Part shown: one piece after another, positions 1 through 60,668 of the stretch
How the letters are laid out: each line of letters begins with the position of its first letter
How positions within the stretch are numbered: the stretch's first letter is position 1
NCBI GenBank assembly: GCA_001001345.1
Contig: LCKI01000002.1
Coordinates: 1 to 60,668 of the forward strand
Reading direction: 5' to 3'
Source of the DNA: Parcubacteria group bacterium GW2011_GWC1_45_14
GTDB lineage: Bacteria; Patescibacteriota; Minisyncoccia; Moranbacterales; GWC2-37-73
DNA: 60,668 nucleotides
Notes under the pieces: generated by a model
Databases searched by the model: none
What the model was told of the DNA's origin: nothing
The model's input: the letters and a program-made list of their open reading frames with translations, nothing else
Made by a program: the position numbers and the translations under genes

Positions 1-1
1 A

Positions 2-88
2 TCCGGAACGAGCCTGCAGGGAGACGTCAATAAGGACGGAACAGTGAACTCGATGGATTTGGGGGTTATAATGAGCAATTGGGAATAA
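2..88 (+). CDS. 3' end of an ORF that starts upstream of the window; dockerin-like Ca-binding repeat at the C-terminus
   Basis: Frame 2 is open from the window edge to TAA at 86-88. It translates to SGTSLQGDVNKDGTVNSMDLGVIMSNWE*, which fits a DxNxDGxxxxxD loop plus hydrophobic helix as in dockerin/EF-hand repeats. Confidence 0.45.
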   Translation, partial: SGTSLQGDVNKDGTVNSMDLGVIMSNWE

Positions 89-114
89 ATGTTTCAAATA
101 ATTTTAAAAAACAT

Positions 115-573
115 ATGCAAATTTCAGACGTGATGACCAGAAATCCGGTTTCCGCCATGCCCGATTCCCTTGTGACGAAGATCGCATTGCTCATGAATGA
201 GAACAGACTACATGCGATACCCGTAGTGAATGGCCGCAACAAGGTGGTCGGCATAATTACCGAAAGCGATTTTTTCATCAAGGGATCCATGAATATGTAT
301 CTTCCTTCCGTCATAGAAATATTGAAGGACAATTCCATGTTGGATAAAATGCCTGAAAACAAGAAGGGAAAAATTGAAAAAATCATGGAAACCAGAGCGG
401 GGGAAATCATGTCATCTCCTTGCATCGCCCTGAACTACGAAGCTTCAATAGATGACTTTTTTGAGCTCGTCAAGGACAAGAAATTGCATTCAGTTCCGGT
501 AGTGGACAGTAGTCATAGTTTGGTCGGAATCATTACGCTTGCTGATGTGATGAATCTCATCAAGATAAATTAA
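115..573 (+). CDS. CBS-domain pair protein
   Basis: MQISDVMTRNPVS...HAIPVVN...VGIITESD, and a second repeat GEIMSSPCIAL...LHSVPVVD..LVGIITLADV. The ORF track opens at 79, but the ATG at 115 gives a canonical CBS N-terminus. Confidence 0.8.
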   Translation: MQISDVMTRNPVSAMPDSLVTKIALLMNENRLHAIPVVNGRNKVVGIITESDFFIKGSMNMYLPSVIEILKDNSMLDKMPENKKGKIEKIMETRAGEIMSSPCIALNYEASIDDFFELVKDKKLHSVPVVDSSHSLVGIITLADVMNLIKIN

Positions 574-590
574 TTAATATTAAAAACTCC

Positions 591-1649
591 ATGGAATTAA
601 AAAAACAAAAAAACGAGGGAGCTGAAGCGGGAAAATTCCGACCTATAGATAAAGAGGCAGGGGAAGTAGTCGGTTTGTGGAAAAAAAGCTTCATCTTTGT
701 AACAAGGACCGAGATGAAAACGTGGAAAATTGTTTTGGTTTTGGCGTTCGTGGCCGGGCTCGCGACTGCCATAGTCGCGGTGGTTTCATTTGACAGGGAA
801 CAAAAATCCAGAGCCTCACTTGTGCCGGCCAGGATATTTTTCACACCAGCCTCTCTCAGCCTGGAAGAAGGCGAGCAATTCAATGTGGACCTCAATCTGG
901 ATGCGGCAGGAGGGAATGTGGTTGTTTCCAGGGCTGATATATCTTACAATACATCAAATCTTCAGCTCCTCTCCTCAAGCACTTCCGGGTCGGCATTTTC
1001 ATCCGAAAACGCTTGCGTGTATAATTCTAAGCCTTGCGAGATAATCAATAACGACCCTACGTCTGGGAAACTGTCGATCACGTTGGCTAAGCCTTCTCCT
1101 GGAATCTCATCATCTTCAGGGAAGATAGCGACCCTGACATTCAAGGCGTTGAAACCAATAAATTCCAGTACGTCCGATTTGAAAATCAATTTTTCAAGCC
1201 AGGGAAGCTACAGCGATTCGGACGTGATTTTGGATGATGGAAACGGAACGGACACTCTTTCGGGTGTGGGTCTTTTGTCTCTGAGTGTCATCGCTCCGGA
1301 CACGACAGCTCCTGTCATTTCCGGCGGTTCTCCGACTGGGGAATTATCGTTTTCAACTACGCAAACCGATCTGAGCGTCCAGGCTAATGAGAAATCCATC
1401 TGCAAATATTCGAAAACCGCGGGAACGGAATATTCTTCAATGGTTGATTCTCTCAGTAGCAGCGATTCGCTCAAGCACGCGGCTTCCTTGAGCGGGCTGA
1501 CGGCTGGAACTACCTATAATTATTATGTCAGATGTCAGGATTTGATTGGAAACAAGACGACATCGGATTATAAGGTAAGCTTTTCAATCGCAACAAAAAC
1601 CACCACCAAAGGAAAATCTTCAACATCTCCAGGGAAGACAAAGAAATAA
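591..1649 (+). CDS. membrane-anchored surface protein with a cohesin-like domain and an Fn3-like C-terminal domain
   Basis: TM anchor WKIVLVLAFVAGLATAIVAVV. Cohesin-like FNVDLNLDAAGGNVVVSRADISYNTSNLQLL...GKIATLTFKAL. Fn3-like DTTAPVISG...LSGLTAGTTYNYYVRCQD. An alternative start is the ATG at 714. Confidence 0.6.
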   Translation: MELKKQKNEGAEAGKFRPIDKEAGEVVGLWKKSFIFVTRTEMKTWKIVLVLAFVAGLATAIVAVVSFDREQKSRASLVPARIFFTPASLSLEEGEQFNVDLNLDAAGGNVVVSRADISYNTSNLQLLSSSTSGSAFSSENACVYNSKPCEIINNDPTSGKLSITLAKPSPGISSSSGKIATLTFKALKPINSSTSDLKINFSSQGSYSDSDVILDDGNGTDTLSGVGLLSLSVIAPDTTAPVISGGSPTGELSFSTTQTDLSVQANEKSICKYSKTAGTEYSSMVDSLSSSDSLKHAASLSGLTAGTTYNYYVRCQDLIGNKTTSDYKVSFSIATKTTTKGKSSTSPGKTKK

Positions 1650-1685
1650 TCGGAACGATTTTTTGTATCGAGAAAAACCAGCATT

Positions 1686-3173
1686 TTATTGCTGGTTTTC
1701 TTTTCGGGTAACTTTTCTGATAGCGGACTTGGCCATGGAGGTTTTGACGAATTTGAGCCAATCGGGATTGGGACCCTTCCGATCTTTGGACGTTATGATC
1801 TCAAGCACCTGGCCGTTGTGGATATGGTAATCCAGGGGGACCATTTTTCCATCCGCCTTGGCTCCGACCGTCGAGTTTCCGACTTCGCTGTGGATGGCAT
1901 AGGCGAAATCCACCGGAGTGGCTTCTTCTGGAAGGTCGATGATGTCTCCCTTGGGAGTGAAGGCGAAAATATGGTTTTTGAAAAAATCTATCTTGAGGCC
2001 CTCTATGAACTCCTCGTCATCGCGGCCGATTTCATTTTGCCATTCGCGGAGCTGTTTGACCCACTTAAGTTCCTTGTCCATCGTTTCTTTCTTGGAGCCG
2101 AAGATGTATTCTTTCCAGGATTTCTTCATTTTATCGGAATATATCCAATGCGCGGCGATACCGAATTCCGCCTCGTCATGCATTTTTTGGGTGCGGATTT
2201 GCACTTCCAAAATCCTGCCTTCAGGACCGAAGATGGTAGTGTGGATGGATTGATATCCATTGGGTTTGGGTAGGGAGATATAATCCTTGATGCGTCCGAC
2301 CATCGGGCGGTATTTCTTATGCACGATCCCCAGCGCTTCATAACAATCGGCGATTTCCGGAACGATCAGTCGAACTGCTGAAAGGTCATATATCCTGTTG
2401 ATGTCCATGTCATACTTTTTCAGTTTTTCATAGGAGCTATAAAGACTTTTGGCACGGCCGTGGATATCCAGCACTTCGATGCCTTCCTTTTTTAGTTCCT
2501 TCTCTAGTTCGCGTATAGCCTGGTTGACATAGCGCTCTCTTTCTTTGTAGCTTTTGGTGATTATTTCTTTTACGTAGTTGTAGTTTTCACTGTCCAGATA
2601 TTTGAACGAGAGGTCCTGGAGCTGGGTTTTTATTTCCCCGATTCCCAAGCGATTGGCGATCGGAGCGAAAATTTCCATCGTTTCGCGGGCGATTCTTTGT
2701 TGCTTGTCAGGAGGAAGGTGGTCGAGGGTTTGCATGTTATGGAGGCGGTCCGCCAATTTGATGATGACGACCCGGATGTCGGCCGCCATTGCTAAAAACA
2801 TCTTGCGCAAGTTTTCCAGGAAATATTCCTCATGCGATCCGCGCAGCTTTATTTTTCCCAATTTCGTAACCCCGTCGACCATGAAGGCGACCTCCTTGCC
2901 GAACTTGGCTTCGATTTCCTCGAGAGTCACGGGCGTGTCTTCATCGACGTCATGGAGTAGGCCCGCGGCGATGGTTTTTCCTCCCATGCCGATTTCCGCC
3001 AGGGTTCTGGCGGTGGCTATGGAGTGTTGGAAATATTCTTCACCTGATTTCCTTTTCTGTCCCTCATGAGCCTTCTTGGAAAATTCATAGGCTTCCGTAA
3101 TGATCTTCTTCCTTTGCTCGGAGGGGGATTTTTTTAGTACTTTCAGGATATCCTCAAGACCTAGTTGCTTCAT
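1686..3173 (-). CDS. rel: RelA/SpoT-homologue (p)ppGpp synthetase/hydrolase (HD + synthetase + TGS, no ACT domain)
   Basis: HD hydrolase motifs (AAGLLHDVDEDT, ADRLHNM), synthetase core (NGYQSIHTTI, EVQIRT..MH) and a TGS-like segment (IFAFTPKGDIIDLP). Confidence 0.9.
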   Translation of the reverse strand: MKQLGLEDILKVLKKSPSEQRKKIITEAYEFSKKAHEGQKRKSGEEYFQHSIATARTLAEIGMGGKTIAAGLLHDVDEDTPVTLEEIEAKFGKEVAFMVDGVTKLGKIKLRGSHEEYFLENLRKMFLAMAADIRVVIIKLADRLHNMQTLDHLPPDKQQRIARETMEIFAPIANRLGIGEIKTQLQDLSFKYLDSENYNYVKEIITKSYKERERYVNQAIRELEKELKKEGIEVLDIHGRAKSLYSSYEKLKKYDMDINRIYDLSAVRLIVPEIADCYEALGIVHKKYRPMVGRIKDYISLPKPNGYQSIHTTIFGPEGRILEVQIRTQKMHDEAEFGIAAHWIYSDKMKKSWKEYIFGSKKETMDKELKWVKQLREWQNEIGRDDEEFIEGLKIDFFKNHIFAFTPKGDIIDLPEEATPVDFAYAIHSEVGNSTVGAKADGKMVPLDYHIHNGQVLEIITSKDRKGPNPDWLKFVKTSMAKSAIRKVTRKENQQ

Positions 3174-3284
3174 GCTGGTTTTGTATTAATTAAGATAATA
3201 CCCCTGGGAGTTCCCATTATTGCTTCTAGTATAGTAAATAAATAACCGAATGGCCAATCGGGCGGAAATCGTCATTTGAACGAC

Positions 3285-3314
3285 AAAAAAAACAGGGAAG
3301 AGCTCCCTGTTTTT
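3285..3314 (-). terminator. intrinsic terminator downstream of topA
   Basis: Stem caggga/tccctg (3293-3298 / 3304-3309), followed on the minus strand by a T8 run. Confidence 0.7.
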
Positions 3315-3335
3315 CCATCGGTCGACGCTTTCGGT

Positions 3336-5570
3336 TTACTGTTCGAAACCGCACTCCTTGCTTGAGCATTTGACTATTCCTTTAGCGGCGAACGCCAACG
3401 GTTGTCCGCAGCGTGGGCACATTTCTCCAGTCGGCTTGTTCCACATCGCGAAGTCGCAGGCCGGATATTTGTTGCAGCCATAAAAGATCCTGCCGCGCTT
3501 GGATTTTTTCTCCACGATTTCCCCGTCCTTGCACTTGGGGCATTTGACCCCAGTCTTTTTTTCGATGCCTTTGATGTTTTTGCACTCAGGGTATCCTGAG
3601 CATCCGAGGAAAGGGCCGAATCTTCCACGTTTGACGACCATGGGCTTGCCGCATTTTTCGCAGGTCTCGCCGGAGAACTCGTCGTCGACTTTCTTTTCTT
3701 CAGCCGTCTTTTCGGTGAATTTGCACTCGGGATATTTGGAGCAGGCGATGAACTTCCCGAATCTTCCGAATTTCATCACCAAGTCGCTCCCGCACTCAGG
3801 GCATTTCCTGTCCAGCTTTTCCACGAAGTCCTCTTTCTTGACCGACTCCGTTTTCTTTTCTAAGTTTTTATGGAATGGCTCATAGAAGTCGCGGATCACC
3901 GGCACCCACTCTTTTTTTCCTTCGGCCACGCTGTCCAAATCCTCTTCCATGTTGGCGGTGAAATCGATGTCCACTATCTGGGGGAAATGTTCCACTAGGG
4001 TGTCGTTGACCACCCCTCCGATTTCCAGAGGATAAAGTTTTTTGTCTTCGTTTTTCTCGATATATTTCCTTTCGAAGATGGTTGAGATGGTCGGAGCATA
4101 AGTCGAAGGTCTTCCGATGCCGTGCTCCTCCATCACCTTGACCAGGGAAGCTTCATTGTAGCGGGGAGGGGGGGTGGTGGCTTTTTGTGTCGGAAGGACG
4201 TCCTTGGCTTCGAGTTTCTCGCCGTTTTCCATTTCCGGCAGGAAAGTTTCCTTGGAAGCCCCTTCGCCATAGACTTTCAAAAATCCGTCGAAGATTATCG
4301 TCGAACCGTTCGCCCGCAGAAGGTATTGGGATTTTCCTTTGGCGGAAATGTCGACTTTCACTTGGCTGAGTTTTGCGCTCTGCATCTGGCAGGCGATAGT
4401 CCTGCTCCAGATAAGTTTATAGAGCCTGTGCTGGGCACTGTCCAAAGACGCTTCCAGTTCCGCAGGGGTTTTTTCCGAATAGGTCGGGCGGATCGCTTCA
4501 TGGGCTTCCTGGGCAGATTTGGATTTGGTCTTGAAATATCTCGGACTTTCCAGAGTGTATTTTTTCCCGAATTCTTTTTCAACCGTTTTTTGGGCGGAGA
4601 GGAGAAACTCCAAAGAGAGGTTCACGCTGTCCGTTCTCATGTAGGTGATGTGTCCCAGTTCATAGAGCTTTTGTGCGACCATCATGGTCTGCTTGGCGCT
4701 CCAGCCGAGATTGCTGATGGCGGCCTGTTGGAGCGTCGAGGTCGTGAAAGGTGCTGGCGGATTGCGGAAAGCTTCTTTCCTGGTAAGGTCGCTCACTGCA
4801 TAAACCGCGCTTTCGAGATCGGCGACGATTTTCTCCGCATCCTTTTTATTTTCTATGGTCGTTTTTTTGCTGGTGTATTTTCCGGAGAAAAGTTCCAGGA
4901 CCTGGGTCTTTTCTATTTTCTCGCCATCTTTTTCAATCAGGTTGGCGGAAAAAACTTGCGCGTCGTTTTCTTTGGTAAGCTCGGCGGCTATCGTCCAATA
5001 CTCCTCGCTTTTGAATTTTTCGATTTCGCGCTCCCTTTCCACGATGAGGCGCAGCGCCACGGATTGCACGCGTCCGGCGGAAAGACCCCTTCTGATTTTT
5101 TTCCAAAGGAAGGGGGAGAGTTCGTAACCCACGAGGCGGTCCAAAACCCTTCTGGCTTGCTGGGCGTTGACCAAATTGAGATCCAGCTCGCGCGGATGCT
5201 CCAGTGCTTTCTGGATGGCGCTTTTGGTGATTTCATGGAAGACGATCCTGGAATACGGTTTCTTGTTCTTTTTTTCCAAATCGAGCGCTTTGAGCAGATG
5301 CCAGGCGATCGCTTCTCCTTCGCGGTCTTCATCGGAAGCCAGGATGATCTCGTCGGCTTTCTTGGCTGATTCTTTGAGCGATGCCAGTTTTTCCTGCGCT
5401 TTGGTCGGGACGATATATCTCGGTTCGAAATCCTTTTCGATGTCGATACCCATCTCGCTCTTGGGAAGGTCGCGGACATGCCCGAAAGAGGACTTCACGA
5501 CGAAGCCTTTGCCTAGGAATTTACTGATGGTTTTCGCTTTGGTAGGGGACTCGACGATGACTAGTTTCAT
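3336..5570 (-). CDS. topA: DNA topoisomerase I with C-terminal Zn-ribbon repeats
   Basis: TOPRIM start MKLVIVESPTKAKTI, DEDREGEAI, catalytic region ITYMRTDS, and several CxxC...CxxC fingers at the C-terminus. Confidence 0.95.
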   Translation of the reverse strand: MKLVIVESPTKAKTISKFLGKGFVVKSSFGHVRDLPKSEMGIDIEKDFEPRYIVPTKAQEKLASLKESAKKADEIILASDEDREGEAIAWHLLKALDLEKKNKKPYSRIVFHEITKSAIQKALEHPRELDLNLVNAQQARRVLDRLVGYELSPFLWKKIRRGLSAGRVQSVALRLIVEREREIEKFKSEEYWTIAAELTKENDAQVFSANLIEKDGEKIEKTQVLELFSGKYTSKKTTIENKKDAEKIVADLESAVYAVSDLTRKEAFRNPPAPFTTSTLQQAAISNLGWSAKQTMMVAQKLYELGHITYMRTDSVNLSLEFLLSAQKTVEKEFGKKYTLESPRYFKTKSKSAQEAHEAIRPTYSEKTPAELEASLDSAQHRLYKLIWSRTIACQMQSAKLSQVKVDISAKGKSQYLLRANGSTIIFDGFLKVYGEGASKETFLPEMENGEKLEAKDVLPTQKATTPPPRYNEASLVKVMEEHGIGRPSTYAPTISTIFERKYIEKNEDKKLYPLEIGGVVNDTLVEHFPQIVDIDFTANMEEDLDSVAEGKKEWVPVIRDFYEPFHKNLEKKTESVKKEDFVEKLDRKCPECGSDLVMKFGRFGKFIACSKYPECKFTEKTAEEKKVDDEFSGETCEKCGKPMVVKRGRFGPFLGCSGYPECKNIKGIEKKTGVKCPKCKDGEIVEKKSKRGRIFYGCNKYPACDFAMWNKPTGEMCPRCGQPLAFAAKGIVKCSSKECGFEQ

Positions 5571-5576
5571 GTATTT

Positions 5577-5660
5577 CTCTACGAATTACGAATATTTTAC
5601 GAATTTACGAATATACAAAAATTTCGTACATTTGTAAATTTGTAATCGATTTGTATTTTC
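5577..5660 (-). repeat. decayed copy of the tacgaat-heptad inverted-repeat element, abutting the topA start codon
   Basis: The minus strand reads ...attcgtaaaatattcgtaattcgtagagaaatacATG. The distal arm has drifted to tacaaat. Confidence 0.7.
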
Positions 5661-5666
5661 GTTTGG

Positions 5667-6758
5667 TTATGATTTTACGTAATTTTGCCCTCCTATGTTC
5701 TTGATTATTCCCTTTATTTCCAGCATCGCGAGCGTCGAGAGGGCGGTCGCTGTCTCCAGTTTAGAGAGTTTCACGACTATGTCAACGTGGACGCTTTCTT
5801 GGCCTAATACGTCTAGGACGCCCCTTTCTTCCTTTGAGGCGGGTTCATATGTATCTTTTTTGGAGGTTTTCGTGGAAGATTTCAATGTTTCGACAAAACT
5901 TATTTCCTCCAAAATGTCAGAAACTGAGGCGGCTAATTTGGCGCCTTTTCGAAGGAGCATGTGCGGACCCTGGCTCTGGAGATGGAAAATTGGTCCGGGC
6001 ACGGCGAAAACTTCCCGGTTGAAATCCAGCGCCAGATTGGCGGTAATAAGGCTTCCGCTGTCCAAAGCCGCCTCCACTACGAGTGTGCCCAGGCTCATTC
6101 CGGCCATGATCCTGTTTCTCGCCGGGAAGCTCCCTGGAAGAGGGGAGGTGCCGGCGGGGTATTCGCTAAGGAGTAATCCGCCGGAGCGGATGATCTCCTG
6201 GGAAAGCTCGAAGTTTGAGCGCGGATGGATACTTTTTTCGTCCAGACCGTTTCCCAAGACCGCGACGGTTTTCCCCTTGGCTTCGAGGGCTCCGGCATGG
6301 GCGATCGCGTCGATGCCGAGTGCCAGCCCGCTGACGACCGTGATCCCGCTATTGGCCAGTTCGCGCCCAAAGGAGCTGGCCACCCGACTTCCGTATTCGG
6401 TGGATTTTCGCGAACCCACGACCGCGATCATCGTGGAATTGAGCAGGGAGAGGTCTCCTTTGGCATAGAGTATATAAGGAGGGTTATGGATTTCTTTGAG
6501 AAGATTCGGATAGGCCGGATCTTCCAGGGAAATGACGGAAATCCCCTCCTTTTCCAATTCCTCCCATTCTTTGTCCAGGTTGATGGAATTTCTTTCCGAA
6601 ATTATTTTCCCCGCCAGGTTTTCGGAAAGTCCCGCCCCGATCAGCTCCGCAAGGGGAGCGCCCCAAGCTTTTTCCGAAGAATCGAAATGCGCCATAAGGA
6701 GCGCCAGCTTCTGACTCCCGACCCCTTCGATTTTATTGAGGGCGTTGAGATATTTCAT
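5667..6758 (-). CDS. dprA: DNA-processing protein DprA (Smf)
   Basis: IAVVGSRKSTEYG, SGLALGIDAIAH and FPARNRIMAG are typical DprA Rossmann-fold motifs. Confidence 0.9.
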   Translation of the reverse strand: MKYLNALNKIEGVGSQKLALLMAHFDSSEKAWGAPLAELIGAGLSENLAGKIISERNSINLDKEWEELEKEGISVISLEDPAYPNLLKEIHNPPYILYAKGDLSLLNSTMIAVVGSRKSTEYGSRVASSFGRELANSGITVVSGLALGIDAIAHAGALEAKGKTVAVLGNGLDEKSIHPRSNFELSQEIIRSGGLLLSEYPAGTSPLPGSFPARNRIMAGMSLGTLVVEAALDSGSLITANLALDFNREVFAVPGPIFHLQSQGPHMLLRKGAKLAASVSDILEEISFVETLKSSTKTSKKDTYEPASKEERGVLDVLGQESVHVDIVVKLSKLETATALSTLAMLEIKGIIKNIGGQNYVKS

Positions 6759-6873
6759 GGGAATGACTTGGCTTATATTTTTTTACCTATAAACAAATTT
6801 TCTACCATTGACAAATGTCTTATTTTTTGCTATAATAATATATAGTATCAAAAAGCGCCCTCGGGCGCTTTTC

Positions 6874-7401
6874 TTATAGGGAAGCTATTATTTCTTTGGA
6901 AACAGTCAGAATAAGGCCTTTTTCTTCTTTGGTGAAATCTTTAAGGACGAAGTCCATTCCGGGTTCGGTCCGTTCGGTCCGGCCGCCGGATTTCTCCACT
7001 CCTAGGCGGATTCTTCTGATCGTCTGTGTCTCGAGATGATCAAAAATCGATTGGACGCCATTGTGCCCCGCGGCGCGCGAATCCTCGCTGATTTTCCATT
7101 TGCCGATTTCGATGTCCAGATCGTCATGAAGTGCGGTGATGTCAGCAGGGGAGAGTTTGTAAAAATCCATGATGGCCCTGACTGATTTTCCAGAAAGGTT
7201 CATAAAGGTCTGGGGTTTGGCCAGGATGGTTTTTTCTCCCTTTAAAATCCCTTCGGAAATCTCGGCGTTGAATTTTTTCTCCAATTTGAACTGCGGAAAG
7301 TCGAAATGGTTTCGAATTTCATCAAGCAGGACGAAGCCCGCGTTGTGGCGGGTCTTTTCATATTTTTCTCCGGGGTTTCCCAGGCCGATTATCAGTTTCA
7401 T
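6874..7401 (-). CDS. pth: peptidyl-tRNA hydrolase
   Basis: MKLIIGLGNPGEKYEKTRHNAGF... and AAGHNGVQSI. Confidence 0.92.
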   Translation of the reverse strand: MKLIIGLGNPGEKYEKTRHNAGFVLLDEIRNHFDFPQFKLEKKFNAEISEGILKGEKTILAKPQTFMNLSGKSVRAIMDFYKLSPADITALHDDLDIEIGKWKISEDSRAAGHNGVQSIFDHLETQTIRRIRLGVEKSGGRTERTEPGMDFVLKDFTKEEKGLILTVSKEIIASL

Positions 7402-7427
7402 AAAATGTTCGATTATAAACCTTTTTA

Positions 7428-8993
7428 TTATTCCAATTCCACTTGTTTGTCTTTCTCCCTGTCATATTCCTCTTTGCTCACATCTTCATATTTGTATATG
7501 TCAACAAGGTCCTTTCCTAAATATAGCGTAAAATCAGTTTTCGTTGAAGTCGGGTCATTGGTTGAGGGGGAGATGGTGGCCGGGGTTATCCTGATGAGTT
7601 CATCCAGGGTAAAAATCTTCTTACCGTTCGTGGCATCGGAAATTTCCGTTTTGGTCCTGATTTTATCTCCGGCGATAGTTTTGATTTGATAAGTTTTTAT
7701 TCCGAGGGCTTCGCTGGCAACCCGCCTCACTTTTTCTGCAAGCTTCGGATCTCCGCTTTCGTTAATGATCCGGAGTGTCGCAGCTTCCTTGGCAAATTCC
7801 TCTTTTCTTTTTTCTATCTTCTGGATGTCGAAAATATTTTCAGCCAAGTCCTGGATCTGGCTGTATGATCCGACTTTCGGAACCAGGATGAAGGCGCGGG
7901 CGTTTTCGAAATAGACATGGGACACTTTGAGTAGGCTATCGGCTTTCCAGGCGTCCACGACTTTGGTGGAGATGTTCTGGGTGTCGAGCTTTTTGGCAAG
8001 AAATAGGAAGCTTTCGATTTCAGCAATGGTCACGTTCGTCCGCACGTTATTTTCCAAGGTCGTCAGTAGGCCGTTGAGCGTGGAGATGTCGAGAAACGTT
8101 CCGAGGGAAAAAACTTTGTTTTTGACGGCTTGGATCGTTTGTTGCTGTCTTTTGGCCCGGCCGAAATCCCCCTGTGGGTCATCATGACGTTCGCGCACGT
8201 ACTTGAGGGCTGTCGTTCCGTCTAAAACTTGCACGCCCTTTTTGAGTTCGAATGTTTCATAACTATAATTGGGTCCAGGATAGCGCGAATCGTAGATATT
8301 CCTTTCTACGTTCACCGTCACGCCTCCGAGAGTGTCTATGAATGTGGTGAATCCGTCGAAGTCCACGACCAAGTAATAATCTATTTTTTGCCCCGTAATC
8401 TCGGAAACCGTTTTTTCGATAAGCTCCGTTCCTTGATTGTTTCTGAGTCCGATTTGGTAGAGACTGTTGATTTTCGCATGCGAAGCGGAGCCTGGGATTT
8501 TCACATAGAGATCTCTGGGAAGGGAAAGTAGGGAAACTTTTTTGGATTGGGTGTCGATCGAAGCGAGCATCACCGTGTCGGTGAGGTTGCTTCCCGGCTT
8601 CTTCTCTCCAGCCGCCCCGAGAAGCAGAATGTTAACTCGTCCCTTGTCTTCTCCCGAAAGAATCGTTCTTTGCGATGGGATTAAGGAAAGGGCCGCGGAC
8701 TTCATTTCACTGGCGAAGGATGCGGAATTTTCCTGGTGGGAGATTTTTCTGCTGACAGAATAAACTTTCCAAAAAAAGAAGGAGCCATATGAAAGGGAGA
8801 TTAAGAAAAAGAAAAGGGCTGAGAAAAAAATAAATTTCCGCAGCGCGAGTTTTTTTTGAAATAAGCGCCAATGGGGATCCGTATTACTTTCAAATTCCGA
8901 GATGCGCAAATGAGACTCCACCTTGGTTGTTTTTTTCCCATGATCGGAAGCGTAGGCGGGGCGCACGGTTTGTTTTTTTTGTAGTCCGTCCAT
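7428..8993 (-). CDS. LytR-CpsA-Psr (LCP) family cell-envelope transferase, membrane anchored
   Basis: TM segment FIFFSALFFFLISL, then NILLLGAAG...NLTDTVMLASID...VSLLSLPRDLYV, the LCP core. Confidence 0.85.
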   Translation of the reverse strand: MDGLQKKQTVRPAYASDHGKKTTKVESHLRISEFESNTDPHWRLFQKKLALRKFIFFSALFFFLISLSYGSFFFWKVYSVSRKISHQENSASFASEMKSAALSLIPSQRTILSGEDKGRVNILLLGAAGEKKPGSNLTDTVMLASIDTQSKKVSLLSLPRDLYVKIPGSASHAKINSLYQIGLRNNQGTELIEKTVSEITGQKIDYYLVVDFDGFTTFIDTLGGVTVNVERNIYDSRYPGPNYSYETFELKKGVQVLDGTTALKYVRERHDDPQGDFGRAKRQQQTIQAVKNKVFSLGTFLDISTLNGLLTTLENNVRTNVTIAEIESFLFLAKKLDTQNISTKVVDAWKADSLLKVSHVYFENARAFILVPKVGSYSQIQDLAENIFDIQKIEKRKEEFAKEAATLRIINESGDPKLAEKVRRVASEALGIKTYQIKTIAGDKIRTKTEISDATNGKKIFTLDELIRITPATISPSTNDPTSTKTDFTLYLGKDLVDIYKYEDVSKEEYDREKDKQVELE

Positions 8994-9087
8994 ACGCCCA
9001 GTTTACCTTTTTCAAAGAACTTGTGTCAAAAGCTTCGAATGCTGTTTAGGTCCTTTTTTGAGGCAAAAAGGGGCACCTGACTGACCC

Positions 9088-9116
9088 TTGCCAAAGCCCT
9101 AAAAATGTGATATCAT
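9088..9116 (+). promoter_or_regulatory. sigma70-type promoter for lepB
   Basis: TTGCCA (9088-9093), a 17-nt spacer ending in TGa, then TATCAT (9111-9116). Confidence 0.45.
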
Positions 9117-9206
9117 AGGCATGTTTCCAGGTTTTTTGCCTTGTTTGAGCTGAAAGCGTAAAATGGGAATTTTGGTGGACTAAAATCAGCCATATAAAAA
9201 AATATA

Positions 9207-9851
9207 ATGATGGAAAACAACAATAGGGAAAACTTAAATCCGGACATCAATAACGAGGAGGAGGTTTATTACGGTGTCGGAAGTTTCATTTGGGAAGTGG
9301 TGAAAGTTTTTTTCTGGGCGCTTATAATCATAGTCCCGATCCGGGTTTTTCTGTTTCAGCCGTTTTTTGTGCAGGGCGCCAGCATGGAACCCAATTTCGC
9401 GGACGGGGATTATCTGATAGTCAATGAGATCGGTTTTAAAAAAACAGAAGTCGGTTTTAATGATACGCGCTTTTTCACAGTTGAAGCTTTCAATGATTTC
9501 GAGAGAGGGGATTCGATAGTGTTTCGTTATCCGAAAAATCCCAGTCAGTTTTTCATTAAAAGGGTGATAGCTCTTCCGGGGGAAAAAGTCGAGGTTGATG
9601 ACGGCAAGGTGTATATCTTCAATGAAGAAAATCCTGAAGGGTTTTTTTTGGATGAAAGCGAATACCTTGCCGAAGGCGTGGTTACCAGGGGAGCGGTCAC
9701 GAGGGAACTCAAGAATGACGAATATTTCGTAATGGGGGACAATCGGGAATTCAGCCATGATTCAAGGGCTTGGGGGCCGATAACCAAGGATGACGCTATC
9801 GGAAAAGTGCTTCTGCGGGCTTGGCCGGTTTCGAACGCGGATATTTTTTAA
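9207..9851 (+). CDS. lepB: signal peptidase I
   Basis: GASMEPNF (catalytic Ser box), IKRVIALPGE, GDNREFSHDSRAWGP. Confidence 0.92.
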   Translation: MMENNNRENLNPDINNEEEVYYGVGSFIWEVVKVFFWALIIIVPIRVFLFQPFFVQGASMEPNFADGDYLIVNEIGFKKTEVGFNDTRFFTVEAFNDFERGDSIVFRYPKNPSQFFIKRVIALPGEKVEVDDGKVYIFNEENPEGFFLDESEYLAEGVVTRGAVTRELKNDEYFVMGDNREFSHDSRAWGPITKDDAIGKVLLRAWPVSNADIF

Positions 9852-9989
9852 AAATCTTTCGGCTAAAATCAAAAAAAACAAATATCGAATTTTTCAGGTT
9901 AAGGCGTTAAAATTTTTAGATACTAAATTAACAGCTAAGAAATAAAGAATTCTTTTGAGCCAGGCTCAATTGAATTTCTACTACCGGGT

Positions 9990-11402
9990 ATGCCCAAGAA
10001 AGTAGAAAAGGCCAAAGGTGTTGCCAAAAAGACAGCCAAATCGGCTTCCGCAGGAAAATCTTCCTCCAAGAAAGCGACCAAGAAGATTGAGAAAGTCGAG
10101 GAAGAAATCATGCTTCAGCCGCCGAGGGGAATGAGGGACTTACTTCCAGGGGAACAGCCATATTGGGCGCAGCTTCGAAGAGTCGCTTCCAAATTGGGAC
10201 ATGAATACGGATTCCAACGGATCGATACTCCCGTGGTTGAATATGCCAATCTTTATACCAGGTCCATCGGGGAAGGAACGGATATCGTCGACAAGGAAAT
10301 GTATACTTTCACGACCAGGGGAGGGGACAAGGTGGCGCTCCGTCCTGAATTTACGGCCGGACTTTGCCGGGCCTACATCCAGCACGGAATGAACGTGCTT
10401 CCCAAGCCGGTCAAGCTCTTTTCCATCGGGCCGGTTTATCGATATGACAGACCGCAGGAAGGAAGATACCGCGAGCACTGGCAGGCCAATTTCGACATCT
10501 TCGGAGAGCAGGACGCCGTTTTGGACGCCCAGGTAATCCAATTGGCGCACAGGGTGGTCACGAGTCTCGGGATCAAAAACGTGCAGTTCCAGATAAACAG
10601 CATCGGTTGCCCGAAATGCAGGAATGAATATCAGGACCTATTGGTGGCGTATCTCGAATCGAAAAAACAGAAACTTTGCCAAAACTGCAAGAAAAGATTG
10701 GAAACCAATCCTCTGCGAGTTTTGGATTGTAAGGAAGACAAGTGCATGCAGGTCGCGGCCAATGCCCCGCAATCGGTCGACCACCTTTGCAACGAATGCC
10801 ATGTGCATTTCAAGAGCCTCTTGGAATACCTCGACGAGCTTGATCTTCCATATGTCATCAATCCGCGATTGGTCAGGGGACTGAGTTATTATTCAAAGAC
10901 CGTTTTTGAAATCTGGTCCGGAGATGAGGAGGGCAAGAAGCATTCCCTGGGAGGCGGAGGAAGATATGATTATCTTGTCGAAACTCTCGGAGGGGAGCAT
11001 ACGCCAGCCATGGGATTCGGATTAGGATTGGACAGGTTGGTGGCGGAGATGAAGAGGGTTAAGGCGAAGACCTATGTCGAGCCGAAGCCGAAAGTCTTTT
11101 TGGCCCAACTTGGAGACCTCGCCAAAAAGAAAAGTCTCAAACTTTTTTCTGAGCTTCAGAAAAACGGCATTTTGGTAGCGGAAAGTTTCGGAAGGGGAAG
11201 CTTGAAATCCCAATTGCGCGTCGCCGACCGTCTAGGCGTGGAAGTGACTCTGATCGTGGGGCAAAAGGAAGCTTTGGATGAGACTGCGATAATGAAAGAC
11301 ATGGTAAGTGGAACGCAGGAGAACGTCTCGCACGAGAAGCTCGTCAACGCCGTAAAAAAGATCCTGAAGAACAACGTCGTTGTTTCCAATAACGTTTTAT
11401 AG
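9990..11402 (+). CDS. hisS: histidine--tRNA ligase
   Basis: PRGMRDLLPGE, class II motifs (YRYDRPQEGRYREHWQ, GGGGRYD) and a C-terminal anticodon-binding domain. The ATG at 10110 (MLQPPRGMRD, with gagga upstream) is an equally good start. Confidence 0.93.
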   Translation: MPKKVEKAKGVAKKTAKSASAGKSSSKKATKKIEKVEEEIMLQPPRGMRDLLPGEQPYWAQLRRVASKLGHEYGFQRIDTPVVEYANLYTRSIGEGTDIVDKEMYTFTTRGGDKVALRPEFTAGLCRAYIQHGMNVLPKPVKLFSIGPVYRYDRPQEGRYREHWQANFDIFGEQDAVLDAQVIQLAHRVVTSLGIKNVQFQINSIGCPKCRNEYQDLLVAYLESKKQKLCQNCKKRLETNPLRVLDCKEDKCMQVAANAPQSVDHLCNECHVHFKSLLEYLDELDLPYVINPRLVRGLSYYSKTVFEIWSGDEEGKKHSLGGGGRYDYLVETLGGEHTPAMGFGLGLDRLVAEMKRVKAKTYVEPKPKVFLAQLGDLAKKKSLKLFSELQKNGILVAESFGRGSLKSQLRVADRLGVEVTLIVGQKEALDETAIMKDMVSGTQENVSHEKLVNAVKKILKNNVVVSNNVL

Positions 11403-11548
11403 GTAGGAGCTATGCGTTTGACTTTTTTCCGGTAAATATATATTTTTTTGCTTGTCTTTCTCTCCTGGATCGGCCGGCAGTGCGCAAAAAACAATATTTG
11501 CCGGAAATTCCAGAAAGTAAAACACATAAATCCTGACAGGGAATATTT

Positions 11549-11899
11549 ATGGAAGAGTGCATTTTTTGTAAAATCGCAAAAAAAGAGATCAATGCCGAAG
11601 CCTTGTTTGAGGACGATGACATTATTGCTTTCCGCGACATCAAGCCTATCGCGCCTATCCATGTACTCTTGATTCCCAAGCGGCATATTGGATCCGTCGC
11701 TGAAATTTCCGAGGACGATGCGCTGCTTATGGGCAAGCTCATCTTCCAGGCCAAGCGATTGGCCAGGGAATTGGGAACCGAAGAAGGGGGATACAAGCTG
11801 CTTTTTCGGGTCGGAAGCGATGGCGGTCAGGAAGTTCCTCACATCCACCTGCACCTTATCGGCGGAGCTCCTCTTTTTGAGGAAATCCGCCCGATATAG
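11549..11899 (+). CDS. HIT-family nucleotide hydrolase
   Basis: CIFCKI...PIAPIHVLLIPKRH...HIHLHLIGG, the histidine triad. Confidence 0.9.
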   Translation: MEECIFCKIAKKEINAEALFEDDDIIAFRDIKPIAPIHVLLIPKRHIGSVAEISEDDALLMGKLIFQAKRLARELGTEEGGYKLLFRVGSDGGQEVPHIHLHLIGGAPLFEEIRPI

Positions 11900-12012
11900 T
11901 CCAAAATGGGCTGGGAGGTAGCCGGGGGTTGATATATTTTTGAAATGTGGTAGATTATATAAATCCCGATTTAATAAGATAACGGGGCAGAACAAATGAA
12001 AGGAGGTACATC

Positions 12013-12267
12013 ATGATAGAAGTAAAAAAGAAGCCAAAAGAGACGGCGGAGAGCCTGATCAGGAGATTTTCACGGCGCGTTCAACAGAGCGCTACTTTGG
12101 TGCAGGCCAGAAGGAACCGCTTCAGAAGGGACGAGAAAAGCAAGACTGAGAAGCGCCAGGAAGCCATATACAAAGTGAAAATCAGGAAAGAAATCGACAA
12201 ATTGAAGAAACTTGGAAAATTCGACGACGAAGCGCTGCGCAATATCAAGCGCAAGATGAACGCCTAG
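12013..12267 (+). CDS. rpsU: 30S ribosomal protein S21
   Basis: ESLIRRFSRRVQQSATLVQARRNRFRRDEKSKTEKR matches the S21 pattern. An aggagg SD lies 6 nt upstream. Confidence 0.8.
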   Translation: MIEVKKKPKETAESLIRRFSRRVQQSATLVQARRNRFRRDEKSKTEKRQEAIYKVKIRKEIDKLKKLGKFDDEALRNIKRKMNA

Positions 12268-12364
12268 GAAAAGGATTGTCTGCAAATTGGATGCTAATCG
12301 GTAAGTTGCGAAAAGCGATGAAGCTGGTTAGCATTTATTTGTAAATAATTAATCTTCAAACGTT

Positions 12365-12826
12365 ATGACACTTCGTGAAAAAATCACCAGCGATCTCAAG
12401 GGGGCCATGAAAGCAGGAGACTCTTTCAAGCGCGACACCTTGCGCCTGCTCGACAGCGCCATCAAGAACGGCGAGATAGAGAAAAAGAAAAGGGAAGAAG
12501 GACTTAATGACGAAGAGGTTTTGGAGGTTATCGCGCGCGCAGTCAAGCAAAGACAGGACAGCGTTTCCCAGTTCGAAAAAGGAGGGCGACCGGAATTGGC
12601 CGAACAGGAAAAAAGGGAGATTGAAATCCTTTCAGTCTATTTGCCTGAGCAGTTGAGCAAGGAAGAGGTACAAGCCGTCGTGCGCGAAGTCATCGCGCTC
12701 TCGGGAGATGTCAGCGCGGCTGATTTCGGCAAGGTCATGGGTCAGGCGATGGCCAGGCTCAAAGGTCAGGCTGACGGCAACGTCGTCAAAGACGCGGTGA
12801 AGGAGGAATTGGAGAAGGCAAAATAA
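12365..12826 (+). CDS. GatB/YqeY-domain protein
   Basis: MTLREKITSDLKGAMKAGD..KRDTLRLL...EIEILSVYLPEQLS...DFGKVMG. Confidence 0.85.
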   Translation: MTLREKITSDLKGAMKAGDSFKRDTLRLLDSAIKNGEIEKKKREEGLNDEEVLEVIARAVKQRQDSVSQFEKGGRPELAEQEKREIEILSVYLPEQLSKEEVQAVVREVIALSGDVSAADFGKVMGQAMARLKGQADGNVVKDAVKEELEKAK

Positions 12827-12831
12827 TCGAA

Positions 12832-13290
12832 ATGCGGATGCGCGAACTTTCCATAGAAATAAATAATCTTGCCGGCCTGGAATTCGAAGAATCTTTTTTC
12901 GAAAAGGTGGCAGAGGATACGTTGAAATCAAGCGGAGTTGATTGCTTGAAGGAGAAGGAGATATCCATCAGTGTTGCTCTCGTTTCCGAGGAGGAGATAA
13001 GCGGCATAAATAAGCGATATAGGCAAAAGGATTGTCCGACGGACGTTTTGTCTTTTTCAGAATATGCAAAAATTGAAGAGTTGTGCGATAATGGGAGCGA
13101 AGAGGTTTTTCTGGGAGAAATCATAATTTGCCCGGACTACCTTGAAAAGTCAGCCAAGCAGCAAGGAGTTACCTTTGAGTTCGAGTTGGCTTATATCTTT
13201 TCCCACGGCATTTTGCATCTTTTAGATTTTTCACACGGGGAAGAGATGTTTTCATTGCAGGAAAGAGTCGCTAAAAAAATATCTAAATAA
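12832..13290 (+). CDS. ybeY: rRNA maturation RNase YbeY
   Basis: PTDVLSF...GEIIICP...SHGILHLLDFSH, the Zn-binding H-x-x-x-H-x-x-x-x-x-H motif. Confidence 0.88.
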   Translation: MRMRELSIEINNLAGLEFEESFFEKVAEDTLKSSGVDCLKEKEISISVALVSEEEISGINKRYRQKDCPTDVLSFSEYAKIEELCDNGSEEVFLGEIIICPDYLEKSAKQQGVTFEFELAYIFSHGILHLLDFSHGEEMFSLQERVAKKISK

Positions 13291-13300
13291 AAAACATATT

Positions 13301-13675
13301 ATGGTTGATGATGTGAAAAAATTCAGCAGGAGTTTGTCGCATGCTTTCGACGGGCTTTCCTATGCGCTTAAACGCGAGCGGAATTTCCAAATAGAACTCG
13401 TTTGCGGAGTTTTCGTTTTAGCTCTGATACTTATCTTCAAGGTGAAGAATTGGGAAGCCGTCGTTTTGATAGTGATGGTTGCCGGAGTCCTTATTATGGA
13501 GCTGGCCAACACGGTTATGGAAAGGATCGTGGACATGCTTAAGCCCAAGGTGCACCCTTACGCAAGACTCATCAAAGACATTATGGCTGCCGCCGTCCTT
13601 ATTTCCTCCTGTGTGGCAGCGCTTGTCGGCGTGATAATTTTCTATCCCTACATGAGGGAATTGCTAGGTCTGTAA
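13301..13675 (+). CDS. dgkA: diacylglycerol/undecaprenol kinase family membrane protein
   Basis: Three TM segments; ERNFQIEL and MELANTVMERIVD resemble the prokaryotic DAGK signature. Confidence 0.8.
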   Translation: MVDDVKKFSRSLSHAFDGLSYALKRERNFQIELVCGVFVLALILIFKVKNWEAVVLIVMVAGVLIMELANTVMERIVDMLKPKVHPYARLIKDIMAAAVLISSCVAALVGVIIFYPYMRELLGL

Positions 13676-13681
13676 TTTTTT

Positions 13682-13713
13682 TATCCCCAGGATCCTTCTT
13701 GGGGATTTGTTTT
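13682..13713 (+). terminator. intrinsic terminator after dgkA
   Basis: Stem atcccca/tggggat, then ttgttttg. Confidence 0.55.
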
Positions 13714-13826
13714 GTCCAAAAAGCTCACTTAGTGTATAATATGGGAAACGGAGAATCCAAAAGAAACAACAAAAACAAACATTAAATGTTAATTCAAATG
13801 GGCGAAACTTCGCTCAGTTTCGGTTT

Positions 13827-15089
13827 ATGTCAAGAAATAACGTAATAGCTGGAATAGATATAGGTTCGTCGAGCGTACGGACCGTGATCGCGCAGGAGAT
13901 GCGTGGCGAGGAGAGCCTTCGCATTGTCGGTGTCGGCATCGTTTCTTCATCAGGAATAAGAAGGGGAGCTATCATAGATATAGACGAGGCCGCCAAGGCG
14001 ATAAATGAATCCGTGGCGTTGGCGGAAAGGATGTCGGGGAGTGAAATCAGGAAAGCTTTTGTCAGTATCGGTGGAAACGACATATCGCTGGAGAATTCCA
14101 AGGGCGTCGTTGCGATCGGCAGGGCTGACGGGGAAGTCGGGGAAGATGACATCAATCGCGTCATTACCGAGGCCCAAGCCATCCCTCTTCCGATGAACAA
14201 GGACATCTTGCATATAATTCCGAAAAAATACAGATTGGATGACCAGGATAATATAAAAAATCCTCTCGGGATGAGGGGCGTGAGATTGGAAGTGGAGGCT
14301 TTGGTAGTGGAAAGCAGCGCCGCACATGTGAAAAATCTTACCAAAAGCCTTTATCAGGCCGGAGTTGAGATAGAAGACATAGCGCTGGAGCCGTTGGCGA
14401 GCGCGAAATCCATTTTGACGAAAAAACAGAAAGAGCTCGGGGTGGTATTGGTCAATATCGGCGGCGGCACGACCTCTTTGGCGGTTTTTGAGGAAGGTGA
14501 GATTTTGCACACCGCTATTTTGCCGGTCGGGGCGGGGCACATCACGAACGACATCGCCATAGGCCTGCGGACTTCAATCGAGGTGGCCGAAAGGATAAAG
14601 CTCGAATATGGGACGGCTCTCTCGAGGGAAGTTAACCACAAGGAGGAGATAGATATTTCAAGATTCGATTCACAGGAAGAAGGCTATGTTTCCAGGTATC
14701 ACGTGTCAGAGATAATAGAGGCGCGCATGGGCGAGATTTTGGAAATGGTACAGAATGAATTGAAAAAAATAGGCAAGGCTGGGCTTTTGCCGGCCGGAGC
14801 TGTCTTGGTCGGAGGAGGGGCGAAGCTCCCAGCTGTTAACGAATTAGCTAAAGAGATTTTGAAGTTGCCAATCCAAACAGGTTTCCCGAACGGTTTTACT
14901 GGTGTATTGGATAAAGTGGACGATCCGTCTTTTGCGACCGCTGCCGGATTGCTTCTTTGGTCTCGGGATCATTATATGGGAGGAAATTCGGCGATGGGAG
15001 GCGGAGACAACGTGCTCGGACCTATTTTTGAAGGAGCTGGACATACGGTTGAGAAGGTACGCGGCTGGATAGGGAAATTTTTGCCTTAA
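13827..15089 (+). CDS. ftsA: cell division protein FtsA
   Basis: IAGIDIGSSSVRTVIA and VNIGGGTTSLAVF (actin-fold phosphate motifs). It lies immediately upstream of ftsZ. Confidence 0.93.
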   Translation: MSRNNVIAGIDIGSSSVRTVIAQEMRGEESLRIVGVGIVSSSGIRRGAIIDIDEAAKAINESVALAERMSGSEIRKAFVSIGGNDISLENSKGVVAIGRADGEVGEDDINRVITEAQAIPLPMNKDILHIIPKKYRLDDQDNIKNPLGMRGVRLEVEALVVESSAAHVKNLTKSLYQAGVEIEDIALEPLASAKSILTKKQKELGVVLVNIGGGTTSLAVFEEGEILHTAILPVGAGHITNDIAIGLRTSIEVAERIKLEYGTALSREVNHKEEIDISRFDSQEEGYVSRYHVSEIIEARMGEILEMVQNELKKIGKAGLLPAGAVLVGGGAKLPAVNELAKEILKLPIQTGFPNGFTGVLDKVDDPSFATAAGLLLWSRDHYMGGNSAMGGGDNVLGPIFEGAGHTVEKVRGWIGKFLP

Positions 15090-15128
15090 AAGGCTCAATA
15101 AAAACAAAAACAAACAAAAAACAAATTC

Positions 15129-15158
15129 TTGACACGAAGGTCTCCGGTATGCTAAATT
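15129..15158 (+). promoter_or_regulatory. sigma70-type promoter in front of ftsZ
   Basis: TTGACA (15129-15134), an 18-nt spacer ending in TGc, then TAAATT (15153-15158). Confidence 0.45.
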
Positions 15159-15268
15159 TAGATACTAAGTGGACTTTGTGGGCTTTAAAATGGCAAAAAA
15201 TAAGAATAATTTTTTATAAATAACTGATCGTTGTCCCCATTCCATGGCCAATCGATTACGGAAAAAGT

Positions 15269-16525
15269 ATGGCGGAAATAAAACCAGATATAGAAACATT
15301 TGCAAGGATAAAGGTTGTCGGTGTGGGAGGATCTGGAAATAACGCGATCAGTAGGATGATCGACTCCAAAATAAAAGGAGTTGAATTTGTCACCATCAAT
15401 ACCGATGCGCAGGCGCTCCATCATTCCAAAGCCCAGGAAAAAGTGCATATCGGAAAAAATCTTACCAAGGGACTCGGAGCAGGAATGAATCCGGAAATCG
15501 GAAGGCAGGCCGCGGAAGAAAACAGGGATGAAATTCAGGAAGTTCTCAAAGGAGCGGACATGGTTTTCGTGACTTGTGGGCTCGGTGGAGGAACCGGTTC
15601 CGGTGCCGCTCCGGTAGTGGCTGAAACCGCCAAGGAACTCGGAGCGTTGACCGTCGCCGTCGTGACCAAACCTTTCGCTTTCGAAGGCGCGCAGAGAAGG
15701 CAGATCGGAGAAGAAGCTCTGCAGAACCTCAAAGACAGAGTGGACACTTTGATTACGATTCCAAATGACAAATTACTTTCGATCATAGACAGAAAGACCA
15801 CGCTCATAAACGCCTTCAGGATAGTCGACGACGTCCTAAGACAGGGCGTGCAGGGAATTTCAGACCTCATCACCAAGCCGGGAATAGTAAATGTCGACTT
15901 TGCCGACGTGCGAGCGATCATGCATGACAGCGGATCGGCACTTATGGGAATCGGAGTTTCCAGTGGAGACAACAGGGCCGCCGAGGCCGCCAAGGCCGCC
16001 ATTAACAGCCCCTTATTGGAGCTTTCGGTGGATGGGGCCAAGGGCGTGCTTTTCAATATCTCCGGTTCAAGCGACCTCACGATGTTGGAAATAAACGAAG
16101 CTGCCAATATCATCACGGAAAGCATCGATCCTAACGCCAAGGTCATCTTCGGAGCGGTGGTCGATGACCAAGTGAAAAAAGGCGAAATACATATCACCGT
16201 CGTGGCGACAGGATTCGATCCAGACAAGGAGAAAGTGAATCCCTTGATCGGAAGGGTTCCGATAAACAGGACCGTCACCGTGGAGGAAAAAATGAAAGAG
16301 GAGGAGGACATCGAAGAGGAGAAGGAAATCAGGGTCGAGAAGGAGGAACTGCCTGAGCTGAAAGAGAGGATAACTTTCCCTTCCAGGAAAGTGGAAACCA
16401 AGATGATCATCGAGGAAAAGATCCAACCGAAACCTATTTCCCAGCAGAGAATCGAGAAGGAAGAGGTGGAGGATGAAGACGAATTGGAAATCCCGGCTTT
16501 TATCAGAAGGAAAATGGAGAAATAA
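15269..16525 (+). CDS. ftsZ: cell division protein FtsZ
   Basis: GVGGSGNNA, the tubulin signature [11 protein letters not shown], an acidic linker, and the conserved C-terminal peptide [10 protein letters not shown]. Confidence 0.97.
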
Positions 16526-16556
16526 AAAATATCGCCTTCGGGCGATATTTTTATTT
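16526..16556 (+). terminator. intrinsic terminator after ftsZ
   Basis: aaaatatcgcc-ttcg-ggcgatatttt, followed by a T-rich run. Confidence 0.75.
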
Positions 16557-16710
16557 CCAGTCAAGGGCCCGTCAAGTTTATAAAGTTCGTAAAGCAAGGG
16601 CTTTTTATGGAAACACGGGAGAGATTCCGGGTTTTCTTTTTATGTTACGCTCTTTGTATCCGATTGGATTTGTGGTAAAATTCATAGCGTAAGCAATCTA
16701 AAATAAAAAA

Positions 16711-17442
16711 ATGCAGAAAAAAACAAAAATCATCATTCTGGCTGTTTTGGTGTCGGTCGCGATAGTCTCCGCCGCGGGAATATATTACGAATCAAAATCT
16801 TCAAGGGAGACGGGGAATGTTTCCGATAATGTTCCAAGCGAAAAAGAAAAAATTCTTAGCTCGGATGATGAGATCGGGTTTCAGGAACAGGTGGCTGAAA
16901 TTATAAAAACTAAAGATTTTTCCCATTGCGAAAAAATAAGCAACGATACCTATAGAAAAGTTTGTGTGAATAATATAGCCCTTGATTTGGCTCAAGAAAA
17001 AGGGGATGTTTCATATTGCGCCGAATTGGACGGGAATATGGTTTCGGTTTCCGAATGCGAAAGGGGAATCGTGTTGGCTAAATCAGCTTCGGAGGAAAAC
17101 ATGGAAATTTGCAAACAAGCCACCACGAAAGAGGTTGCAAGCGAGTGCGAAAGCGGATTTTACCAGGCAGTTTCGCTTAAAAAAGAGGATAAGGGATATT
17201 GTGATAATATAGGGGACCAAAAGGCCACGGATGAGTGTTATGACAATTTTGTTTTTTCAATGGAATTCATGAAGGATATTAAAAATTTCAAATGTTCGTC
17301 CTTCAGGAATCAGGACTTGGCAAATGATTGCTTGGCATATAAAAACATGAAATCAGATCAAGAACCGGATTGCTCCGGTTATAAATCTTCGCAATATATG
17401 GATCTTTGTCTAATGCGAATCTATAATTATTTTTCTAAATAA
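16711..17442 (+). CDS. membrane-anchored protein with six CX11-13C repeats (unknown function)
   Basis: N-terminal TM IIILAVLVSVAIVSAAGIY, then repeats such as HCEKISNDTYRKVC, YCAELDGNMVSVSEC, ICKQATTKEVASEC, YCDNIGDQKATDEC. Confidence 0.6.
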   Translation: MQKKTKIIILAVLVSVAIVSAAGIYYESKSSRETGNVSDNVPSEKEKILSSDDEIGFQEQVAEIIKTKDFSHCEKISNDTYRKVCVNNIALDLAQEKGDVSYCAELDGNMVSVSECERGIVLAKSASEENMEICKQATTKEVASECESGFYQAVSLKKEDKGYCDNIGDQKATDECYDNFVFSMEFMKDIKNFKCSSFRNQDLANDCLAYKNMKSDQEPDCSGYKSSQYMDLCLMRIYNYFSK

Positions 17443-17464
17443 AAATTTTTAACCAAATTTGCTT

Positions 17465-19162
17465 ATGAATAAAATAAGGGTATTTGCATTCCTCCTCATT
17501 ATCGTCAGCGGTGTGCTTGTTTTTAATAAAGGTGCCAAGGCGGCTTTCGGCGATGTTTTTTGGGACAGGAGCATTGGTTCTTCCGGAATAGTTCAGGACA
17601 TGCAGGTTTACAATGGTTATGTCTATGTGTTAGGGGGAGATAATGCTGGAAATTGGTTTGTAAAGAAGATAAATAGTCAGACTGGAACGGTTGAGTTGAC
17701 CAAAAATATTGCAAATGTGGGAAATATATATACGTATGAAGGTGTTAATAATTATCGCTTTCCACATTCACTTTTTGTTGACGGTAACGGTGTGTATTTT
17801 TCCGGAAACATAGGCGGCGGATCTCTTATGGTCGGGAAGCTTAGTCATAGCGGGCTTTCTACTTTGTGGACGAAAACAGTTTCTGGATCTTATAATGCCG
17901 GTTCAATAAAGGTATCTGGCGGGCTAGTATATCTTTTTTATAAACAGACATTCGCAAACTATACCAGTAACCTCGGATACATGACTATAAGCGATGCGAC
18001 GCAGGCTGTTTCTGCTGGCACGGTTTTCAGTACAATAGGAAACAACAATAATAATTTTTTATGGAAGGAAGCCGATTCGGATGGGGTGTTTGTCTCATAT
18101 TATGAGAGCTACTCTGGTGGCACTAACGCCCTTGTCCAATGTTTTAAAAAAATCACGCCTGGAGGTTGGCTGAAATGTGATTATCCATACCCTTTTAAAA
18201 AAGAACCGGGTAGGATAGTGGCTACCAATACAAGCTTCCCAAGACAATTTGCAGCGCTTGATAGCTCCACGGGGAATGAAATCGTAAGTGAGGTAAGGAT
18301 CTTGCCGGGAGGGTTTTATCCTCAGGTTATGGATAATGGGAATAATCTGTTTTCTGCTGTAGCGCCATGCACGGATTATATATGCGATAGTATAAATCTT
18401 AAAATGGTTGATCTTGCGAATCCTTCTACTTTAAAAAATTCAATAAGTATTCCGTCTATTACGTATTTTGATGATTATTTGCATTACAATGTGGATTTTA
18501 TTGACAATGATGGATTATATTTTCTGATGGGAAATTTTAACGAGGGAGGGCATCTCTATAAGCTGGATGTTTATGATGACAACGCGAACTGTACCGCTAC
18601 TCCGGTTTCATCTCCTAAAAATGCAAGCTCTTCTTTTTCGGCAACAATAACATGTACCAACACTGGAAGCACGACTTGGGACGCTGCGCAGGGATACAGA
18701 TTGGGATCTCAAAATCTCGCAAATAATATTATCTGGGGAGTAAGCTCTATAAATTTTCCCGTAGGAACGACGACTGTCATCCCTGGTCAGCAGGTGATTT
18801 TCACTGGCAATTTCACCGCCCCGTCAATTGCCGGAACTTACAATTACCAATGGCAGATGACTAAAGGCGCGACCTTCTTTGGAGCGATGACGGAGCTGCA
18901 GTCCATCTTGGTCCAAAGTTGTTTATATTCAAACCATATCTGCTATAAATCTTCCAGCATAGATTGCGGACTTGCTTCCAAATGCGGGCAGACCGGAACC
19001 GAGACTGCGGCCTGCTTGGCCTTTAACAGTTGCACTGGTGCGACCGAGTCCAGGCCACTTTCCGAATGCGGAGCAAGCTGCGTGTCCGGCTCCGCGGTGC
19101 AGTGCCCTATATGTTCATCGGGAGGTTTCGGAACTGGCGAGTGGAGGGAAGTGACGCCGTAA
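17465..19162 (+). CDS. secreted protein with a possible NBR1/FW-like Ig domain and a Cys-rich tail (unknown function)
   Basis: Signal peptide MNKIRVFAFLLIIVSGVLVFNKGAKA. The segment CTATPVS...ATITCTNTGSTTWDAAQGYRLGS...AGTYNYQWQM resembles the NBR1-like domain. The tail contains 10+ Cys. Confidence 0.6.
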   Translation: MNKIRVFAFLLIIVSGVLVFNKGAKAAFGDVFWDRSIGSSGIVQDMQVYNGYVYVLGGDNAGNWFVKKINSQTGTVELTKNIANVGNIYTYEGVNNYRFPHSLFVDGNGVYFSGNIGGGSLMVGKLSHSGLSTLWTKTVSGSYNAGSIKVSGGLVYLFYKQTFANYTSNLGYMTISDATQAVSAGTVFSTIGNNNNNFLWKEADSDGVFVSYYESYSGGTNALVQCFKKITPGGWLKCDYPYPFKKEPGRIVATNTSFPRQFAALDSSTGNEIVSEVRILPGGFYPQVMDNGNNLFSAVAPCTDYICDSINLKMVDLANPSTLKNSISIPSITYFDDYLHYNVDFIDNDGLYFLMGNFNEGGHLYKLDVYDDNANCTATPVSSPKNASSSFSATITCTNTGSTTWDAAQGYRLGSQNLANNIIWGVSSINFPVGTTTVIPGQQVIFTGNFTAPSIAGTYNYQWQMTKGATFFGAMTELQSILVQSCLYSNHICYKSSSIDCGLASKCGQTGTETAACLAFNSCTGATESRPLSECGASCVSGSAVQCPICSSGGFGTGEWREVTP

Positions 19163-19197
19163 ACCTATTTATCTCATATTGTTTGAAGTTTGCAATA

Positions 19198-19224
19198 AAA
19201 CCCTGGAGAAATCCCGGGTTTTTT
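19198..19224 (+). terminator. intrinsic terminator
   Basis: aaaccctgg-agaaat-cccgggttt plus a T run. Confidence 0.65.
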
Positions 19225-19245
19225 AATGTCAATGATGATGCTGTG

Positions 19246-19283
19246 CAGCGTGGAAAATTTTTATAAAAATTTTCTTTACGCTG
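19246..19283. promoter_or_regulatory. 38-nt near-perfect palindrome upstream of the nrd promoter
   Basis: cagcgt-g-gaaaatttttataaaaattttc-ttt-acgctg. The core at 19253-19274 is a perfect 22-nt palindrome. Confidence 0.4.
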
Positions 19284-19318
19284 TGGATAACTCCTTTTTT
19301 TGGCTTGATCTCGACCAT

Positions 19319-19346
19319 TTGCGCTGTATTTGTCTTGTGGTATAAT
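19319..19346 (+). promoter_or_regulatory. extended -10 promoter of the nrdR-nrdD-nrdG operon
   Basis: TGgTATAAT (19338-19346) with a weak -35, ttgcgc (19319-19324). Confidence 0.5.
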
Positions 19347-19357
19347 GTACTCACGGT

Positions 19358-19373
19358 ACACAAGATATAGTGT
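19358..19373 (+). promoter_or_regulatory. NrdR box
   Basis: acacaagatatagtgt compared with the published NrdR-box consensus acaCwAtATaTwGtgt. It lies 12 nt downstream of the -10 hexamer. Confidence 0.6.
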
Positions 19374-19536
19374 AAAAGTATAAAAATCTTACTAAAACAC
19401 GAAAATCGAGAGTATCAAAATCAAAATGTTGTCAAGTTGTTTTCATAAAAACAAATAAACACGAGAACATGAAAACAAAAAGGCATAAATAAATTTGTTT
19501 TAATGCTAATTTGCTTTAATGTTTTAATGAAAAAAT

Positions 19537-19995
19537 ATGGTTTGTCCTTTTTGCGGGCACCTCGACACGAAGGTCGTCGATTCCCGAGATACCAATGACG
19601 GTAGGGCGATCCGGCGTAGGCGTGAATGTGAGAAATGCCAGTCCCGGTTCAGTACCTATGAGGAAATGGAAATAATGAAGCTCACGGTCCTCAAGCGCGA
19701 CGGCACGAAGCAGGAATATGACAAGAAGAAGATTGCGGCTGGGCTGCGGAAAGCATTGGAGAAGAGACCCGTGAGTGAAGAGCGGATCCAGAAGGCCATG
19801 GTGGATATCGAGTATGAGATCCAAGCCCGCGAATCCAATGAGATCAAGAGCAAGGAAATCGGAAAAATGGTCCTGGAGAAGTTGAGGGAATTGGACGAAG
19901 TGGCCTATATAAGATTCGCCAGCGTATACAAATCTTTCAAAAGCGTGGAAAGTTTCAAGAGGGAAATGGAGAGTTTGGAGCTTGAGAAAGTGTAG
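19537..19995 (+). CDS. nrdR: transcriptional repressor NrdR
   Basis: MVCPFCGHLDTKVVDSR...RRRRECEKCQSRFSTYE (Zn ribbon), followed by an ATP-cone. Confidence 0.95.
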   Translation: MVCPFCGHLDTKVVDSRDTNDGRAIRRRRECEKCQSRFSTYEEMEIMKLTVLKRDGTKQEYDKKKIAAGLRKALEKRPVSEERIQKAMVDIEYEIQARESNEIKSKEIGKMVLEKLRELDEVAYIRFASVYKSFKSVESFKREMESLELEKV

Positions 19996-20068
19996 AGATA
20001 ATCTTCCATCGAGCAAGTTTAAATAAAATCGAAATTAATCAATACTAAAATTCCGGGGGTACAAAGCT

Positions 20069-22375
20069 ATGAAAAAACAAACAAAGGCGAAAAAGACACA
20101 GAAAGCAAAAGCTGCAGGCGTGAAAAAGGCAGTTAAGGTTAAAGCTGTAAAGACGAAAGCCGTGAAGGTGAATAAAGCGGTAGTTAAAAAGCAGGCTAAG
20201 CCAGCCAAGAAGAGACCCATCAATGTCATCAGAAAAGTCGTCAAAAGAAGCGGAAGGGTCGTGCCTTTCAATCAGAAGAAAATTGAAATAGCAATCACTA
20301 AAGCTTTTTCCACCACTGGAGAAGGGTCGGCTAAGGAAGCCAAGGCTGTCGCCACCAAGGTCGCGCAGATGTTGGGCAAGGGAAAGGAAAAAGGATATAT
20401 CCCCGGAATCGAGGATATCCAGGACGCGGTGGAAAAGGTGCTCATGGTCTTGGACTTCGAGGAAACGGCCAAGGCCTACATCCTTTACCGCGAACAGCAC
20501 CGCAAGATCCGCGAAACTGAAAAATCTTTGGATGAGGCGGTCAGTCTCGTCGATAAATATATCCAGGAAATAGATTGGAAAGTGAAGGAGAACGCTAATA
20601 TGGCATATTCCCTCCAGGGACTTAATAATTATATCTCTTCGATAGTCAGCTCCAAATATTGGATGAACCGCGTTTACACGAAAGATATCCGCGAAGCGCA
20701 CGAGGGTGGGGATTTCCATATCCATGATCTCCAATTGGTTGCCGCTTATTGTTGCGGATGGGATCTTCAGGATCTGCTCAGAAGAGGTTTCACTGGAGTT
20801 TCAGGAAAAGTTTCCTGCAAGCCGGCCAAGCATTTCGGATCAGCTCTGGGTCAGATGGTGAATTTCATTTACACACTTCAAGGAGAAGTGGCTGGAGCGC
20901 AGGCTTTCTCGAACTTCGACACCCTTTTGGCTCCGCTCGTGAGATTCGACAAGCTTTCTTTCAATCAGGTGAAGCAGGAAATCCAATCTTTCGTTTTCAA
21001 TATGAACGTTTCGACCCGCGTCGGATTCCAGACTCCGTTCTCGAACATAACGATGGATGTCGCCTGTCCGAAAAACCTCGCCAATGAGGCCGTCATAGTC
21101 GGAGGAGTCCCTCGCTCCGAGAAATACGGTGAATTCCAGGAAGAGATGAATATGATCAACAAAGCTTTCGCGGAAGTGATGTCGGAAGGTGATGCTAATG
21201 GAAGGATCTTTACCTTCCCGATTCCTACCTACAATATCGGCAAGGATTTCAATTGGGATGATCAAAAATTCAACCCTATTTGGGAAATGACTGCTAAATA
21301 CGGAATCCCATACTTTGCGAACTTCGTTAATTCCGACATGGATCCGGATGACGCCAGAAGCATGTGCTGCCGCTTGCGACTCGACAACCGCGAGTTGCAC
21401 AAAAGAGGAGGAGGACTTTTCGGAGCAAATCCTTTGACCGGTTCGGTCGGAGTGGTGACGATAAATATGCCGAGACTCGGATACAAGGCAAAGAATAAAA
21501 AAGAATTCTATAAGGAACTTAACTATCTGATGGACTTGGCCAAGGACAGCTTGGAAACGAAAAGGAAATTGGTCGAGGGGCTTACCGACAAAGGGCTTTA
21601 TCCATACACGAAATTTTATTTGGACGCCATTAAGATGAGGAGGGGGCAATATTGGGCGAACCATTTCTCCACGATCGGCCTCGTCGGACTCAACGAAGCT
21701 TTGCTGAACCTTATCGGAAAAGACATTACCTCCAAAGAGGGACAGGAGCTGGCTCAGGAAATCCTTGTGCACATGAGGGAAAGGATCACGGGCTACCAGG
21801 AAGAAACCGGAAATCTCTATAACCTGGAAGCGACTCCGGCTGAGGGAACGGCTTACAGGCTAGCCAAGATGGACCAGGAAAGGTATAAGGATATCGTGTT
21901 CGCGAACGACGAAGCGGTGAAGGGCCAGAACGCCGATCCTTACTACACGAACTCTTCGCAGCTCCCGGTATATTTCACGGAAGACATCTTCGAAGCTTTG
22001 GACCTTCAGGATGGACTGCAGACGAAATATACGGGAGGAACGGTACTCCATGGATTCTTGGGGGAAAGAATGTGGGACATCGAAGGGGTGAAGAATCTGG
22101 TCAGGAAGATCGCGGAAAACTATGCCCTGCCATATTTCACGCTCACGCCGACTTTCAGTATCTGTCCGGTCCATGGATATATCGCCGGAGAATTCCATTC
22201 CTGCCCGAAGTGCGTGATTGAGCAGAAGACTGAAGTATATTCGCGCGTCGTGGGATACATCCGCCCGGTAGAGCAGTGGAACAAGGGAAAGAGGACTGAA
22301 TTCAATGACAGAAAGGAGTTCGTCGTTTGCGAGGAAAAGACGGAGAAAGTGAAAGTAGTTTCGAAGAAAAAATAG
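20069..22375 (+). CDS. nrdD: anaerobic ribonucleoside-triphosphate reductase (class III) with a Lys-rich N-terminal tail and an ATP-cone
   Basis: ATP-cone VVKRSGRVVPFNQKKI; core CCRLRLD; C-terminal CPVHG...CPKC and the glycyl-radical loop SRVVGYIRP. Confidence 0.95.
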   Translation: MKKQTKAKKTQKAKAAGVKKAVKVKAVKTKAVKVNKAVVKKQAKPAKKRPINVIRKVVKRSGRVVPFNQKKIEIAITKAFSTTGEGSAKEAKAVATKVAQMLGKGKEKGYIPGIEDIQDAVEKVLMVLDFEETAKAYILYREQHRKIRETEKSLDEAVSLVDKYIQEIDWKVKENANMAYSLQGLNNYISSIVSSKYWMNRVYTKDIREAHEGGDFHIHDLQLVAAYCCGWDLQDLLRRGFTGVSGKVSCKPAKHFGSALGQMVNFIYTLQGEVAGAQAFSNFDTLLAPLVRFDKLSFNQVKQEIQSFVFNMNVSTRVGFQTPFSNITMDVACPKNLANEAVIVGGVPRSEKYGEFQEEMNMINKAFAEVMSEGDANGRIFTFPIPTYNIGKDFNWDDQKFNPIWEMTAKYGIPYFANFVNSDMDPDDARSMCCRLRLDNRELHKRGGGLFGANPLTGSVGVVTINMPRLGYKAKNKKEFYKELNYLMDLAKDSLETKRKLVEGLTDKGLYPYTKFYLDAIKMRRGQYWANHFSTIGLVGLNEALLNLIGKDITSKEGQELAQEILVHMRERITGYQEETGNLYNLEATPAEGTAYRLAKMDQERYKDIVFANDEAVKGQNADPYYTNSSQLPVYFTEDIFEALDLQDGLQTKYTGGTVLHGFLGERMWDIEGVKNLVRKIAENYALPYFTLTPTFSICPVHGYIAGEFHSCPKCVIEQKTEVYSRVVGYIRPVEQWNKGKRTEFNDRKEFVVCEEKTEKVKVVSKKK

Positions 22376-22380
22376 AAACA

Positions 22381-22413
22381 CGGAGTCCGACTCCGATTCG
22401 GAGTCGGACTCCG
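22381..22413. repeat. 33-nt nested palindrome, copy 1 of 2
   Basis: cggagtccgactccg-att-cggagtcggactccg. Each arm is itself palindromic (ggagtc/gactcc). The second copy is at 32908-32940. Confidence 0.9.
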
Positions 22414-22560
22414 GTGAATCAGCAATCTGCGCCGCAAGGTGTTTGATATATGGGTTTTCGGACGAGGGAAGCTAGCCCCTTGCCCGGGAACGCGGATAAT
22501 AAAAAATAAAAATAACCCGTTAACGCGTTAACTCGTTAACCGTCTGACGGGAACAATGAT

Positions 22561-22827
22561 ATGGAACAATATACGTGCCATGATTGCAAAAAGACTTTGG
22601 CAAAAAACGAGGAGTACATGCCATACAAGGTCGGAGCTGAGGTTTATGTGAAATGCAAAGCTTGCCACCAGGCTGATCCTATTTTGAGAAATTTCCAAGC
22701 GACAGAGGTTTATTCTAGAGTCGTGGGGTACATTCGCCCAGTCAAGCAATGGAACAAAGGAAAGCAAGCGGAATTCGGAGACAGGAGGGAATATATGGTC
22801 GAGCAATCGGCCTGCGCTACTTGCTAA
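22561..22827 (+). CDS. stand-alone NrdD C-terminal domain homologue (Cys4 Zn ribbon + glycyl-radical loop)
   Basis: CHDC...CKAC, then TEVYSRVVGYIRPVKQWNKGKQAEFGDRREY. By hand count, 25/31 residues are identical to the NrdD tail, while the codons differ at many synonymous sites. Confidence 0.75.
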   Translation: MEQYTCHDCKKTLAKNEEYMPYKVGAEVYVKCKACHQADPILRNFQATEVYSRVVGYIRPVKQWNKGKQAEFGDRREYMVEQSACATC

Positions 22828-22842
22828 ATGATTGAAGACTTG

Positions 22843-22894
22843 CCCTGTTAAATCCGCTTTGCGGAAATCTGCTTCACAGATTTATTTAACAGGG
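22843..22894 (+). other. compact three-way-junction fold in the spacer before nrdG
   Basis: P1 ccctgttaaat/atttaacaggg (11 bp), P2 ccgc-ttt-gcgg, P3 aaatctg-cttca-cagattt, with no unpaired junction nucleotides. Confidence 0.35.
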
Positions 22895-22907
22895 TAAAAA
22901 AAGATGG

Positions 22908-22943
22908 CAGGGCGATATTTCCTCCCGGGGGAATATCGCCCTG
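22908..22943 (+). other. 12-bp perfect hairpin
   Basis: cagggcgatatt-tcctcccggggg-aatatcgccctg, with only a weak T tract after it. Confidence 0.4.
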
Positions 22944-23053
22944 AATTTCCTTTGGATATTTTTGAAAAATCGTAACGAAGCGCGCTACGTAACGAAGTGC
23001 GTCCGCTGATAAAGGAAAAACTTGTAAATTGGTAATTGGAAATTTTAAATAAT

Positions 23054-23749
23054 ATGAGATTAGGAGGATATCAGAAACTGACGCTTATAGATTATCCGGG
23101 CAAGATCGCCACGACTGTGTTCACTGTCGGTTGCTCTTTCCGTTGCCCGTTCTGTCATAATCCGGAACTCGTTCTGGCTGATCAATTTCCGGAACTTAAT
23201 GACCTGGAGACGGAGTTTTTTAAGTTTTTGGAAAAAAGGAAGGGTAAATTGGAAGGCGTATGCATTACCGGAGGAGAACCGACGATCCAGCCTGACATCA
23301 TTGATTTCATCAAAAAAGTCAAAGCGATGGGATTTTTGGTGAAGTTGGATTCCAACGGGACCAGGCCTGACGTGCTTCGCAAAGTCATCAAGGAAAAAAT
23401 GGTGGACTTCATCGCGATGGACATCAAAAACAGTCCGAAAAAATATTCCAAGACGGTGGGAGTAGACGCGGATATGGAAAGGATCAAGCTCAGTGTGGAT
23501 ATGATCATGAACAGCGGCATCGATTATGAATTTCGAACGACGGTCGTGCCGGGAATCCATAAGGAGAAGGATTTCGATGAGATCGCCAAATGGATCAAAG
23601 GAGCCAAGGCTTATTATCTCCAGGAATTCAGGGATATAAAGGTCATCGATCCAAAGCTGAAAGGAAAGAGGGACGTGAAACCGCTTGATCTGGAAAAGAT
23701 AGAGGGAAAGATTTCGGGCAACTTCGGCGTAATGAAAATAAGGCGCTAA
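23054..23749 (+). CDS. nrdG: anaerobic ribonucleotide reductase activating protein (radical SAM)
   Basis: CSFRCPFCHN (CxxxCxxC cluster) and GVCITGGEPT. It follows nrdD. The ORF track opens at a TTG at 23036. Confidence 0.9.
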   Translation: MRLGGYQKLTLIDYPGKIATTVFTVGCSFRCPFCHNPELVLADQFPELNDLETEFFKFLEKRKGKLEGVCITGGEPTIQPDIIDFIKKVKAMGFLVKLDSNGTRPDVLRKVIKEKMVDFIAMDIKNSPKKYSKTVGVDADMERIKLSVDMIMNSGIDYEFRTTVVPGIHKEKDFDEIAKWIKGAKAYYLQEFRDIKVIDPKLKGKRDVKPLDLEKIEGKISGNFGVMKIRR

Positions 23750-23766
23750 GTTTTAACGTTGATTTG

Positions 23767-24084
23767 ATGAGGAAAATCTTGAAGGGGCTGGCTGTTTTTT
23801 TGTTTTCCATTTTCGCGATGCTCCTGGCCGGGGCGACTTTTGCCGTGGATTTCGTGGAAAGGGAGGAGGATATTCCGGATGGAAAAATTTTCGCTTTCAT
23901 AAACGGCGGAGACTCCTATAGTCTCTGGATAAGGGAGGACGAGAAAAAATATTTGGAAAAAATTACAAGGAAAGCGAAGGAGTTGGTTTATAGGGAAGCG
24001 GCAGTGCATAATCCCGAGGGAGACATGCTTCCGGACAATGTGGACAATGATATTTCAAATGAGCTGAAAAGCAGGATAAATTAG
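23767..24084 (+). CDS. small exported protein, unknown function
   Basis: Signal/TM segment GLAVFLFSIFAMLLAGATFA followed by an acidic mature part. Confidence 0.5.
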   Translation: MRKILKGLAVFLFSIFAMLLAGATFAVDFVEREEDIPDGKIFAFINGGDSYSLWIREDEKKYLEKITRKAKELVYREAAVHNPEGDMLPDNVDNDISNELKSRIN

Positions 24085-24104
24085 GATTTATCTTGCTTTT
24101 TGTT

Positions 24105-24133
24105 TTGCTAATTTCTTCACCCAAGAGTATAAT
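24105..24133 (+). promoter_or_regulatory. sigma70-type promoter
   Basis: TTGCTA (24105-24110), 17 nt, TATAAT (24128-24133). Confidence 0.5.
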
Positions 24134-24188
24134 GGCAGTGTTTAAATATTACTGCCTGGCAGATTGCAATAAGAAATAAAACAAAAAA

Positions 24189-24536
24189 ATGGATAAGAAA
24201 AAAGTCATAGGCAGTTCGATAAAAGCGGCAATTTTGCTTTTAAATGTCGTTCTGGCAGCCGGGGGCGTGTATTATTTCAAGGACAAAGACCGACAGAAAA
24301 AGGAAATCGAACTGTCCGAGGAAAAGGCTTTCAATGAGGAGGTAGAAAAATATAATGCCGATGTTATTCAAGAGGCCGTGTCCGCTTTGCGGACCGAGAG
24401 AGAAAATAGCATAGCGGGAAATCCCGATGCCATAACAAAGGAAACCATAGTGAAGGTGGAGAGATATATACCCCCGGTGACCGAAACGGTCAAAGTTACG
24501 GAGACTAAGCCTTCAAAAACTACCAAGTCCTCCTAA
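24189..24536 (+). CDS. membrane-anchored protein, unknown function
   Basis: N-terminal TM AAILLLNVVLAAGGVYYF, then a charged coiled segment. Confidence 0.5.
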   Translation: MDKKKVIGSSIKAAILLLNVVLAAGGVYYFKDKDRQKKEIELSEEKAFNEEVEKYNADVIQEAVSALRTERENSIAGNPDAITKETIVKVERYIPPVTETVKVTETKPSKTTKSS

Positions 24537-24548
24537 CAAAGAAATATT

Positions 24549-24935
24549 ATGAAAAAGAAACAGATATTATTTATATTATTGTTTTTCTTGGCATCCTCCT
24601 TGATAGTCGCTGGAACATACGATTTTGCATATAAGACCTATATGGCCCAGGCTGATGACGATGAAGATGATGAAGATGATGACGATGACGATGATGATGA
24701 AAAAGAAACGGTGACTGTTACCAAGGAAGTCATAATCCGTCCGGGAAGGACGGTGATAGAAGAACAGGTGAAAAAGATAACATTGCCGGATTCTGATCGG
24801 GATGGACTTGTTGATGAAGAGGATCCGCATCCTGATATGGCCGAGATATACATTGTTTCTGACGACGACCGTAATGGAATTTCGGATGCCTGGGATGAGA
24901 TGAAAAAGAAGTTGGTCGGAGGATCTGATGAGTAA
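24549..24935 (+). CDS. membrane-anchored acidic protein with a poly-Asp tract and thrombospondin-type-3-like Ca-binding motifs
   Basis: TM ILFILLFFLASSLIVAG; DDDEDDEDDDDDDDDE; DSDRDGLVDEEDPHPD; DDDRNGISDAWD. Confidence 0.55.
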   Translation: MKKKQILFILLFFLASSLIVAGTYDFAYKTYMAQADDDEDDEDDDDDDDDEKETVTVTKEVIIRPGRTVIEEQVKKITLPDSDRDGLVDEEDPHPDMAEIYIVSDDDRNGISDAWDEMKKKLVGGSDE

Positions 24936-25860
24936 TTTTTTTCCAAAACTGGTTGTTTTAAGTTTCAGAAAACTTGGAACAGAAATAGATCTGCGCATAG
25001 TGGTTTCTGAAAAAAAACAGGAACAGGTGGCAAGGCGGGATCTTCTTGAAGCGGAAAAAATTTATGAGAAATATCATTTAATGTTCAGCAGGTTTGAGAG
25101 AGAAAATGAGCTTGCAAGACTGAATGCTGAGCTAGGAAGTTTCAGGGAGGCGAAGCCTGAGATTTTGGAAATAGCTGGAAAGTGCCTATCGTACAATAAG
25201 ATGACCCAGGGATATTTCGATCCTAGGATAATTTGTTTTTTGGAAAATTGCGGATATGATAGGGATTTTGAGAGTCTGGATTTTTCGGAAAAAAGATATG
25301 GCGGAACGAGTAAGATAATCAAATCTCTCGGAGAAGATTTGAAGATAGAGGGCGGAAGGATATTGCTCCTGGAAAGAGTTGATTTTTCCGGAATAGCCAA
25401 AGGCTGGATAACTGATAGGGTTGCAGATTTTCTTTTAGGGAGGGGATGGAAAAATTTCGTGGTCGATTCCGGAGGGGATATGTATTTTTCCGGCCTGAAT
25501 GAGAAATTGGAAAAGTGGACGGTGGATATCGCCGGAATTCCTTTTGAAAAATTGACGCTTGGTTTTTTAAATAAGGCTATTGCGACTTCGGGAATAGGTA
25601 AAAGGAAATGGGAGAATGGTGGCGGAAGGTTTCATCATTTGATAAACCCAAAGGATCCTGAAGATTTTTCTTTCGATTTGAAATCGGTAACGGTCATTGC
25701 GGATTCGGTAGAAGAGGCGGATGTTTGGGCGAAAACCTTGTTTTTGATGGGAAAGGAAAAGGGCATTGTTTATGCGAGGAAGAATTCTATCGGAAGCATT
25801 TTTTTGGATTACAAGGGGAATGCGGGCATTTCTCCAGCTATTAACGGATATAAGATTTAA
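24928..25860 (+). CDS. apbE: FAD:protein FMN transferase (ApbE family)
   Basis: FRKLGTEIDLRIV, SGIAKGW, AIATSG and INPK resemble ApbE signatures. The start overlaps the previous stop by 8 nt. No obvious signal peptide. Confidence 0.75.
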   Translation: MSNFFPKLVVLSFRKLGTEIDLRIVVSEKKQEQVARRDLLEAEKIYEKYHLMFSRFERENELARLNAELGSFREAKPEILEIAGKCLSYNKMTQGYFDPRIICFLENCGYDRDFESLDFSEKRYGGTSKIIKSLGEDLKIEGGRILLLERVDFSGIAKGWITDRVADFLLGRGWKNFVVDSGGDMYFSGLNEKLEKWTVDIAGIPFEKLTLGFLNKAIATSGIGKRKWENGGGRFHHLINPKDPEDFSFDLKSVTVIADSVEEADVWAKTLFLMGKEKGIVYARKNSIGSIFLDYKGNAGISPAINGYKI

Positions 25861-25879
25861 ATTTTCGCAAAATAAAAAA

Positions 25880-26743
25880 ATGAAAAGAATATTTACATTC
25901 TTCATGTTGATTGCATCGCTGTTTTCTGTTTCATCTATTTCTTTTGCTCAGGAGATGAGAGCAGTGGAATATCCAGCCGGCTATGCGGCTGATGTCGATC
26001 TGGATGGCTTAACTGATGAAGGAGAAAAGCAGCTCTTCCTAACTGATCCCAATAATCCAGATACTGACTGGGATGGATATTTTGATGGTTTGGAAATTTT
26101 GAACGGCACCAATCCTTTGGATGTAAATTCTTATCTTAATCCTAGAGAAGTTACGGGTGTAAGCATGGAAAATTCATGGGCCTGGTATATAACCAGAGCC
26201 ACCGCGCTAATTTCCTTTGCCTTACTTTACATTGTTGTTTTTTTTGGACTTACTGTCAGGCTTCCTTTTTTGAATAAGATTTTTTCTCCATTGGCTTCGC
26301 TCAGAGTGCATGCCTGGCTTTCCGTGCAGGCTCTTGCTTTCGCGGCTGTTCATGGAATTTCATTGGTGTTTGATAAGTTTCTGAAATTCACCATAGCGGA
26401 CGTTTTCATTCCTTTTTCATCATACTTTGAAACTAATATGGTGGCGCTTGGAGTGATAAGTTTTTATGTTATGCTACTGCTTATTTTAACTTCATATTTC
26501 CGGAGGCTGATGTCGCATAAGATTTGGAGGATTTCACACTTCCTGAATATTGCTCTTTATGTGATAGTGATCATACATGCCTTAAACTTAGGAACAGATC
26601 TTAAATCGGGAACCGGGAGGGATATTTTCATCTGGAGTAACTTTTTTCTGGGAATGCTGTTTGTCGCAAATCTTTCTTACCAGTTGATTATGGTGATTAA
26701 AAGGAATGTGGCTGCCAGGAAAATCGATAATTTGCAAAACTAA
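25880..26743 (+). CDS. exported TSP3-repeat domain fused to a ferric-reductase-like (di-haem b type) transmembrane domain
   Basis: Signal peptide MKRIFTFFMLIASLFSVSSISFAQE; DVDLDGLTDEGE...DPNNPDTDWDGYFDG; six TM segments with His pairs (RVHAWLS...AAVHG; ISHFLN...IIHAL). Confidence 0.6.
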   Translation: MKRIFTFFMLIASLFSVSSISFAQEMRAVEYPAGYAADVDLDGLTDEGEKQLFLTDPNNPDTDWDGYFDGLEILNGTNPLDVNSYLNPREVTGVSMENSWAWYITRATALISFALLYIVVFFGLTVRLPFLNKIFSPLASLRVHAWLSVQALAFAAVHGISLVFDKFLKFTIADVFIPFSSYFETNMVALGVISFYVMLLLILTSYFRRLMSHKIWRISHFLNIALYVIVIIHALNLGTDLKSGTGRDIFIWSNFFLGMLFVANLSYQLIMVIKRNVAARKIDNLQN

Positions 26744-26961
26744 TGAGAATTTACGTAAGAGTTTCCCCGCGGTCTTCGAAAAATGAAGTCATTAAGATTT
26801 CCGACGGGGAATATAAAGTGAAAATAACCGCACCTCCGGTCGACGGAGAGGCGAATAAGATGCTGATCAAAGTCCTTTCTGATCATTTCTCCGTTTCCAA
26901 ATCTTCCATAAATATCGTGGGAGGAAAAAGCGCGAAGACGAAAATGGTGGACATCGGCTGA
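26743..26961 (+). CDS. DUF167 (YggU-like) protein
   Basis: RVSPRSSKNEV...VKITAPPVDGEANKMLIKVLSD is the DUF167 pattern. The ATG overlaps the upstream stop (taATG). Confidence 0.8.
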   Translation: MRIYVRVSPRSSKNEVIKISDGEYKVKITAPPVDGEANKMLIKVLSDHFSVSKSSINIVGGKSAKTKMVDIG

Positions 26962-27023
26962 TTTCAATGGCTCACGCGACGTGAGCCGTTGAAGGGGACT
27001 CGGATAGGGGATATAATTAAGCC

Positions 27024-28487
27024 ATGTCCAAATCCAAAATATTTTTCTGGTTTTCGGTAAGCTTCATTTGCGGGATCGGTCTGCGGTCTTTTTTCGAAAT
27101 ATCGTCCGCCTTGCTTTTGTTGGGCGTGATAATTTCCATCTCCCTTCTGACTATTTTTTATAAAAATAAGACTGCGGCCCTGGCTGCTTTTTTTATTTTC
27201 GCTTTGGTTTTAGGCGCCTGGGTTCTGGATGGGGATTTGGAGAAAACAAAAAACATTTTCTTGGACGGGAAAAGTATAAACGGGAATGCGGTCATCGTCA
27301 AGGAACCAGAGAAAAAAGAAAATTATCAGAAAATTATCGCATGCTTGGAAGACGAACAGGAAAGGGTTTTGATAAACACCGCGCTTTATCCGGAATATTC
27401 CTATGGCGATAAAATAAATTTGGAATGCGTTTTGAAAATTCCAGAAAACAGGGAAGGGGATTTTGATTACAAATCCTATTTGGCCAAGGATGGTATTATG
27501 TATATCTGCGAAAAGGCGAAGTTGAAAAAAGTGGGAGAAGAGAAAAGAAATTTTCTTTATACGGCTGTTTTGAAAATAAAAAATAAGCTGGATGAAAACA
27601 TCGCGGTCGCCATTCCCCAGCCAGAAGCGGCTCTGGCAAGCGGGATGCTTTTCGGGGGAAGCGACGCGATGTCAGAAAAAGTCCAGGATGCGTTTTCGCG
27701 CACCGGTATGACGCATATAGTGGCGGTCTCGGGATATAACGTCACGATAATCGCGGAGTATCTGGTGCTGCTTGGAATATTTCTGGGACTCTGGCGAAGA
27801 CAAGCCCTTTGGGTGGCGATCTTCGGAATATTTATTTTCGTCGCGATGATAGGTTTTCCGGCGTCCGCGGTTCGGGCGGGTGTGATGGGGACGGTTCTTA
27901 TTTGGGCCATGAAAAACGGCAGACTTTCCAATTCTCTAAATGCTATAATTTTCGCCGGGGCGGTCATGTTGGTTTTCAATCCGATGCTTCTTCGATATGA
28001 CGTCGGTTTCCAACTTTCCTTTTTGGCGACCTTGGGAATCGTCTTGCTTTCTCCTTTGGCGGAAAAAATTTCTCTTCGAAAATTCAATCCGTTGGGAATT
28101 TCGGAAATCATCTTTCTTTCCATCTGCGCGCAGGTTTTCGTGCTCCCGATAATAATGCACAATTTCCAGACAGTCTCCCTGATCTCGCTTTTGGCGAATG
28201 TGTTGGTGCTTCCGATTATTCCGATTTCGATGTTGCTTTCATTTCTCGCGGCGGTCTTTGGAATTTTTCTTGCTCCCGCTTTCAATGTCTTTGCTTGGCT
28301 GGCCTACCTTCCGCTATACTATGAGATAGAAACGATAAATTTCCTTTCCGGATTTTCCTGGGCAAGCAGGACGGTTGAAGATTTTGGCCCGACTGCGGTC
28401 GTTGCGTATTACGCGGCATTGGGGGTTATCATGCTTTCCGTGAAGAAAATTGAAAATGTAAAAATCAAAAATAAAAATGACAGATAA
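27024..28487 (+). CDS. comEC: ComEC/Rec2 DNA-uptake channel, membrane part only (DUF4131-like + competence domain)
   Basis: Polytopic. FSRTGMTHIVAVSGYNVTII is the competence-domain signature. It lacks the metallo-beta-lactamase domain. Confidence 0.85.
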   Translation: MSKSKIFFWFSVSFICGIGLRSFFEISSALLLLGVIISISLLTIFYKNKTAALAAFFIFALVLGAWVLDGDLEKTKNIFLDGKSINGNAVIVKEPEKKENYQKIIACLEDEQERVLINTALYPEYSYGDKINLECVLKIPENREGDFDYKSYLAKDGIMYICEKAKLKKVGEEKRNFLYTAVLKIKNKLDENIAVAIPQPEAALASGMLFGGSDAMSEKVQDAFSRTGMTHIVAVSGYNVTIIAEYLVLLGIFLGLWRRQALWVAIFGIFIFVAMIGFPASAVRAGVMGTVLIWAMKNGRLSNSLNAIIFAGAVMLVFNPMLLRYDVGFQLSFLATLGIVLLSPLAEKISLRKFNPLGISEIIFLSICAQVFVLPIIMHNFQTVSLISLLANVLVLPIIPISMLLSFLAAVFGIFLAPAFNVFAWLAYLPLYYEIETINFLSGFSWASRTVEDFGPTAVVAYYAALGVIMLSVKKIENVKIKNKNDR

Positions 28488-28559
28488 AAATTAAAAATGA
28501 TTTATTGGATTTTGCATTTCATATTGTCATTTTCCATTTTGATATTTGATTTTTAAATC
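28452..28559 (+). repeat. imperfect A/T heptad inverted repeat spanning the comEC stop and the spacer
   Basis: The left arm gtaaaaatcaaaaataaaaatgaca pairs with the right arm tgtcattttccattttgatatttgatttttaaatc (11 consecutive pairs, then 8/10, by hand). Confidence 0.55.
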
Positions 28560-28565
28560 ACTATA

Positions 28566-29429
28566 ATGCCTAATCGCAAATTAATATACGGTCCCTTGCT
28601 CTTTTTCTTTGCCGTGTCCGTGATACTTGGAACCGCCGTCTTTTTCTCGAGAAGCCAGGATATGAAGGTCGTGTTTTTCGACGTGGGGCAGGGGGACGCG
28701 ATTTTGATTTCGCAGGGATCAAATCAGCTTCTCGTCGACAGCGGAAAGAGCGGGCAGATTCTTTTGGAAAAACTCGGAAAGTATATTCCTTTTTGGGACA
28801 GGAAAATAGAGGCAGTCCTTATGACGCACCCAGACCAGGACCATATCGGCGGGTTTGCGGAAGTTTTCAAAAGTTATGATGTCGGGATGGTCATCAGGAC
28901 AAATGCTGAGAACGACTCGCAGACTTTCAAGGCACTGGAAGAATATATAGTCAAAGAAGGAAGCAGTGTCGTCGAGGGAAAAATCGGAACGAAAATAATT
29001 TTTCCAAACGGATCGGAAATGGAAATCGTCTACCCGTTCTCTTCCATCCTTGGGAATTCGAAGGATACCAATGATTCAAGTATCGTTTCCATTTTGGAAT
29101 TCGGCGAAACGAAGTTTTTATTGATGGGCGACCTGACTTCCGAAAAGGAGGAAGAAATCCTGCGGAAAACGATAGATGTTTCCGCTGATATCTTGAAAGT
29201 CGGGCATCATGGTTCCAAATACTCCACCAGCGAAAAATTCCTCGAGAAAGTTTCGCCGAGGAATGCGGTAATCTCGGCCGGGAGGAATAATTCCTATGGG
29301 CATCCTGCTTTGGAAATTCTGGAGAGAATGAAGAAAAGCGGAGTGGAAATTTTCAGGACCGATGAAATCGGGGATATCTCATATGGATGCGACGATCAAA
29401 GGAATGATTGCCAATTGTCCGTGCGGTGA
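28566..29429 (+). CDS. metallo-beta-lactamase-fold protein (ComEC C-terminal nuclease-domain equivalent), membrane anchored
   Basis: FDVGQGDAILI, THPDQDHIGG, GDL....E and GHHGS are MBL motifs. One N-terminal TM. Confidence 0.85.
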   Translation: MPNRKLIYGPLLFFFAVSVILGTAVFFSRSQDMKVVFFDVGQGDAILISQGSNQLLVDSGKSGQILLEKLGKYIPFWDRKIEAVLMTHPDQDHIGGFAEVFKSYDVGMVIRTNAENDSQTFKALEEYIVKEGSSVVEGKIGTKIIFPNGSEMEIVYPFSSILGNSKDTNDSSIVSILEFGETKFLLMGDLTSEKEEEILRKTIDVSADILKVGHHGSKYSTSEKFLEKVSPRNAVISAGRNNSYGHPALEILERMKKSGVEIFRTDEIGDISYGCDDQRNDCQLSVR

Positions 29430-29470
29430 ATTTAAAAAAACAAAGGACCGCTTTCTGATATGGCAAATGT

Positions 29471-29498
29471 TTGCCTATTCTTACTTTTTTGCTAGAAT
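29471..29498 (+). promoter_or_regulatory. extended -10 promoter for ndk
   Basis: TTGCCT (29471-29476), a 16-nt spacer ending in TGc, then TAGAAT (29493-29498). Confidence 0.45.
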
Positions 29499-29550
29499 AC
29501 CAAAGAACCCAAGCGGCCTGGCCGCTCTTAATTTATAAGGCAATAAAAAA

Positions 29551-30156
29551 ATGGAAAAGCACCCAAAGCAGGAAAGGACATTCGTGATCATCAAGCCGGA
29601 TGGGATCCAGCGCGCAATGATCGGGGAGATAATCAGTCGTATCGAGAGGACAGGGCTAAAGTTCACCGCCATGAAATTTTTGGTACCGAAAGCCGAGCAA
29701 TGCTGGTCGCACTATAACAAGGATGAAAAATGGTTCGCGGAGAAAGGAGCCAAGATAGCCAAGCAGATTGAGGACAGGGGAGGGAAACTCGAAAAAGAGC
29801 CTATTGAATATGGCCGCGACATCATCGGGCAATTGGTGACCTTCATGACATCCGGACCGGTTTTGGCGATGGTAATCGAAGGTAATCAGGCAGTTGGAAT
29901 CGTGACGAAACTCGTCGGAGGAACCGAGCCTTTGACTTCGGACGTCGGAACTATCCGAGGAGATTTGACCTTGGACTCCTATGATTTGGCCGGGCTTGAC
30001 GGAAGGGCCGTGAGGAATTTGATCCACTGTTCCGACAAACCGGAAGAAGCTGAGAGGGAGATCAAGATTTGGTTCGACGAGAGCGAGATCATCAAATACC
30101 GATCCATCCAGGAAGCCATGCTTTACGACGTGAACTTGGACGGAATATTGGAATAG
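29551..30156 (+). CDS. ndk: nucleoside-diphosphate kinase (long form with insertions)
   Basis: ERTFVIIKPDG, SGPVLAMVIEG, TIRGD, NLIHCSD (catalytic His). At 201 aa it is longer than the usual roughly 140-150 aa. Confidence 0.85.
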   Translation: MEKHPKQERTFVIIKPDGIQRAMIGEIISRIERTGLKFTAMKFLVPKAEQCWSHYNKDEKWFAEKGAKIAKQIEDRGGKLEKEPIEYGRDIIGQLVTFMTSGPVLAMVIEGNQAVGIVTKLVGGTEPLTSDVGTIRGDLTLDSYDLAGLDGRAVRNLIHCSDKPEEAEREIKIWFDESEIIKYRSIQEAMLYDVNLDGILE

Positions 30157-30177
30157 TCTCGAATTTTTAGGAAATTC

Positions 30178-30207
30178 AAAAAACCGGCCTTTGTGGGCCG
30201 GTTTTTT
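30178..30207 (+). terminator. intrinsic terminator after ndk
   Basis: A run, then ccggcc-tttgtg-ggccgg, then T6. Confidence 0.85.
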
Positions 30208-30212
30208 CGTGT

Positions 30213-30241
30213 TTGACAGGTTTTGGGAAATTTAGTATATT
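30213..30241 (+). promoter_or_regulatory. near-consensus sigma70 promoter
   Basis: TTGACA (30213-30218), 17 nt, TATATT (30236-30241). Confidence 0.55.
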
Positions 30242-30247
30242 GTGCTT

Positions 30248-30331
30248 ATGAAGAATTATTCAACAAAATTCATTCTCGTGGTCAAGGGACTCATTCTCAT
30301 GGGTGAATTTTCGTCGGGTAATATTTCATAA
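30248..30331 (+). CDS. 27-codon ORF that would be leaderless (ATG 6 nt after the -10 hexamer); could instead be part of a small RNA
   Basis: MKNYSTKFILVVKGLILMGEFSSGNIS*. No SD. It is bracketed by the promoter at 30213 and the terminator at 30361. Confidence 0.25.
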   Translation: MKNYSTKFILVVKGLILMGEFSSGNIS

Positions 30332-30360
30332 AATTTTCCAAAAAAGATTTATGAAAGGAC

Positions 30361-30386
30361 CCCGGCGGAAAGGCCGGGATTTTTTG
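30361..30386 (+). terminator. intrinsic terminator or attenuator
   Basis: cccggc-ggaaag-gccggg-a-TTTTTT. Confidence 0.75.
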
Positions 30387-30599
30387 TACATTAACAATTG
30401 AATTATGGAAAGGAGGAGGTCGACATCATGCGGATGCCCGAATAGAAAAGGAAAAAATTTCTTCAGGAGGCTGGCGAGCTTGAGAATGCTAGCAGGGAAT
30501 CGAAGACGAATCGCTCAGAAACGTTATGCTAAGCAAGGCGCAATCGCTGAGAAGGGTGGCAATTTGTAAAAATAACTATTAGGAAAAAGGAGGACGTGT

Positions 30600-30809
30600 A
30601 TGCAGACAACGGAAAATAAGATGTGGTGTAATGGGAGAACGGGAGAAGTGGAAAAATTGAAGGAGGACATAGCCGCGCTGAAAGTAGAGTTGGACGAGGC
30701 CATCGCGAAAGGCGAAGGAGGTGAACAGTCCATGTGTAGGGACCTCATCGCGGAAAAGCAGCGAATGGTCTGCGAGTTGACCGGAGAGAAGTTTATTGAG
30801 GCGTGCTGA
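30600..30809 (+). CDS. small coiled-coil protein with 4 Cys, unknown function
   Basis: aaaggagga SD 6 nt upstream. 69 aa: MQTTENKMWCNG...KFIEAC. Confidence 0.6.
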   Translation: MQTTENKMWCNGRTGEVEKLKEDIAALKVELDEAIAKGEGGEQSMCRDLIAEKQRMVCELTGEKFIEAC

Positions 30810-30848
30810 TTTCTCAACACAAACCATTTTTCAGAAGGAGTATTTTTC

Positions 30849-31220
30849 ATGGAATACGGTCTATTAAAGGTTCCCCATAAGGCAGAGCAAAAAATATCCC
30901 ATATATCCATGGCAAGATGCGCGACCAATTTGCACAATGCTTTGGTGAAGTTTTTCGGGACACCTGAACATCATGAGCGCCGTCGCCAAAATCTCCAGAA
31001 CCGTATCTGTGCCCTCATGGAAAAGTTAGGCAAGGAGAATCTCCCGGGATTTTATCCCATGTCTCGTTTCGATGCACATTTGCAAAAACAGAGAGTTATT
31101 TTGGCTCGCCGGATGATGGCGATCGGCAGCGCCGAAGAAAAATACCTCGAGCTCCAGGAACAGGCGAAAAAGATCGAACGCGTTCTTTTGCTTCTGGAGA
31201 AATCCGAAGCCGCGCATTAA
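30849..31220 (+). CDS. hypothetical protein
   Basis: gaaggag SD upstream. 123 aa, with no motif I recognise. Confidence 0.55.
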   Translation: MEYGLLKVPHKAEQKISHISMARCATNLHNALVKFFGTPEHHERRRQNLQNRICALMEKLGKENLPGFYPMSRFDAHLQKQRVILARRMMAIGSAEEKYLELQEQAKKIERVLLLLEKSEAAH

Positions 31221-31380
31221 AAACGTCGAGTCTGCTCACAAAAGCAGACAGGCATAACCATTTCCCGACGGACCACGATCCGAAACGGGAGAAGGGCTCA
31301 TACAATGGGCCCTTTTAAATTTCCTTGAATCTTTGATTTATGGATGATAGACTTCAATTATTAAAAACGGGCAGCCCGAC

Positions 31381-31941
31381 ATGGACATAATAGAAAAAGT
31401 AAAAAATTTCGTGGAACAGGAATGCGGGAAGCCGGAAAGTAAATACGGCTTCGAGCCTTTCGAATTCCATTTCGTTCCGGTAGTGAGATACGCGGAGAGG
31501 CTTTGTGATGAATTGGGAGGGGACAGGGAAGTCATTTCGATCGCGGCGTGGATGCATGACATCGGTTCAATAGTGTATGGACGCGAGGACCATCACATCA
31601 CCAGCGCGAAAATCGCGGTGGAAAAATTGAGCGAGTTCGGATATCCGCAGGAAAAGATCGGTTTTGTGGAAAAATGCATCTTGAACCACCGCGGTTCGCA
31701 GAAAAGGGGAAGGGAAACCCTGGAGGAACAGATAGTCGCCGAAGCCGACGTTCTGGCGAATTTCGACGAGATCGCCGGAATATTCAAGGCCGCGTTCGTA
31801 TATGAAGGGCTTACTCAGGGTCAAGCCAGGGAATCTGTGCTTCAAAAGCTCACCAACAAATTCGAACAGCTCCATTTCGAGAAGTCCAAAGAAATAATCC
31901 GCCCGAAATTTGAGGCGGTGAAAATTCTCCTTGGAAAATAG
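31381..31941 (+). CDS. HD-domain phosphohydrolase
   Basis: H..VVRYAERL...AAWMHDIGS (the HD dyad), later ILNHRG and EADVLANFD. Confidence 0.8.
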   Translation: MDIIEKVKNFVEQECGKPESKYGFEPFEFHFVPVVRYAERLCDELGGDREVISIAAWMHDIGSIVYGREDHHITSAKIAVEKLSEFGYPQEKIGFVEKCILNHRGSQKRGRETLEEQIVAEADVLANFDEIAGIFKAAFVYEGLTQGQARESVLQKLTNKFEQLHFEKSKEIIRPKFEAVKILLGK

Positions 31942-32020
31942 GATGTCTTTACATGTCCGGGTATTTTTTATATACTCATCTGAAGTTAAAAAGCACCTTA
32001 AATAAAAAAAGGAGGGCATT

Positions 32021-32269
32021 ATGCTTGAAAGTGGCTTAAGGAAAAAGGAAGCTTTTGAGGATATGTCGGTTATTATCTTAAACAGGTATCTGATGTTAAA
32101 GAAGATACTGGAATCGGAAGGTTTTAATTTCAAATCAGGGAAAGATATTTCGGATTTGATGGAGATTGCCCGGTATTGTCTGGAAAAAGAAGGGAGCAAT
32201 CATTGTCTCAATGATTTGCTCAATTCGATAAAGACAGAGCTCCATGAAATTCTCGAATTTGTCGGCTGA
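32021..32269 (+). CDS. hypothetical protein
   Basis: aaggaggg SD upstream. 82 aa, predicted helical. Confidence 0.5.
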   Translation: MLESGLRKKEAFEDMSVIILNRYLMLKKILESEGFNFKSGKDISDLMEIARYCLEKEGSNHCLNDLLNSIKTELHEILEFVG

Positions 32270-32287
32270 AACTTTCTTCCAGGGAGA

Positions 32288-32518
32288 TTGCTTGTGAAAA
32301 ATTATGACAGAGAAGAATTGATCAGGAGACTGGCTGAGAAAGTAGCAGTGGGAGAGGCTTCCCGCGAAGATGTCGAAGATAGCGGTCTTAAGCTTAAGTC
32401 CGGTCGGAGTTTCAATGACGTCCTTAAATGCGGAATATTGAAACCTCAGCAAGAGCCCGGTGGAAATCGTTTGATGGTGCATCATACCATGAACAATCTC
32501 CGCGAAATCGTCGAATGA
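32288..32518 (+). CDS. hypothetical protein (TTG or GTG start)
   Basis: The ORF opens 18 nt after the previous stop, with agggaga upstream. 76 aa. Confidence 0.45.
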   Translation: MLVKNYDREELIRRLAEKVAVGEASREDVEDSGLKLKSGRSFNDVLKCGILKPQQEPGGNRLMVHHTMNNLREIVE

Positions 32519-32623
32519 GATAATGTTGCTGGGGAAATATCGGATCCGGAGCCTGAAAACGGCGGAGGTGGCGATTCGACGGGGAATTTGTTGAAAATTT
32601 TTATGGCGGCAATGTCCGCAGGG

Positions 32624-32652
32624 GACCATTCTGAAAAGTGGTCTCTTTTTTT
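32624..32652 (+). terminator. intrinsic terminator closing the small-gene operon
   Basis: gaccat-tctgaaaa-gtggtc, then tcttttttt. Confidence 0.55.
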
Positions 32653-32734
32653 ATTCGGGTATATACTTTCGATATGAGTTCACTTTTAAAACGTACATAC
32701 GCACGTACGTACGTCCGTAAGTACGAAAACAAAA

Positions 32735-32899
32735 ATGGAGAAAGAAACAAGAAAACTCGTGAAATCCTCCACCCATAGCTACATGGTCAACATCCCGAAA
32801 GAGATCGTGAAGAAATACGGCTGGAAGGAAAAACAAAAATTGGTCGTCGAAGACAAGGGAAACGGGATTGTCTTGATTAAGGATTGGAAAAGAAGATAG
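32735..32899 (+). CDS. AbrB/SpoVT/MazE-type DNA-binding protein (54 aa), absent from the ORF track
   Basis: MEKETRKLVKSSTHSYMVNIPKEIVKKYGWKEKQKLVVEDKGNGIVLIKDWKRR*. The S.-V.IPKEI....G....-.L.V....G.I.L pattern is typical of the swapped-hairpin AbrB fold. Confidence 0.65.
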   Translation: MEKETRKLVKSSTHSYMVNIPKEIVKKYGWKEKQKLVVEDKGNGIVLIKDWKRR

Positions 32900-32907
32900 T
32901 TTCACAG

Positions 32908-32940
32908 CGGAGTCCGACTCCGAATCGGAGTCGGACTCCG
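32908..32940. repeat. 33-nt nested palindrome, copy 2 of 2
   Basis: cggagtccgactccg-aat-cggagtcggactccg. The arms are identical to those at 22381-22413. Confidence 0.9.
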
Positions 32941-32967
32941 CAAGAAAGCCAGATGGGACGGAAAAGA

Positions 32968-33000
32968 AGAAAAGGGCCCCGGTTTCGGGCGCCCTTTTCG
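32968..33000. terminator. bidirectional intrinsic terminator
   Basis: aaaagggccccg-gttt-cgggcgccctttt, with an A run and a T run on either side. Confidence 0.7.
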
Positions 33001-33002
33001 GT

Positions 33003-33368
33003 TTACGCGACTTTTTTGACAGGATGTTTTGGCAGAGCGGCTTTGGCCGGATGATTTTGCGCTACCGCTAAATCGGAAATCACCTTCTTTCCCACCTCGA
33101 GCGCCATGGAAACGTCTTCCATGTAGCGTCTGGCGTCCGTGCGATGCCTGGCCTTTTGGGAGAGTATTCCCATTGTCTCAGTCTCGGCTTCCTTGAGCGC
33201 TGTTCTGAGGTCTTCATAAGTCTGGCCCTTCAGTTTTTTGGCGACCGTATTTGAAAAGAGGATTATTTCTTCGGGTACTCTCTTCTCTTTGCAATTCATG
33301 TGCCCTGTTATATCCAATAGGATCCTTCTGAAATCGCTTCCGATGGTTCCGTTTCCTGATATGTCCAT
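33003..33368 (-). CDS. hypothetical protein
   Basis: aaggagg SD 6 nt upstream on the minus strand. 121 aa, no recognisable motif. Confidence 0.55.
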   Translation of the reverse strand: MDISGNGTIGSDFRRILLDITGHMNCKEKRVPEEIILFSNTVAKKLKGQTYEDLRTALKEAETETMGILSQKARHRTDARRYMEDVSMALEVGKKVISDLAVAQNHPAKAALPKHPVKKVA

Positions 33369-33506
33369 GATCTTGCCTCCTTCTGGCAGTTTATGCCTTT
33401 ATTGTGATATATTTGATTCGGAAGGCCGTTTGATTCCAAGTGTGACCTTCAAGATAATACACAATTGTCGCGTAATACTTACTACGCATAGGATTAGAAT
33501 TTTTTT

Positions 33507-34727
33507 ATGGCGAGAAATTTGGCAGAGAAAATATTTTTCACATTATTGAAACTCGCGGCTTTAGTGGCGGTCGTTTTAGCTGGGCTGCATTTCAGAAATA
33601 CGGACGTCGGATACGTTCCTCAGGAGGCACTGAAAACGACTCCTGCCGAACTAGGCAGGCAACTTTCCGAAATCAAGGATAATCTGGCCAATAAATTTCC
33701 CCAATCCGAAGGGGAGACGCAAAAGACATATCAATGGCAATATGGCGGGAGGACATACTCCGTTTCCCAGACTTTGTATTCTTCGATCTATGGATTCTAT
33801 AAGTCGCAACCGAAGACATATACCTATTTCAATGAGCTTCCGGAAAATTGGGAAGAAGAATATTATGGCATGTTCATAACTGAAAACGAAAGGGATGTTT
33901 TCATTTCGGAATTGCTGGAATCCATCGTTACCGAGGGGAAAAGGAACAGGCTCTCGGAAGATCAGGTGGTTGAACTGGTGCTCGCTTTCGTGCAGTCTAT
34001 TCCTTATGACGACCAGAAGGCCGCGAATATCCTCGCGCGAACAGGGAATGAGACGATGGATTATCCTTATGAAGTCCTTTTCGAAAATAGCGGAGTGTGT
34101 TCGGACAAGAGCTTTTTGGCGACGGTGCTGCTAAGGGAGTTGGGATATGGCACAGCCATTTTCGTTTTCGAAAATGAGAACCATATGGCTATCGGAATCC
34201 AATGTCCGAAAGAATATTCCGATTATGACAGTGGGTATTGTTTCGCGGAAACCACCAGTGTCGGCAATAAAATCGGAATCGTTCCAGATCTTAAGGCTAA
34301 CGTCGGAAGCGCCGTCGGAACGGAGCAACTCGCTTATTTTAATGAAGAGGAAACTCGGGCATCCGTATCAACCAAGCTTACGGAGGTGAAGATTTTCCAA
34401 AAGACCCAGGGTAAGGAGTACAAAGGAATAATCCGGACTATCAGGATAAACAATGAAATTTCGGCTTTGAAGAAAGAATTGGCCGATTTGACCGCCGAGC
34501 TCAGGGAACTCAAGGAGCGGATCGGTGAAGACGAGGAATATTTGGCGGATAAAAAGAGAGACCTGGATAAATATTTGAAGAATGATGAGATTAAGAAATA
34601 TAACGAGCAGGCCGAAAAGTACAACGACACGCTTTCGGATTACGAAGACAGGATAAAGTCATATAATAAGAAGGTTAGCGTTTTCAATAAGAAGGTCGCG
34701 CGCTATAATGAGTTGATAAAGATATAG
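33507..34727 (+). CDS. membrane-anchored transglutaminase-like (papain-fold) domain protein with a C-terminal coiled coil
   Basis: TM LLKLAALVAVVLAGL. SGVCSDKSFLATVLLRELGYGTAIFVF..ENHMAIGI...GYCFAETT fits the Cys-His-Asp/Glu TGase-like core. The tail has repeated xYN motifs. Confidence 0.6.
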   Translation: MARNLAEKIFFTLLKLAALVAVVLAGLHFRNTDVGYVPQEALKTTPAELGRQLSEIKDNLANKFPQSEGETQKTYQWQYGGRTYSVSQTLYSSIYGFYKSQPKTYTYFNELPENWEEEYYGMFITENERDVFISELLESIVTEGKRNRLSEDQVVELVLAFVQSIPYDDQKAANILARTGNETMDYPYEVLFENSGVCSDKSFLATVLLRELGYGTAIFVFENENHMAIGIQCPKEYSDYDSGYCFAETTSVGNKIGIVPDLKANVGSAVGTEQLAYFNEEETRASVSTKLTEVKIFQKTQGKEYKGIIRTIRINNEISALKKELADLTAELRELKERIGEDEEYLADKKRDLDKYLKNDEIKKYNEQAEKYNDTLSDYEDRIKSYNKKVSVFNKKVARYNELIKI

Positions 34728-34781
34728 GAAAGTGCGGGTGTGTTAAAATGGAATAGATAAAATAATAATTGAAATAAAAAA

Positions 34782-35402
34782 ATGGCACGAAAATTATTTT
34801 TGGATATAGAGACTATCCCGGCCGGGGAAGAGAGTATGGAGAAATTGAAAACTCTTTTTGAAAAGAAAGGAAAAGAGGGGGAGTCGTTTGAGGATTTCAT
34901 CGCCAAGACGTCTTTTGATGGGACGTTCGGCAGGATTCTTTGTATCGGTTACGCGGTAGACGATCAGGCTAGCGACGTTTTTTATAATGAAAACAATGAG
35001 AAAGAAACACTCAGGCAGTTTTGGGATTTGGCCAGGACTTGCGGATTGTTTGTCGGGCACAACGTGATGGACTTTGATTTGCGCTTCATCTATCAGCGTT
35101 CGATGGTCTTGGGCGTGAGGCCTTCTGTGGATTTGAATTTTGCCAGGTACAGGAATTTTCCTATTTTCGACACGATGAGGGAGTGGACCAAGTGGTCGAT
35201 GGGTAATGTCGGTCTCGAAGCGCTGGCGTTCGCGCTTGACATCCCTTCCCCGAAAGGAGAGGGAATCGACGGTTCACAGGTTTACGCATTCTACAAAAAC
35301 GGAAAAATAAAAGACATTTTGGAGTATTGCAAAAGGGATGTGGATACGACCCGCGAGGTGTATAAGAAGATGACATTCCAGAACCAACCCACCTTATTTT
35401 GA
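34782..35402 (+). CDS. DEDDy 3'-5' exonuclease (PolB-exonuclease-like stand-alone domain)
   Basis: FLDIETIP (ExoI), GHNVMDFDLRFI (ExoII), YCKRDVDTTREVY (ExoIII). Confidence 0.75.
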   Translation: MARKLFLDIETIPAGEESMEKLKTLFEKKGKEGESFEDFIAKTSFDGTFGRILCIGYAVDDQASDVFYNENNEKETLRQFWDLARTCGLFVGHNVMDFDLRFIYQRSMVLGVRPSVDLNFARYRNFPIFDTMREWTKWSMGNVGLEALAFALDIPSPKGEGIDGSQVYAFYKNGKIKDILEYCKRDVDTTREVYKKMTFQNQPTLF

Positions 35403-35405
35403 AGC

Positions 35406-35500
35406 CACTACGAATTACGAATTTTACGAAACTACGAATGGATTCATACAGTTTGTGAAATCACGGGTTCGTACATTCGTAAAATTCGTAATTCGTAGAG
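35406..35500 (+). repeat. tacgaat-heptad inverted-repeat element, copy B1
   Basis: cactacgaattacgaattttacgaaactacgaa...ttcgtacattcgtaaaattcgtaattcgtagag. The arms pair at 29/31 positions. It starts 4 nt after the upstream stop and ends 7 nt before the next ATG. Confidence 0.9.
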
Positions 35501-35507
35501 AAAAACT

Positions 35508-35795
35508 ATGGAAGGAAAAATAAAATGCATCACCAAGGGTGTCAGTGAACTGAACATGGAAATCAAAAAGAAAGTCGCGGGTTATATCACTGCAGGTTTC
35601 GGAGTGGTCGCCGGGCTCGCCTGGAATGACGCTATCAGGACTTTCATTGAGAAATATTTTCCCCAAGATTCCAATACGATCGTGGCTAAATTCATCTATG
35701 CTTTCTTCATAACCCTTTTCCTGGTAATCGTCTCCATTTACCTAGTCAGGCTTTTGCGCGTTGAGGAAATCAAAAAAGAAAAGGAACAGGAATAG
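35508..35795 (+). CDS. small membrane protein (DUF5654-like)
   Basis: GYITAGFGVVAGLAWNDAIRTFIEKYFP plus a second TM segment. Confidence 0.65.
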   Translation: MEGKIKCITKGVSELNMEIKKKVAGYITAGFGVVAGLAWNDAIRTFIEKYFPQDSNTIVAKFIYAFFITLFLVIVSIYLVRLLRVEEIKKEKEQE

Positions 35796-35825
35796 GATTA
35801 TCAGTGCGGTGGATAAAATTTTTTC

Positions 35826-35851
35826 AAAAACCCCGGCAAGCCGGGTTTTTT
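35826..35851 (+). terminator. intrinsic terminator
   Basis: aaaaa-cccgg-caag-ccggg-tttttt. Confidence 0.8.
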
Positions 35852-35928
35852 GATATAAAGGCATGGAAGTATTGTAATAACAATATAAACTTTGATATTG
35901 AATTTATGGAAAAGGGAGGTGGAAAAAC

Positions 35929-36135
35929 ATGAAAAATCTAAACGTATTGGATTGGATCACGCTGATCCTTGTTATCATAGGAGGAGTCAATTGGGGCCTG
36001 GTCGGTTTTTTCAATTTTGATTTGGTCGCGACTATTTTCGGTAACATGACTTTGATTTCCAGGGTGATATACGGTTTGGTCGGGCTTTCATCGTTGTACT
36101 TGCTGTTCATGTTGGGAAGTTTTTCCAAGAAATGA
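35929..36135 (+). CDS. DUF378-family small membrane protein
   Basis: LDWITLILVIIGGVNWGLVGFFNFDLV is the DUF378 signature. gggaggtgg SD upstream. Confidence 0.8.
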   Translation: MKNLNVLDWITLILVIIGGVNWGLVGFFNFDLVATIFGNMTLISRVIYGLVGLSSLYLLFMLGSFSKK

Positions 36136-36173
36136 TCCCCGTGGCGGTCACATAGGGCTCGAACCAAAAAAAA

Positions 36174-36208
36174 GAGACTCCCGGAAGGGAGCCTCTTTTG
36201 ATTTTTTT
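36174..36208. terminator. bidirectional terminator between the DUF378 gene and rpmB
   Basis: A8, then gagactccc-ggaa-gggagcctc, then a T-rich run. Confidence 0.7.
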
Positions 36209-36231
36209 GCGGATCTAATTTCAGCCGGGAT

Positions 36232-36399
36232 TTATTTGGATTCGGTCTTGAGGCACTTGGTACAAACCTTCGTCCTTTTGCCGTCGACTTTCTTTGACTG
36301 CAAATTTATTTGGAACTTTCTTCTCGATGCGATGTTGGAATGGCTCCTGGAGTTTCCGGTAGTCGTTCCTCTTTTGCATACGTCACATACTCTGCTCAT
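36232..36399 (-). CDS. rpmB: 50S ribosomal protein L28
   Basis: MSRVCDVCKRGTTTGNSRSHSNIASRRKFQINLQ is the canonical L28 N-terminus. The ORF track extends to 36435. Confidence 0.88.
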   Translation of the reverse strand: MSRVCDVCKRGTTTGNSRSHSNIASRRKFQINLQSKKVDGKRTKVCTKCLKTESK

Positions 36400-36409
36400 C
36401 TTAGTATAT

Positions 36410-36486
36410 ATCATGGAGCATGGAGCATAGAGCAAACCGGACCGCTTGAAGGTCCATGTTTAATGTTCCATGTTCTATGTTCTATG
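36410..36486. repeat. heptad (catggag / ctatgtt) inverted repeat
   Basis: catggagcatggagcatagagc...tccatgtttaatgttccatgttctatgttctatgg. Confidence 0.6.
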
Positions 36487-36666
36487 GCTGTTGATTTGTT
36501 ACAGGTTTTATATTATCATAAGAAATGAGTTTTGGCAAGAGTTGTTGGATGTAGTGCTAATAATGCGAATAAACGTCAATCTGCTAATTGCTAATTTACA
36601 AATTTACGCGATCCATTTCGCGTTTTGTGGATTAGTATCTAATTGGTCGATCAGCATGGTATTTTT

Positions 36667-37368
36667 ATGGCAAATGAAATAGTCCTCATCGCTTTCTACT
36701 TCGTAATACTCCTGTATTCGATCATAATCCACGAAGTCGCCCACGGATACGTGGCGCTTCGTCTCGGGGACCTTACGGCGAAATATGCCGGAAGGCTCAA
36801 TCTTAATCCGATAAAGCATATCGATCCCTGGGGTTCGATCGCGATTCCTTTTTTGATGCTTTTCTTGACCGGTTTCCGGTTCGCTTTCGGTTGGGCCAAG
36901 CCCGTACCATACAACCCATATAACCTGACGAATCAAAAATGGGGACCAGCGCTAGTCGCTGCCGGAGGCCCAGGGTCCAACATCGCTATAGCTCTCATAG
37001 CCGCGCTGTTGGGGCGGGTTATCACACTCCCATCCACCTTGAAGGTAGATATAATCGCTTCGGTCAAGATGGCTGACTGGTCAGGGTTGGCTGAAGTCAT
37101 CTCGGGTTCGTTCGGAGCTATATTTTTCGTGATTTTGGCTATGATGATCTTTTGGAACGTGATTTTGGCTTTTTTCAATCTTATTCCTATCCCGCCATTG
37201 GACGGATCGAAGCTTCTTTTTTCAGTGCTTCCGATTAAAACTGAAACTATGATTCTCTTGGAACAGTTCGGTTTCATGCTACTTCTTTTTGTGATCTTTT
37301 TTTTGGCCGTGCCACTGGGGAATTTCCTGAATCTTATGCTCAATCTTTTTTTCAGCATAACCCTGTAA
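36667..37368 (+). CDS. site-2 protease family (M50) membrane metalloprotease
   Basis: IIIHEVAHGYVALRLGD (HExxH), NLIPIPPLDGSK (the LDG motif), polytopic. Confidence 0.88.
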   Translation: MANEIVLIAFYFVILLYSIIIHEVAHGYVALRLGDLTAKYAGRLNLNPIKHIDPWGSIAIPFLMLFLTGFRFAFGWAKPVPYNPYNLTNQKWGPALVAAGGPGSNIAIALIAALLGRVITLPSTLKVDIIASVKMADWSGLAEVISGSFGAIFFVILAMMIFWNVILAFFNLIPIPPLDGSKLLFSVLPIKTETMILLEQFGFMLLLFVIFFLAVPLGNFLNLMLNLFFSITL

Positions 37369-37408
37369 TGGGGCCGTCGGAGCTCGGATTGGACAAAAAC
37401 CTTCAATA

Positions 37409-37437
37409 TTGACAGTATTTGGAAAGTTGTGTACTAT
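37409..37437 (+). promoter_or_regulatory. near-consensus promoter about 250 nt upstream of rpsL
   Basis: TTGACA (37409-37414), 17 nt, TACTAT (37432-37437). Confidence 0.5.
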
Positions 37438-37648
37438 TATTTTGCTGTACGAAAGGCGGTTTTCACAAGGAGTTGCTGGAAATCGCAAGCAGTGTTTTTT
37501 GTTAGTTTCCGCATACTTGCGGTCAATAGCGGGAAGCGAGTTGCAAGGAGCGTAAGAAATTAATTATATATGGAATCAAAGGTTTCGATTTCCATGTTTT
37601 TACTTCCAGTCGATTTTCGGTGTTTGGGAATTCAACATTGGGATTTGA

Positions 37649-37682
37649 TTAGAAATTAGAAATTAGAAATTAGAAATTAGAG
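37649..37682 (+). repeat. tandem heptamer ttagaaa x4.8, ending 6 nt before the rpsL start
   Basis: ttagaaa ttagaaa ttagaaa ttagaaa ttagag. Confidence 0.9.
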
Positions 37683-37688
37683 TAAGTT

Positions 37689-38111
37689 ATGCCTACAATA
37701 AACCAGCTTGTTAAGAAGAACAGAACATCAGCCAAGAAGAAATCGAAGTCACCAGCCATGACCTATGTTTTCAATACCTTGAAAAACAAACCGAAGGACA
37801 CGAACAGTCCTTACAAGAGAGGAGTCTGCATCAAGGTTGGAACCACCACTCCTAAAAAGCCTAACTCCGCTCTTCGAAAGATTGCCAGGGTTAGACTTAC
37901 GAATGGAATGGAAGTCACTGCTTATATCCCAGGAGTCGGACACAACCTTCAGGAACACTCGATCGTCATGATCCGTGGAGGAAGAGTGAAAGATCTTCCG
38001 GGTGTTCGCTATCACATAGTCAGGGGAGTATTGGATGCCGCCGGAGTTGAAGGAAGAAACAGAGGAAGGAGCAAATACGGTGCCAAGAGACCTAAGGCAA
38101 AGACTGAATAA
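37689..38111 (+). CDS. rpsL: 30S ribosomal protein S12
   Basis: [33 protein letters not shown]. Confidence 0.97.
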
Positions 38112-38116
38112 TAATA

Positions 38117-38233
38117 AATTAAATATCAAAAATCAAAATTAAAAATTAAAGTATTCGCTTCGCTCATGACTTTTGAAAAAAAATGTTGCGAAGCAACACT
38201 ATAATTTTACATTTTGAGATTTAAATTTTGAAT
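38117..38233 (+). repeat. A/T heptad-rich spacer with a central GC hairpin (rpsL-rpsG)
   Basis: atcaaaa atcaaaa ttaaaaa..., the gcttcgc/gcgaagc stem (38157-38163 / 38188-38194), then ...ttttgag atttaaa ttttgaa. The arm pairing is only approximate. Confidence 0.45.
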
Positions 38234-38244
38234 TAACATATATT

Positions 38245-38712
38245 ATGGCAAGAAGAGCAAGAACATATGAAAAACACTGGAAGGCCGACTCGAGGTACGG
38301 CAATCTTTTGGTAGGACGTTTCATTGGACAGATAATGAACGACGGCAAAAGAAGCACGGCTGAAAAAGTCGTGTACGGAGCTTTCGATGTCATTCATGAA
38401 AGGACCAAAAAAGGCGGACTCAACGTCTTTGAACAGGCCATTAAGAATGTTTCCCCTCTTTTGGAACTCAAGTCCAAGAGGGTTGGTGGAGCCAATTACC
38501 AGGTTCCTGTCCAGGTTTTGGGAGAAAGAAGGCAAACATTGGCTGTGCGTTGGATCTTGGCAGCTTGCCAAAGCAAAAAAGGAAAAGGAATGGCTGAGAA
38601 ACTTGCTGACGAACTCATTGATGCTGCCAACAAGACCGGAGCCGCTATGAAGAAAAGGGAGGATGTCCACAGGATGGCTGACGCCAACAAGGCCTTCGCT
38701 CACTTCGCCTAA
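38245..38712 (+). CDS. rpsG: 30S ribosomal protein S7
   Basis: MARRARTYE..., GKRSTAEKVVY, ELKSKRVGGANYQVP. Confidence 0.96.
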   Translation: MARRARTYEKHWKADSRYGNLLVGRFIGQIMNDGKRSTAEKVVYGAFDVIHERTKKGGLNVFEQAIKNVSPLLELKSKRVGGANYQVPVQVLGERRQTLAVRWILAACQSKKGKGMAEKLADELIDAANKTGAAMKKREDVHRMADANKAFAHFA

Positions 38713-38848
38713 TTTTTGTTTTAAAAAAGTTTTTAATAAAATCAAATATTAGCAGTCAAAATAAAGATGCCTGTTATGCGGGCATCTTTTAAAAAATATA
38801 ACAGCTGATCGCTTGTAGTATATTTTGATTGTTAATCGAATCTCCTCT

Positions 38849-40936
38849 ATGCCGCGAAAGACATCAATCGACAAACTAAGAAACATCGGTATTATCGCCC
38901 ACATCGACGCCGGAAAGACGACGACCACGGAGCGTATTTTGTTTTATACCGGAATCAGCCATAAAATCGGAGAAGTTCACGAGGGTGAAGCTACGATGGA
39001 CTGGATGGAGCAGGAGAGGGAGCGCGGAATCACGATTACGTCCGCTGCTACCACTTGTATGTGGAAAGACCATCAGATCAATATTATCGATACTCCCGGA
39101 CACGTGGATTTCACGGTCGAGGTTGAGAGATCGCTTCGTGTTCTTGATGGAGGAGTTGTCGTTTTTGATGGAAAGGAAGGAGTGGAGCCTCAGTCTGAAA
39201 CCGTTTGGAGGCAGGCTGAAAAATATCACGTGCCAAGGATCTGTTTCATAAACAAGATCGACAAAGAGGGAGCTAATTTCGAGAACGCTCTTGCTTCTAT
39301 TTGGAACAGGCTTACTCCGAACGCCGTTGCGGTACAATTGCCGATCGGCGAAAGAGGTGAGTTTTCCGGAGTTATCGATTTGATGAAGATGAAGGCCTAT
39401 ACTTTCGACGGTCCCATGGGAGAAATCGTCATCGAAGGTGAGATTCCTGTCGATCTTTTGGACAAGGCTAAAGAGTGGAGAGAAAAGATGGTCGAGAAGA
39501 TAGCCGAATTCGATGACGCTCTTACTGAGAAATATTTGGGAGGAGAGGAAATAACCGTCGAGGAGCTTAAGGCTGTCCTTCGAAAAGGTGTTATTGAGAC
39601 TAGACTCATCCCTGTATTCACCGGTACTGCCCTTAGAAACAAGGGAGTTCAGTTGATTTTGGACGCCGTTCTTGATTATCTTCCGTCGCCGTTGGATATT
39701 CCTCCGGTAGTTGGAGTTAATCCAAAAGATGGAACCGAGCTTTTAAGGAGCGCTTCAGATGAAGAACCTTTCTCCGCATTGGCTTTCAAAGTAGCTACTG
39801 ATCCTTTCGTTGGACAGTTGACCTTTTTCCGTGTTTATTCCGGAACTCTTAAGGCTGGGTCATACGTTCTCAACGCCGCCAAGGGTGAAAAGGAAAGAAT
39901 CGGACGAATTTTGCAGATGCATGCTAATCATAGGGAAGAAATCCAGGATATCTATGCTGGAGGAATCGGAGCTTTGGTCGGAATGAAGAATACGACTACC
40001 GGAGACACCCTTTGCGATGAAGCAAAGCCGGTTATCTTGGAGGCCATCACTTTCCCGGAACCGGTTATAGACATCGCTGTCGAGCCTAAGACTAAGGCTG
40101 ACCAGGAAAAAATGGGAGCCGCCCTTCGAAAGCTTGCTCAGGAGGATCCGACTTTGAGACTGCGGACTGATGAGGAAAGCGGACAGACTATTATTTCCGG
40201 AATGGGAGAACTTCACTTGGATATCATCATCGACAGGATGAAGAGGGAATTCAAGGTCGAGGCTAATATCGGACAGCCACAGGTAGCATATCGCGAAACT
40301 ATCAAGAACTCTGCTGAGGCGGAAGGTAAATATATCAAGCAGTCCGGAGGACGTGGACAATACGGACATTGTTGGCTCAAGGTTGAACCCCAGGAGGAAG
40401 CCGGCAAAGGATTCGAATTCATTGACGCCATTAAAGGAGGAGTCATCCCTCAGGAATTCATTCCTGCTGTCGGTAAGGGCGCTAAGGAGGCTTCAGGCAA
40501 TGGTGTGGTCGCCGGATATCCGATGGTGGACATCAAGGCCACGCTCTATGACGGATCTTTCCATGAAGTCGATTCATCCGAAGCGGCCTTTAAAATCGCC
40601 GGATCAATGGCTTTCCAGGAGGCAGTCAAAAGAGCTAACCCAGTACTTCTCGAGCCTATCATGACAGTTCAGGTAACATGTCCTGAACAGTTCATGGGAG
40701 ATGTAGTAGGTGATGTGAACTCAAGAAGGGGAATGATCAAAGATATTAATGACCGCGGAGAGGGAAATGCCAGGGTTAAGGAGATCAATGCTGAAATCCC
40801 GTTGGCTTCCATGTTCGGGTATGCCACCCAGCTTCGCTCCATGACCCAGGGTAGAGCGAGTTATTCCATGGAGTTTGGACACTATAGCGAGGTGCCAAAG
40901 AACGTAGCGGAAACCATAGCAGCTAAGGGAAAATAA
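38849..40936 (+). CDS. fusA: elongation factor G
   Basis: [33 protein letters not shown]. The ORF track opens at a TTG at 38825; the ATG at 38849 gives [12 protein letters not shown]. Confidence 0.97.
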
Positions 40937-40975
40937 AGGGTTTTCAGGGGCTTCGTAGGGAGCGGCATCGGACAC

Positions 40976-41003
40976 TTGACAATAAAAATATATCGTGTAA
41001 GAT
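40976..41003 (+). promoter_or_regulatory. possible internal promoter for tuf
   Basis: TTGACA (40976-40981), 16 nt, TAAGAT (40998-41003). Confidence 0.4.
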
Positions 41004-41153
41004 GACTAGGTGCTTAATTTCTGAAAAGAAAGCCTTAAATTTGCAAGAATTTTTATATTGTTTTATAATATAAAAATCGTTAAATAAGTAATAAATAAAA
41101 CCATTCGCGTTTCGCGGGGCCTTCCAGGCCCGCGGCAGATGTGAAAAACCAAT

Positions 41154-42347
41154 ATGGCAGCAGAACAATACGTACGAGCAAAGACTCACGTCAATGTGGG
41201 AACAATCGGACATGTCGACCACGGTAAGACTACCCTTACAGCGGCTCTTTTGCATGTGTTGAGTCTTAAAGGATTCGCAAAAGCAAGAAAAGTCGATGAA
41301 ATCGACAACGCTCCTGAAGAAAGGGAACGAGGAATTACTATCGCGACAGCTCACTGTGAATATGAATCTGATACGAGGCACTACGCTCACGTTGACTGCC
41401 CTGGACACGCCGACTACATCAAGAACATGATTACCGGTGCCGCTCAGATGGATGGAGCTATCATCGTGGTTAGCGCCACTGATGGTCCTATGCCACAGAC
41501 CCGCGAGCACATTCTTCTTGCAAGACAGGTAGGTGTGCCTCAGATCGTCGTTTTCATCAACAAAGTTGATATGGTTGATGATCCGGAGCTCGTTGAATTG
41601 GTTGAGGCTGAGGTAAGAGAGCTTCTTTCTAAATATGAATTCGACGGAGATAACGCCAAAGTTGTCCGTGGATCAGCCCTTAAGGCTCTTGAAGCCACAA
41701 GCGTTGAAGACGAAGCCGCTAAACCTATCCTTGACTTGGTTGCCGCTCTTGATGAGCAGATCCCAGAACCTGTCCGTGATATCGACAAGCCATTTTTGAT
41801 GCCTATAGAAGACATCTTCTCAATCGAAGGACGCGGAACTGTCGTTACTGGAAGAATCGAAAGAGGTGTGGTTAACGTCAATGGTGAAGTTGAAATCGTC
41901 GGGCTCAGGCCTACGGCTAAGACCGTGGTAACCGGAATCGAAATGTTCAACAAGCAGCTCGACAGAGGTCAGGCTGGAGACAATGCAGGACTTTTGATCA
42001 GAGGTATCAAGAAGGAGGACGTAGAAAGGGGTCAAGTTCTTGCAAAACCGGGATCAATCACTCCACACACTGAATTCGAAGGAGAAGTTTACATTTTGAC
42101 CAAGGAGGAAGGTGGAAGACACACTCCATTCTTCAAAGGATACAAACCACAGTTCTACATCAGAACTACCGATGTGACTGGAGAGGTTATCCTTCCTGAA
42201 GGAACTGAAATGGTTATGCCTGGAGATACGATCAAGCTTAACATCAAGCTTATCTCTCCTGTAGCTATGGAAGAAGGAATGAGATTCGCAATCCGCGAAG
42301 GAGGAAGGACTGTAGGAGCTGGTGTAACTACAAAAATCGTCAAATAA
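41154..42347 (+). CDS. tuf: elongation factor Tu
   Basis: [29 protein letters not shown]. Confidence 0.98.
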
Positions 42348-42436
42348 TCTTGAGAGAACCCCGTGAGCATAAGAAAAAAAGCTTATGCTCACTAATGTTC
42401 ACTTAAACAAGTATAAATTAAATAATTTTGACACCG

Positions 42437-42769
42437 ATGGTAGCGAAAAAAACGGAAAAAGAACAATCTAGTCGAATAAGGATTAAGATTAAGGCATACG
42501 ACAATAAGGTTATCGACCAGTCAGCCCGAAAGATAGTGGAGACTGCAGAGAGAACCGGAGCGACCATAACCGGTCCAGTTCCGCTCCCGACCGAGATCCA
42601 CAAAGTGACTGTGAATAAGTCCACCTTCGTCCACAAGGACGCTAGGGATCAGTATGAAATGAGGGTCCACAAACGACTGATTGATATTCTCGAGCCCACT
42701 CCAAAAACGATCGAAAGCCTGACTAATCTTGATTTGCCGGCTGGAGTGGACATAGAGATAAAGATGTAA
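42437..42769 (+). CDS. rpsJ: 30S ribosomal protein S10
   Basis: [30 protein letters not shown]...PLPT. Confidence 0.95.
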
Positions 42770-42810
42770 GTTTCTTGAAAGGGATATAGGGATTGTTGAA
42801 AATATAAGCA

Positions 42811-42911
42811 CTAGTTAAAGTCCCGTCGCTCACGAGCGACAGGATACTCAACTAGCCAGAAATTCGCTCTCGCAAAGAGAGCTTGGGAAACTGGCTTGTT
42901 GGCCAGTTTTT
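42811..42911 (+). promoter_or_regulatory. structured spacer ending in a terminator-like hairpin between rpsJ and rplC
   Basis: ctagtt/aactag encloses gtcgct-cacg-agcgac. Then gctctc-gcaaa-gagagc, then aaactggc-ttgttg-gccagttt plus TTT. Confidence 0.45.
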
Positions 42912-43000
42912 GTGCAAATTGGGAATCGGAATTATTTGTTGGGTATAATTAAGAATATCTGCCGACTAGGCGGATTAGAAAAGATTAGAAATCAAATCAT

Positions 43001-43564
43001 ATGGCAAAATTCATAATCGGAAAAAAATTGGGAATGACGACGATATATGACAAGGAAGCGGGAGCTTTGAACGTGACCTTGATCGAGTGCGAACCTAATA
43101 AGGTTTCCCACCTAAGGACAAGTGAGAAGGATGGATATGATGCGATTCAGTTGGAGGTTTCCAAGACAAAAAACAAGCTTTACAAGAAAGAGTTCAGGAT
43201 CGGAGAGGCTACCGAGGTCAAAGTCGGGGATGATATGACACTTGAAGGATTCGCTATCGGAGACAAGGTTAAGATCAGCGGAATTTCGAAAGCCAAGGGA
43301 TTCCAGGGTGTGGTCAAGAGGCACGGATTCAAAGGATCCCCTGCAACCCATGGTCACAAACATGATCATCGCGCCCCAGGTTCGATCGGTGCGCAGCAGC
43401 CGCAGCACGTTATCAAGGGAAAGAGGATGGCCGGAAGGATGGGAGGAAAAAGAGCCAGCTCACTGAATATAAAAATTGCCTATATCGACATGGAAAAGAA
43501 TATTCTCGGAGTAAAGGGAGCTGTTCCCGGAGTAGCCGGAAGGATAGTCGAGATAGTGGGATAA
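43001..43564 (+). CDS. rplC: 50S ribosomal protein L3
   Basis: GKKLGMTTIYD and KAKGFQGVVKRHGFKGSPATHG. Confidence 0.95.
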   Translation: MAKFIIGKKLGMTTIYDKEAGALNVTLIECEPNKVSHLRTSEKDGYDAIQLEVSKTKNKLYKKEFRIGEATEVKVGDDMTLEGFAIGDKVKISGISKAKGFQGVVKRHGFKGSPATHGHKHDHRAPGSIGAQQPQHVIKGKRMAGRMGGKRASSLNIKIAYIDMEKNILGVKGAVPGVAGRIVEIVG

Positions 43565-43620
43565 GAAGCAGTGGAGATAATAAAAGATAAATTCAGCGTA
43601 AATTAGGGAATAACAATATT

Positions 43621-44253
43621 ATGGCTAAGATTTCAGTTCACAATCTAGAAGGAAAAAAAGTAGAGGATATCGAATTGTCCGATTCGATTTTCGCATTGCC
43701 CTCAAATGACGACCTTTTGCACCAGGTTTATGTTGCTATTGCCGGAAACAGGAGAGTGGCGATCGCCCACACGAAGGACAGGTCTGAGAGATCGGGATCC
43801 GGGATCAAACCTTGGAGACAGAAAGGGACTGGAAACGCCAGAGTCGGAGAGAGAAGGAATCCTGTTTGGAGAAAAGGAGGAGTAGCTTTCGGACCTACGA
43901 AGGATAGGAATTTCAGCAAGGATGTGAACAAGAAGATGAAGCAGAAAGCGGTGCTCATCGCCCTTAGCGAGAAAATAAGAAAACAGGAATTGATAATCGT
44001 CAGTGATTTGAATATAAAAGAAAGGAAGACCAAGGAATTCGCAAAAGCGCTTGGCAGCCTTAAGCTTACGGGTAAGATTTTGGTCGGATTCGATGAGGCC
44101 GAGAAAGATATGAGGGCTTACTCAAGAAATATCGAGAGCGTGACGAATGTTTTTACGAGAAATTTGAACGTATTTGATTTATTGAACAACAAGACGTTGG
44201 TTTTGAGCAAGTCATCGATCAAGTACATCGAGGATAAGAATCAAGAAAAGTAA
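43621..44253 (+). CDS. rplD: 50S ribosomal protein L4
   Basis: RSGSGIKPWRQKGTGNARVG. Confidence 0.95.
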   Translation: MAKISVHNLEGKKVEDIELSDSIFALPSNDDLLHQVYVAIAGNRRVAIAHTKDRSERSGSGIKPWRQKGTGNARVGERRNPVWRKGGVAFGPTKDRNFSKDVNKKMKQKAVLIALSEKIRKQELIIVSDLNIKERKTKEFAKALGSLKLTGKILVGFDEAEKDMRAYSRNIESVTNVFTRNLNVFDLLNNKTLVLSKSSIKYIEDKNQEK

Positions 44254-44274
44254 TAATTTATAGACCCAAGAGAT

Positions 44275-44676
44275 ATGGCATTGTTTAGCAAAGAAAAAAT
44301 CGAAGAAGAAAAAGAAGAGAAGAAATCTTCCAAGAAAGATGACGCGGTCAAGACAAATAAGGCCAAGGTCGTTTTGAATACGAAAAATTCCGAAGTGGCA
44401 TATAGAGTGTTGGTTGAGCCATGGGTAACCGAAAAGACGCATTCGATGATGAGTGCTAACAAATACGTCTTCAAGGTAGCCAGCGGTGCGACGAAGACGG
44501 AAGTCAAAAGCGCTATCGAGGGGATTTATGGAGTGAAGGTGGAAAAAATTGCCGTTGTGAATATTTCATCCAAGGCCAAGTATTTCGGAAGGCACAAGGG
44601 ACTTAAGGCGGGATTCAAGAAGGCAATCCTAACATTGAAAAAAGGGGATTCAATAGAGTTGTTCCAGGGAGCATAA
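44275..44676 (+). CDS. rplW: 50S ribosomal protein L23 (with a charged N-terminal extension of about 35 aa)
   Basis: YRVLVEPWVTEKT...YVFKV....K.E.K.A.E..Y.VKV..V. Confidence 0.93.
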   Translation: MALFSKEKIEEEKEEKKSSKKDDAVKTNKAKVVLNTKNSEVAYRVLVEPWVTEKTHSMMSANKYVFKVASGATKTEVKSAIEGIYGVKVEKIAVVNISSKAKYFGRHKGLKAGFKKAILTLKKGDSIELFQGA

Positions 44677-44733
44677 GGCGAATTGGGAATAAATAAACGA
44701 TAAAATTAGAGTTAATTAGCGATTTACACCATT

Positions 44734-45567
44734 ATGGCAATTAAAGTTTATAAAAGGAATACAGCAGGTAGAAGAAATATGTCCGTCGTAAAGCCGGATG
44801 ATCTTACCGACAAGAAACCTGAAAAGAAGCTTCTCGCGAAACTTTCCCAGAAAGCTGGAAGAGCGAACGGGAAAATAGCTGTGCGCCACCAGGGAGGTGG
44901 TCACAAAAGAAGATACAGACTTGTTGATTTCAAACAGGATAAACTTGACGTGCCAGGAAAAATCGCGGCTATCGAGAAGGATCCGAACAGGAGCGCGCTT
45001 ATCGCCTTGGTTCATTACAAGGATGGCGAGAAGAGATATGTTTTGGCTAGCGAAGGAATGAAGAAGGATGTCGTGATAGTGGCTTCTGAAAATGCTGAAA
45101 TCAAAAAAGGAAACAGGACAAAACTTAAAAATATCCCTTCTGGAACTATAATCTGCAATATTGAAATGGTTATCGGAAAGGGTGGTCAGATAGTCAGGAG
45201 CGCCGGAAGCGGAGCAACCCTTATGGCTATCGATGAAAAGATGGCTCAGATAAAGCTTTCATCTGGAGAAATCAGATTGATAAGCAGGGAGTGTTTTGCC
45301 ACGATTGGACAGGTTAGTAATTTTGAACACAGCGCGGAGAAGATAGGAAAGGCCGGAAGAAGCAGATGGAAGGGCGTTAGGCCAGCCGTAAGAGGTAGCG
45401 CGATGAACCCGGTTGATCATCCTCATGGAGGAGGAGAAGGAAGGCAGGGAATCGGTCTTAAATATCCGAAGACCCCATGGGGCAAGGCCGCACTTGGAAA
45501 GAAAACCAGGAAGAAATCGAAATATAGTGATAAATTCATCGTTAAGAGAAGAACTAAGAAGAAATAA
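44734..45567 (+). CDS. rplB: 50S ribosomal protein L2
   Basis: RHQGGGHKRRYRLVDFK and MNPVDHPHGGGEGR. Confidence 0.97.
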   Translation: MAIKVYKRNTAGRRNMSVVKPDDLTDKKPEKKLLAKLSQKAGRANGKIAVRHQGGGHKRRYRLVDFKQDKLDVPGKIAAIEKDPNRSALIALVHYKDGEKRYVLASEGMKKDVVIVASENAEIKKGNRTKLKNIPSGTIICNIEMVIGKGGQIVRSAGSGATLMAIDEKMAQIKLSSGEIRLISRECFATIGQVSNFEHSAEKIGKAGRSRWKGVRPAVRGSAMNPVDHPHGGGEGRQGIGLKYPKTPWGKAALGKKTRKKSKYSDKFIVKRRTKKK

Positions 45568-45579
45568 TAAAGAAAAATT

Positions 45580-45915
45580 ATGTCTAGAAGTCTAAAAAAG
45601 GGGCCATATGTCGACGAAAGGGTGCTTAGGAAATTGAAGGACGCCAAACCTGGACAGCGCATAAAAACTTGGTCAAGAGCCTGTACGATCTCTCCGGAGA
45701 TGATCAGTTTCACGTTCGAGGTTCACAACGGAAGCAAGTTCATACCGGTATATGTGACCGAAGAAATGGTCGGACACAAGCTGGGAGAATTTTCCCCAAC
45801 CAGGACGTTCAATAGGCACGGAGGAAAGATGCAGAAAGAACTTGAAACTGCTGCAAAACAGAAAGCCCAGGACGCCGCAAAAGCTGCCAAGGCCGAACCT
45901 GCGAAGAAGAAATAA
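45580..45915 (+). CDS. rpsS: 30S ribosomal protein S19 (Ala/Lys-rich C-terminal tail)
   Basis: [11 protein letters not shown] and [14 protein letters not shown]. Confidence 0.96.
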
Positions 45916-45991
45916 CGCCACGACTCGCGAACAGATAAAAAATATTGGAGATAATTAGCGATAAAATTAGCGAAGCTTAGGATAAAATTAT

Positions 45992-46528
45992 ATGAAAGTA
46001 GAAGCAACACTCAAAAATTTAAGAGTATCCCCACGAAAGGTCAGATTGGTTATCAATCTTATCAAGGGTATGGATGTGGCCAACGCTTTGGTGCAGCTCT
46101 CCCTTGCAGTGAAGGGTTCAAGTCGTGAAATCGAGAAGCTTTTGAAAAGCGCGATAGCGAATGCTGAGAATAATTTCGGTTTGGACAGGGACAATCTTAT
46201 GGTTGCCGACATCCAGGTTGGAGGAGGTCCTACGCTGAAAAGATGGCTTCCGAGAGCTCATGGAAGAGCCACGCCTCTCATGAAAAGGACTTCGAATGTG
46301 TATCTGGTTTTGGATGAAAAGATAGAAGGAATGAAAAAGAAGGCTAAAGCTAAAAAAATCGAAAAGAAAGCTGTTGAGACCGAGGAAGTGAAGACCGAAT
46401 CCGAATCCAAGGAGAGCAAGAAGGCGGTTGTCGCTAAAAGCGCTCCAGCAAAGAATTCGCCAGCTGGCGGACTAAAAGGACAGAAGGGCGCGTTCGCAAA
46501 GAAGTCCTTCCAGAGAAAATCGGTATAA
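45992..46528 (+). CDS. rplV: 50S ribosomal protein L22 (Lys-rich C-terminal extension of about 65 aa)
   Basis: LRVSPRKVRLVINLIKG and RAHGRATPLMKRTSNV. Confidence 0.95.
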   Translation: MKVEATLKNLRVSPRKVRLVINLIKGMDVANALVQLSLAVKGSSREIEKLLKSAIANAENNFGLDRDNLMVADIQVGGGPTLKRWLPRAHGRATPLMKRTSNVYLVLDEKIEGMKKKAKAKKIEKKAVETEEVKTESESKESKKAVVAKSAPAKNSPAGGLKGQKGAFAKKSFQRKSV

Positions 46529-46599
46529 TAGGGGAGCTTAATATTTTATATTAAATTCGAAGATAATTAGGATATAAATCGAATAAATAATTAGTACAT

Positions 46600-47241
46600 A
46601 TGGGAAAGAAAGTTAATCCAACGGGACTCAGGCTAGGAATTACAACTACTTGGAAATCAAAGTGGTTTTCCAGCAGGGGATATGCGAAAAACTTAAGACA
46701 GGATGTCGAAATAAGGGAGCTTGTTTCAAAGCGTTGGAAAACTGCTTCCATTGCCGAAGTAGGATTGGAAAGATCCGCTAATACGATCAAGTTGGTAATC
46801 AAGACGTCTCGCCCTGGAGTTCTTATCGGAAGAGGAGGATCCGGAATAGAAGATATCAGCAAGGCAGTCAAGGAGAATTTTTTCGCAAACAAGAAAGTTG
46901 ACCTCAAGGTTGAAATCCAAGAAGTCAAGCAGTTTGAGGAAAACGCCTCATTGGTGGCCCAGAGCGTGGCTGAGCAGATTGAAAAAAGAGTTCCATTCAG
47001 AAGGATTTTGAAATCGACTTTGGACGCTGTCGAAAAGAACAGGAACGTCAAAGGTGTGAAGATCGAAATCTCGGGAAGACTTGGAGGAGCTGAAATGTCC
47101 AGAAGAGAATGGCTTTCAAGAGGAACTGTTCCTCTTCACACGCTGAGGGCGGACATAGATTTCGCCAGAGCGACAGCCCACACTACCTATGGAGCGATCG
47201 GAGTTAAAACGTGGATATACAAAGGGGAGATATTTGAGTAA
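46600..47241 (+). CDS. rpsC: 30S ribosomal protein S3
   Basis: MGKKVNPTGLRLGI, the KH domain, GRLGGAEMSR. Confidence 0.97.
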   Translation: MGKKVNPTGLRLGITTTWKSKWFSSRGYAKNLRQDVEIRELVSKRWKTASIAEVGLERSANTIKLVIKTSRPGVLIGRGGSGIEDISKAVKENFFANKKVDLKVEIQEVKQFEENASLVAQSVAEQIEKRVPFRRILKSTLDAVEKNRNVKGVKIEISGRLGGAEMSRREWLSRGTVPLHTLRADIDFARATAHTTYGAIGVKTWIYKGEIFE

Positions 47242-47242
47242 G

Positions 47243-47358
47243 CACTACGAATTAAGAATTTTACGAAACTACGAAACTGATAATGGAAGGAATCAGATTA
47301 TAAATGAATATAGCGTGAAATGCGGTTCGTACATTCGTACAATTCGTATTTCGTAGAG
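47243..47358 (+). repeat. tacgaat-heptad inverted-repeat element, copy B2 (fills the rpsC-rplP spacer)
   Basis: cactacgaattaagaattttacgaaactacgaa...ttcgtacattcgtacaattcgtatttcgtagag. The arms pair at 26/31 positions. It starts 1 nt after the stop and ends 8 nt before the ATG. Confidence 0.9.
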
Positions 47359-47366
47359 AAAAACAT

Positions 47367-47780
47367 ATGTTGATGCCAAAAAAAGTAAAACACAGAAAGA
47401 TCCACAGGGGTGGAGCCATCAAAGGTATTGCTACTAAAGGTAATACGGTGAGCTTCGGAAGCTTCGGTTTGCAGGCGGCTACCGCTGGTCTTATTTCATC
47501 AAGACAGATCGAGGCAGCTCGTCGCGCGATGACCAGATATATCAAAAGAGGAGGCAAGATCTGGATCAGGATTTTTCCAGATAAGCCGATGACTAAAAAG
47601 GGAAGCGAGGTACCGATGGGTAAGGGAAAAGGAAGCGTCGATCACTTTGTCGCGAAGACGAAGCAGGGAAGGATTCTTTTCGAGATGGATGGTATCACTG
47701 AGGACGTGGCAAGGGAAGCTATGAGATTGGCATCACATAAGCTTTGCGTACAGACGAAATTCGTCGTCAGACAAAAGTAA
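47367..47780 (+). CDS. rplP: 50S ribosomal protein L16
   Basis: [24 protein letters not shown]. Confidence 0.97.
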
Positions 47781-47804
47781 CATTTATAAAATAGGAGCAA
47801 TATT

Positions 47805-48005
47805 ATGAAAATAGGTGAAATCAAAGACATGAAAAAAGAGGAACTGAAAAAGTTCATCGAAGAAAAGAGAGCGCTGGCCGTTAAGCTTAGATTTGATATT
47901 GCAGCAAAACAACTCAAGAACCACCAGGAATACAGGAAGACCAGGAAGGAGATGGCCAGGGCATTGACGGTTCTCGGGGCATTGGAAAATGGAAATAATG
48001 AATAA
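47805..48005 (+). CDS. rpmC: 50S ribosomal protein L29
   Basis: Position between L16 and S17, and the helical ELKKFIEEKR...LRFDIAAKQLKNHQEYRKTRKEMAR. Confidence 0.9.
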   Translation: MKIGEIKDMKKEELKKFIEEKRALAVKLRFDIAAKQLKNHQEYRKTRKEMARALTVLGALENGNNE

Positions 48006-48028
48006 TTTTAATCATAAAGTCAACTAGC

Positions 48029-48262
48029 ATGGAAACAGGCATAAAAAAAGTGAAGAAAGGCGTAGTTGTCAGCGATGCCATGGACAAGACTATTGTTGTT
48101 GCAATCGATACGCTGAAAACTCACTCGAAATATTTGAAAAAATACAAGTCGACCAAAAAATACAAGGTCCACGACGAGGAAAACAAATTCAAGAAAGGCG
48201 ACGTGGTTGAATTCGTCGAATGCAGCCCGATAAGCAAAGACAAGTCGCACAAGGTTTTATAA
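48029..48262 (+). CDS. rpsQ: 30S ribosomal protein S17
   Basis: GVVVSDAMDKTIVVAID....H.KY.K......KY.VHDE.N....GD.V. Confidence 0.94.
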   Translation: METGIKKVKKGVVVSDAMDKTIVVAIDTLKTHSKYLKKYKSTKKYKVHDEENKFKKGDVVEFVECSPISKDKSHKVL

Positions 48263-48293
48263 CGCATAACGCATAACGCATAGCGCATAACGC
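48259..48293 (+). repeat. tandem heptamer ataacgc x5, starting inside the rpsQ stop codon
   Basis: ataacgc ataacgc ataacgc atagcgc ataacgc, then a degenerate aggaaacgc. Confidence 0.9.
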
Positions 48294-48344
48294 AGGAAAC
48301 GCAGAGCGGTTCCACGATACGCGTGCCACGTTTTACGAATATAT

Positions 48345-48710
48345 ATGATTCAAGCAGAGACAAAATTGAAGGTAGCAGACAATTCCGGAGCGAAGGTGAT
48401 CGAATGCTTCAAGGTTCTAGGTGGAACCAGAAGGCGTTATGCTTCCGTCGGAGATATCATCGTCGCTTCTGTCAAATCGGCGGAACCGAGAGGGATGGTG
48501 AAAAAAGGTGACAAGGTAAGAGCTGTCATCGTCAGGCAGGCCAAATCACTGAGAAGGAAGGATGGATCATATATCAAGTTCGATGAAAATGCGGCGGTGA
48601 TAGTGGACGGACAGGAGCCGAAAGGAACGCGTATCTTCGGACCGATCGCGAGGGAACTTCGAGAGAAGGGATACAGCAAGATCGTTTCCTTGGCGCCGGA
48701 AGTTTTATAA
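48345..48710 (+). CDS. rplN: 50S ribosomal protein L14
   Basis: [17 protein letters not shown]. Confidence 0.97.
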
Positions 48711-48749
48711 GACAATTAACTATAAGTCATCAGTCATAAGTTATATCGT

Positions 48750-49055
48750 ATGAGAATAAAAAAAGGAGATCAGATACAAGTCATAGCGGGAAAAAGCAAG
48801 GGCAAGAAAGGAAAGGTCACGCGTGTTTTGCCTGCTTCGGGAAAGATCGTCGCTGAAAAGATAAATGTGATGAAAAAACACATGAAACCGAAAAGGGAAG
48901 GCGAGAAAGGACAGATCGTGGAAGTTGACGCTCCTTTTGACGTATCGAATGCGATGCTTGTTTGTCCGGAGTGTGGAAAGATGACCAGGGTCGGATATTC
49001 GGTTAAAAATGGAAACAAATCCCGAGTCTGCAAGAAATGTAAAAAGGAATTTTAA
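48750..49055 (+). CDS. rplX: 50S ribosomal protein L24 (with a C-terminal Zn ribbon)
   Basis: The KOW motif IKKGDQIQVIAGKSKGKKGKV, and CPECG...CKKC. Confidence 0.94.
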   Translation: MRIKKGDQIQVIAGKSKGKKGKVTRVLPASGKIVAEKINVMKKHMKPKREGEKGQIVEVDAPFDVSNAMLVCPECGKMTRVGYSVKNGNKSRVCKKCKKEF

Positions 49056-49076
49056 TTAGATTGAATATATATCATT

Positions 49077-49625
49077 ATGAAAGTCGTTACAACAAAAGAT
49101 AAATATATAGAAACCGTCGTTCCTGCAATGGAAAAGAAGTTTGGCTATGGGAACGTTATGGCTGCCCCGAGAATTTTGAAAGTTGTTGTGAATGTTGGAA
49201 CCGGAAAATTGGGCAAAGAGGGGGACAAGGCTCAGGAGGTTTTCGACTCGATAATGGTGATCGCCGGACAAAAACCGGTTAAAACGAAAGCCAAGAAGGC
49301 TATCGCCGGATTCAAGACAAGAGAAGGAATGGAAGTGGGAGTTAAGGTGACTCTCCGAGGAAAAAGGATGTGGTCCTTCATTGACAGGTTGGTAAACGCG
49401 ACGCTTCCCCGAACGAAAGATTTCCAGGGAATACCCGTATCTTCGGTCGATTCCAATGGAAACCTGAACATCGGAATCAAGGAGCACCTCATTTTTCCTG
49501 AAATTTCACCTGAGCAGGTAAAGACGATATTCGGAATGCAGGTTACGGTCACATCTACGGCCAAGAGCAAAGAAGAAGGAACGGAATTTTACAGACTGCT
49601 GGGATTTCCATTGAGAAAGAATTAA
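49077..49625 (+). CDS. rplE: 50S ribosomal protein L5
   Basis: VVNVGTG...GQKPV.TKAKK.IA.FK.REGM.VG.KVTLRGKRMW.F.DRL. Confidence 0.96.
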   Translation: MKVVTTKDKYIETVVPAMEKKFGYGNVMAAPRILKVVVNVGTGKLGKEGDKAQEVFDSIMVIAGQKPVKTKAKKAIAGFKTREGMEVGVKVTLRGKRMWSFIDRLVNATLPRTKDFQGIPVSSVDSNGNLNIGIKEHLIFPEISPEQVKTIFGMQVTVTSTAKSKEEGTEFYRLLGFPLRKN

Positions 49626-49649
49626 ATATAAAGTAATAGATCATATAAT

Positions 49650-49835
49650 ATGGCAAAAACATCAACACAGGCTAGGGCATTGAAAACACCTAAATTCTCG
49701 ACAAGGATCGTGAGAAGGTGCTGGAGGTGCGGCAGAAAACACGGATATCTGCGAAAATTTGAAATATGCAGGATCTGTTTCCGCGAGCTTGCAAGCAAGG
49801 GAGAAATCCCAGGAGTAAAGAAGAGCAGTTGGTAG
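49650..49835 (+). CDS. rpsN: 30S ribosomal protein S14 (Zn-binding type Z)
   Basis: 61 aa; [25 protein letters not shown]. Confidence 0.95.
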
Positions 49836-49882
49836 GGAATATTTTGATAATTGATTTAATTTTGAATTCACAATAAAAGCGT

Positions 49883-50287
49883 ATGTTAGATACAATCAGC
49901 GACATGCTTACCAGGATAAGGAACGCCCAGATGGCTGGACACAAGGAAGTGGAAATGCCATTTTCCAAATTGAAATTGGCCATCGCGAAAATCCTGGAAG
50001 AGAAAAATTTCATAGATTCCGTTGCCAAGGAAGGCGAGGACACGGCTACTAAAGTCCGCATCCAGCTTAAATATGAAAATATTTCAAATAACAAAAAAGT
50101 TCCTGTCATCAGGGGGATCAGAAGGGTCAGTAGGGAAGGACAGAGAATTTATGTCAAGAAAAATGAAATAAAGTCAGTTAAGAGCGGATATGGAATCTCG
50201 GTAGTTTCGACATCGAGAGGGGTGATGACCGGAGAGGATGCCAGAAAGAAGGGTCTTGGAGGGGAAGTGATCTGTGAAGTCTGGTAG
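49883..50287 (+). CDS. rpsH: 30S ribosomal protein S8
   Basis: MLDTISDMLTRIRNA...GGEVICEVW. Confidence 0.96.
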   Translation: MLDTISDMLTRIRNAQMAGHKEVEMPFSKLKLAIAKILEEKNFIDSVAKEGEDTATKVRIQLKYENISNNKKVPVIRGIRRVSREGQRIYVKKNEIKSVKSGYGISVVSTSRGVMTGEDARKKGLGGEVICEVW

Positions 50288-50290
50288 GGA

Positions 50291-50407
50291 GATTGAAGGT
50301 GCAAAGCTCAAGGTGCGAAATTATGGAGTCGCTGCGCGACGACATTGGAAGGATTATGAGCGAAGCGAACACGATAATTTTAAATTTTGATTTTTAAATT
50401 TTGATTC
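50291..50407 (+). repeat. heptad-built hairpin filling the rpsH-rplF spacer; it pairs better as plus-strand RNA
   Basis: Left arm gattgaaggtgcaaagctcaaggtgcgaaattatgg against right arm cgataattttaaattttgatttttaaattttgattc. By hand, 36 positions give 22 Watson-Crick pairs and 6 G-U pairs. Central gtcgc-tgc-gcgac hairpin. Confidence 0.65.
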
Positions 50408-50419
50408 ACATTCATTAAT

Positions 50420-50956
50420 ATGAGCAGATTAGGAAAAAGACCAATAGCCATACCAAGCGGAGTTACCGTCGAAGTTAAAGACGATACCGTTTCAGTCAAG
50501 GGACCAAAAGGAACCCTCTCTTTCGAGTACAAAAGAGAAGTCGAGGTCAAAGTTTCCGAGGAAGGTGTCGTGGTTGAGAAAAAAGGAAAATCCAAGGAAG
50601 CGCCTGCGATCTGGGGAACTACAGCCAGGATGATCGAAAATTTGATCACTGGTGTGACAGCTGGTTTCCAAAAACAACTTGAATTAAACGGAGTCGGCTT
50701 TAGGATGGCAGTTGCTGGAAAGAAGATAAACCTGGCTCTCGGATTCTCGCACCCGGTGGAGGTTGAGATAGTCGAGGGGATCGATGTCAAAATCGAAGGA
50801 AACACGCTGACTGTGTCCGGAATAGACAAGCACGCCGTAGGACAGTTCGCTGCCAACGTCAGGAAGCTCAAGCCTGTCGAACCATACAAAGGAAAAGGAT
50901 TCAAATATGTCGGAGAATTCGTGAGAAGGAAAGAAGGAAAGAGGTCGGCAGCCTAA
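50420..50956 (+). CDS. rplF: 50S ribosomal protein L6
   Basis: MSRLGKRPIAIPSGV...PYKGKGFKY. Confidence 0.96.
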   Translation: MSRLGKRPIAIPSGVTVEVKDDTVSVKGPKGTLSFEYKREVEVKVSEEGVVVEKKGKSKEAPAIWGTTARMIENLITGVTAGFQKQLELNGVGFRMAVAGKKINLALGFSHPVEVEIVEGIDVKIEGNTLTVSGIDKHAVGQFAANVRKLKPVEPYKGKGFKYVGEFVRRKEGKRSAA

Positions 50957-50992
50957 ACAACGGGAAATAATTTTTGTTAAATAAATCGGATT

Positions 50993-51343
50993 ATGAAGAA
51001 GATAGATAAAAAAGAGCTGAGGCTCAAGAGAAGAAGAAGGGTTAGGGCTAAGGTTTCCGGAACCGCCCAAAGGCCTCGTCTTGCTGTGTACAAGAGCTTG
51101 ACGAATATCTATGCCCAGCTTATCGACGACGTCGCTGGCAAGACTTTGGCCCAGGCCAATATCAAGGAAGTCGCCAAGGGTAAGAACGACATGGACGGTG
51201 CCAAGGAAGTCGGAAAGCTCATCGCCAAGAAGGCTAAGGAGGTTAAAATCTCGGAGATCGTTTTTGACAGGGGCGGATACAACTATCATGGAAAGATCAA
51301 ATCATTAGCAGACGGAGCCAGGGAAGGCGGATTGAAGTTTTAG
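50993..51343 (+). CDS. rplR: 50S ribosomal protein L18
   Basis: [20 protein letters not shown]...[26 protein letters not shown]. Confidence 0.96.
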
Positions 51344-51351
51344 GTAAAAAT

Positions 51352-51469
51352 CACTACGAATTACGAATTATACGAAACTACGAAAAGATTCGGAAGTGAG
51401 AAATTATCGGCATATTTAACTTAAAGGGAGATACGGTTCGTACATTCGTACAATTCGTACTTCGTAGAG
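51352..51469 (+). repeat. tacgaat-heptad inverted-repeat element, copy B3 (fills the rplR-rpsE spacer)
   Basis: cactacgaattacgaattatacgaaactacgaa...ttcgtacattcgtacaattcgtacttcgtagag. The arms pair at 27/31 positions. It ends 11 nt before the ATG. Confidence 0.9.
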
Positions 51470-51480
51470 AAAAACATATT

Positions 51481-51975
51481 ATGGTCAATAAAAACAGCAG
51501 AAAACCTAAAAGACGAGAAAAGCCGGAGTTTGAACAGAAACTTCTCGATTTGGCCCGTGTGACCCGTGTGGTGAAGGGAGGAAGAAGATTTCGTTTCCGA
51601 GCCACTTTGGTGATCGGAGACCGCAAAGGACAGGTCGGCGTGGGAGTAGCCAAGGGAACGGACGTTTCTGATTCCATCCAGAAGGCTTTCAATGATGCCA
51701 AGAAGAATATGATAACCGTAAAGCTCGATGGAAATACTATTCCTCATGATGTGACCAAAAAACTTGGAAGCGCGAAAGTTCTTCTTAAGCCCGCCATCGA
51801 AGGACGCGGAATCATCGCTGGAGGAGCTGTCCGAGCCGTAGTGGACCTCGCTGGAATCAGGGACATCATTTCCAAATCTCTCGGTTCCTCGAACAAGTTA
51901 AATGTAGCCAGAACCACAGTCGAGGCGCTTCGCGAGTTGAAAGCCCCAAGAGTAGCCAAGGAAGACACTAAGTAA
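51481..51975 (+). CDS. rpsE: 30S ribosomal protein S5
   Basis: VTRVVKGGRRFRFRATLVIGD..G.VG.G.GK. Confidence 0.97.
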   Translation: MVNKNSRKPKRREKPEFEQKLLDLARVTRVVKGGRRFRFRATLVIGDRKGQVGVGVAKGTDVSDSIQKAFNDAKKNMITVKLDGNTIPHDVTKKLGSAKVLLKPAIEGRGIIAGGAVRAVVDLAGIRDIISKSLGSSNKLNVARTTVEALRELKAPRVAKEDTK

Positions 51976-52025
51976 GAATTAAGTTTTTTGATCACTGACC
52001 AAAAATCATTGATTATTGAATAATT

Positions 52026-52460
52026 ATGCAAATCCACGAACTAAATACCAAGAAGAGGAAGGCCAAAAAGACCATTGGTCGCGGAGGAAAAAGAGGAACA
52101 TACTCCGGCAAAGGAAACAAAGGTCAGAAGGCCAGGAGCGGAGGCTCAATGGACCCTCTCTTTGAGGGAGGAAGATCTTCCTTGGTTGAAAGGATGAAAA
52201 AGTTGAGAGGCTTCAAATCCACTCATGCTAAAAAAGCGATCGTGAAACTCGAAGAGCTTGAAAGCAAGATGAAGGATGGGGATGTGATCACTTTCGAAAG
52301 CCTTTTGGCTGCCGGATTGGTTGACAAGACTGATGTCTCCAAGGGCGTGAAAATACTTTCTAACGGAGCGGTTTCCAAGAAATTCACCGTTGAAAAAACC
52401 ATACTTCTTTCAAAAGCCGCAAAAGATGCTATCATCAAGGCAGGCGGAGAAGTGAAATAA
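52026..52460 (+). CDS. rplO: 50S ribosomal protein L15
   Basis: GRGGKRGTYSGKGNKGQKARSG. Confidence 0.95.
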   Translation: MQIHELNTKKRKAKKTIGRGGKRGTYSGKGNKGQKARSGGSMDPLFEGGRSSLVERMKKLRGFKSTHAKKAIVKLEELESKMKDGDVITFESLLAAGLVDKTDVSKGVKILSNGAVSKKFTVEKTILLSKAAKDAIIKAGGEVK

Positions 52461-52466
52461 GAGACT

Positions 52467-52517
52467 CCGACGCAAGGTCGGCATCCCGACCTAAAAAGTC
52501 GGGATTTCTTGTTTTTT
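52467..52517 (+). promoter_or_regulatory. attenuator-like set of alternative hairpins with a terminator, between rplO and secY
   Basis: Segments are 1 ccgac (52467-52471), 2 gtcgg (52477-52481), 3 cccgac (52485-52490) and 4 gtcggg (52498-52503). Pairing 3:4 extends to atcccgac/gtcgggat and is followed by ttcttgtttttt. Pairing 2:3 is also possible. Confidence 0.45.
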
Positions 52518-52586
52518 GGAAATGTTTTCAGGGCGCAGGATCGGAGCGTAAATTTTAATGTAAAAAGAATAATAACCAATAATCCA

Positions 52587-53858
52587 ATGTTGGAAAAAAT
52601 AACACAAATTTTCAAAGTCAAAGAACTTCGCAATAAGATACTTTTCATTATAGCCATTTTGGTGGTATTTCGCGTTGCGGCGAACATCCCGCTTCCTTGG
52701 GTAAACAGTGAGCAGCTCAAACAGCTTTTCGACGGAAACCAATTCCTGGGTCTTTTGAACATATTCTCAGGAGGGGGTCTTTCCAATATCTCGATCGTCC
52801 TTTTGGGAGTCGGTCCATATATCACGGCTTCGATTATCATGCAGCTCATGACCATGATCGTGCCCAGATTGGAGCAGATATACAAAGAGGAGGGTGAGGC
52901 TGGAAGGCAGAAATTCAACATGTGGACCAGGTGGCTGACCGTCCCGCTGGCTGTCTTGCAGACTTCGGCTATGATTACACTGCTTAAATCCCAAAACGTG
53001 TTCGGGGAGCTGAGCGCTTTCCAGACGGGGACCATAATCATCATCGCCACGGCCGGAACGATATTTTTGATGTGGCTCGGGGAACTCATCACGGAAAAAG
53101 GAATCGGAAACGGAGTTTCTTTCCTTATTTTCGCCGGTATCGTCGCCAGTCTTCCTAGCACGGTTTCGCAGGTTTTCTTTACTTTCGACTCGACCATGTT
53201 TTTCACTTATCTCATGCTCCTGGTGGTTTCTTTGGTAACTGTAGCTGGCGTCGTTTTGATAACGGAGGGACAGCGAAACATTCCTGTTTCATATGCGAAA
53301 AGGATCCGCGGAAGCAAAACGTACGGAGGTTCATCGACGCACCTCCCACTCCGCGTCAACCAAGCCGGAGTCATTCCGATCATCTTCGCGATTTCAATCA
53401 TGCTTTTCCCAGGAATGGTGGCGACTTTTCTTTCCAGGGTGGAAAATGAAACCGTTGCCAATATCGCTAACGGCGTGAACGATCTTTTCCAAAACCAGCT
53501 TTTTTACGGCATTACGTATTTCGTGTTAGTAGTACTTTTCACGTATTTCTATACGGCTGTGGTTTTTGATCCTAATAAGATCGCTGAGAACTTGCAAAAG
53601 CAGGGAGGATATGTCCCTGGAATCAGACCCGGAAAGACGACATCCGAATTTTTGTATAAGATCATGAACAGGATCACGCTTACAGGTTCGATGTTTTTGG
53701 GAACTATCGCGGTATTGCCGCTTATCGTCCAGGGCTTCACGGGAGTGAGCGCGCTCACTATCGGCGGAACAAGCATCTTGATCGTCGTTTCGGTGGTCAT
53801 TGAGACCATTAAACAGATAGAGGGGCAATTGGTGATGAGGGATTACGAGGGATTCTGA
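52587..53858 (+). CDS. secY: preprotein translocase subunit SecY
   Basis: MLEKITQIFKVKELRNKILFI..., GVGPYITASIIMQL, ten TM segments. The ORF track opens at 52509. Confidence 0.96.
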   Translation: MLEKITQIFKVKELRNKILFIIAILVVFRVAANIPLPWVNSEQLKQLFDGNQFLGLLNIFSGGGLSNISIVLLGVGPYITASIIMQLMTMIVPRLEQIYKEEGEAGRQKFNMWTRWLTVPLAVLQTSAMITLLKSQNVFGELSAFQTGTIIIIATAGTIFLMWLGELITEKGIGNGVSFLIFAGIVASLPSTVSQVFFTFDSTMFFTYLMLLVVSLVTVAGVVLITEGQRNIPVSYAKRIRGSKTYGGSSTHLPLRVNQAGVIPIIFAISIMLFPGMVATFLSRVENETVANIANGVNDLFQNQLFYGITYFVLVVLFTYFYTAVVFDPNKIAENLQKQGGYVPGIRPGKTTSEFLYKIMNRITLTGSMFLGTIAVLPLIVQGFTGVSALTIGGTSILIVVSVVIETIKQIEGQLVMRDYEGF

Positions 53859-53871
53859 TAGCGTTTCGCGG

Positions 53872-53988
53872 AATTTCAAATTTCAAATTTCAAATTTTAG
53901 ATAAATTTTTCACCTGGCCTAGCCGGAACCCCTTCCGGGTCATGCCGCTTGCCGTTCGTTTGGAGTTTGATATTTGTCATTTGGGATT
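53872..53988 (+). repeat. heptad hairpin with a GC-rich centre (secY-adk spacer)
   Basis: aatttca x3 (53872-53892) pairs with tgatatt/tgtcatt/tgggatt (53968-53988) at 6/7, 5/7 and 7/7, counting G-U. Centre: ccggaa-cccc-ttccgg. Confidence 0.55.
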
Positions 53989-54042
53989 TCCAAGATTTTT
54001 TATTTGACCTTCGAAAAAATAAAATAATAATTTGGAAAACAA

Positions 54043-54696
54043 ATGGAATTGAAGAATTTTTTGATATTCGGTCCGCAGGGAAGCGGAAAAGGAACACAGG
54101 CTGACATTCTGGCGGAAAAATTCAATCTAGTACATATCGAGACGGGACAGATTTTCCGCGATATGGCTTTAGCGGATAGTGAACTCGGAAGGAAGATATG
54201 GGATCTCAATGAGAAAAAGGAGATGGTGCCCGACGATATAACATTGGAAGTGCTGCGTTTTCATCTGGAGAAGGTTTCCGTGGAAAAAGGCGTCATAATC
54301 GACAGCGCCCCAAGAACTCCGGGACAGGTAGCGGGGGTGGAAAAAATGCTTAAAGAAATCGGAAGAGATATAGACAGTGCCATATATATAACGCTTCCTT
54401 ATGAAGAGTCCGTGGAGCGGATAACTAAGAGGTTCGCCTGCCAGTCCTGCAAGAAACATTTCGTGTTGGGAAAGAGCATCTTGTCCCAAGATGATCCTTG
54501 TCAGGAATGTGGAGGCAAAATCATTCAGAGAACGGACGACACGCCGGAAGGAATCAGGAAAAGATTGGACACTTTTTATGAAATAACCGTTCCCGTCATA
54601 GAATACTACAGGGAAAAGGGGATTCTTATCGAAGTGGACGGAAGGGGATCCGTGTCGCAAGTAAGCGATGAAATAACCAAAAGACTTAACGGATAA
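54043..54696 (+). CDS. adk: adenylate kinase (Zn-lid type)
   Basis: GPQGSGKGTQA, and the lid CQSC...CQECGG. Confidence 0.96.
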   Translation: MELKNFLIFGPQGSGKGTQADILAEKFNLVHIETGQIFRDMALADSELGRKIWDLNEKKEMVPDDITLEVLRFHLEKVSVEKGVIIDSAPRTPGQVAGVEKMLKEIGRDIDSAIYITLPYEESVERITKRFACQSCKKHFVLGKSILSQDDPCQECGGKIIQRTDDTPEGIRKRLDTFYEITVPVIEYYREKGILIEVDGRGSVSQVSDEITKRLNG

Positions 54697-54699
54697 ATA

Positions 54700-55467
54700 A
54701 TGGAAATAAAAGCTAAAACTGAAAGGGATATAGGGACCATGCGCGAAGCCGGCAGTAAACTTTTCGCCGTGATGGAAGAATTGGAAAAGAATGTGCAGCC
54801 GGGAGTCAACACATATGATTTGGACAAGCTCGCCGAAGAGCTTGTTTTGGCAAGCGGCGGGACCCCCGCTTTTAAGGGTTATGGCGAACGCTCCAATCCT
54901 TTTCCGGCGACCATCTGCGCCTCGGTCAATGACGAGATTGTGCATGGGATCCCAAGAAAAGAAACCATTCTCGCCAAAGGGGATATTTTGAAAATAGACA
55001 TCGGCATGAAATACCACGGTTTTTTCGTGGACATGGCCAGGACTTTCGCGGTGGGAAAAATCAGCCACCAGGCGCAAAATCTTATCGCAGCCACGGAACA
55101 ATGTTTTTGGGCTGGAGCGGAGGCCATGAAGCCGGGAGCGATGCTGAGCGACTATTCCAAGGCAGTGGAAGAGTATATCAGAAAGACTCCCTATGCTATC
55201 GTGAGAAATTTGGTGGGGCACGGGATCGGAAGAGATCTTCATGAAGAACCGCAAATCCCGAATTTCCATGACGGATCGATGCCGGATTTCGAATTGGAAG
55301 CGGGGATGACTTTCGCCTTGGAGCCGATGATCAACGAAGGGACGCACAGGACCAAGATCGGTCAGGACGGTTGGGTTTTCGAGACGGCTGATGGAAAACT
55401 TTCGGCGCATTATGAAAACACCATAGTCATCACGGAAGACGGGGTGGAAGTTCTGACGCAACTCTAA
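54700..55467 (+). CDS. map: type I methionine aminopeptidase
   Basis: VHGIP, DIGMKYHGFFVDMARTF, GHGIGRDLHEEP, ALEPM and the HYENT region. Confidence 0.96.
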   Translation: MEIKAKTERDIGTMREAGSKLFAVMEELEKNVQPGVNTYDLDKLAEELVLASGGTPAFKGYGERSNPFPATICASVNDEIVHGIPRKETILAKGDILKIDIGMKYHGFFVDMARTFAVGKISHQAQNLIAATEQCFWAGAEAMKPGAMLSDYSKAVEEYIRKTPYAIVRNLVGHGIGRDLHEEPQIPNFHDGSMPDFELEAGMTFALEPMINEGTHRTKIGQDGWVFETADGKLSAHYENTIVITEDGVEVLTQL

Positions 55468-55578
55468 CGAATTACGAATTTTTTACAAATTTACGAATTT
55501 ACGAATATACGAACGGATCCTTCTTGGATTTTTTTGTACATTTGTAAATTCGTAATTAGATTTGTACTTTTGTAGTGG
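55462..55578 (-). repeat. inverted, decayed orphan copy of the tacgaat element, overlapping the map stop codon
   Basis: ctctaacgaattacgaattttttacaaatttacgaatttacgaatatacgaa...tttgtacatttgtaaattcgtaattagatttgtacttttgtagtgg. Confidence 0.7.
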
Positions 55579-55589
55579 AAATAAAAAAA

Positions 55590-55625
55590 GACCCCGTCGA
55601 CTGCAAATGCAGAAGAATCGGGGTC
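55590..55625 (-). terminator. intrinsic terminator of the minus-strand membrane-protein gene
   Basis: gaccccg...cggggtc stem with T7 on the minus strand. Confidence 0.7.
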
Positions 55626-55686
55626 GTGGTTTGATTAAACTCCTAAGTCGGTCCTTGGCAATGGAATAAAATTTACGGCCAAGGGG

Positions 55687-55926
55687 CTAGACGTAGTGGT
55701 TTTCATGTTTGAGTTTTTTATAAAGTTTCAGCGCCCTTCCGGCCGAAAACCCTGCGATGATGCCGATGATAAGATATACATATTCCGGCACATCGTCCAG
55801 CATGGGAAGCGGCATCCATTCCGGGTAATATACGCGGAGGAAAAGGTTGATAATAATCAGTAATGAAAGGATGATGGTCATGACGACTACGAGGGTGTGC
55901 AGCATAAATTTTTGCTCCAGTTTCAT
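55687..55926 (-). CDS. small two-TM membrane protein, unknown function
   Basis: ggagga SD 5 nt before the ATG at 55926. MKLEQKFMLHTLVVVMTIILSLLIIINLF... The ORF track extends to 55986. Confidence 0.55.
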   Translation of the reverse strand: MKLEQKFMLHTLVVVMTIILSLLIIINLFLRVYYPEWMPLPMLDDVPEYVYLIIGIIAGFSAGRALKLYKKLKHENHYV

Positions 55927-56154
55927 TTTCTCCTCCACGATGAATGGGTTAGTTGATGTTATTCCGAGCGGGGCGAAGCTTTCCATATGTTAGAATATGA
56001 ACAGCGGCAGGCCTGCCTGTTGGCAGACAAGCTTCACTGCGCCCGGAATAACGATGCGGTTTTTAAGGTACTTCTATCCATTATATACTAAATTTATGAA
56101 AAAGTCAAGCACGTAAAATCGCTTCGCGATCACGTGCCAAGTCCCAATAAAAAT

Positions 56155-56592
56155 ATGGCTCAAATAAAGCAAAAAAATCAACAAGAAGAAAATACCCCCG
56201 GGACTTTTTTGGGGGTGGATTTTGGCAAAAGTAAAATCGGTTTGGCAATCGCGGATGAGGAGACAAAAATCGCCTTTTCTTTTGATACGCTCAAAAATGA
56301 CGGGGAATTTTGGAAAAACATCAAAGAAATCTGCAAATGCGAAGGCGTGAGAATGATCATAGTCGGCACGCCTTCCTATGATATCAACCGAGACGGGGCG
56401 GAGGCCGCCGGGAAATTCGCTGAAAAAATGGAAAAAGAAACCGGAATCGGAGTGGAACTGGAAGACGAGATGTTCACGACCAAAATGGCGCAAGCCGGAC
56501 TAAGGGAAAGGGGCTCTAAGAACGTATCGGCTATCGATGACAGCGCGGCTGCGCGGATCATCTTGCAGTCCTGGTTGGACCGATTGGGTTAA
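56155..56592 (+). CDS. ruvX: Holliday-junction resolvase-like RNase H-fold protein RuvX/YqgF
   Basis: FLGVDFGKSKIGLAIAD, EDEMFTTKMA, DDSAAARIILQSWL. Confidence 0.88.
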   Translation: MAQIKQKNQQEENTPGTFLGVDFGKSKIGLAIADEETKIAFSFDTLKNDGEFWKNIKEICKCEGVRMIIVGTPSYDINRDGAEAAGKFAEKMEKETGIGVELEDEMFTTKMAQAGLRERGSKNVSAIDDSAAARIILQSWLDRLG

Positions 56593-56683
56593 TCTGGTAA
56601 TAAGTCCATTGTGTGATATAATTGAATCAATCGAAACGGTGCAAATACCGGAAACGCTATTAATAATTTTTGAATCTAAAAAA

Positions 56684-57448
56684 ATGGAACAGCAGTCCCA
56701 CTTGTCGGTAATAATTCCGGCATATCGCGAAGCGGAACGTATCGGACACAACCTTTTGGAAATCGACAAATTTTTGGCAAGCAAGGATTATGATTACGAG
56801 ATAATCGTCATAACCGACGGCTCTCCGGACAACACCCCGGAAGTGGCCAGAAATTACGCCGGTCAGATCAAGAATCTGCGCGTCATTGAAAACAAGGAAA
56901 ATCATGGTAAGGGTTATGTTGTCAGGCAGGGACTCTTGGAGGCAAAGGGAAAATATAGGGTATTTTTGGATGCGGACGGTTCGACTTCGATAAGCCATTT
57001 GGACAAATTTATGCCGGAATTCGAAAAGGGTTTTGATGTGGTTATAGGGTCGCGCGATATCGAGGGATCTTTCATACAAGTTCATCAGCCCCGCCACAGG
57101 GAGATCATGGGAGATATGGGCAACTGGCTCATCCGTATCGTTTTGGGGCTCTGGAGTTATCCTGACACGCAGTGCGGCTTCAAGATGCTTTCAGGAAAAG
57201 CCGCCCAGGAGGTCGCCTCAAGGATGGTAGTGGACAGATTCGGATTCGATTTCGAGCTTATCGTGCTTTCTGAAAAACTTGGATTTAAAGTGAAGCAGAT
57301 GCCAGTCAGGTGGCTGAACGAGGAGGGATCTTCCGTGAGCCTGACCGGTCCGAATGGATTCATCCAGGTGATCATCGATCTTTTCAAGACGAAAGCAAGA
57401 ATCATTTCCGGAAAATACAATATCAAGAAAGTCGCTGAAGAAAAATAA
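56684..57448 (+). CDS. family 2 glycosyltransferase (dolichyl-phosphate beta-glucosyltransferase-like)
   Basis: LSVIIPAYREAERI, IIVITDGSPDNT, NHGKGYVVRQG, FLDADGS. Confidence 0.88.
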   Translation: MEQQSHLSVIIPAYREAERIGHNLLEIDKFLASKDYDYEIIVITDGSPDNTPEVARNYAGQIKNLRVIENKENHGKGYVVRQGLLEAKGKYRVFLDADGSTSISHLDKFMPEFEKGFDVVIGSRDIEGSFIQVHQPRHREIMGDMGNWLIRIVLGLWSYPDTQCGFKMLSGKAAQEVASRMVVDRFGFDFELIVLSEKLGFKVKQMPVRWLNEEGSSVSLTGPNGFIQVIIDLFKTKARIISGKYNIKKVAEEK

Positions 57449-57574
57449 GTCTTCCAATCGGAAGCGGTTTTAATAAAAATAAAAATAAATAAAAGCGATT
57501 TGTAAATTCGTAATCGATATCATGGAGTCATCCAGGATTAGTGGTTACCTATTACATATTCCTGATTACGTTTT

Positions 57575-58669
57575 GTGAATATCAACGTATCAAGCACGGG
57601 CGCCTTGGAGCAGAAAGAGGAAATTCTGGAAAGCGGGGAGCCTGAAAAGAAAGAAAAGAAAAAAGGCGAGCCCGTTTCGGAGCTCCGCCAGGACCTTGTG
57701 ACCGGGGATTGGGTCGTTATCGCCACAGGCAGAGCGAAAAGACCCGATGAGTTCGGACAGTATGAAAGGATTAAGAACGATACCGGTATCGAGAATTGCC
57801 TTTTCGAGGACCCGAAGGCGACCGGTCAGGAGGAGGACGTCTTGATTTACCATCGTGAGGATGGGGAATGGACACTCCGTGTTTTCCCTAACAAGTACCC
57901 GGCATTTTCGCGCGGCGCCTTGCCTAAGAATCTTGATGATGGACCGTATTTCGCGATGAACGGTTCGGGTTACCACGAAGTCATTGTAACGCGCGACCAC
58001 TACAAGCATATACAGGAAATGGAGGATGCGGAGGTGGCTGAAATTTTCGACGCTTTCCAGGACAGATATTTGGATTTGATGAACCGCAAAAGCGTCAACT
58101 ATATAGCGCTTTTCCATAACTACGGCAAAGAGGCGGGAGCTTCGATCGCGCATCCGCACTCCCAGCTTATGGCGATTCCTGTCATTTCGCCTTACATTAA
58201 GCAGGAATTGGACGGGGCGGAACTTTATCATAAGAAAAGCAGACATTGCGTTTTTTGTACGATTTCCGATCATGAATCGGAGCATAAAAAGAGAGTCGTA
58301 TTTGAGAATGAGGATTTCATCGCTTTTTGTCCGTTTTCCAGCCGGGTGGCATTTGAAATCTGGGTTATGCCGAAAAAACACAGCCCTTACTTCGAAAGGA
58401 TAAAAAATGCTGAAAAATTGAAATTGGCAGATGTTTTCAAGAAATCCCTGAACTCGGTTTGCAAGGCGCTTAACGATCCCCCATACAATTTCTATATCCA
58501 TACCTCTCCTTGCGACGGAAAGGATTACCCTCATTTCCATTGGCACATTGAGATTTTGCCGCACACCGCCACTTGGGCCGGATTCGAACTGGAAACCGGT
58601 ATCGAGATTTCCACGATCCAACCTGAGGTCGCCGCGGAGTATCTGAGGAGTGTTATCAATAACAGCTAA
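57575..58669 (+). CDS. galT: galactose-1-phosphate uridylyltransferase family protein (GTG start)
   Basis: RQDLVTGDWVVIATGRAKRP, the catalytic AHPHSQLMA (HxHxQ), and the second half-barrel HFHWHIEILP. Confidence 0.85.
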   Translation: MNINVSSTGALEQKEEILESGEPEKKEKKKGEPVSELRQDLVTGDWVVIATGRAKRPDEFGQYERIKNDTGIENCLFEDPKATGQEEDVLIYHREDGEWTLRVFPNKYPAFSRGALPKNLDDGPYFAMNGSGYHEVIVTRDHYKHIQEMEDAEVAEIFDAFQDRYLDLMNRKSVNYIALFHNYGKEAGASIAHPHSQLMAIPVISPYIKQELDGAELYHKKSRHCVFCTISDHESEHKKRVVFENEDFIAFCPFSSRVAFEIWVMPKKHSPYFERIKNAEKLKLADVFKKSLNSVCKALNDPPYNFYIHTSPCDGKDYPHFHWHIEILPHTATWAGFELETGIEISTIQPEVAAEYLRSVINNS

Positions 58670-58673
58670 AAAA

Positions 58674-59126
58674 ATGAAAACCACGGAAAAAAGAGGATTC
58701 TCCCTTATCGAGCTGATGACCGTCATCAGTATCTTGGGAATTTTGGCGAGCGTTATTTTGGTCAACGTGAACGGCTCAAGAATAAAAGCGAGGGATAACG
58801 CGGTGTACATGCAGATTGCTAGTACGCAGAGTTTGGCTTTCAAGTGTCTGACTAATGGAATGACTAATGTGGCCTTGAAAGTTCCTGCGGCCGGAGATGA
58901 AATTTGCAGCACCCTCGGTTATTCTAAATGGCCCGTGCTGACTGCTGATAGCGGTTGGGAATATACCAATTTCACCTGGTGCAATGTTTCAACAAAGGAT
59001 GATTGCGGTTTATATATCCAAGGAACTTGCGGAGGGAATAATTTGGACGGATCCTTTTGTTATAAATTCAATAAGGATGTGGAATATGTATTGTGCACTA
59101 ACAACGGTTGTGAAAAATCATGGTGA
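58674..59126 (+). CDS. type IV pilin-like protein (prepilin N-terminal methylation motif)
   Basis: MKTTEKRGFSLIELMTVISILGILASVIL, with the G/F cleavage site and Glu+5. The Cys-rich globular part is short. Confidence 0.85.
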   Translation: MKTTEKRGFSLIELMTVISILGILASVILVNVNGSRIKARDNAVYMQIASTQSLAFKCLTNGMTNVALKVPAAGDEICSTLGYSKWPVLTADSGWEYTNFTWCNVSTKDDCGLYIQGTCGGNNLDGSFCYKFNKDVEYVLCTNNGCEKSW

Positions 59127-59190
59127 TGGTTGCGTGAAAATGGATTATTGGGGTATAGTGAGGGGGCTTAAGAAATAAGGAAAACTCCGT

Positions 59191-59958
59191 ATGGAAAAGT
59201 ATATAATCGGAAATCTGAAAATGAACTTGCTGACCCAGGCCGAAAGGAACCACTATCTGGCTTCTTTCAGTTCTGAGCTTAAAAAGAGCAAATTTTCCAA
59301 TTCCCGCGTAGTGCTTTGCCCTCCGATGGTACATATGGAAAAGTTCGCCGGGGTATTCCGCGGATCCGAGGTGCAGGTCGGTGTTCAAAATGTCTATTTT
59401 GAGGAAAGGGGATCTTTCACCGGAGAGGTCTCACCCTTGATGGTGAAGAATTTCGGCGGGGAATATGCGATCGCCGGACACAGCGAAAGAAGGCGGTATT
59501 TCGGAGAGACGAACGAAGTCGCCAATGAGAAGATAAAAATCGCCCTCAAAAGCGGTCTTCGTCCGGTGTATTGCATCGGTGAGACCGAAGATGAAAGAAG
59601 AAAGGATCTGACATTCGAAGTCATCTCCAGGCAGATCGAAGAAGGTCTTTTGGGGATCGCCAATACGCAGGCTGACAGGCTGATAATCGCCTACGAACCG
59701 ATTTGGGCGGTCGGCACGGATGTCGTTCCGGAAAGCAACGAAGTGATGGAAGTGAGGATTTTGATCAGGAAAATACTTTCAGAATTATATAGTCCGGAAC
59801 TGGCCGAAAGAATCCCTATACTCTATGGTGGATCTGTGAAAGCCAAGAGTGCGGCGCAGGTCTGCGTGGACCCCGGGATGGACGGGGTTTTGGTCGGCAG
59901 AGAAAGCTTGATTCCTATGGAATTTTTAAAAATCGCGAATATAATAGATAAGAGCTAA
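59191..59958 (+). CDS. tpiA: triosephosphate isomerase
   Basis: GNLKMN, AGHSERR, AYEPIWAVGT, YGGSV. Confidence 0.95.
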   Translation: MEKYIIGNLKMNLLTQAERNHYLASFSSELKKSKFSNSRVVLCPPMVHMEKFAGVFRGSEVQVGVQNVYFEERGSFTGEVSPLMVKNFGGEYAIAGHSERRRYFGETNEVANEKIKIALKSGLRPVYCIGETEDERRKDLTFEVISRQIEEGLLGIANTQADRLIIAYEPIWAVGTDVVPESNEVMEVRILIRKILSELYSPELAERIPILYGGSVKAKSAAQVCVDPGMDGVLVGRESLIPMEFLKIANIIDKS

Positions 59959-59964
59959 AAAAAT

Positions 59965-60668
59965 ATGATCACGTCTGTAAAAGAAATTCTCAAGAAAGCC
60001 AAGGAGGGAGGTTATGCGGTCGGAGCTTTCAATACGGTCAATCTTGAAACGACCAGGGCGATCGTCGAGGCCGCGCAAGAACTCCGTTCCCCAGTAATCA
60101 TCCAGGTTACTGAGAAGACGATGGAATACGGAGGCGGAAGGGGAATCTTCCATCTCATCAAGAACGATGCGGAATTTTATGCTCCGGAGATTCCGATCGG
60201 AATCCATTTGGACCATGGCAAGAGCTTCGAGATCATTGAGAGGTGCGCTGAGATCGGTTATGGCTCGGTGATGTATGACGGATCCAGGAAAAAATATGAG
60301 GATAACTTGGCGATGACGAAAAAGGTCGTTGATTTCTGCCATTCCCGCGATATCGACGTGCAAGGGGAATTGGGGAGCGTGCCATATCTCGGGGAATCCG
60401 GAATGGAAGACGTGGATTGGGAGGAATACATGACCGATCCTGCCCAGGCCGAGGATTTCGTAAAAAAGACCGGCATAGACGCTTTAGCCGTAGCCATCGG
60501 GAACGCGCATGGTTTTTTCAAGGAAAGAAGCGTGCCGGATTATGCCAGATTGGAGATGATAAGCAAAGTGGTGGATGTTCCCTTGGTTCTCCATGGGGCT
60601 TCCGATTGGGAGCACGACAGGGTGAAGGAAGTGGTTTCACGTGGAATTTCCTGTTTCAATGTGGATAC
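59965..60668 (+). CDS. fba: class II fructose-bisphosphate aldolase (partial, runs off the window)
   Basis: This frame is not in the ORF track because it has no stop within the window. GYAVGAFN, IHLDHG, AIGNAHG, LVLHGAS. Confidence 0.9.
   Translation, partial: MITSVKEILKKAKEGGYAVGAFNTVNLETTRAIVEAAQELRSPVIIQVTEKTMEYGGGRGIFHLIKNDAEFYAPEIPIGIHLDHGKSFEIIERCAEIGYGSVMYDGSRKKYEDNLAMTKKVVDFCHSRDIDVQGELGSVPYLGESGMEDVDWEEYMTDPAQAEDFVKKTGIDALAVAIGNAHGFFKERSVPDYARLEMISKVVDVPLVLHGASDWEHDRVKEVVSRGISCFNVD

What the first reader, a model, noticed from the sequence alone, without database searches (positions are those of the whole stretch)
22561..22827. Stand-alone copy of the NrdD Zn-ribbon plus glycyl-radical tail between nrdD and nrdG: a candidate spare-part radical domain for a class III RNR
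Seen in the sequence:
- The 88-aa ORF consists only of a Cys4 ribbon (CHDC...CKAC) followed by TEVYSRVVGYIRPVKQWNKGKQAEFGDRREY.
- The last 31 residues of the full-length NrdD 190 nt upstream read TEVYSRVVGYIRPVEQWNKGKRTEFNDRKEF, which is 25/31 identical by my count.
- In the first 14 identical residues, 9 codons differ synonymously (act/aca, gaa/gag, gta/gtt, tcg/tct, cgc/aga, gga/ggg, atc/att, ccg/cca, gta/gtc). This is therefore an old paralogue held by purifying selection, not a recent duplication or assembly artefact.
- NrdD itself has CxxH...CxxC at this site, whereas the mini-protein keeps all four Cys.

Established knowledge: O2 cleaves glycyl-radical enzymes at the radical glycine. In E. 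coli the small protein GrcA/YfiD mimics the C-terminal radical domain of pyruvate formate-lyase and rescues the cleaved enzyme.

Inference: this ORF could be an NrdG-activated, exchangeable radical domain that rescues O2-damaged NrdD in an organism whose only RNR in this locus is oxygen-sensitive. I know of no characterised equivalent for class III RNRs.
Basis: partly seen in the sequence, partly recalled or inferred. Interest (0 to 1): 0.85.

Follow-up and report, generated by a model that had tools for sequence, protein, structure and literature searches.

The report
Stand-alone radical domain for anaerobic RNR
A small conserved gene between nrdD and nrdG encodes only the radical-carrying tail of the oxygen-sensitive ribonucleotide reductase; related genomes that have lost this tail from the enzyme always keep the small gene, and many phages carry it alone, so it most likely works as a detachable radical module, which has not been described for this enzyme.

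Summary
ORF 22561-22827 (88 aa) is a Cys4 zinc ribbon plus the NrdD glycyl-radical loop. It is 25/31 identical to NrdD's own loop, with 9 synonymous codon differences in the first 14 codons. It belongs to a large conserved family: 487 close homologues, and 541 profile hits at E<=1e-10 whose best 150 are all 42-159 aa.

In 62 non-redundant loci chosen by the NrdD core alone:
- 30 NrdDs lack the glycyl loop, and all 30 have the small gene downstream.
- 32 NrdDs are complete, and 16 of them have it (Fisher p=3e-6).
- Either copy can be lost, never both.

Related stand-alone domains sit in bona fide phage genomes without an NrdD core or NrdG nearby.

Best reading: an NrdG-activated radical domain that acts in trans on the NrdD barrel. 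In this genome it is a second, exchangeable copy, analogous to GrcA/YfiD of pyruvate formate-lyase. It is not a sequence member of that family. A 2026 review states that spare parts are known only for formate lyases.

Repair of O2-cleaved NrdD specifically is inferred, not shown. No biochemistry or complex modelling was possible.

The parts
22561..22827 (+). Stand-alone NrdD-type glycyl-radical domain gene (88 aa). It has a Cys4(His2) zinc ribbon (C6, C9, C32, C35; nt 22576-22665), the Gly loop RVVG56Y (Gly codon 22726-22728), a surface tail, and a terminal C85-x-x-C88.
   Evidence: Invariant across 44 diverse orthologues: C6 C9 C32 C35 E49 Y51 S52 R53 V55 G56 Y57 I58 R59 P60 Q63 W64.
20069..22375 (+). 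nrdD, a full-length class III RNR (768 aa). It has a Lys/Ala-rich N-terminal extension, an ATP-cone, a barrel with finger loop M-C-C-R (aa 432), and its own glycyl-radical domain.
   Evidence: (PF13597 E=4.6e-199 over the whole profile; NF006126 1070 bits).
22163..22375 (+). NrdD's own glycyl-radical domain: ribbon C699xxH...C712xxC715 (22163-22213), Gly729 (22253-22255), and a tail with a single Cys. This is the paralogous copy of the small gene.
23036..23749 (+). nrdG, the radical-SAM activase (NrdG2 type). It is the presumed activator of both glycine sites.
   Evidence: TIGR02495 E=6.4e-65, 218 bits against a cut-off of 131; the position is conserved downstream of the small gene.
19537..19995 (+). 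nrdR, the repressor of nrd operons and the first gene of the cluster.
   Evidence: TIGR00244 E=2.2e-56; conserved upstream of nrdD in related loci.
19358..19373 (+). NrdR-box-like palindrome ACACAAGATATAGTGT, upstream of nrdR. It is the only such site in the window, and none lies before the small gene.
   Evidence: 1 mismatch to the consensus recalled from memory; 18 of 100 shuffles give at least one match, so this is weak evidence.
22381..22413 (.). Perfect 15-bp hairpin directly after the nrdD stop, inside the 185-nt spacer before the small gene. It may be an attenuator or an mRNA-stability element.
   Evidence: No Rfam match in 19000-24000. Function not tested.
22908..22943 (+). 16-bp hairpin with a T-rich tail, after the small gene and before nrdG. 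It is terminator-like.
   Evidence: Consensus match only.

Best explanation
The ORF encodes an autonomous NrdD-type glycyl-radical domain (GRD): a zinc ribbon, a beta-hairpin with the radical glycine at its tip, and a surface tail.

Proposed mechanism:
1. NrdG, encoded next door, abstracts the glycine C-alpha hydrogen using SAM.
2. The activated domain inserts its Gly loop into the NrdD barrel next to the finger-loop cysteine.
3. There it takes the place of NrdD's own C-terminal domain when that domain is swung out, unactivated, or cleaved by oxygen.

In this genome NrdD still has its own GRD, so the small protein is a second, exchangeable copy (a spare or alternative radical module). In related genomes it is the only one, which makes the enzyme a two-subunit class III RNR.

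Shown: the gene is real, conserved and syntenic; a GRD is never missing from both places; phages carry the domain alone.
Inferred: activation by NrdG, docking into NrdD, and the oxygen-repair role.

Confidence in the parts:
- About 0.95 that it is a functional member of a stand-alone GRD family.
- About 0.75 that it supplies the radical to NrdD in trans.
- About 0.45 that its selected role here is repair after oxygen damage, as opposed to another benefit of a second copy.

The overall confidence of 0.6 refers to the statement as a whole: a trans-acting, exchangeable radical module for NrdD.
For: (1) Domain identity. PF13597 matches only its last 53 positions. The glycine fingerprint and all four ribbon cysteines are invariant in 44 diverse orthologues. 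The AF2 model puts G56 at the tip of a hairpin formed by strands 47-52 and 57-62, after a ribbon with pLDDT about 80.

(2) Selection. Orthologue dN is 0.2-0.3 with saturated dS. There are 487 homologues. All of the best 150 cluster representatives are 42-159 aa, and 541 hits have E<=1e-10.

(3) Synteny. The order nrdD-mini-nrdG holds in every Moranbacteria-type locus.

(4) Genetic complementarity. Among loci selected by the NrdD core only, the counts were D-/m+ 34, D-/m- 0, D+/m+ 24 and D+/m- 17. After collapsing to 95% clusters they were 30, 0, 16 and 16, Fisher p=2.7e-6.
- Truncated NrdDs end right after their ribbon.
- Some keep decayed relics of the loop: TEVFLKV, STVYLKVV, TETYSKAI*.
- No loop is found in any frame by tblastn.
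- The same truncated arrangement recurs on contigs from five different samples (L112, L114, L115, L116, L140).

(5) The states are interleaved among close relatives. L087, within the window's own clade, has lost NrdD's loop. L088 and L089 are about 96% identical in DNA and differ by presence of the small gene. So either copy is dispensable, but not both.

(6) The two copies in one genome share lineage-specific residues and are more alike than copies from different genomes (nt identity 0.83 against 0.73). This fits two domains that must fit the same partners.

(7) Phages and an archaeal virus carry stand-alone GRDs with no NrdD core or NrdG within 5 kb: 62 of 76 IMG/VR loci. PHROGs confirm tail sheath, tape measure, major head protein and primase nearby. 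This parallels T4 Y06I for pyruvate formate-lyase.

(8) The GRD of a solved NrdD is mobile, behaves as a rigid body, and is ordered in only one monomer of the dimer (PMC11226230). Exchange is therefore physically plausible.
Against: - There is no direct evidence of radical formation on the small protein, of binding to NrdD, or of activity.
- In this genome NrdD's own GRD is intact and conserved, so the small gene is not needed for basic function. It is absent in half of the complete-NrdD relatives.
- Moranbacteria-type truncated NrdDs keep their own ribbon. The complex would then hold two ribbons, and where the second one sits is unknown.
- The AF2 model is only moderate (mean pLDDT 66; the Gly loop and tail score 44-66). 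Foldseek found only generic zinc ribbons.
- Whole genomes of the organisms with truncated NrdD were not checked for a second complete NrdD or another RNR class elsewhere.
- The oxygen-repair role rests on analogy with GrcA alone.
Confidence: 0.6

Rival explanations
1. It is an obligate or preferred small radical subunit rather than a spare. The small protein would be the normal site of the radical even here. NrdD's own C-terminal domain would be a redundant copy on its way to loss, as has already happened in many relatives.
For: Loci with a truncated NrdD plus the small gene are the commonest state (30 of 62 clusters). Loop loss has happened repeatedly, including within the window's own clade (L087). 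Most small proteins of this clade carry a terminal Cys pair that NrdD tails lack, which hints at an added function.
Against: NrdD's own loop is as conserved as the small protein's in genomes holding both: median dN is 0.09 against 0.13 over the same 31 codons. Sixteen of 32 complete-NrdD clusters have no small gene next to nrdD, so the built-in domain is sufficient.
Confidence: 0.2
2. It is a regulator or decoy. The small protein would compete with NrdD for NrdG, or for the barrel, and so tune or buffer activation. It might also store a radical without itself supporting catalysis.
For: It carries everything NrdG should recognise (ribbon plus Gly loop). It is flanked by hairpins that could give separate expression control. 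The GRD is linked to allosteric control in a solved NrdD (PMC11226230).
Against: A pure decoy cannot explain why every NrdD without a Gly loop keeps it (30 of 30). Those enzymes would have no radical site at all. Phages that carry only this domain would gain little from inhibiting dNTP supply.
Confidence: 0.08
3. It is a redox-tail carrier. The second copy would be kept here mainly for its C-terminal Cys pair (C85xxC88). This pair could shuttle electrons from thioredoxin to the active-site disulfide, as the C-terminal cysteines of class I and II RNRs do. NrdD would then have a thioredoxin-dependent mode when the small protein is docked.
For: A terminal CxxC, CxC or CC occurs in 105 of 120 Moranbacteria-type small proteins. 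It is absent from the NrdD tails in the same loci, which have at most one Cys. NrdD has the MCCR finger loop, said to be compatible with either formate or thioredoxin (PMC9669993). Some full-length NrdDs and phage small proteins elsewhere also end in Cys pairs.
Against: The pair is rare in the wider family (11 of 145) and missing in 15 of 120 close relatives. No test of redox function was possible. It could equally bind metal.
Confidence: 0.1
4. It is a non-functional remnant: a leftover of a duplication, an intron or homing-endonuclease event, or an assembly artefact.
For: nrdD genes of phages are often interrupted by introns or inteins (PMC3653736). The region is flanked by hairpins.
Against: The ORF is intact, with invariant catalytic and metal-binding residues, across hundreds of genomes and saturated synonymous divergence. 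No Rfam intron or any other RNA family is found in 19000-24000. Spacers in relatives are only 35-100 nt. The same arrangement is seen in many independent assemblies.
Confidence: 0.02

Closest known systems
GrcA/YfiD, the autonomous glycyl radical cofactor of E. coli, and its phage T4 homologue Y06I
   Same: [quoted passage not shown] GrcA is activated by the enzyme's own activase and replaces the oxygen-cleaved domain (PMC8683613, PMC13450708). Both also have phage-encoded versions.
   Different: - The sequence family is different: neither Gly_radical (PF01228) nor any NCBIfam GrcA model hits the ORF.
- The target enzyme is the class III RNR, not pyruvate formate-lyase.
- This protein has a zinc ribbon, where GrcA has a disordered N-terminus.
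- Here it is encoded between the enzyme and its activase.
- In many genomes it is the only radical domain. This is not known for GrcA.
C-terminal glycyl-radical domain of full-length NrdD (T4 1H7A, T. maritima 4COI/4U3E, P. copri 8P23)
   Same: It is homologous. The order of elements is the same: structural Zn site, buried Gly loop, then a surface tail (PMC11226230). It is 25/31 identical to the window's own NrdD loop.
   Different: - It is a separate polypeptide with its own start codon.
- The insert between the two ribbon knuckles is longer (22 residues against 12).
- It has four Cys, where NrdD has CxxH...CxxC.
- It has a terminal Cys pair.
Class I RNR beta subunit (NrdB/NrdF)
   Same: The radical is kept on a separate small subunit, which must dock onto the catalytic subunit for each activation.
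   Different: The fold and chemistry are unrelated (a ferritin-like metallo-cofactor or tyrosyl radical with long-range transfer). Here the proposal is a glycyl radical loop inserted directly into the barrel.
Split RNR genes in phages (nrdD, nrdA or nrdJ interrupted by introns, inteins or homing endonucleases; PMC3653736)
   Same: An RNR is encoded in more than one piece.
   Different: Those are interruptions that are spliced out, or fragments of unknown status. Here the second piece is a conserved independent gene, and it also exists beside complete enzymes and alone in phages.

Membership tests
GrcA/YfiD autonomous glycyl radical cofactor (Pfam Gly_radical PF01228; InterPro IPR011140) | Sequence match to the PFL-type glycyl radical domain model | tested here: not met
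   Neither Pfam Gly_radical (PF01228) nor any NCBIfam GrcA model hits the 88-aa protein at E<=0.1. Only NrdD models hit.
GrcA/YfiD autonomous glycyl radical cofactor | Small stand-alone protein made only of a copy of the C-terminal radical domain of a glycyl radical enzyme, with the radical glycine conserved | tested here: met
   The 88-aa protein aligns to the last 53 positions of PF13597. G56 in RVVGY is invariant in 44 orthologues.
GrcA/YfiD autonomous glycyl radical cofactor | Receives its radical from the enzyme's activase | not testable with these tools
   The evidence is context only: nrdG lies directly downstream in all Moranbacteria-type loci.
GrcA/YfiD autonomous glycyl radical cofactor | Restores activity to the enzyme that has lost its own radical domain | tested here: inconclusive
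   There is no biochemistry. The genetic proxy: all 30 non-redundant NrdDs that naturally lack the Gly loop have the small gene, and none lacks both.
NrdD, class III RNR catalytic subunit (PF13597, TIGR02487) | Ten-stranded barrel with the finger-loop cysteine; full-length match above the curated cut-off | tested here: not met
   TIGR02487 scores 37 bits against a cut-off of 326, and only profile positions 540-580 match. Database names such as 'anaerobic ribonucleoside-triphosphate reductase' for these small proteins are over-annotations.
NrdD glycyl-radical domain (as defined structurally in PMC11226230) | Structural Zn site, followed by a buried loop with the radical glycine, followed by a C-terminal tail | tested here: met
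   CHDC...CKAC, then EVYSRVVGYIRPVxQWNKGK, then the tail. The AF2 model shows a ribbon plus a hairpin with G56 at the tip, at moderate confidence. Metal binding was not tested.
Intron- or intein-split nrdD | A self-splicing RNA or intein sequence lies between the two coding pieces | tested here: not met
   No Rfam family is found in 19000-24000 at E<=1. Spacers are 35-185 nt. The small gene has its own conserved start and N-terminus.

The most novel reading that the evidence does not exclude
Class III ribonucleotide reductases have a widespread, so far unnamed family of autonomous glycyl-radical domains. They would serve in three ways:
- as spare or alternative radical modules beside complete NrdD (as in this window);
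- as the sole radical subunit of naturally two-piece NrdD enzymes in several bacterial phyla;
- as phage and archaeal-virus auxiliary genes that plug into the host's NrdD and use the host's NrdG.

This would be the first spare-part system for a glycyl radical enzyme outside the formate lyases, and the first two-subunit class III RNR.
Probability: 0.6. Interest if true: 0.9.

Novelty: new variant of a known kind. Interest (0 to 1): 0.82.

Why it matters
The 2026 review of glycyl radical enzymes (PMC13450708) says that spare-part proteins are known only for formate lyases, and that whether they exist for other members is undetermined. This family gives a concrete, testable candidate for the enzyme that makes DNA precursors in strict anaerobes.

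If it holds, several things follow:
- The radical domain of class III RNR is a detachable module.
- Some organisms run the enzyme as two subunits.
- Oxygen tolerance of anaerobes, including the tiny-genome Patescibacteria, may depend on a cheap replaceable part rather than resynthesis of a 770-residue enzyme.
- The phage-borne copies suggest viruses boost or protect host dNTP synthesis with a protein of 40 to 140 residues, a new kind of auxiliary metabolic gene.
- Many database entries that call these small proteins 'anaerobic ribonucleoside-triphosphate reductase' would need correcting.
- Natural truncated-NrdD and small-protein pairs would be ready-made material for structural work on how NrdG reaches the glycine.

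Tried and rejected
- Foldseek of the AF2 model against the PDB gave only generic zinc-ribbon matches with E>0.2. This is uninformative for an 88-aa domain of moderate confidence.
- A profile search of PDB sequences found NrdD of T. maritima only at E=0.13, over the Gly loop.
- Rfam found nothing in 19000-24000, so no intron or riboswitch explains the spacer.
- Promoter and terminator scans were not above shuffled expectation for promoters. They listed hairpins only, so no conclusion on separate transcription was drawn.
- Classical dN/dS could not be estimated for most orthologue pairs because dS is saturated (93 of 105 pairs). I report dN with saturated dS instead.
- I looked for a conserved neighbour of the 'orphan' small proteins in Desulfobacterota loci and found none beyond local synteny of close relatives.
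- The first regex for the Gly motif missed one small gene (L157, WTRVMGY). Reading the locus corrected the single apparent case of 'no loop, no small gene'.
- A complex model of the small protein with NrdD or NrdG could not be run, because the structure tool takes a single chain only.
- Seven literature searches found no description of a stand-alone or split NrdD radical domain. The library holds open-access papers and bioRxiv only, so an earlier mention elsewhere cannot be excluded.

Full report
**1. The observation**

The window holds the cluster nrdR (19537-19995), nrdD (20069-22375), an 88-codon ORF (22561-22827) and nrdG (23036-23749), all on the + strand.

The ORF reads MEQYTCHDCKKTLAKNEEYMPYKVGAEVYVKCKACHQADPILRNFQATEVYSRVVGYIRPVKQWNKGKQAEFGDRREYMVEQSACATC. 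Pfam's NRDD model matches residues 5-78 to its last 53 positions only (E=2.3e-12). NCBIfam NrdD models hit far below their cut-offs, and only at their C-terminal ends.

NrdD itself is complete. It has an ATP-cone, a barrel with an MCCR finger loop, and a ribbon C699xxH...C712xxC715. Its own loop is TEVYSRVVG729YIRPVEQWNKGKRTEFNDRKEF, followed by 17 more residues.

Overall 67/93 nucleotides are identical, and dS is saturated. Two details were slightly off. The 31 residues are not the very end of NrdD, and the spacer is 185 nt rather than 190.

**2. It is a gene, and a member of a large family**

A search of the 5.8-billion-protein collection returned 487 homologues. The best 120 are all 69-113 aa. 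Those that carry a source name are mostly from Moranbacteria and other Patescibacteria, and are named either 'hypothetical' or, wrongly, 'anaerobic ribonucleoside-triphosphate reductase'.

In 44 diverse orthologues the four ribbon cysteines are invariant, as are E49, Y51, S52, R53, V55, G56, Y57, I58, R59, P60, Q63 and W64. Orthologue pairs have dN of 0.2-0.3, while dS cannot be estimated in 93 of 105 pairs because it is saturated. That means long-term purifying selection.

A profile search of 1.84 billion cluster representatives gave 3937 hits (541 at E<=1e-10). All of the best 150 are 42-159 aa. Of the 148 new ones, 104 have two CxxC knuckles plus the glycine motif and start with Met.

No Pfam, NCBIfam or PHROG family exists for the stand-alone form.

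AlphaFold2 with the family alignment gives a ribbon at pLDDT about 80. It is followed by a hairpin (strands 47-52 and 57-62) with G56 at its tip and a poorly defined tail (mean pLDDT 66). This is what one expects of a domain that is only fully ordered inside a barrel.

**3. What the neighbours say**

In Moranbacteria-type loci the order nrdD-small gene-nrdG is constant. These loci fall into two kinds.

- In some, as in the window, NrdD has its own Gly loop.
- In others, NrdD stops right after its ribbon and the small gene holds the only Gly loop of the locus. Examples are ...CPQCVADAGRSEYAVIGEE* in L004, a decayed relic ...CPKCVIEQKTEVFLKVGEEEL... in L016, and ...STVYLKVVMAD* in L009. tblastn finds no Gly loop in any other frame of these loci.

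The same split arrangement, with ribbon-less small proteins of 48-75 aa, occurs in Desulfuromonadales, Thermotogae and other Patescibacteria.

To remove selection bias I fetched 80 metagenome loci using only a 144-aa piece of the NrdD core. I then scored each locus for NrdD's own loop (D) and for a downstream small gene (m), and read one ambiguous locus by hand.

| State | Loci | 95% clusters |
|---|---|---|
| D-/m+ | 34 | 30 |
| D-/m- | 0 | 0 |
| D+/m+ | 24 | 16 |
| D+/m- | 17 | 16 |

Fisher's exact test on the clustered counts gives p=2.7e-6.

The states are interleaved among close relatives:
- L087, inside the window's own clade, ends NrdD at ...TETYSKAI* and has no loop remnant in any frame.
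- L088 and L089 are about 96% identical in flanking DNA and differ by clean presence or absence of the small gene.

So either copy can be lost, repeatedly, but never both. This is the genetic signature of two interchangeable suppliers of one essential function.

**4. Concerted evolution**

Within a genome, the NrdD loop and the small protein's loop are more alike than between genomes (nucleotide identity 0.83 against 0.73). They also share lineage-specific residues. Examples:
- TEI... in both copies of L001, at 90/93 nt.
- ...VAQWNGGK... in both copies of L012, at 30/31 aa but dS 1.75.
- 31/31 aa in L017.

The window's pair is among the most diverged at synonymous sites. Gene conversion in some lineages, and shared constraint in others, both fit two domains that must fit the same barrel and the same activase.

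**5. Phages**

A second large branch of the family (about 105-135 aa) has an N-terminal helix, a longer ribbon and the same Gly loop. It has no NrdD or NrdG nearby.

Context look-ups placed three of these proteins in contigs made of small same-strand ORFs with capsid, cement and DUF5131 genes.

A scan of IMG/VR found 219 relatives. Of the 76 ORFs classified among the best 80 loci:
- 62 are stand-alone ORFs of 37-137 aa with no NrdD core or NrdG within 5 kb;
- 12 are full-length phage NrdDs.

PHROGs confirmed tail sheath, tape measure, head morphogenesis, major head protein, primase, helicase and thymidylate synthase next to them.

In GenBank, the ANME-1 virus ANMV-1 encodes such a protein (AJP62049.1, 144 aa), annotated as a whole reductase.

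A virus that carries only this domain can use it only with the host's NrdD and NrdG. This is the same logic as T4 Y06I, the phage copy of GrcA.

**6. Mechanism proposed**

This step is inferred.
1. NrdG installs the radical on G56.
2. The Gly loop enters the NrdD barrel next to the MCCR cysteines.
3. The tail lies on the surface, as in the built-in domain.

Cryo-EM and HDX of P. copri NrdD show that the GRD is highly mobile, behaves as a rigid body, and is ordered in only one monomer at a time (PMC11226230). A free copy therefore has opportunities to dock.

After oxygen cleaves NrdD at Gly729, the lost piece corresponds to the part of the small protein from G56 onward.

In the window both copies are intact and conserved. 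The small protein is therefore best described as a spare or alternative module. Whether its selective value is oxygen repair, a higher radical load, or something else is open.

**7. Rivals**

- A preferred-subunit reading (0.2) is hard to separate from the spare reading without experiments.
- A decoy or regulator (0.08) fails to explain the 30 of 30 pattern.
- A redox-tail role (0.1) is suggested by the terminal Cys pair. It is found in 105 of 120 Moranbacteria-type small proteins and is absent from NrdD tails in the same loci. NrdD's MCCR loop is said to be compatible with formate or thioredoxin (PMC9669993). This role could be additional rather than alternative.
- A remnant or artefact (0.02) is excluded by conservation.

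**8. Comparison with the known**

The protein works like GrcA/YfiD but is not a member of that family: no Gly_radical or GrcA model hits it. It is homologous to the NrdD GRD but is not an NrdD.

[quoted passage not shown] The 2021 JBC paper says the same.

Seven full-text searches found no report of a stand-alone or split NrdD radical domain. Subscription-only literature was not searched.

**9. Verdict**

- The oxygen-repair role is untested.
- I class it as a new variant of a known kind: the spare-part principle applied to class III RNR, with two extensions (two-subunit enzymes and viral copies).
- Interest is 0.82.

Noticed in passing
L004, L007, L009, L011, L013, L015, L016, L087, L103, L110, L112, L121, L126, L128, L130-L135, L137 (Moranbacteria-like); L040, L042, L044, L046, L051, L053, L058, L074 (Desulfuromonadales); L064 (Thermotogae); L045, L070, L138, L141-L150, L152, L155-L157, L159, L162: These loci hold naturally two-piece class III RNRs. 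NrdD ends just after its zinc ribbon, and some copies keep decayed relics of the Gly loop. A small downstream gene carries the only radical glycine. The arrangement arose independently in several phyla.
   Followed up: yes
L165-L168, L170-L203, L205-L207, L209-L214, L219, L221, L222, L226, L227, L229-L234, L236, L237, L241-L244, L246-L248; L250 3908-4342 (ANMV-1 AJP62049.1): Phage and archaeal-virus genomes encode stand-alone NrdD-type radical domains (37-144 aa) with no NrdD core or activase nearby. GenBank annotates the ANMV-1 copy as a complete reductase.
   Followed up: yes
window 22813-22824 (C85-A-T-C88) and orthologues: A terminal Cys pair (CxxC, CxC or CC) ends 105 of 120 Moranbacteria-type small proteins. 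It is absent from NrdD tails in the same loci and rare in the wider family (11 of 145). Some phage small proteins, and some full-length NrdDs of other phyla, also end in Cys pairs. It may be a redox shuttle or a metal site.
   Followed up: partly
window 22229-22321 vs 22702-22794; L001, L008, L012, L017: The two radical-loop copies of one genome evolve in concert. Nucleotide identity reaches 90/93 in L001, and L012 has 30/31 identical residues despite dS of 1.75. The window's pair is among the most diverged.
   Followed up: partly
window 20069-20218: NrdD begins with a roughly 50-residue Lys/Ala/Val-rich extension (MKKQTKAKKTQKAKAAGVKKAVKVKAVKTKAVKVNKAVVKKQAKPAKKRP) ahead of the ATP-cone. Many NrdD and small-protein tails in this clade also end in poly-Lys. 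The function is unknown.
   Followed up: no
window 19358-19373: This is the only NrdR-box-like palindrome in the window (ACACAAGATATAGTGT, 1 mismatch). It lies about 165 nt upstream of nrdR, and no such site precedes the small gene. The consensus was recalled from memory, and 18 of 100 shuffles give at least one match.
   Followed up: partly
window 22376-22560 and 22828-23035: The spacers around the small gene are unusually long: 185 and 208 nt, against 35-100 nt in relatives. They are rich in hairpins: a perfect 15-bp stem at 22381-22413, three CGTTAAC repeats at about 22517-22547, and stems at about 22842-22895 and 22908-22943. No Rfam match was found.
   Followed up: partly
P0156 (66 aa), P0239 (56 aa): These tiny proteins contain the glycine motif twice in tandem (for example ...EVYSRVVGYLSPVSHWNEGKKEEWEVYSRVVGYLSPVSHWNEGKKEEW...). 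They may be real internal duplications or assembly artefacts.
   Followed up: no
L173 8339-9196: A radical-SAM protein (phrog_9298) lies about 3 kb downstream of a phage stand-alone radical domain. It is not similar to the window's NrdG at tblastn E<=1e-3. It could be a phage activase.
   Followed up: no
L088 vs L089: Two contigs are about 96% identical in DNA across nrdD and nrdG. They differ by a clean presence or absence of the small gene, which is a recent gain or loss in strains with complete NrdD.
   Followed up: yes

Follow-up and report, generated by a model that had tools for sequence, protein, structure and literature searches.

Arrays of the word TTCGTA form a repeat family in operon spacers, mainly of Patescibacteria

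Introduction

A considerable part of bacterial diversity belongs to the Patescibacteria, whose genomes are commonly called streamlined and repeat-poor. To our knowledge, almost nothing is known about gene expression in these bacteria. The window investigated here, i.e. the whole stretch of 60,668 nt, carries an inverted repeat built from short words which lies immediately before several start codons, two of them inside the S10-spc ribosomal-protein operon (copies c2 and c3). What is this element, and does it serve the genes behind it? An initial annotation of this DNA had described it as docked in front of start codons and had considered, among other readings, an RNase III substrate and a selfish element resembling a miniature inverted-repeat element (MITE).

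MITEs of other bacteria include Correia/NEMIS in Neisseria, ERIC/IRU in enterobacteria, and RUP and BOX in pneumococcus. Extragenic palindromes of the REP/BIME/REPIN type carry a GTAG tag and are mobilised by RAYT proteins (Di Nocera 2013, PMC3733652; Bertels and Rainey 2011, PMC3116915). Repeat words close to genes have been described as well, namely TAACTGA heptamer direct repeats in marine Beggiatoaceae, some cyanobacteria and Bacteroidetes (MacGregor 2015, PMC4679880), and TTTTGAA/TTCAAAA heptamers near start codons in Nostoc PCC 7120 (bioRxiv 10.1101/2022.06.06.494920).

The initial annotation knew of no description of the element. For this family we agree: our literature searches on repeats in Patescibacteria yielded no description of it, and a literature search on the exact word arrays returned unrelated eukaryotic matches only. 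The general phenomenon is known (PMC4679880; bioRxiv 10.1101/2022.06.06.494920). What appears to be new here is thus the TTCGTA family itself, and not the presence of repeat words abutting start codons in ribosomal-protein operons.

Results

The window contains five intergenic copies, c1 to c5 (Table 1). Every feature listed in the initial annotation was recovered in the sequence, including the decayed copy before topA (c4); its count of four falls one short, as a fifth copy lies after map. The gene pairs flanking c1 to c4 are PolB-exonuclease-like/DUF5654, S3/L16, L18/S5 and DprA/TopA.

Table 1. Positions, parts and neighbours of the repeat copies, and the hairpin following c5
Feature	Coordinates	Strand	Parts	Upstream	Downstream	Predicted fold
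c1	35406..35507	+	left arm 35408-35438, centre 35439-35467 (29 nt), right arm 35468-35498	PolB-exonuclease-like gene, stop at 35402	tail GAGAAAAACT, then ATG at 35508 (DUF5654 gene)	-43 kcal/mol, z -7.7
c2	47243..47366	+	left arm 47245-47275, centre 50 nt, right arm 47326-47356	rpsC stop at 47241	tail GAGAAAAACAT, then rplP ATG at 47367	z -2.7
c3	51352..51480	+	left arm 51354-51384, centre 52 nt, right arm 51437-51467	rplR stop at 51343	tail GAGAAAAACATATT, then rpsE ATG at 51481	z -4.3
c4	5571..5662	-	start-side arm 5577-5611 intact (five words), stop-side arm 5623-5662	dprA stop; dprA ORF 5667-6758, minus strand	tail AGAAATAC, then topA ATG (5570-5568, minus strand)	z -3.5
c5	55467..55575	+	longer variant, 5-6 words per arm	map stop codon, whose last base is the first base of c5	GC-rich hairpin, no start codon	-38.8 kcal/mol, z -6.8
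GC-rich hairpin GACCCCG...CGGGGTC (read from sequence)	55591..55628		T-run on minus strand	c5		

Copies c1, c2 and c3 open with CAC, the upstream stops ending 3, 1 and 8 nt before it, and close with the tail GAGAAAAAC(T/AT/ATATT)ATG, so that the annotated distance of 1-8 nt and the common tail are both borne out. Our recount of the arm pairing reproduced the annotated values exactly (29/31, 26/31 and 27/31), with zero G-U pairs; the repeat search of the window reports c1 as a 31-nt inverted repeat of 94% complementarity. In c2, word 2 of the left arm is mutated to TAAGAA. The stop-side words of c4 have decayed to TACAAA, and its minus-strand tail, which can also be read as TTCGTAGAGAAATAC, directly adjoins the topA ATG (E 9e-11). 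The words of c5 are TACGAA/TACAAA on the left and TTTGTA/TTCGTA on the right. The hairpin behind c5 marks the 3' boundary of the c5-carrying operon and, judged from its sequence, is an intrinsic-terminator-like site for the convergent 99-aa gene.

The copies are not due to chance: the pattern TTCGTANNTTCGTA, with at most one mismatch, matches 14 times in the window compared with 0.28 expected, and 0 of 100 shuffles reach 14. They form a real repeat family, as had been claimed. Left arms of c1 to c3 are identical to each other at 29-30 of 31 positions, right arms with tails at 37-40 of 41. The annotated role of the repeat as the source of the common sequence right before the start codon is supported. 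Same-side arms are more alike between these copies than each arm is to its own partner, and the centres can barely be aligned with one another. An A-C/C-A mismatch sits in the same innermost spacer of all three; the annotation had placed this 2-nt mismatch correctly, and it proved to be lineage-specific, not family-wide. Four same-species assemblies (L200-L203) carry c2 identical base by base. Their loci match the window at 99.7-100% overall and say nothing about compensatory change. Outside the elements TTCGTA/TACGAA occurs 19 times, in both orientations, versus about 35 expected from base composition (hand arithmetic). A DNA uptake sequence was rejected on account of this lack of enrichment.

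Concerning the architecture of the family, the unit is an arm of 32-35 nt, TTCGTA-N2-TTCGTA-N3-5-TTCGTA-N1-TTCGTAG, usually followed by AGA. Its four words are thus spaced by 8, 9-11 and 7 nt. The spacing 8, 10/11, 7 accounts for 137 of 191 arrays, the 8, 9, 7 variant of the window for 12, and head-to-tail 7-7-7 arrays of TTCGTA are absent among the 191. The hairpin element (70-120 nt overall) consists of two arms in inverted orientation that enclose a fast-evolving centre of 6-55 nt. The loci examined comprise 123 elements, 78 hairpins and 45 single arms. The words are conserved, and the spacers between them are free or non-complementary. GTAG is invariant at the outer arm end, where the search pattern imposes it, and pairs with CTAC of the partner arm in hairpins. 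Rfam covariance models gave zero matches at gathering thresholds over the whole window and zero at E <= 1 over 47100-51600; a tRNA scan found nothing.

An exact-pattern scan, whose counts are lower bounds, detected at least 119 stretches in at least 87 species-representative genomes, about 63 of those listed being labelled Patescibacteria. Hosts belong mainly to this group (candidate phyla radiation), and several classes and phyla are represented. Arms directly before start codons were likewise seen in genomes of Bacteroidota, a phylum known for its sparing use of Shine-Dalgarno sites. Viral contigs scanned with the arm pattern gave no match, and therefore no sign of a phage vector.

The claimed position before start codons, including those of a ribosomal-protein operon, applies to c1 to c4; c5 and 12 single arms face stop codons instead. 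Across the family, 35 of 78 hairpins lie between a stop and a start codon, each within 25 nt, with median gaps of 5 nt from stop to CTAC and 9 nt from GTAG to ATG. ATG-led ORF starts occur within 20 nt of 33% of arms as against 7.6% of random positions. Closeness to both codons is in part trivial, because the elements are inserted into spacers of 12-50 nt. Single arms without a partner also precede start codons (18 start-facing, 12 stop-facing); the hairpin is thus not required. Thirteen of 51 start-adjacent hairpins are without a co-directional stop within 36 nt, and translational coupling therefore cannot be their role. The tail AGAAATAC-ATG stands before different genes in different genomes (c4, L027, L084, L061). 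Genes downstream of copies encode L16 (three times), L4, EF-G, GroEL, YchF (twice), PolA and SmpB; within ribosomal-protein operons, copies precede rplP and rpsE in the window and rplP and rplD in other genomes.

Copies are gained and lost between relatives. Empty sites, a check proposed along with the initial annotation, were found in three genomes. The L18-S5 site, occupied by c3 in the window, is empty in the relative L120 (43-nt spacer), as is the site after map that holds c5; L121 and L122 have no copy between S3 and L16. In L120 the S3-L16 copy is half-decayed: its left arm has degenerated, and its right, start-side arm is kept. The approximately 65 nt upstream of rplP are about 90% identical between the window and L120, compared with about 75% for coding DNA. 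Likewise, two genomes with YchF proteins of 74% identity have both retained an arm 5' of ychF. This conservation of the start-side arm could reflect gene conversion among copies and not selection at the level of the host.

Left/right asymmetries are common to all copies of one genome, both in the window and in 5 of 5 copies of a Nomurabacteria genome. Arms are also found in frame inside real genes, namely a Peptidase_U32 gene, a radical-SAM enzyme gene and two FemAB genes (n = 4). Homologues as distant as about 75% identity have inherited the Peptidase_U32 insert. The other proposed check, for target-site duplications, had a negative outcome: read from the sequence, none flank c1 to c3 or the four intragenic arms, and the AAAAAC tail common to copies is part of the element. 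No transposase was detected among the 26 window ORFs scanned against Pfam (60 kb of genome), and no layout of left arm, 0.7-3-kb ORF and right arm was noticed on reading about 0.9 Mb of loci at match positions.

Discussion

We favour the reading that the TTCGTA repeat is a MITE/REPIN-like insertion module which survives in operon spacers and whose start-side arm, together with the A-rich tail, serves as a leader; we give it about an even chance. Empty and half-decayed sites, asymmetries common to the copies of a genome, and in-frame arms within genes make the MITE-like option of the initial annotation the best fit. Terminal inverted repeats (31-nt arms, 26-29 of 31 paired) bounding a short non-coding element point the same way. 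Judged from these patterns, the module would be insertional or duplicative DNA that persists almost only in short intergenic spacers, where its GTAG end lies within a few nt of a stop or start. In an operon spacer it would be co-transcribed with the operon. A Shine-Dalgarno core stands before only 8 of the 58 start codons of the window. Because such sites are rarely used, start-side arm and tail (AGAAAWWC-ATG) would be effectively the whole leader. A single arm, predicted to be unstructured as RNA, should permit ribosome entry. In the hairpin form the insert would fold aside, bringing the upstream stop and the downstream start to about 14 nt from each other across the stem base. Ribosomes that terminate 1-8 nt ahead of the stem would open this base, and we propose that the translation of the two genes therefore stays coupled. 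Selection would then retain the start-side arm, while centre and stop-side arm decay. Several observations speak against parts of this scheme. Neither a transposase nor target-site duplications nor an autonomous parent element turned up in the sequence examined (60 kb of this genome), sense and antisense strands give no sign of a selected RNA hairpin, and some start-adjacent hairpins cannot serve coupling. The centres of c1 to c3 are unlike those of recent MITE copies in being hardly alignable, and the stop-facing c5 and 12 single arms do not suit a role at start codons.

The best surviving alternative, which we nevertheless consider unlikely, holds that the arm is the specific binding site of a conserved factor and that copying is secondary. 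The factor might bind RNA, with about 7 nt of the leader per domain, e.g. ribosomal protein S1 or a cold-shock-domain protein, or it might bind DNA at direct and inverted heptad arrays like repressors of the omega/MetJ ribbon-helix-helix type. The elements would then constitute a phylum-wide regulon or a Shine-Dalgarno-independent initiation signal. A four-word architecture of fixed, non-uniform spacing in at least 87 species of several classes and phyla would be expected of such a site, as would conserved words separated by spacers that vary freely or are actively non-complementary, and the retention of single arms before ychF and rplP at orthologous positions. In some cases a single arm closely follows a good sigma-70-like promoter, identified by eye (L090, TCGACA-17-TATAAT; L013, TTGATT-17-TAGAAT), and would thus be in the 5' UTR. 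A similar proposal was made for TAACTGA repeats (PMC4679880), and a partner is suspected for the Nostoc heptamers (bioRxiv 10.1101/2022.06.06.494920). However, other words are arrayed in the same spacers (CGCATAA, ATTAGAA, TTTCAAA, AAATTTTGA), and each would need its own factor. Moreover, close relatives lose sites freely, no candidate protein was identified, and arms in both gene orientations and inside genes argue against a reader acting purely on RNA. Still less likely is a combined version, in which the (TTCGTA)4 arm is the site of a conserved Patescibacteria factor, be it ribosome-associated (S1, a cold-shock-domain protein) or a DNA-binding reader of heptads, and a phylum-wide, Shine-Dalgarno-independent initiation or coupling signal spread by copying, the other heptad words being parallel signals.

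As the initial annotation proposed, the hairpin could be an RNase III processing site or mRNA-stability module in polycistronic transcripts; we think this quite improbable. Correia/NEMIS and ERIC repeats elsewhere are processed or influence mRNA stability, intra-operon hairpins reach -20 to -43 kcal/mol, and c1 with its 29 Watson-Crick pairs is long enough for about 20 bp of near-continuous duplex. The annotated perfect RNA duplex of about 30 bp did not hold up, though. Among the window copies only c1 approaches it, and the predicted folds of c2 and c3 consist of 6-8-bp helices split by mismatches. In the family, complementarity of the middle spacer is below chance level (0.22 versus 0.40). 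The usual stem therefore has a deliberately unpaired middle between two helices of some 14 bp each, a length that is short for RNase III. Folding is equally good for sense and antisense strands (24 versus 30 elements, p = 0.5; G-U pairs 91 versus 81), thus there is no strand-specific sign of selection for an RNA hairpin. Single arms, which are incapable of forming the duplex (0 to -5.7 kcal/mol when folded alone; z -0.8, 0.2 and 0.2), hold the same positions, and L120 keeps the right arm next to a decayed left arm.

That the start-side half is an internal promoter, and the element a portable promoter cassette, has very little probability in our view. Support comes from GTGAAA-N17-TACAAT within c2 (9 of 12 matches), whose hexamers and spacing are kept in L120 despite two mutated TTCGTA words there. 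In addition, the middle spacer contains 62% A in start-facing arms compared with 39% in stop-facing arms and gives the -10-like TA(C/T)AAA(A)T. Promoter-like sites in the region are not enriched, however (24 versus 18.2 +/- 4.5 expected), and the only decent one is that of c2. As read from the sequence, no good -35 box stands at a suitable distance in c1, c3 and c4; with N4-5, the most frequent spacing in the family, no proper -10 hexamer results, and c5 would fire into the terminator.

Least probable of all, simple-sequence repeats arising by replication slippage in situ, with neither copying between sites nor any effect on expression, would account for the various heptad words between genes and in a tolerant protein loop and would accord with heptanucleotide tandem repeats outnumbering other long simple repeats in many prokaryotes (Mrazek 2007, as cited in PMC4679880), but not for spacing that is fixed and non-uniform (8, 10/11, 7) where uniform 7 would be due, for arm-specific spacers and tails common to the copies of one genome, for one 32-nt string recurring in at least 87 species, or for a hexamer unenriched outside the elements.

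Three further candidates were rejected. An intrinsic terminator is discounted, as the terminator scan misses every element and the stems are AT-rich and followed by GAGAAAAAC, not by a U-run after a GC stem. The R''/R' core sites of integron attC (RYYYAAC ... GTTRRRY) are absent, the ends being CACTACGAA and TTCGTAGAG, and the elements are flanked by core housekeeping genes whose operon order is conserved. Where word 1 meets word 2, TAnnTTCG resembles the Bacteroidetes-type -7 box (TAnnTTTG), exactly so in c5; we take this as coincidence, because a -33 box at suitable distance is missing and a terminator lies ahead of c5. Conserved 3' sequences of 16S rRNA are not known to be convincingly complementary to the arm, and the window contains no 16S gene.

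The closest known systems are the TAACTGA and cyanobacterial heptamer repeats and the REP, REPIN and MITE elements; the TTCGTA module is a member of none of them. It resembles MITEs in its length of 70-150 nt, its bounding inverted repeats, its intergenic location and its presence/absence polymorphism, and it may share with them co-transcription with neighbours and the ability to alter their expression. In contrast to MITEs, TTCGTA copies were found with neither target-site duplication nor parent insertion sequence, the centre is not conserved, the inverted repeats are arrays of one 6-nt word, and the family spans classes and phyla instead of a genus. Nostocales reportedly contain small dispersed repeats of tens of nucleotides which apparently insert between and within genes with no obvious transposase. 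Very small units, intergenic and intragenic sites and the lack of an evident transposase are thus common to both, whereas the Nostocales repeats are said to have other sequences and hosts, not to be built from words and not to be tied to starts.

With REP and REPIN elements the module shares an extragenic location, mostly between co-directional genes, with occasional intragenic copies. Both occur as single units and as inverted doublets that form a larger hairpin round a short spacer, with conserved arms and a variable spacer; GTAG at the outer end of the TTCGTA arm is imposed by the search pattern. A REP unit, however, is palindromic in itself, GC-rich and 20-40 bp long, and leaves its GTAG unpaired, whereas the TTCGTA arm is a direct-repeat array without self-pairing, its GTAG pairs with the partner arm, and the elements are AT-rich. 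REP sequences lie mainly after stops, while TTCGTA elements abut start codons, and no RAYT was seen among the 26 ORFs of the 60-kb window compared with Pfam. Like TAACTGA and Nostoc repeats, TTCGTA words are repeated two to six times a few nucleotides 5' of start codons, in ribosomal-protein operons and before genes without a recognisable Shine-Dalgarno sequence. All are patchily distributed across phyla and suspected of translational regulation. The TTCGTA elements differ from the other two in the word itself, in a fixed non-uniform spacing (8, 9-11, 7) as opposed to head-to-tail 7, in arms that are usually inverted pairs forming a hairpin, in hosts that are mainly Patescibacteria, and in in-frame intragenic copies that have long been inherited.

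A defined 32-nt module thus recurs in at least 87 species. It sits on the translation start region of core genes (ribosomal proteins, EF-G, GroEL, topoisomerase), here in a genome where Shine-Dalgarno sites are seldom used. If it affects initiation or coupling, it would offer a concrete, testable handle on translation control in Patescibacteria, and genetic tools exist for cultivated Saccharibacteria (PMC10633639). Should it be purely selfish instead, a tiny insertion module would be able to settle in the most tightly constrained spacers that a minimal genome has, and even in proteins. Either way, the heptamer repeats of Beggiatoaceae and cyanobacteria would be joined to a far wider phenomenon.

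Other words deserve mention in their own right. The window contains (ATTAGAA)x5 located 7 nt before rpsL, a pure heptamer leader of the TAACTGA type, and many heptad words occur in these genomes, both in intergenic regions and in one tolerant protein loop.

Copies and family of the element

The inverted-repeat element that the initial annotation had placed at 35406-35500, 47243-47358 and 51352-51469 is present in the window as described. It is built from arms, units of about 32-35 nt with four TTCGTA words; two inverted arms around a variable centre form a hairpin, with the CTAC end of the left arm toward the upstream stop codon and the GTAG end of the right arm toward the downstream ATG. The hand-counted pairing proved exact, all of it Watson-Crick and none G-U, and the 2-nt mismatch common to the three copies (AC opposite CA) lies in the innermost spacer. 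Docking 1-8 nt past the upstream stop codon, the common tail, the genes served and the decayed copy before topA were equally borne out (see table), but the tally of four was too low, since a fifth copy (c5) had been overlooked. The genes flanking c1-c3 were assigned by Pfam. The profile scan that had been proposed, run on the window with a profile from 149 arms, recovers these five elements and no others. TTCGTANNTTCGTA with at most one mismatch occurs 14 times in the window versus 0.28 expected, and a chance origin of the repeats is excluded. Among c1-c3, left arms are mutually identical at 29-30/31 positions and right arms plus tails at 37-40/41; same-side arms of different copies are closer than an arm is to its own partner. 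The copies thus descend from one asymmetric element.

Features of the window, related loci and arms inside genes
Feature	Position	Strand	Description
c1	35406-35507		3 nt after stop; arms pair 29/31; ends GAGAAAAAC, T, ATG; PolB-exonuclease-like gene / DUF5654
c2	47243-47366		1 nt after stop; 26/31; ends GAGAAAAAC, AT, ATG; S3 / L16
c3	51352-51480		8 nt after stop; 27/31; ends GAGAAAAAC, ATATT, ATG; L18 / S5
c4	5571-5662	-	By sequence and profile: intact five-word arm 5577-5611, AGAAATAC, topA ATG; partner arm degenerated to TACAAA words
c5	55467-55575		Starts on last base of map stop codon; downstream, terminator hairpin for convergent gene, start codon absent
Intragenic arm			Peptidase_U32, in frame, encodes STKYELNTKLRT
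Intragenic arm			MiaB-like radical-SAM enzyme, in frame, encodes PTNYEFNTNIRI
Intragenic arms (2)			Two FemAB proteins, in frame
(ATTAGAA)x5	37648-37681		Pure tandem, ending 7 nt before rpsL (S12) ATG at 37689
CGCATAA element	48263-48344		(CGCATAA)x4, centre, partly complementary right half; fills S17-L14 spacer
CGCATAA element, relative L120	about 10920-10990		Decayed homologue, same S17-L14 site
CGCATAA element, relative L121	10706-10781		81% identical copy, L6-L18 spacer
Competence-domain ORF (ComEC)	27024-28487		Ends within left arm of AAAAATCAAAAAT-type hairpin
AAAAATCAAAAAT-type hairpin	28456-28558		44-nt arms
Lactamase_B-domain ORF	28566-29429		Begins 8 nt past right arm
AAATTTTGA/TTTTAAAT-word repeat	38117-38231		Around ...GCGAAGCGAAC...; S12-S7 spacer
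AAATTTTGA/TTTTAAAT-word repeat	50356-50406		Inverted; S8-L6 spacer
AAATTTTGA/TTTTAAAT-word repeat, L121	13676-13801		80% identical copy
GATAAA/TTAGCG-type repeat	43560-43619		L3-L4 spacer
GATAAA/TTAGCG-type repeat	44673-44732		L23-L2 spacer
GATAAA/TTAGCG-type repeat	45934-45993		S19-L22 spacer
TTTCAAA array	53866-54000		(TTTCAAA)x3-4 and partly complementary partner; 184-nt SecY-adk spacer
GC-rich palindrome	22381-22416		CGGAGTCCGACTCCG-ATT-CGGAGTCGGACTCCG, 15-bp stem
GC-rich palindrome	32905-32940		Second copy
S10-L3 spacer	42770-43000		231 nt, unusually long; strongly structured (-64.8 kcal/mol)

The exact arm pattern (TTCGTA-N2-TTCGTA-N3-5-TTCGTA-N1-TTCGTAG) matches at least 119 stretches in at least 87 assemblies of species-representative genomes. 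Among the matches listed, about 63 of 87 assemblies are Patescibacteria by record title (Moran-, Saccharibacteria, Parcu-, Falkow-, Nealson-, Doudna-, Uhr-, Nomura-, Magasanik- and others), the Moranbacteria being the closest named neighbours of the window; 8 are Bacteroidota, 2 Omnitrophota, 8 carry no label, and six further ones are Bdellovibrionales or Gammaproteobacteria by record title alone. The window and assembly GCA_001001155.1 belong to one species, at 99.7-100% identity. Of 80 loci picked solely because they encode L16 (734 kb in all, most of it from other bacteria), two have an arm; the family is lineage-restricted. No description of it was found in the literature searched, which agrees with the initial annotation. 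Known already is the kind, small intergenic repeats sitting on start codons; this family is distinguished by being word-based, palindromic, multi-phylum and Patescibacteria-centred, with intragenic copies.

Position relative to genes and turnover

The loci examined hold 123 elements, 78 hairpins and 45 single arms, and 35 of the hairpins are flanked by a stop codon on one side and a start codon on the other, each at most 25 nt away. Hairpins in stop-start spacers leave a median of 5 nt between stop and CTAC (range 0-20) and of 9 nt between GTAG and ATG (range 3-19). An ATG-led ORF starts at most 20 nt from 33% of arms versus 7.6% of random positions. Of the single arms, 18 turn their GTAG end to a start codon and 12 to a stop codon; the inner end seldom meets a gene. 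Start-facing single arms are not just decayed hairpins, since they lie both in very short stop-start spacers, with the stop 8-31 nt upstream, and after long non-coding or divergent regions. AGA usually follows TTCGTAG at start-facing and other ends alike, so the palindrome reaches out to TCT...AGA. Past the arm, the start-side consensus is AGAAAWWC-ATG, and AGAAATAC-ATG is repeated ahead of differing genes in separate genomes. Among the ORFs that directly follow an arm are those for L16 (three times), L4, EF-G, GroEL, YchF and PilB/T-like ATPases (twice each), TopA, GyrB, PolA, FtsW and SmpB.

The search for empty sites in relatives, likewise proposed earlier, was productive. L120, a relative whose L16 protein is 95% identical to that of the window (coding DNA about 75%), has lost the left arm from its S3-L16 spacer and kept about 65 nt, namely GTGAAATGCGG, right arm and tail, at about 90% identity; its L18-S5 spacer consists of 43 nt of unrelated sequence, and no element follows map. 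Before rplP the element is absent from L121 and L122 (85% L16 identity) and every more distant relative inspected, and present in two other lineages with L16 69% and 74% identical to that of the window. Two genomes with 74% identical YchF proteins both keep an arm upstream of ychF, along with a TTGATT box that lies 22-23 nt upstream. Sites thus turn over, and persisting elements keep the start-side arm.

Arms inside genes

In four cases a single arm is embedded in frame in a Pfam-confirmed domain, and each time it is the CTACGAA strand, lacking stop codons, that is the coding strand. The best evidence for the arm being insertion-capable DNA, and not only a leader motif evolved in place, comes from these intragenic copies. 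The insert in Peptidase_U32 is common to homologues down to about 75% identity and is thus old and vertically inherited; other homologues carry different periodic low-complexity inserts in the same loop, or none.

Among 60 Peptidase_U32 homologues of various lineages, the loop after CSQPCRW is a hot spot for such periodic inserts (e.g. KFEISNMKSEI, NFQFPISNFQTPCLPAG, KSQIANRKSQT). They resemble the translation of heptad-word arrays, of which some include a GC hairpin.

Proposed mechanism and alternatives

We give about an even chance to the following reading, the most economical one, in which the element is a miniature insertional or duplicative module with a leader and coupling role. Such a module would survive where it is least harmful, in short operon spacers. 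Its start-side arm and A-rich tail would form an unstructured leader of the next gene for which no Shine-Dalgarno site is needed; folded alone as RNA, a single arm is unstructured. In the hairpin form, stop and start codons would be held about 14 nt apart across the stem base, and a ribosome terminating 1-8 nt ahead of the stem would melt this base and expose the start region, so that coupling is kept. The window genome rarely uses Shine-Dalgarno sites: a GGAG, GAGG or AGGA core precedes 8 of 58 start codons, and leaders are A/T-rich.

The stem is segmented by design. Among 21 hairpins in which each arm fits the strict pattern, over-complementarity is seen in the innermost 2-nt spacer (1.33 of 2 versus 0.77 by chance; 0/2000 shuffles as high) and in the outer three bases (1.57 of 3 versus 1.16), and under-complementarity in the middle spacer (0.22 versus 0.40; 1999/2000 shuffles higher). 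Arm polarity is uniform per genome: all five copies of a Nomurabacteria genome turn the CAAAA...G arm toward the start and the ATTT...T arm toward the stop, and four of four window copies point the GAGAAA tail toward the start.

A dedicated protein-binding site is unlikely, though it fares best among the alternatives. Rather doubtful is a phylum-wide, Shine-Dalgarno-independent initiation or coupling signal read by a putative conserved factor. That the stems are RNase III or stability modules is improbable. The 30-bp perfect duplex of the initial annotation holds for c1 alone. Folding of 55 oriented hairpins gave no sign of strand-specific RNA-helix selection (sense stabler in 24, antisense in 30, Wilcoxon p = 0.5; 91 versus 81 G-U pairs). 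The middle spacer is biased, with 62% A and 18% T in start-facing and 39% A and 35% T in stop-facing arms; compositional polarity is thus present, but RNA-helix selection is unsupported. An internal promoter is very improbable. Simple repeats made by slippage are the least probable origin: word spacing is 8, 10/11, 7 in 137 of 191 arrays in the loci examined, the 8, 9, 7 of the window copies is a minor variant and no array is uniformly 7-7-7, which makes the arm a defined unit some 32 nt long and not a simple tandem repeat.

Comparison with known systems

In function and position the element comes closest to the TAACTGA heptamer repeats known from Beggiatoaceae, cyanobacteria and Bacteroidetes, which abut start codons, are found within ribosomal-protein operons, lack Shine-Dalgarno sites and have no known function (PMC4679880); unlike them, TTCGTA words are not arranged as head-to-tail heptamers, and membership is rejected. 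Nostoc heptamer repeats share the nearness to start codons (bioRxiv 10.1101/2022.06.06.494920). Structurally closest are REP/REPIN doublets with GTAG tags (PMC3733652) and bacterial MITEs. In contrast to REPs the unit is not itself palindromic, and no RAYT gene was seen among 26 ORFs of the 60-kb window compared with Pfam. MITE membership fails as well, since the search for target-site duplications proposed earlier found none in the flanks of c1-c3 and the four intragenic arms; no parent element was noticed on reading the loci examined. An Rfam match was not obtained; attC sites and intrinsic terminators were also rejected.

Other repeats in the genome

Other spacers of the same operons hold arrays of other words, and such many-word spacer arrays are common in the Patescibacteria loci examined. 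The arrangement of (ATTAGAA)x5 before rpsL is exactly of the TAACTGA type (PMC4679880), and ATTAGAA arrays recur in loci L053, L083 and L119. The CGCATAA family likewise moves between spacers, given the copy in the L6-L18 spacer of L121. The AAAAATCAAAAAT-type hairpin appears to divide comEC into two ORFs. Three S10-operon spacers share a 60-nt GATAAA/TTAGCG-type repeat ending at the start codon, and TTTCAAA/AATTTGA arrays also occur in L026, L027, L047 and L115. The two GC-rich palindromes, which lie about 10 kb apart and share 97% complementarity, have the appearance of REP-like sequences or terminators; one lies 5 nt past the nrdD stop codon. The S10-L3 spacer has no Rfam match. Tail aaaaacatattATG of c3 also stands ahead of the gene at 13301, where a TTCGTA arm is absent. 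Finally, CCTCGCAATGAC(G/A) adjoins several arms of Saccharibacteria and Parcubacteria (L028, L052, L058, L099) and may be another widespread repeat.

What the first reader, a model, noticed from the sequence alone, without database searches (positions are those of the whole stretch)
50291..50407. The rpsH-rplF spacer is a heptad-periodic hairpin whose G-U pattern argues for function as plus-strand RNA
The left arm (aaggtgc aaagctc aaggtgc gaaatta...) and right arm (ataattt taaattt tgatttt taaattt tgattc) both have 7-nt periodicity but very different composition. Aligning 50291-50326 antiparallel to 50372-50407 gives 22 Watson-Crick pairs plus 6 G-U pairs out of 36. The 6 G-U pairs would be C-A mismatches on the other strand. 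A small GC hairpin (gtcgc-tgc-gcgac) sits at the centre, and the structure ends 12 nt before the rplF ATG. The architecture is the same as in the tacgaat family (heptad arm, GC-rich centre, complementary heptad arm, short A-rich tail, ATG) but with unrelated sequence. The shared trait therefore looks like structure-level convergence or very old divergence.
Basis: seen in the sequence. Interest (0 to 1): 0.65.

Follow-up and report, generated by a model that had tools for sequence, protein, structure and literature searches.

The report
Decayed palindromic repeat between rpsH and rplF
The hairpin between the S8 and L6 ribosomal-protein genes is real, but it is a worn copy of a repeated palindromic DNA element that litters this ultra-small bacterium and its relatives, and its G-U pairs are ordinary A-to-G mutations and not a sign of a working RNA.

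Summary
The spacer is not a unique structure. It is one decayed copy of a dispersed palindromic family with AATTCAAAAT-type arms and GC boxes GGAGTCGCTNCGCGAC and GAGCGAAGCGA. The family has at least 14 copies in this 0.89-Mb Patescibacteria genome, and its word signature occurs in 227 of 301 genomes of the order.

The sister species has a 36-nt spacer here and lacks all four large elements of the S10-spc region. The G-U argument fails:
- Composition-matched z-scores are equal on both strands (-1.3).
- 8 of 14 family copies fold better antisense.
- 149 long spc-operon spacers from 39 genomes give 297 sense G-U against 320 A-C.
- The conserved core occurs in both orientations.
- Four of the six G-U pairs come from one duplicated word.

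I read it as a MITE/REPIN-like selfish palindrome carried passively in the operon transcript. An RNA role, such as RNase III processing or insulation of the start region, is not excluded but has no support here. The shared-architecture claim is right: the same spacer hosts at least 8 word families.

The parts
49883..50287 (+). rpsH (ribosomal protein S8); stop codon TAG at 50285-50287
   Evidence: ORF list; Pfam Ribosomal_S8, E 5e-45
50288..50419 (.). The whole 132-nt spacer, which is one copy of the TTTTGA/AATTCAAAAT-word palindromic element (type A subfamily)
   Evidence: BLAST to at least 14 other places in the genome. Alignment with 8 other type A copies from 4 genera, 74% mean column identity. 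Inverted-repeat score z 4.6.
50291..50326 (.). Left arm, decayed. Its heptads include AAGGTGC twice (50296-50302 and 50310-50316). It carries 6 derived A-to-G changes against the family consensus AATTCAAAATG(T/C)AAA.CTCAAAATGCAAAATTAT.
   Evidence: This arm has no excess contig depth in metagenomes, so its sequence is unique.
50326..50340 (.). Core box 1, GAGTCGCTGCGCGAC, containing the 5-bp mini-hairpin GTCGC-TGC-GCGAC (50328-50340)
   Evidence: Conserved in 9 copies, 97.8% of cells paired. Two compensatory pairs exist, both in one copy. Found 7 times in the genome.
50341..50357 (.). A/T-richer linker between the two core boxes. Its length and sequence vary between copies.
   Evidence: Alignment A3
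50358..50368 (.). Core box 2, GAGCGAAGCGA, containing the GCGAAGC mini-hairpin motif (50360-50366). It can also pair with box 1.
   Evidence: The 11-mer occurs 14 times in the genome. GCGAAGC and CGAAGCG are the top same-composition 7-mers in intergenic DNA. Box 1/box 2 pairing appears in the minimum-free-energy and consensus folds.
50372..50407 (.). Right arm, near the family consensus: TTTTAAATTTTGAT x2.1 (period 14, 100% match), 89% identical to 38195-38231
   Evidence: (D9, I1). It shows a 30-100-fold excess of summed contig depth in metagenomes, so the words are shared by many organisms.
50408..50419 (+). 12-nt A/T-rich tail before the rplF ATG, with no Shine-Dalgarno sequence. This is typical of start regions in this genome.
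   Evidence: Upstream composition of 642 genes: G 10-19%, A-rich from -13 to -2, T at -1 in 53%
50420..50956 (+). rplF (ribosomal protein L6)
   Evidence: ORF list; Pfam Ribosomal_L6, E 4e-35
38107..38244 (.). Better-preserved copy of the same family (type B core) filling the rpsL-rpsG spacer
   Evidence: (I1: 51 nt, 84% complementary to 50356-50406)
28450..28565 (.). Related A-rich/T-rich heptad palindrome. Its left arm overlaps the stop of the upstream ORF.
   Evidence: (I3, I19)
49841..49873 (.). Solo sequence resembling a right arm (ttttgataattgatttaattttgaattcaca) in the rpsN-rpsH spacer, conserved in the sister species

Best explanation
The rpsH-rplF spacer is occupied by an old, one-sidedly decayed copy of a non-coding palindromic repeat element of about 110-130 nt.

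**Anatomy of the element**
- Its arms are built from 7/14-nt words, AATTCAAAATG(T/C)AAAA... on the left and the complement on the right.
- Its GC-rich core holds box 1 (GGAGTCGCTNCGCGAC), an A/T linker and box 2 (GAGCGAAGCGA).

**How I think it behaves**
- It behaves as DNA-level selfish or neutral repeat DNA of the MITE/REPIN kind. It is multi-copy, present or absent between close relatives, found in either orientation, and equally common in all types of intergenic region.
- It was gained in this lineage, or lost in the sister species, and is transcribed passively inside the spc operon.
- It is tolerated because it leaves the short A/U-rich, Shine-Dalgarno-free start region of rplF intact.
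- The six G-U pairs are A-to-G transitions in the A-rich left arm, partly duplicated with the 14-nt word. In a palindrome, any such change gives G-U on the strand that carries the A-rich arm on its 5' side.

**Shown versus inferred**
- Shown: family membership, copy number, absence in the sister species, and lack of strand or orientation bias.
- Inferred: mobility (no transposase and no target-site duplication were identified) and the absence of an RNA function.
For: **Family membership**
- BLAST and repeat finding give at least 14 related copies in the 888-kb genome. The closest is 88.5% identical over 87 nt and lies in the rplM-rpsI spacer.
- Type A copies with the same arms and core boxes occur in 4 genera at unrelated loci.
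- The word signature is found in 227 of 301 genomes of the order. G000 has 25 hits against 6 for the reversed control.

**Gain and loss**
- The same-genus G001 has a 36-nt spacer here. It also lacks the three other large elements of the S10-spc region, while most other spacers align.
- G009 and G012 carry the family in this spacer but with the other core type, so these are independent occupations.

**No sense-RNA signature**
- z-scores are equal on both strands.
- The antisense fold is the more stable in 8 of 14 family copies, and this copy has the weakest z in its sense (+) orientation.
- TTTTGA and TCAAAA occur 119 and 110 times in sense-oriented spacers.
- 149 long spc-operon spacers of 39 genomes give 297 sense G-U against 320 A-C, and the sense fold is the more stable in 76 against 70.
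- Type A cores lie sense in 4 copies and antisense in at least 3-5.
- Hairpins are equally frequent in co-directional, convergent and divergent spacers: 18.5, 21 and 19%.

**Other checks**
- There is no Rfam hit and no promoter-like or terminator-like site in the spacer.
Against: - No mobilising enzyme was found. Y1 transposase (PF01797) is absent from G000, though present in 24 of 41 relatives. Other transposase families were not searched.
- No clean target-site duplication or empty-site junction could be read.
- The sister species' rpsL-rpsG and rpsC-rplP spacers look like solo right arms. That fits loss by deletion as well as gain.
- The spacer is base-for-base identical in contigs from four metagenome runs (X1, X4, X6, X7; X4's contigs break inside the right arm), one of them a soil metagenome from another study, with no empty allele.
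- Four of about 14 family copies sit inside ribosomal-protein operons. rpsH-rplF is the most often expanded r-protein spacer: 62% are 70 nt or longer, against 24-46% for the other r-protein spacers. This could reflect function as well as tolerance.
- The left arm has 7-8 derived changes and the right arm about one. Pure neutral decay does not predict that asymmetry.
Confidence: 0.62

Rival explanations
1. The spacer is a functional sense-strand RNA hairpin. It folds in the spc operon mRNA and acts as an intercistronic device: an RNase III processing site, a 3' stabiliser for the rpsH segment, or an insulator that keeps the Shine-Dalgarno-free rplF start region unpaired. The A-to-G changes were tolerated because G-U keeps the stem.
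For: - The long hairpin is the minimum-free-energy fold on the + strand only.
- All six derived A-to-G changes keep pairing in + RNA.
- The stem ends 12 nt before the ATG, leaving the A/U tail free, in an organism without Shine-Dalgarno use.
- RNase III is encoded in G000.
- The sequence is invariant in four metagenome runs.
- rpsH-rplF is the most often expanded r-protein spacer.
Against: - The fold is no better than shuffles (z -1.3).
- The stem is interrupted in every heptad, and there are also 2 A-C mismatches.
- The sister species does without it.
- The family and the class show no sense G-U excess and no sense-fold advantage.
- Core orientation is mixed.
- Hairpins are equally frequent in non-operon spacers.
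- 6 G-U against 2 A-C has P about 0.15 under 1:1, and fewer independent events if the duplicated word counts once.
Confidence: 0.15
2. Only the right arm matters. The T-rich TTTTGAT/TTTTAAA heptads next to the start codon act as a leader module: an S1 or other single-strand RNA-binding site, or a DNA site for an AT-binding protein. This would resemble the TAACTGA direct repeats. The left arm is a vestige free to decay.
For: - The right arm is at consensus while the left arm has 7-8 derived changes.
- Sequences resembling solo right arms sit before rpsH in both G000 and G001, and before rpsG in G001.
- TAACTGA heptamers in Beggiatoaceae sit a few nt before start codons that lack ribosome-binding sites, including in r-protein operons (PMC4679880).
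Against: - The words are strand-symmetric in sense-oriented spacers: 119 against 110. Solo T-type and solo A-type spacers number 17 and 12.
- The elements occur in both orientations and in convergent and divergent spacers.
- The sister species' rplF has no such words upstream.
Confidence: 0.12
3. The element is the gene-less shell of a small selfish cassette of the kind known from the 23S rRNA intervening sequences that carry a four-helix-bundle (23S_rRNA_IVP) gene. The A/T linker between the two GC boxes would mark where the cargo was lost.
For: - G000 has two 23S_rRNA_IVP genes, and 19 of 21 relatives have them, with up to 13 copies.
- Both G000 genes are flanked by inverted word-periodic arms, agtttttag / ctaaaaact and catgtat-type.
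- Several relatives' copies are flanked by word repeats.
- The linker is the only variable part of the type A core.
Against: - No IVP gene with TTTTGA/TCAAAA arms was found among the ten loci inspected.
- No long arm pair enclosing an ORF was found in G000.
- The arm polarity of the C26 cassette (T-rich on the 5' side) is opposite to this family's.
Confidence: 0.08

Closest known systems
REPINs / BIMEs (inverted REP doublets mobilised by RAYT Y1 transposases)
   Same: - About 100-nt imperfect palindromes forming a long hairpin, non-coding, extragenic and multi-copy.
- Sequences are lineage-specific.
- Small conserved GC hairpins sit inside the element.
- Y1 transposases are common in relatives.
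   Different: - No Y1 transposase in this genome.
- Tens of copies, not hundreds.
- The arms are tandem 7-14-nt words and not a single REP stem.
- The elements fill stop-to-start spacers inside operons.
ERIC/IRU of enterobacteria and Correia (CREE/NEMIS) elements of Neisseria
   Same: Small imperfect palindromes (about 105-155 bp) lying in transcribed intergenic regions, including inside operons. They are present or absent between close relatives. As RNA they can fold and be cut by RNase III (my own knowledge of that literature), and RNase III is encoded here.
   Different: - No sequence similarity.
- No TA target duplication was readable.
- The arms are word-periodic.
- No evidence of RNA processing is available.
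TAACTGA heptamer direct repeats of marine Beggiatoaceae, some Cyanobacteria and Bacteroidetes (PMC4679880); cyanobacterial STRR heptamers
   Same: - Tandem heptamers a few nt upstream of start codons that lack ribosome-binding sites, including inside r-protein operons.
- Patchy phylogenetic distribution.
- Unknown mechanism of spread.
   Different: Those are direct repeats with one orientation relative to the gene. Here the words come as inverted arms around a GC core and are strand-symmetric.
Intervening sequences of 23S rRNA with an S23p / 23S_rRNA_IVP four-helix-bundle gene
   Same: Long inverted arms forming a stem, with or without a small gene in the loop. IVP genes in this genome sit between word-periodic inverted arms.
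   Different: This element carries no gene, has different words, and lies in an mRNA spacer and not in rRNA.

Membership tests
MITE (miniature inverted-repeat transposable element) | Terminal inverted repeats | tested here: met
   The termini read AATTCAAAAT...ATTTTGAATT in well-preserved copies. In this copy the left terminus is decayed (GATTGAAGGT).
MITE (miniature inverted-repeat transposable element) | Multiple dispersed non-coding copies, present or absent between relatives | tested here: met
   At least 14 copies in G000. Absent from the orthologous spacer of the same-genus G001. The small ORF starting at 50323 is not conserved in frame.
MITE (miniature inverted-repeat transposable element) | Target-site duplication at the insertion | tested here: inconclusive
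   The flanks are AT-rich and the element ends are fuzzy. The filled and empty spacers of G000 and G001 do not align cleanly.
MITE (miniature inverted-repeat transposable element) | A cognate autonomous element or transposase with matching ends | tested here: inconclusive
   Only Y1_Tnp was searched, and G000 has none. DDE families were not searched.
REP/REPIN-RAYT system | A RAYT (Y1 transposase) gene in the same genome, flanked by the repeats | tested here: not met
   PF01797 gives 0 matches in G000 (97% complete), against 24 of 41 relatives with a match.
REP/REPIN-RAYT system | Two inverted short GC-rich palindromic units forming one long hairpin | tested here: inconclusive
   The core has two GC boxes that can pair with each other, and one forms its own 5-bp hairpin. 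Most of the stem, however, is AT-rich word repeats.
Structured cis-regulatory RNA (r-protein leader or any Rfam family) | A match to a curated covariance model | tested here: not met
   No Rfam family reaches its gathering score anywhere in the window.
Structured cis-regulatory RNA (r-protein leader or any Rfam family) | Fold more stable than composition-matched shuffles, on the transcribed strand only | tested here: not met
   z is -1.34 on the sense strand and -1.26 on the antisense strand. In the family, the antisense fold is better in 8 of 14 copies.
Structured cis-regulatory RNA (r-protein leader or any Rfam family) | Conservation at the orthologous position, with compensatory changes | tested here: not met
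   The element is absent in the sister species. Other genera hold other word families at this spacer. The covariation term is +0.61.
TAACTGA/STRR-type heptamer direct repeats | Tandem direct heptamers in one orientation relative to the downstream start codon | tested here: not met
   The 7/14-nt periodicity and the position 12 nt before the ATG are met. The words are strand-symmetric, however: TTTTGA 119 against TCAAAA 110, and they come as inverted arms.
IVS / 23S_rRNA_IVP cassette shell | The same arms flanking an IVP gene somewhere | tested here: inconclusive
   IVP genes are flanked by word-periodic inverted arms, but with other words. Only ten loci were inspected.

The most novel reading that the evidence does not exclude
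Word-periodic hairpins could be a general intercistronic punctuation system of Patescibacteria, which lack Shine-Dalgarno sequences. Each stop-to-start spacer would be folded away as RNA and possibly cut by RNase III, so that the short A/U start region of the next cistron stays free. Each genome would evolve its own words. In that case the rpsH-rplF copy would be one where the DNA palindrome has been lost but the RNA stem is kept through G-U pairs.
Probability: 0.1. Interest if true: 0.75.

Novelty: new variant of a known kind. Interest (0 to 1): 0.35.

Why it matters
For this finding, the result is mainly a caution. In a palindrome with an A-rich arm, G-U pairs and a strand difference in folding energy arise from ordinary transitions and from composition. 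They should not be read as evidence for an RNA function.

The wider class is more interesting:
- Ultra-small, streamlined genomes (0.7-1.4 Mb) carry roughly 100-nt word-periodic palindromes, in some species between nearly every gene of the essential spc operon.
- The words are lineage-specific.
- The GC cores are built on the GCGAAGC mini-hairpin motif.
- No transposase has been identified.

I found no description of this class in the searchable literature. Learning how these elements spread and why they are tolerated inside ribosomal-protein operons would bear on translation initiation without Shine-Dalgarno sequences and on genome dynamics in the candidate phyla radiation.

Tried and rejected
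1. **Small ORF.** ATG 50323 opens MESLRDDIGRIMSEANTIILNFDF. The closest paralog differs at 10 nt, 7 of them at third codon positions (P about 0.02). I rejected it because other copies lack the ATG, are frameshifted, or read box 2 in another frame.
2. **AAGGTG as a Shine-Dalgarno sequence for that ORF.** Rejected because the genome shows no Shine-Dalgarno use: G is depleted upstream of 642 starts.
3. **Promoter or intrinsic terminator in the spacer.** No consensus match between 50288 and 50419.
4. **Rfam.** No hit in the whole window.
5. **RAYT/IS200 partner.** None in G000.
6. **Transcript evidence.** Only three tiny SOLiD metatranscriptomes, holding none of the words.
7. **Population polymorphism or an empty-site allele.** None. 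Contigs of the four runs laid (X1, X4, X6, X7) match the spacer without a difference; X4's break inside the right arm.
8. **Anchoring to the start codon.** Hairpin ends are as close to the upstream stop (median 7 nt) as to the downstream ATG (median 8.5 nt), so this is uninformative.
9. **Genome-wide sense G-U excess.** Weak at a low threshold (683 against 570) and absent among the strongest hairpins (104 against 110).
10. **Homology of the G001 empty spacer to the left arm plus an ancestral ATG.** The alignment is not convincing.
11. **Arm pairs enclosing a cargo gene in G000.** None found.

Full report
**1. The observation**

The spacer between rpsH (49883-50287; Pfam Ribosomal_S8) and rplF (50420-50956; Ribosomal_L6) is 132 nt long.
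It also gives 2 A-C mismatches. Register 0 is clearly the best, and arm shuffles reach that many pairs in a fraction 0.0001 of 20,000 trials.
- The right arm is TTTTAAATTTTGAT x2.1 (period 14, 100% match; period 7, 80%).
- The left arm holds AAGGTGC twice, 14 nt apart.
- The GC mini-hairpin GTCGC-TGC-GCGAC lies at 50328-50340.
- The arm ends 12 nt before the ATG.

**2. Is it more than chance?**

- As a DNA inverted repeat, yes. With a score that treats G-T and A-C alike, the spacer scores 34, against 19.4 (maximum 25) for dinucleotide shuffles, z 4.6.
- As an RNA fold, no. The + strand folds at -28.1 kcal/mol against -23.9 +/- 3.2 for shuffles (z -1.34; 22 of 200 shuffles fold as well). The - strand folds at -19.0 against -15.3 +/- 3.0 (z -1.26).
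- The 9 kcal/mol strand difference is therefore reproduced by shuffled sequences and reflects composition, although the long-range hairpin itself is the minimum-free-energy fold only on the + strand.
- Rfam has no match in the window. The spacer has no promoter-like or terminator-like site.

**3. What it is**

The spacer is not unique.
- Its right half (50356-50406) is 84% complementary to the left half of the rpsL-rpsG spacer, and 50368-50404 is 89% identical to that spacer's right arm.
- BLAST against the organism's 888-kb assembly finds at least 14 related places. The closest is 88.5% identical over 87 nt, including the core, and lies between rplM and rpsI. Another lies between rpsM and rpsK.
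- Copies with the same arms and the same core occur at unrelated loci in four genera, with 74% mean column identity. The core is GGAGTCGCTNCGCGAC, a variable A/T linker, then ATGAGCGAAGCGAAT.
- The arm signature ATTTTGANNTTTNAATTTTRA (at most 1 mismatch) is found in 227 of 301 genomes of the order. This genome has 25 hits against 6 for the reversed control.
- In metagenome contigs the right arm carries a 30-100-fold excess of summed depth, because many organisms share its words. The decayed left arm does not.

**4. Gain and loss**

- The same-genus relative G001 (L6 92% identical) has a 36-nt spacer without any element.
- G001 also lacks the three other large hairpin elements of the S10-spc region: rpsL-rpsG is 33 nt against 133, rpsC-rplP 43 against 125, and rplR-rpsE 25 against 137. 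Meanwhile spacers such as rpsG-fusA, fusA-tuf, rpsS-rplV and rpsN-rpsH align well.
- Two of G001's short spacers look like solo right arms. Loss by deletion of one arm plus the core is therefore as possible as gain.
- Across 39 genomes of the order, the share of spc-operon spacers of 70 nt or more ranges from 24% to 64%, and rpsH-rplF is at 62%. Some genomes have a roughly 100-nt element in nearly every spacer and others have none.
- In the rpsH-rplF spacer alone I read at least eight different word families, including tacgaat, agtccataaag, tgtttaaa, ttataagt, attagc and gaagct. Two genera carry the TTTTGA family with the other core type.
- Of 149 long spacers, 95 have an inverted-repeat score above all 20 shuffles, where 7 are expected. 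The best periods run from 7 to 11, and 8 is the commonest.

**5. The G-U argument**

Compared with the eight other type A copies, this copy's left arm has six derived A-to-G changes. Its right arm is at consensus.
- In a palindrome whose 5' arm is A-rich, any A-to-G gives G-U on that strand, so the pairing adds no information beyond the substitution type.
- Four of the six G-U pairs lie in the word AAGGTGC, which is present twice. That points to duplication or conversion and not to independent events.
- 6 G-U against 2 A-C has P about 0.15 under 1:1.
- At the family level, the antisense fold is the more stable in 8 of 14 copies, and this copy has the weakest z in its sense (+) orientation.
- In sense-oriented co-directional spacers, TTTTGA and TCAAAA occur 119 and 110 times.
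- In the 149 long spc-operon spacers, which are all certainly sense-oriented, there are 297 sense G-U against 320 A-C. The sense fold is the more stable in 76 against 70.
- Genome-wide, the strongest hairpins give 104 against 110.
- The conserved type A core lies sense to the flanking genes in 4 copies and antisense in at least 3-5.
- Hairpins are equally frequent in co-directional, convergent and divergent spacers: 18.5, 21 and 19%.
- The RNAalifold covariation term for the subfamily is +0.61. Only the 5-bp box 1 hairpin shows compensatory pairs, both in one copy.

**6. Mechanism**

I commit to a DNA-level, selfish or neutral palindromic repeat of the MITE/REPIN kind, carried passively in the operon transcript and decaying on its left side (confidence about 0.6).
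- The organism does not use Shine-Dalgarno sequences. G is 10-19% upstream of 642 starts, the region from -13 to -2 is A-rich, and T stands at -1 in 53%. An insertion that leaves about 12 A/U-rich nucleotides before the ATG is therefore plausibly harmless.
- What is missing is a mobiliser and a target duplication. Y1 transposase is absent here though common in relatives.

The main rival is a sense RNA hairpin that insulates the start region or is processed by RNase III.
- RNase III is encoded.
- The rival fits the position of the element and the unexplained asymmetry of decay.
- It has no statistical support, and no usable RNA data exist.

**7. Leads**

- Both 23S_rRNA_IVP genes of this genome sit between inverted word-periodic arms. 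No IVP gene with this family's words was seen.
- The core motif GAGCGAAGCGA occurs 14 times in the genome. GCGAAGC and CGAAGCG are the most frequent 7-mers of their composition in intergenic DNA, 43 and 53 against a median of 11, but not in coding DNA. GCGAAGC is the known extraordinarily stable mini-hairpin motif (PMC13037366).

**8. Comparison and novelty**

- The closest known kinds are REPINs/BIMEs, ERIC/Correia elements, the TAACTGA/STRR heptamer repeats (PMC4679880) and IVS cassettes. For the two families tested on more than one feature (MITE, REP/REPIN), not every defining feature is met.
- I found no description of word-periodic palindromes in Patescibacteria in three literature searches.
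- Earlier notes of this scan report the class in many genomes, including an AATTCAAAATT-armed family that is evidently the same one.
- The class is a new variant of a known kind. This particular copy is an ordinary, degraded member, and the specific claim made for it does not hold.

Noticed in passing
G000:C26:12375-12761 (L100) and G000:C12:17301-17675: Both 23S_rRNA_IVP (four-helix-bundle) genes of this genome are flanked by inverted word-periodic arms with their own words (agtttgtagtttgtggtttttagtttttag ... ctaaaaactaaaaactatctactaaaaactacaaact, and catgtat-type). IVP genes are multi-copy in 19 of 21 relatives, with up to 13 copies.
   Followed up: partly
whole genome G000; in the window 50358-50368 and 38155-38165: GAGCGAAGCGA occurs 14 times in 888 kb. 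GCGAAGC and CGAAGCG are the top same-composition 7-mers in intergenic DNA (43 and 53 against a median of 11) but not in coding DNA. GCGAAGC is the known ultra-stable mini-hairpin motif.
   Followed up: partly
G000:C30:4672, 5811, 6436; C27:1215, 1266; C12:20706; C16:12960: Other small repeat families are built around the same GAGCGAAGCGA box: ccgataatgNgcGAGCGAAGCGAcgcgatttcgtcataac x3, tttttgtcattgcGAGCGAAGCGAagcaatct x2 in tandem, and ggtttcaagGAGCGAAGCGAgtccgattcc x2, one of them (C16:12960) next to what looks like a tRNA gene. Their nature is unknown.
   Followed up: no
L031 (G001:C3) 6526-6558 and 15471-15513, compared with window 38112-38244 and 47242-47366: The sister species' short rpsL-rpsG and rpsC-rplP spacers resemble solo right arms of the TTTTGA and TTCGTA elements. 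This suggests deletion of one arm plus the core as a fate of these palindromes.
   Followed up: partly
window 49841-49873: The rpsN-rpsH spacer holds a sequence resembling a solo right arm (ttttgataattgatttaattttgaattcaca), conserved between G000 and G001.
   Followed up: no
L037, L038, L041, L042, L051, L052 (G006, G019, G023, G011, G017, G022): In these relatives nearly every spacer from rplN to secY is 90-170 nt, so an element sits between almost all spc-operon genes. G003, G005, G026, G029, G036 and G040 have almost none.
   Followed up: partly
window 50361-50434: Summed contig depth in groundwater metagenomes jumps from about 8-11 to 300-1100 over the right arm only. Many community members therefore share these words, and assemblies break there.
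   Followed up: no
whole genome G000: There is no Shine-Dalgarno signal upstream of 642 gene starts: G is 10-19%, positions -13 to -2 are A-rich, and T stands at -1 in 53%. The 16S 3' end was not found in the assembly. The median intergenic distance in my rough gene calls is about 100 nt, large for so small a genome.
   Followed up: partly
relatives G001-G040: Y1 transposase (PF01797) genes are present in 24 of 41 relatives. They include a group of 215-260-aa ORFs that match only the C-terminal two thirds of the model. None is present in G000.
   Followed up: no
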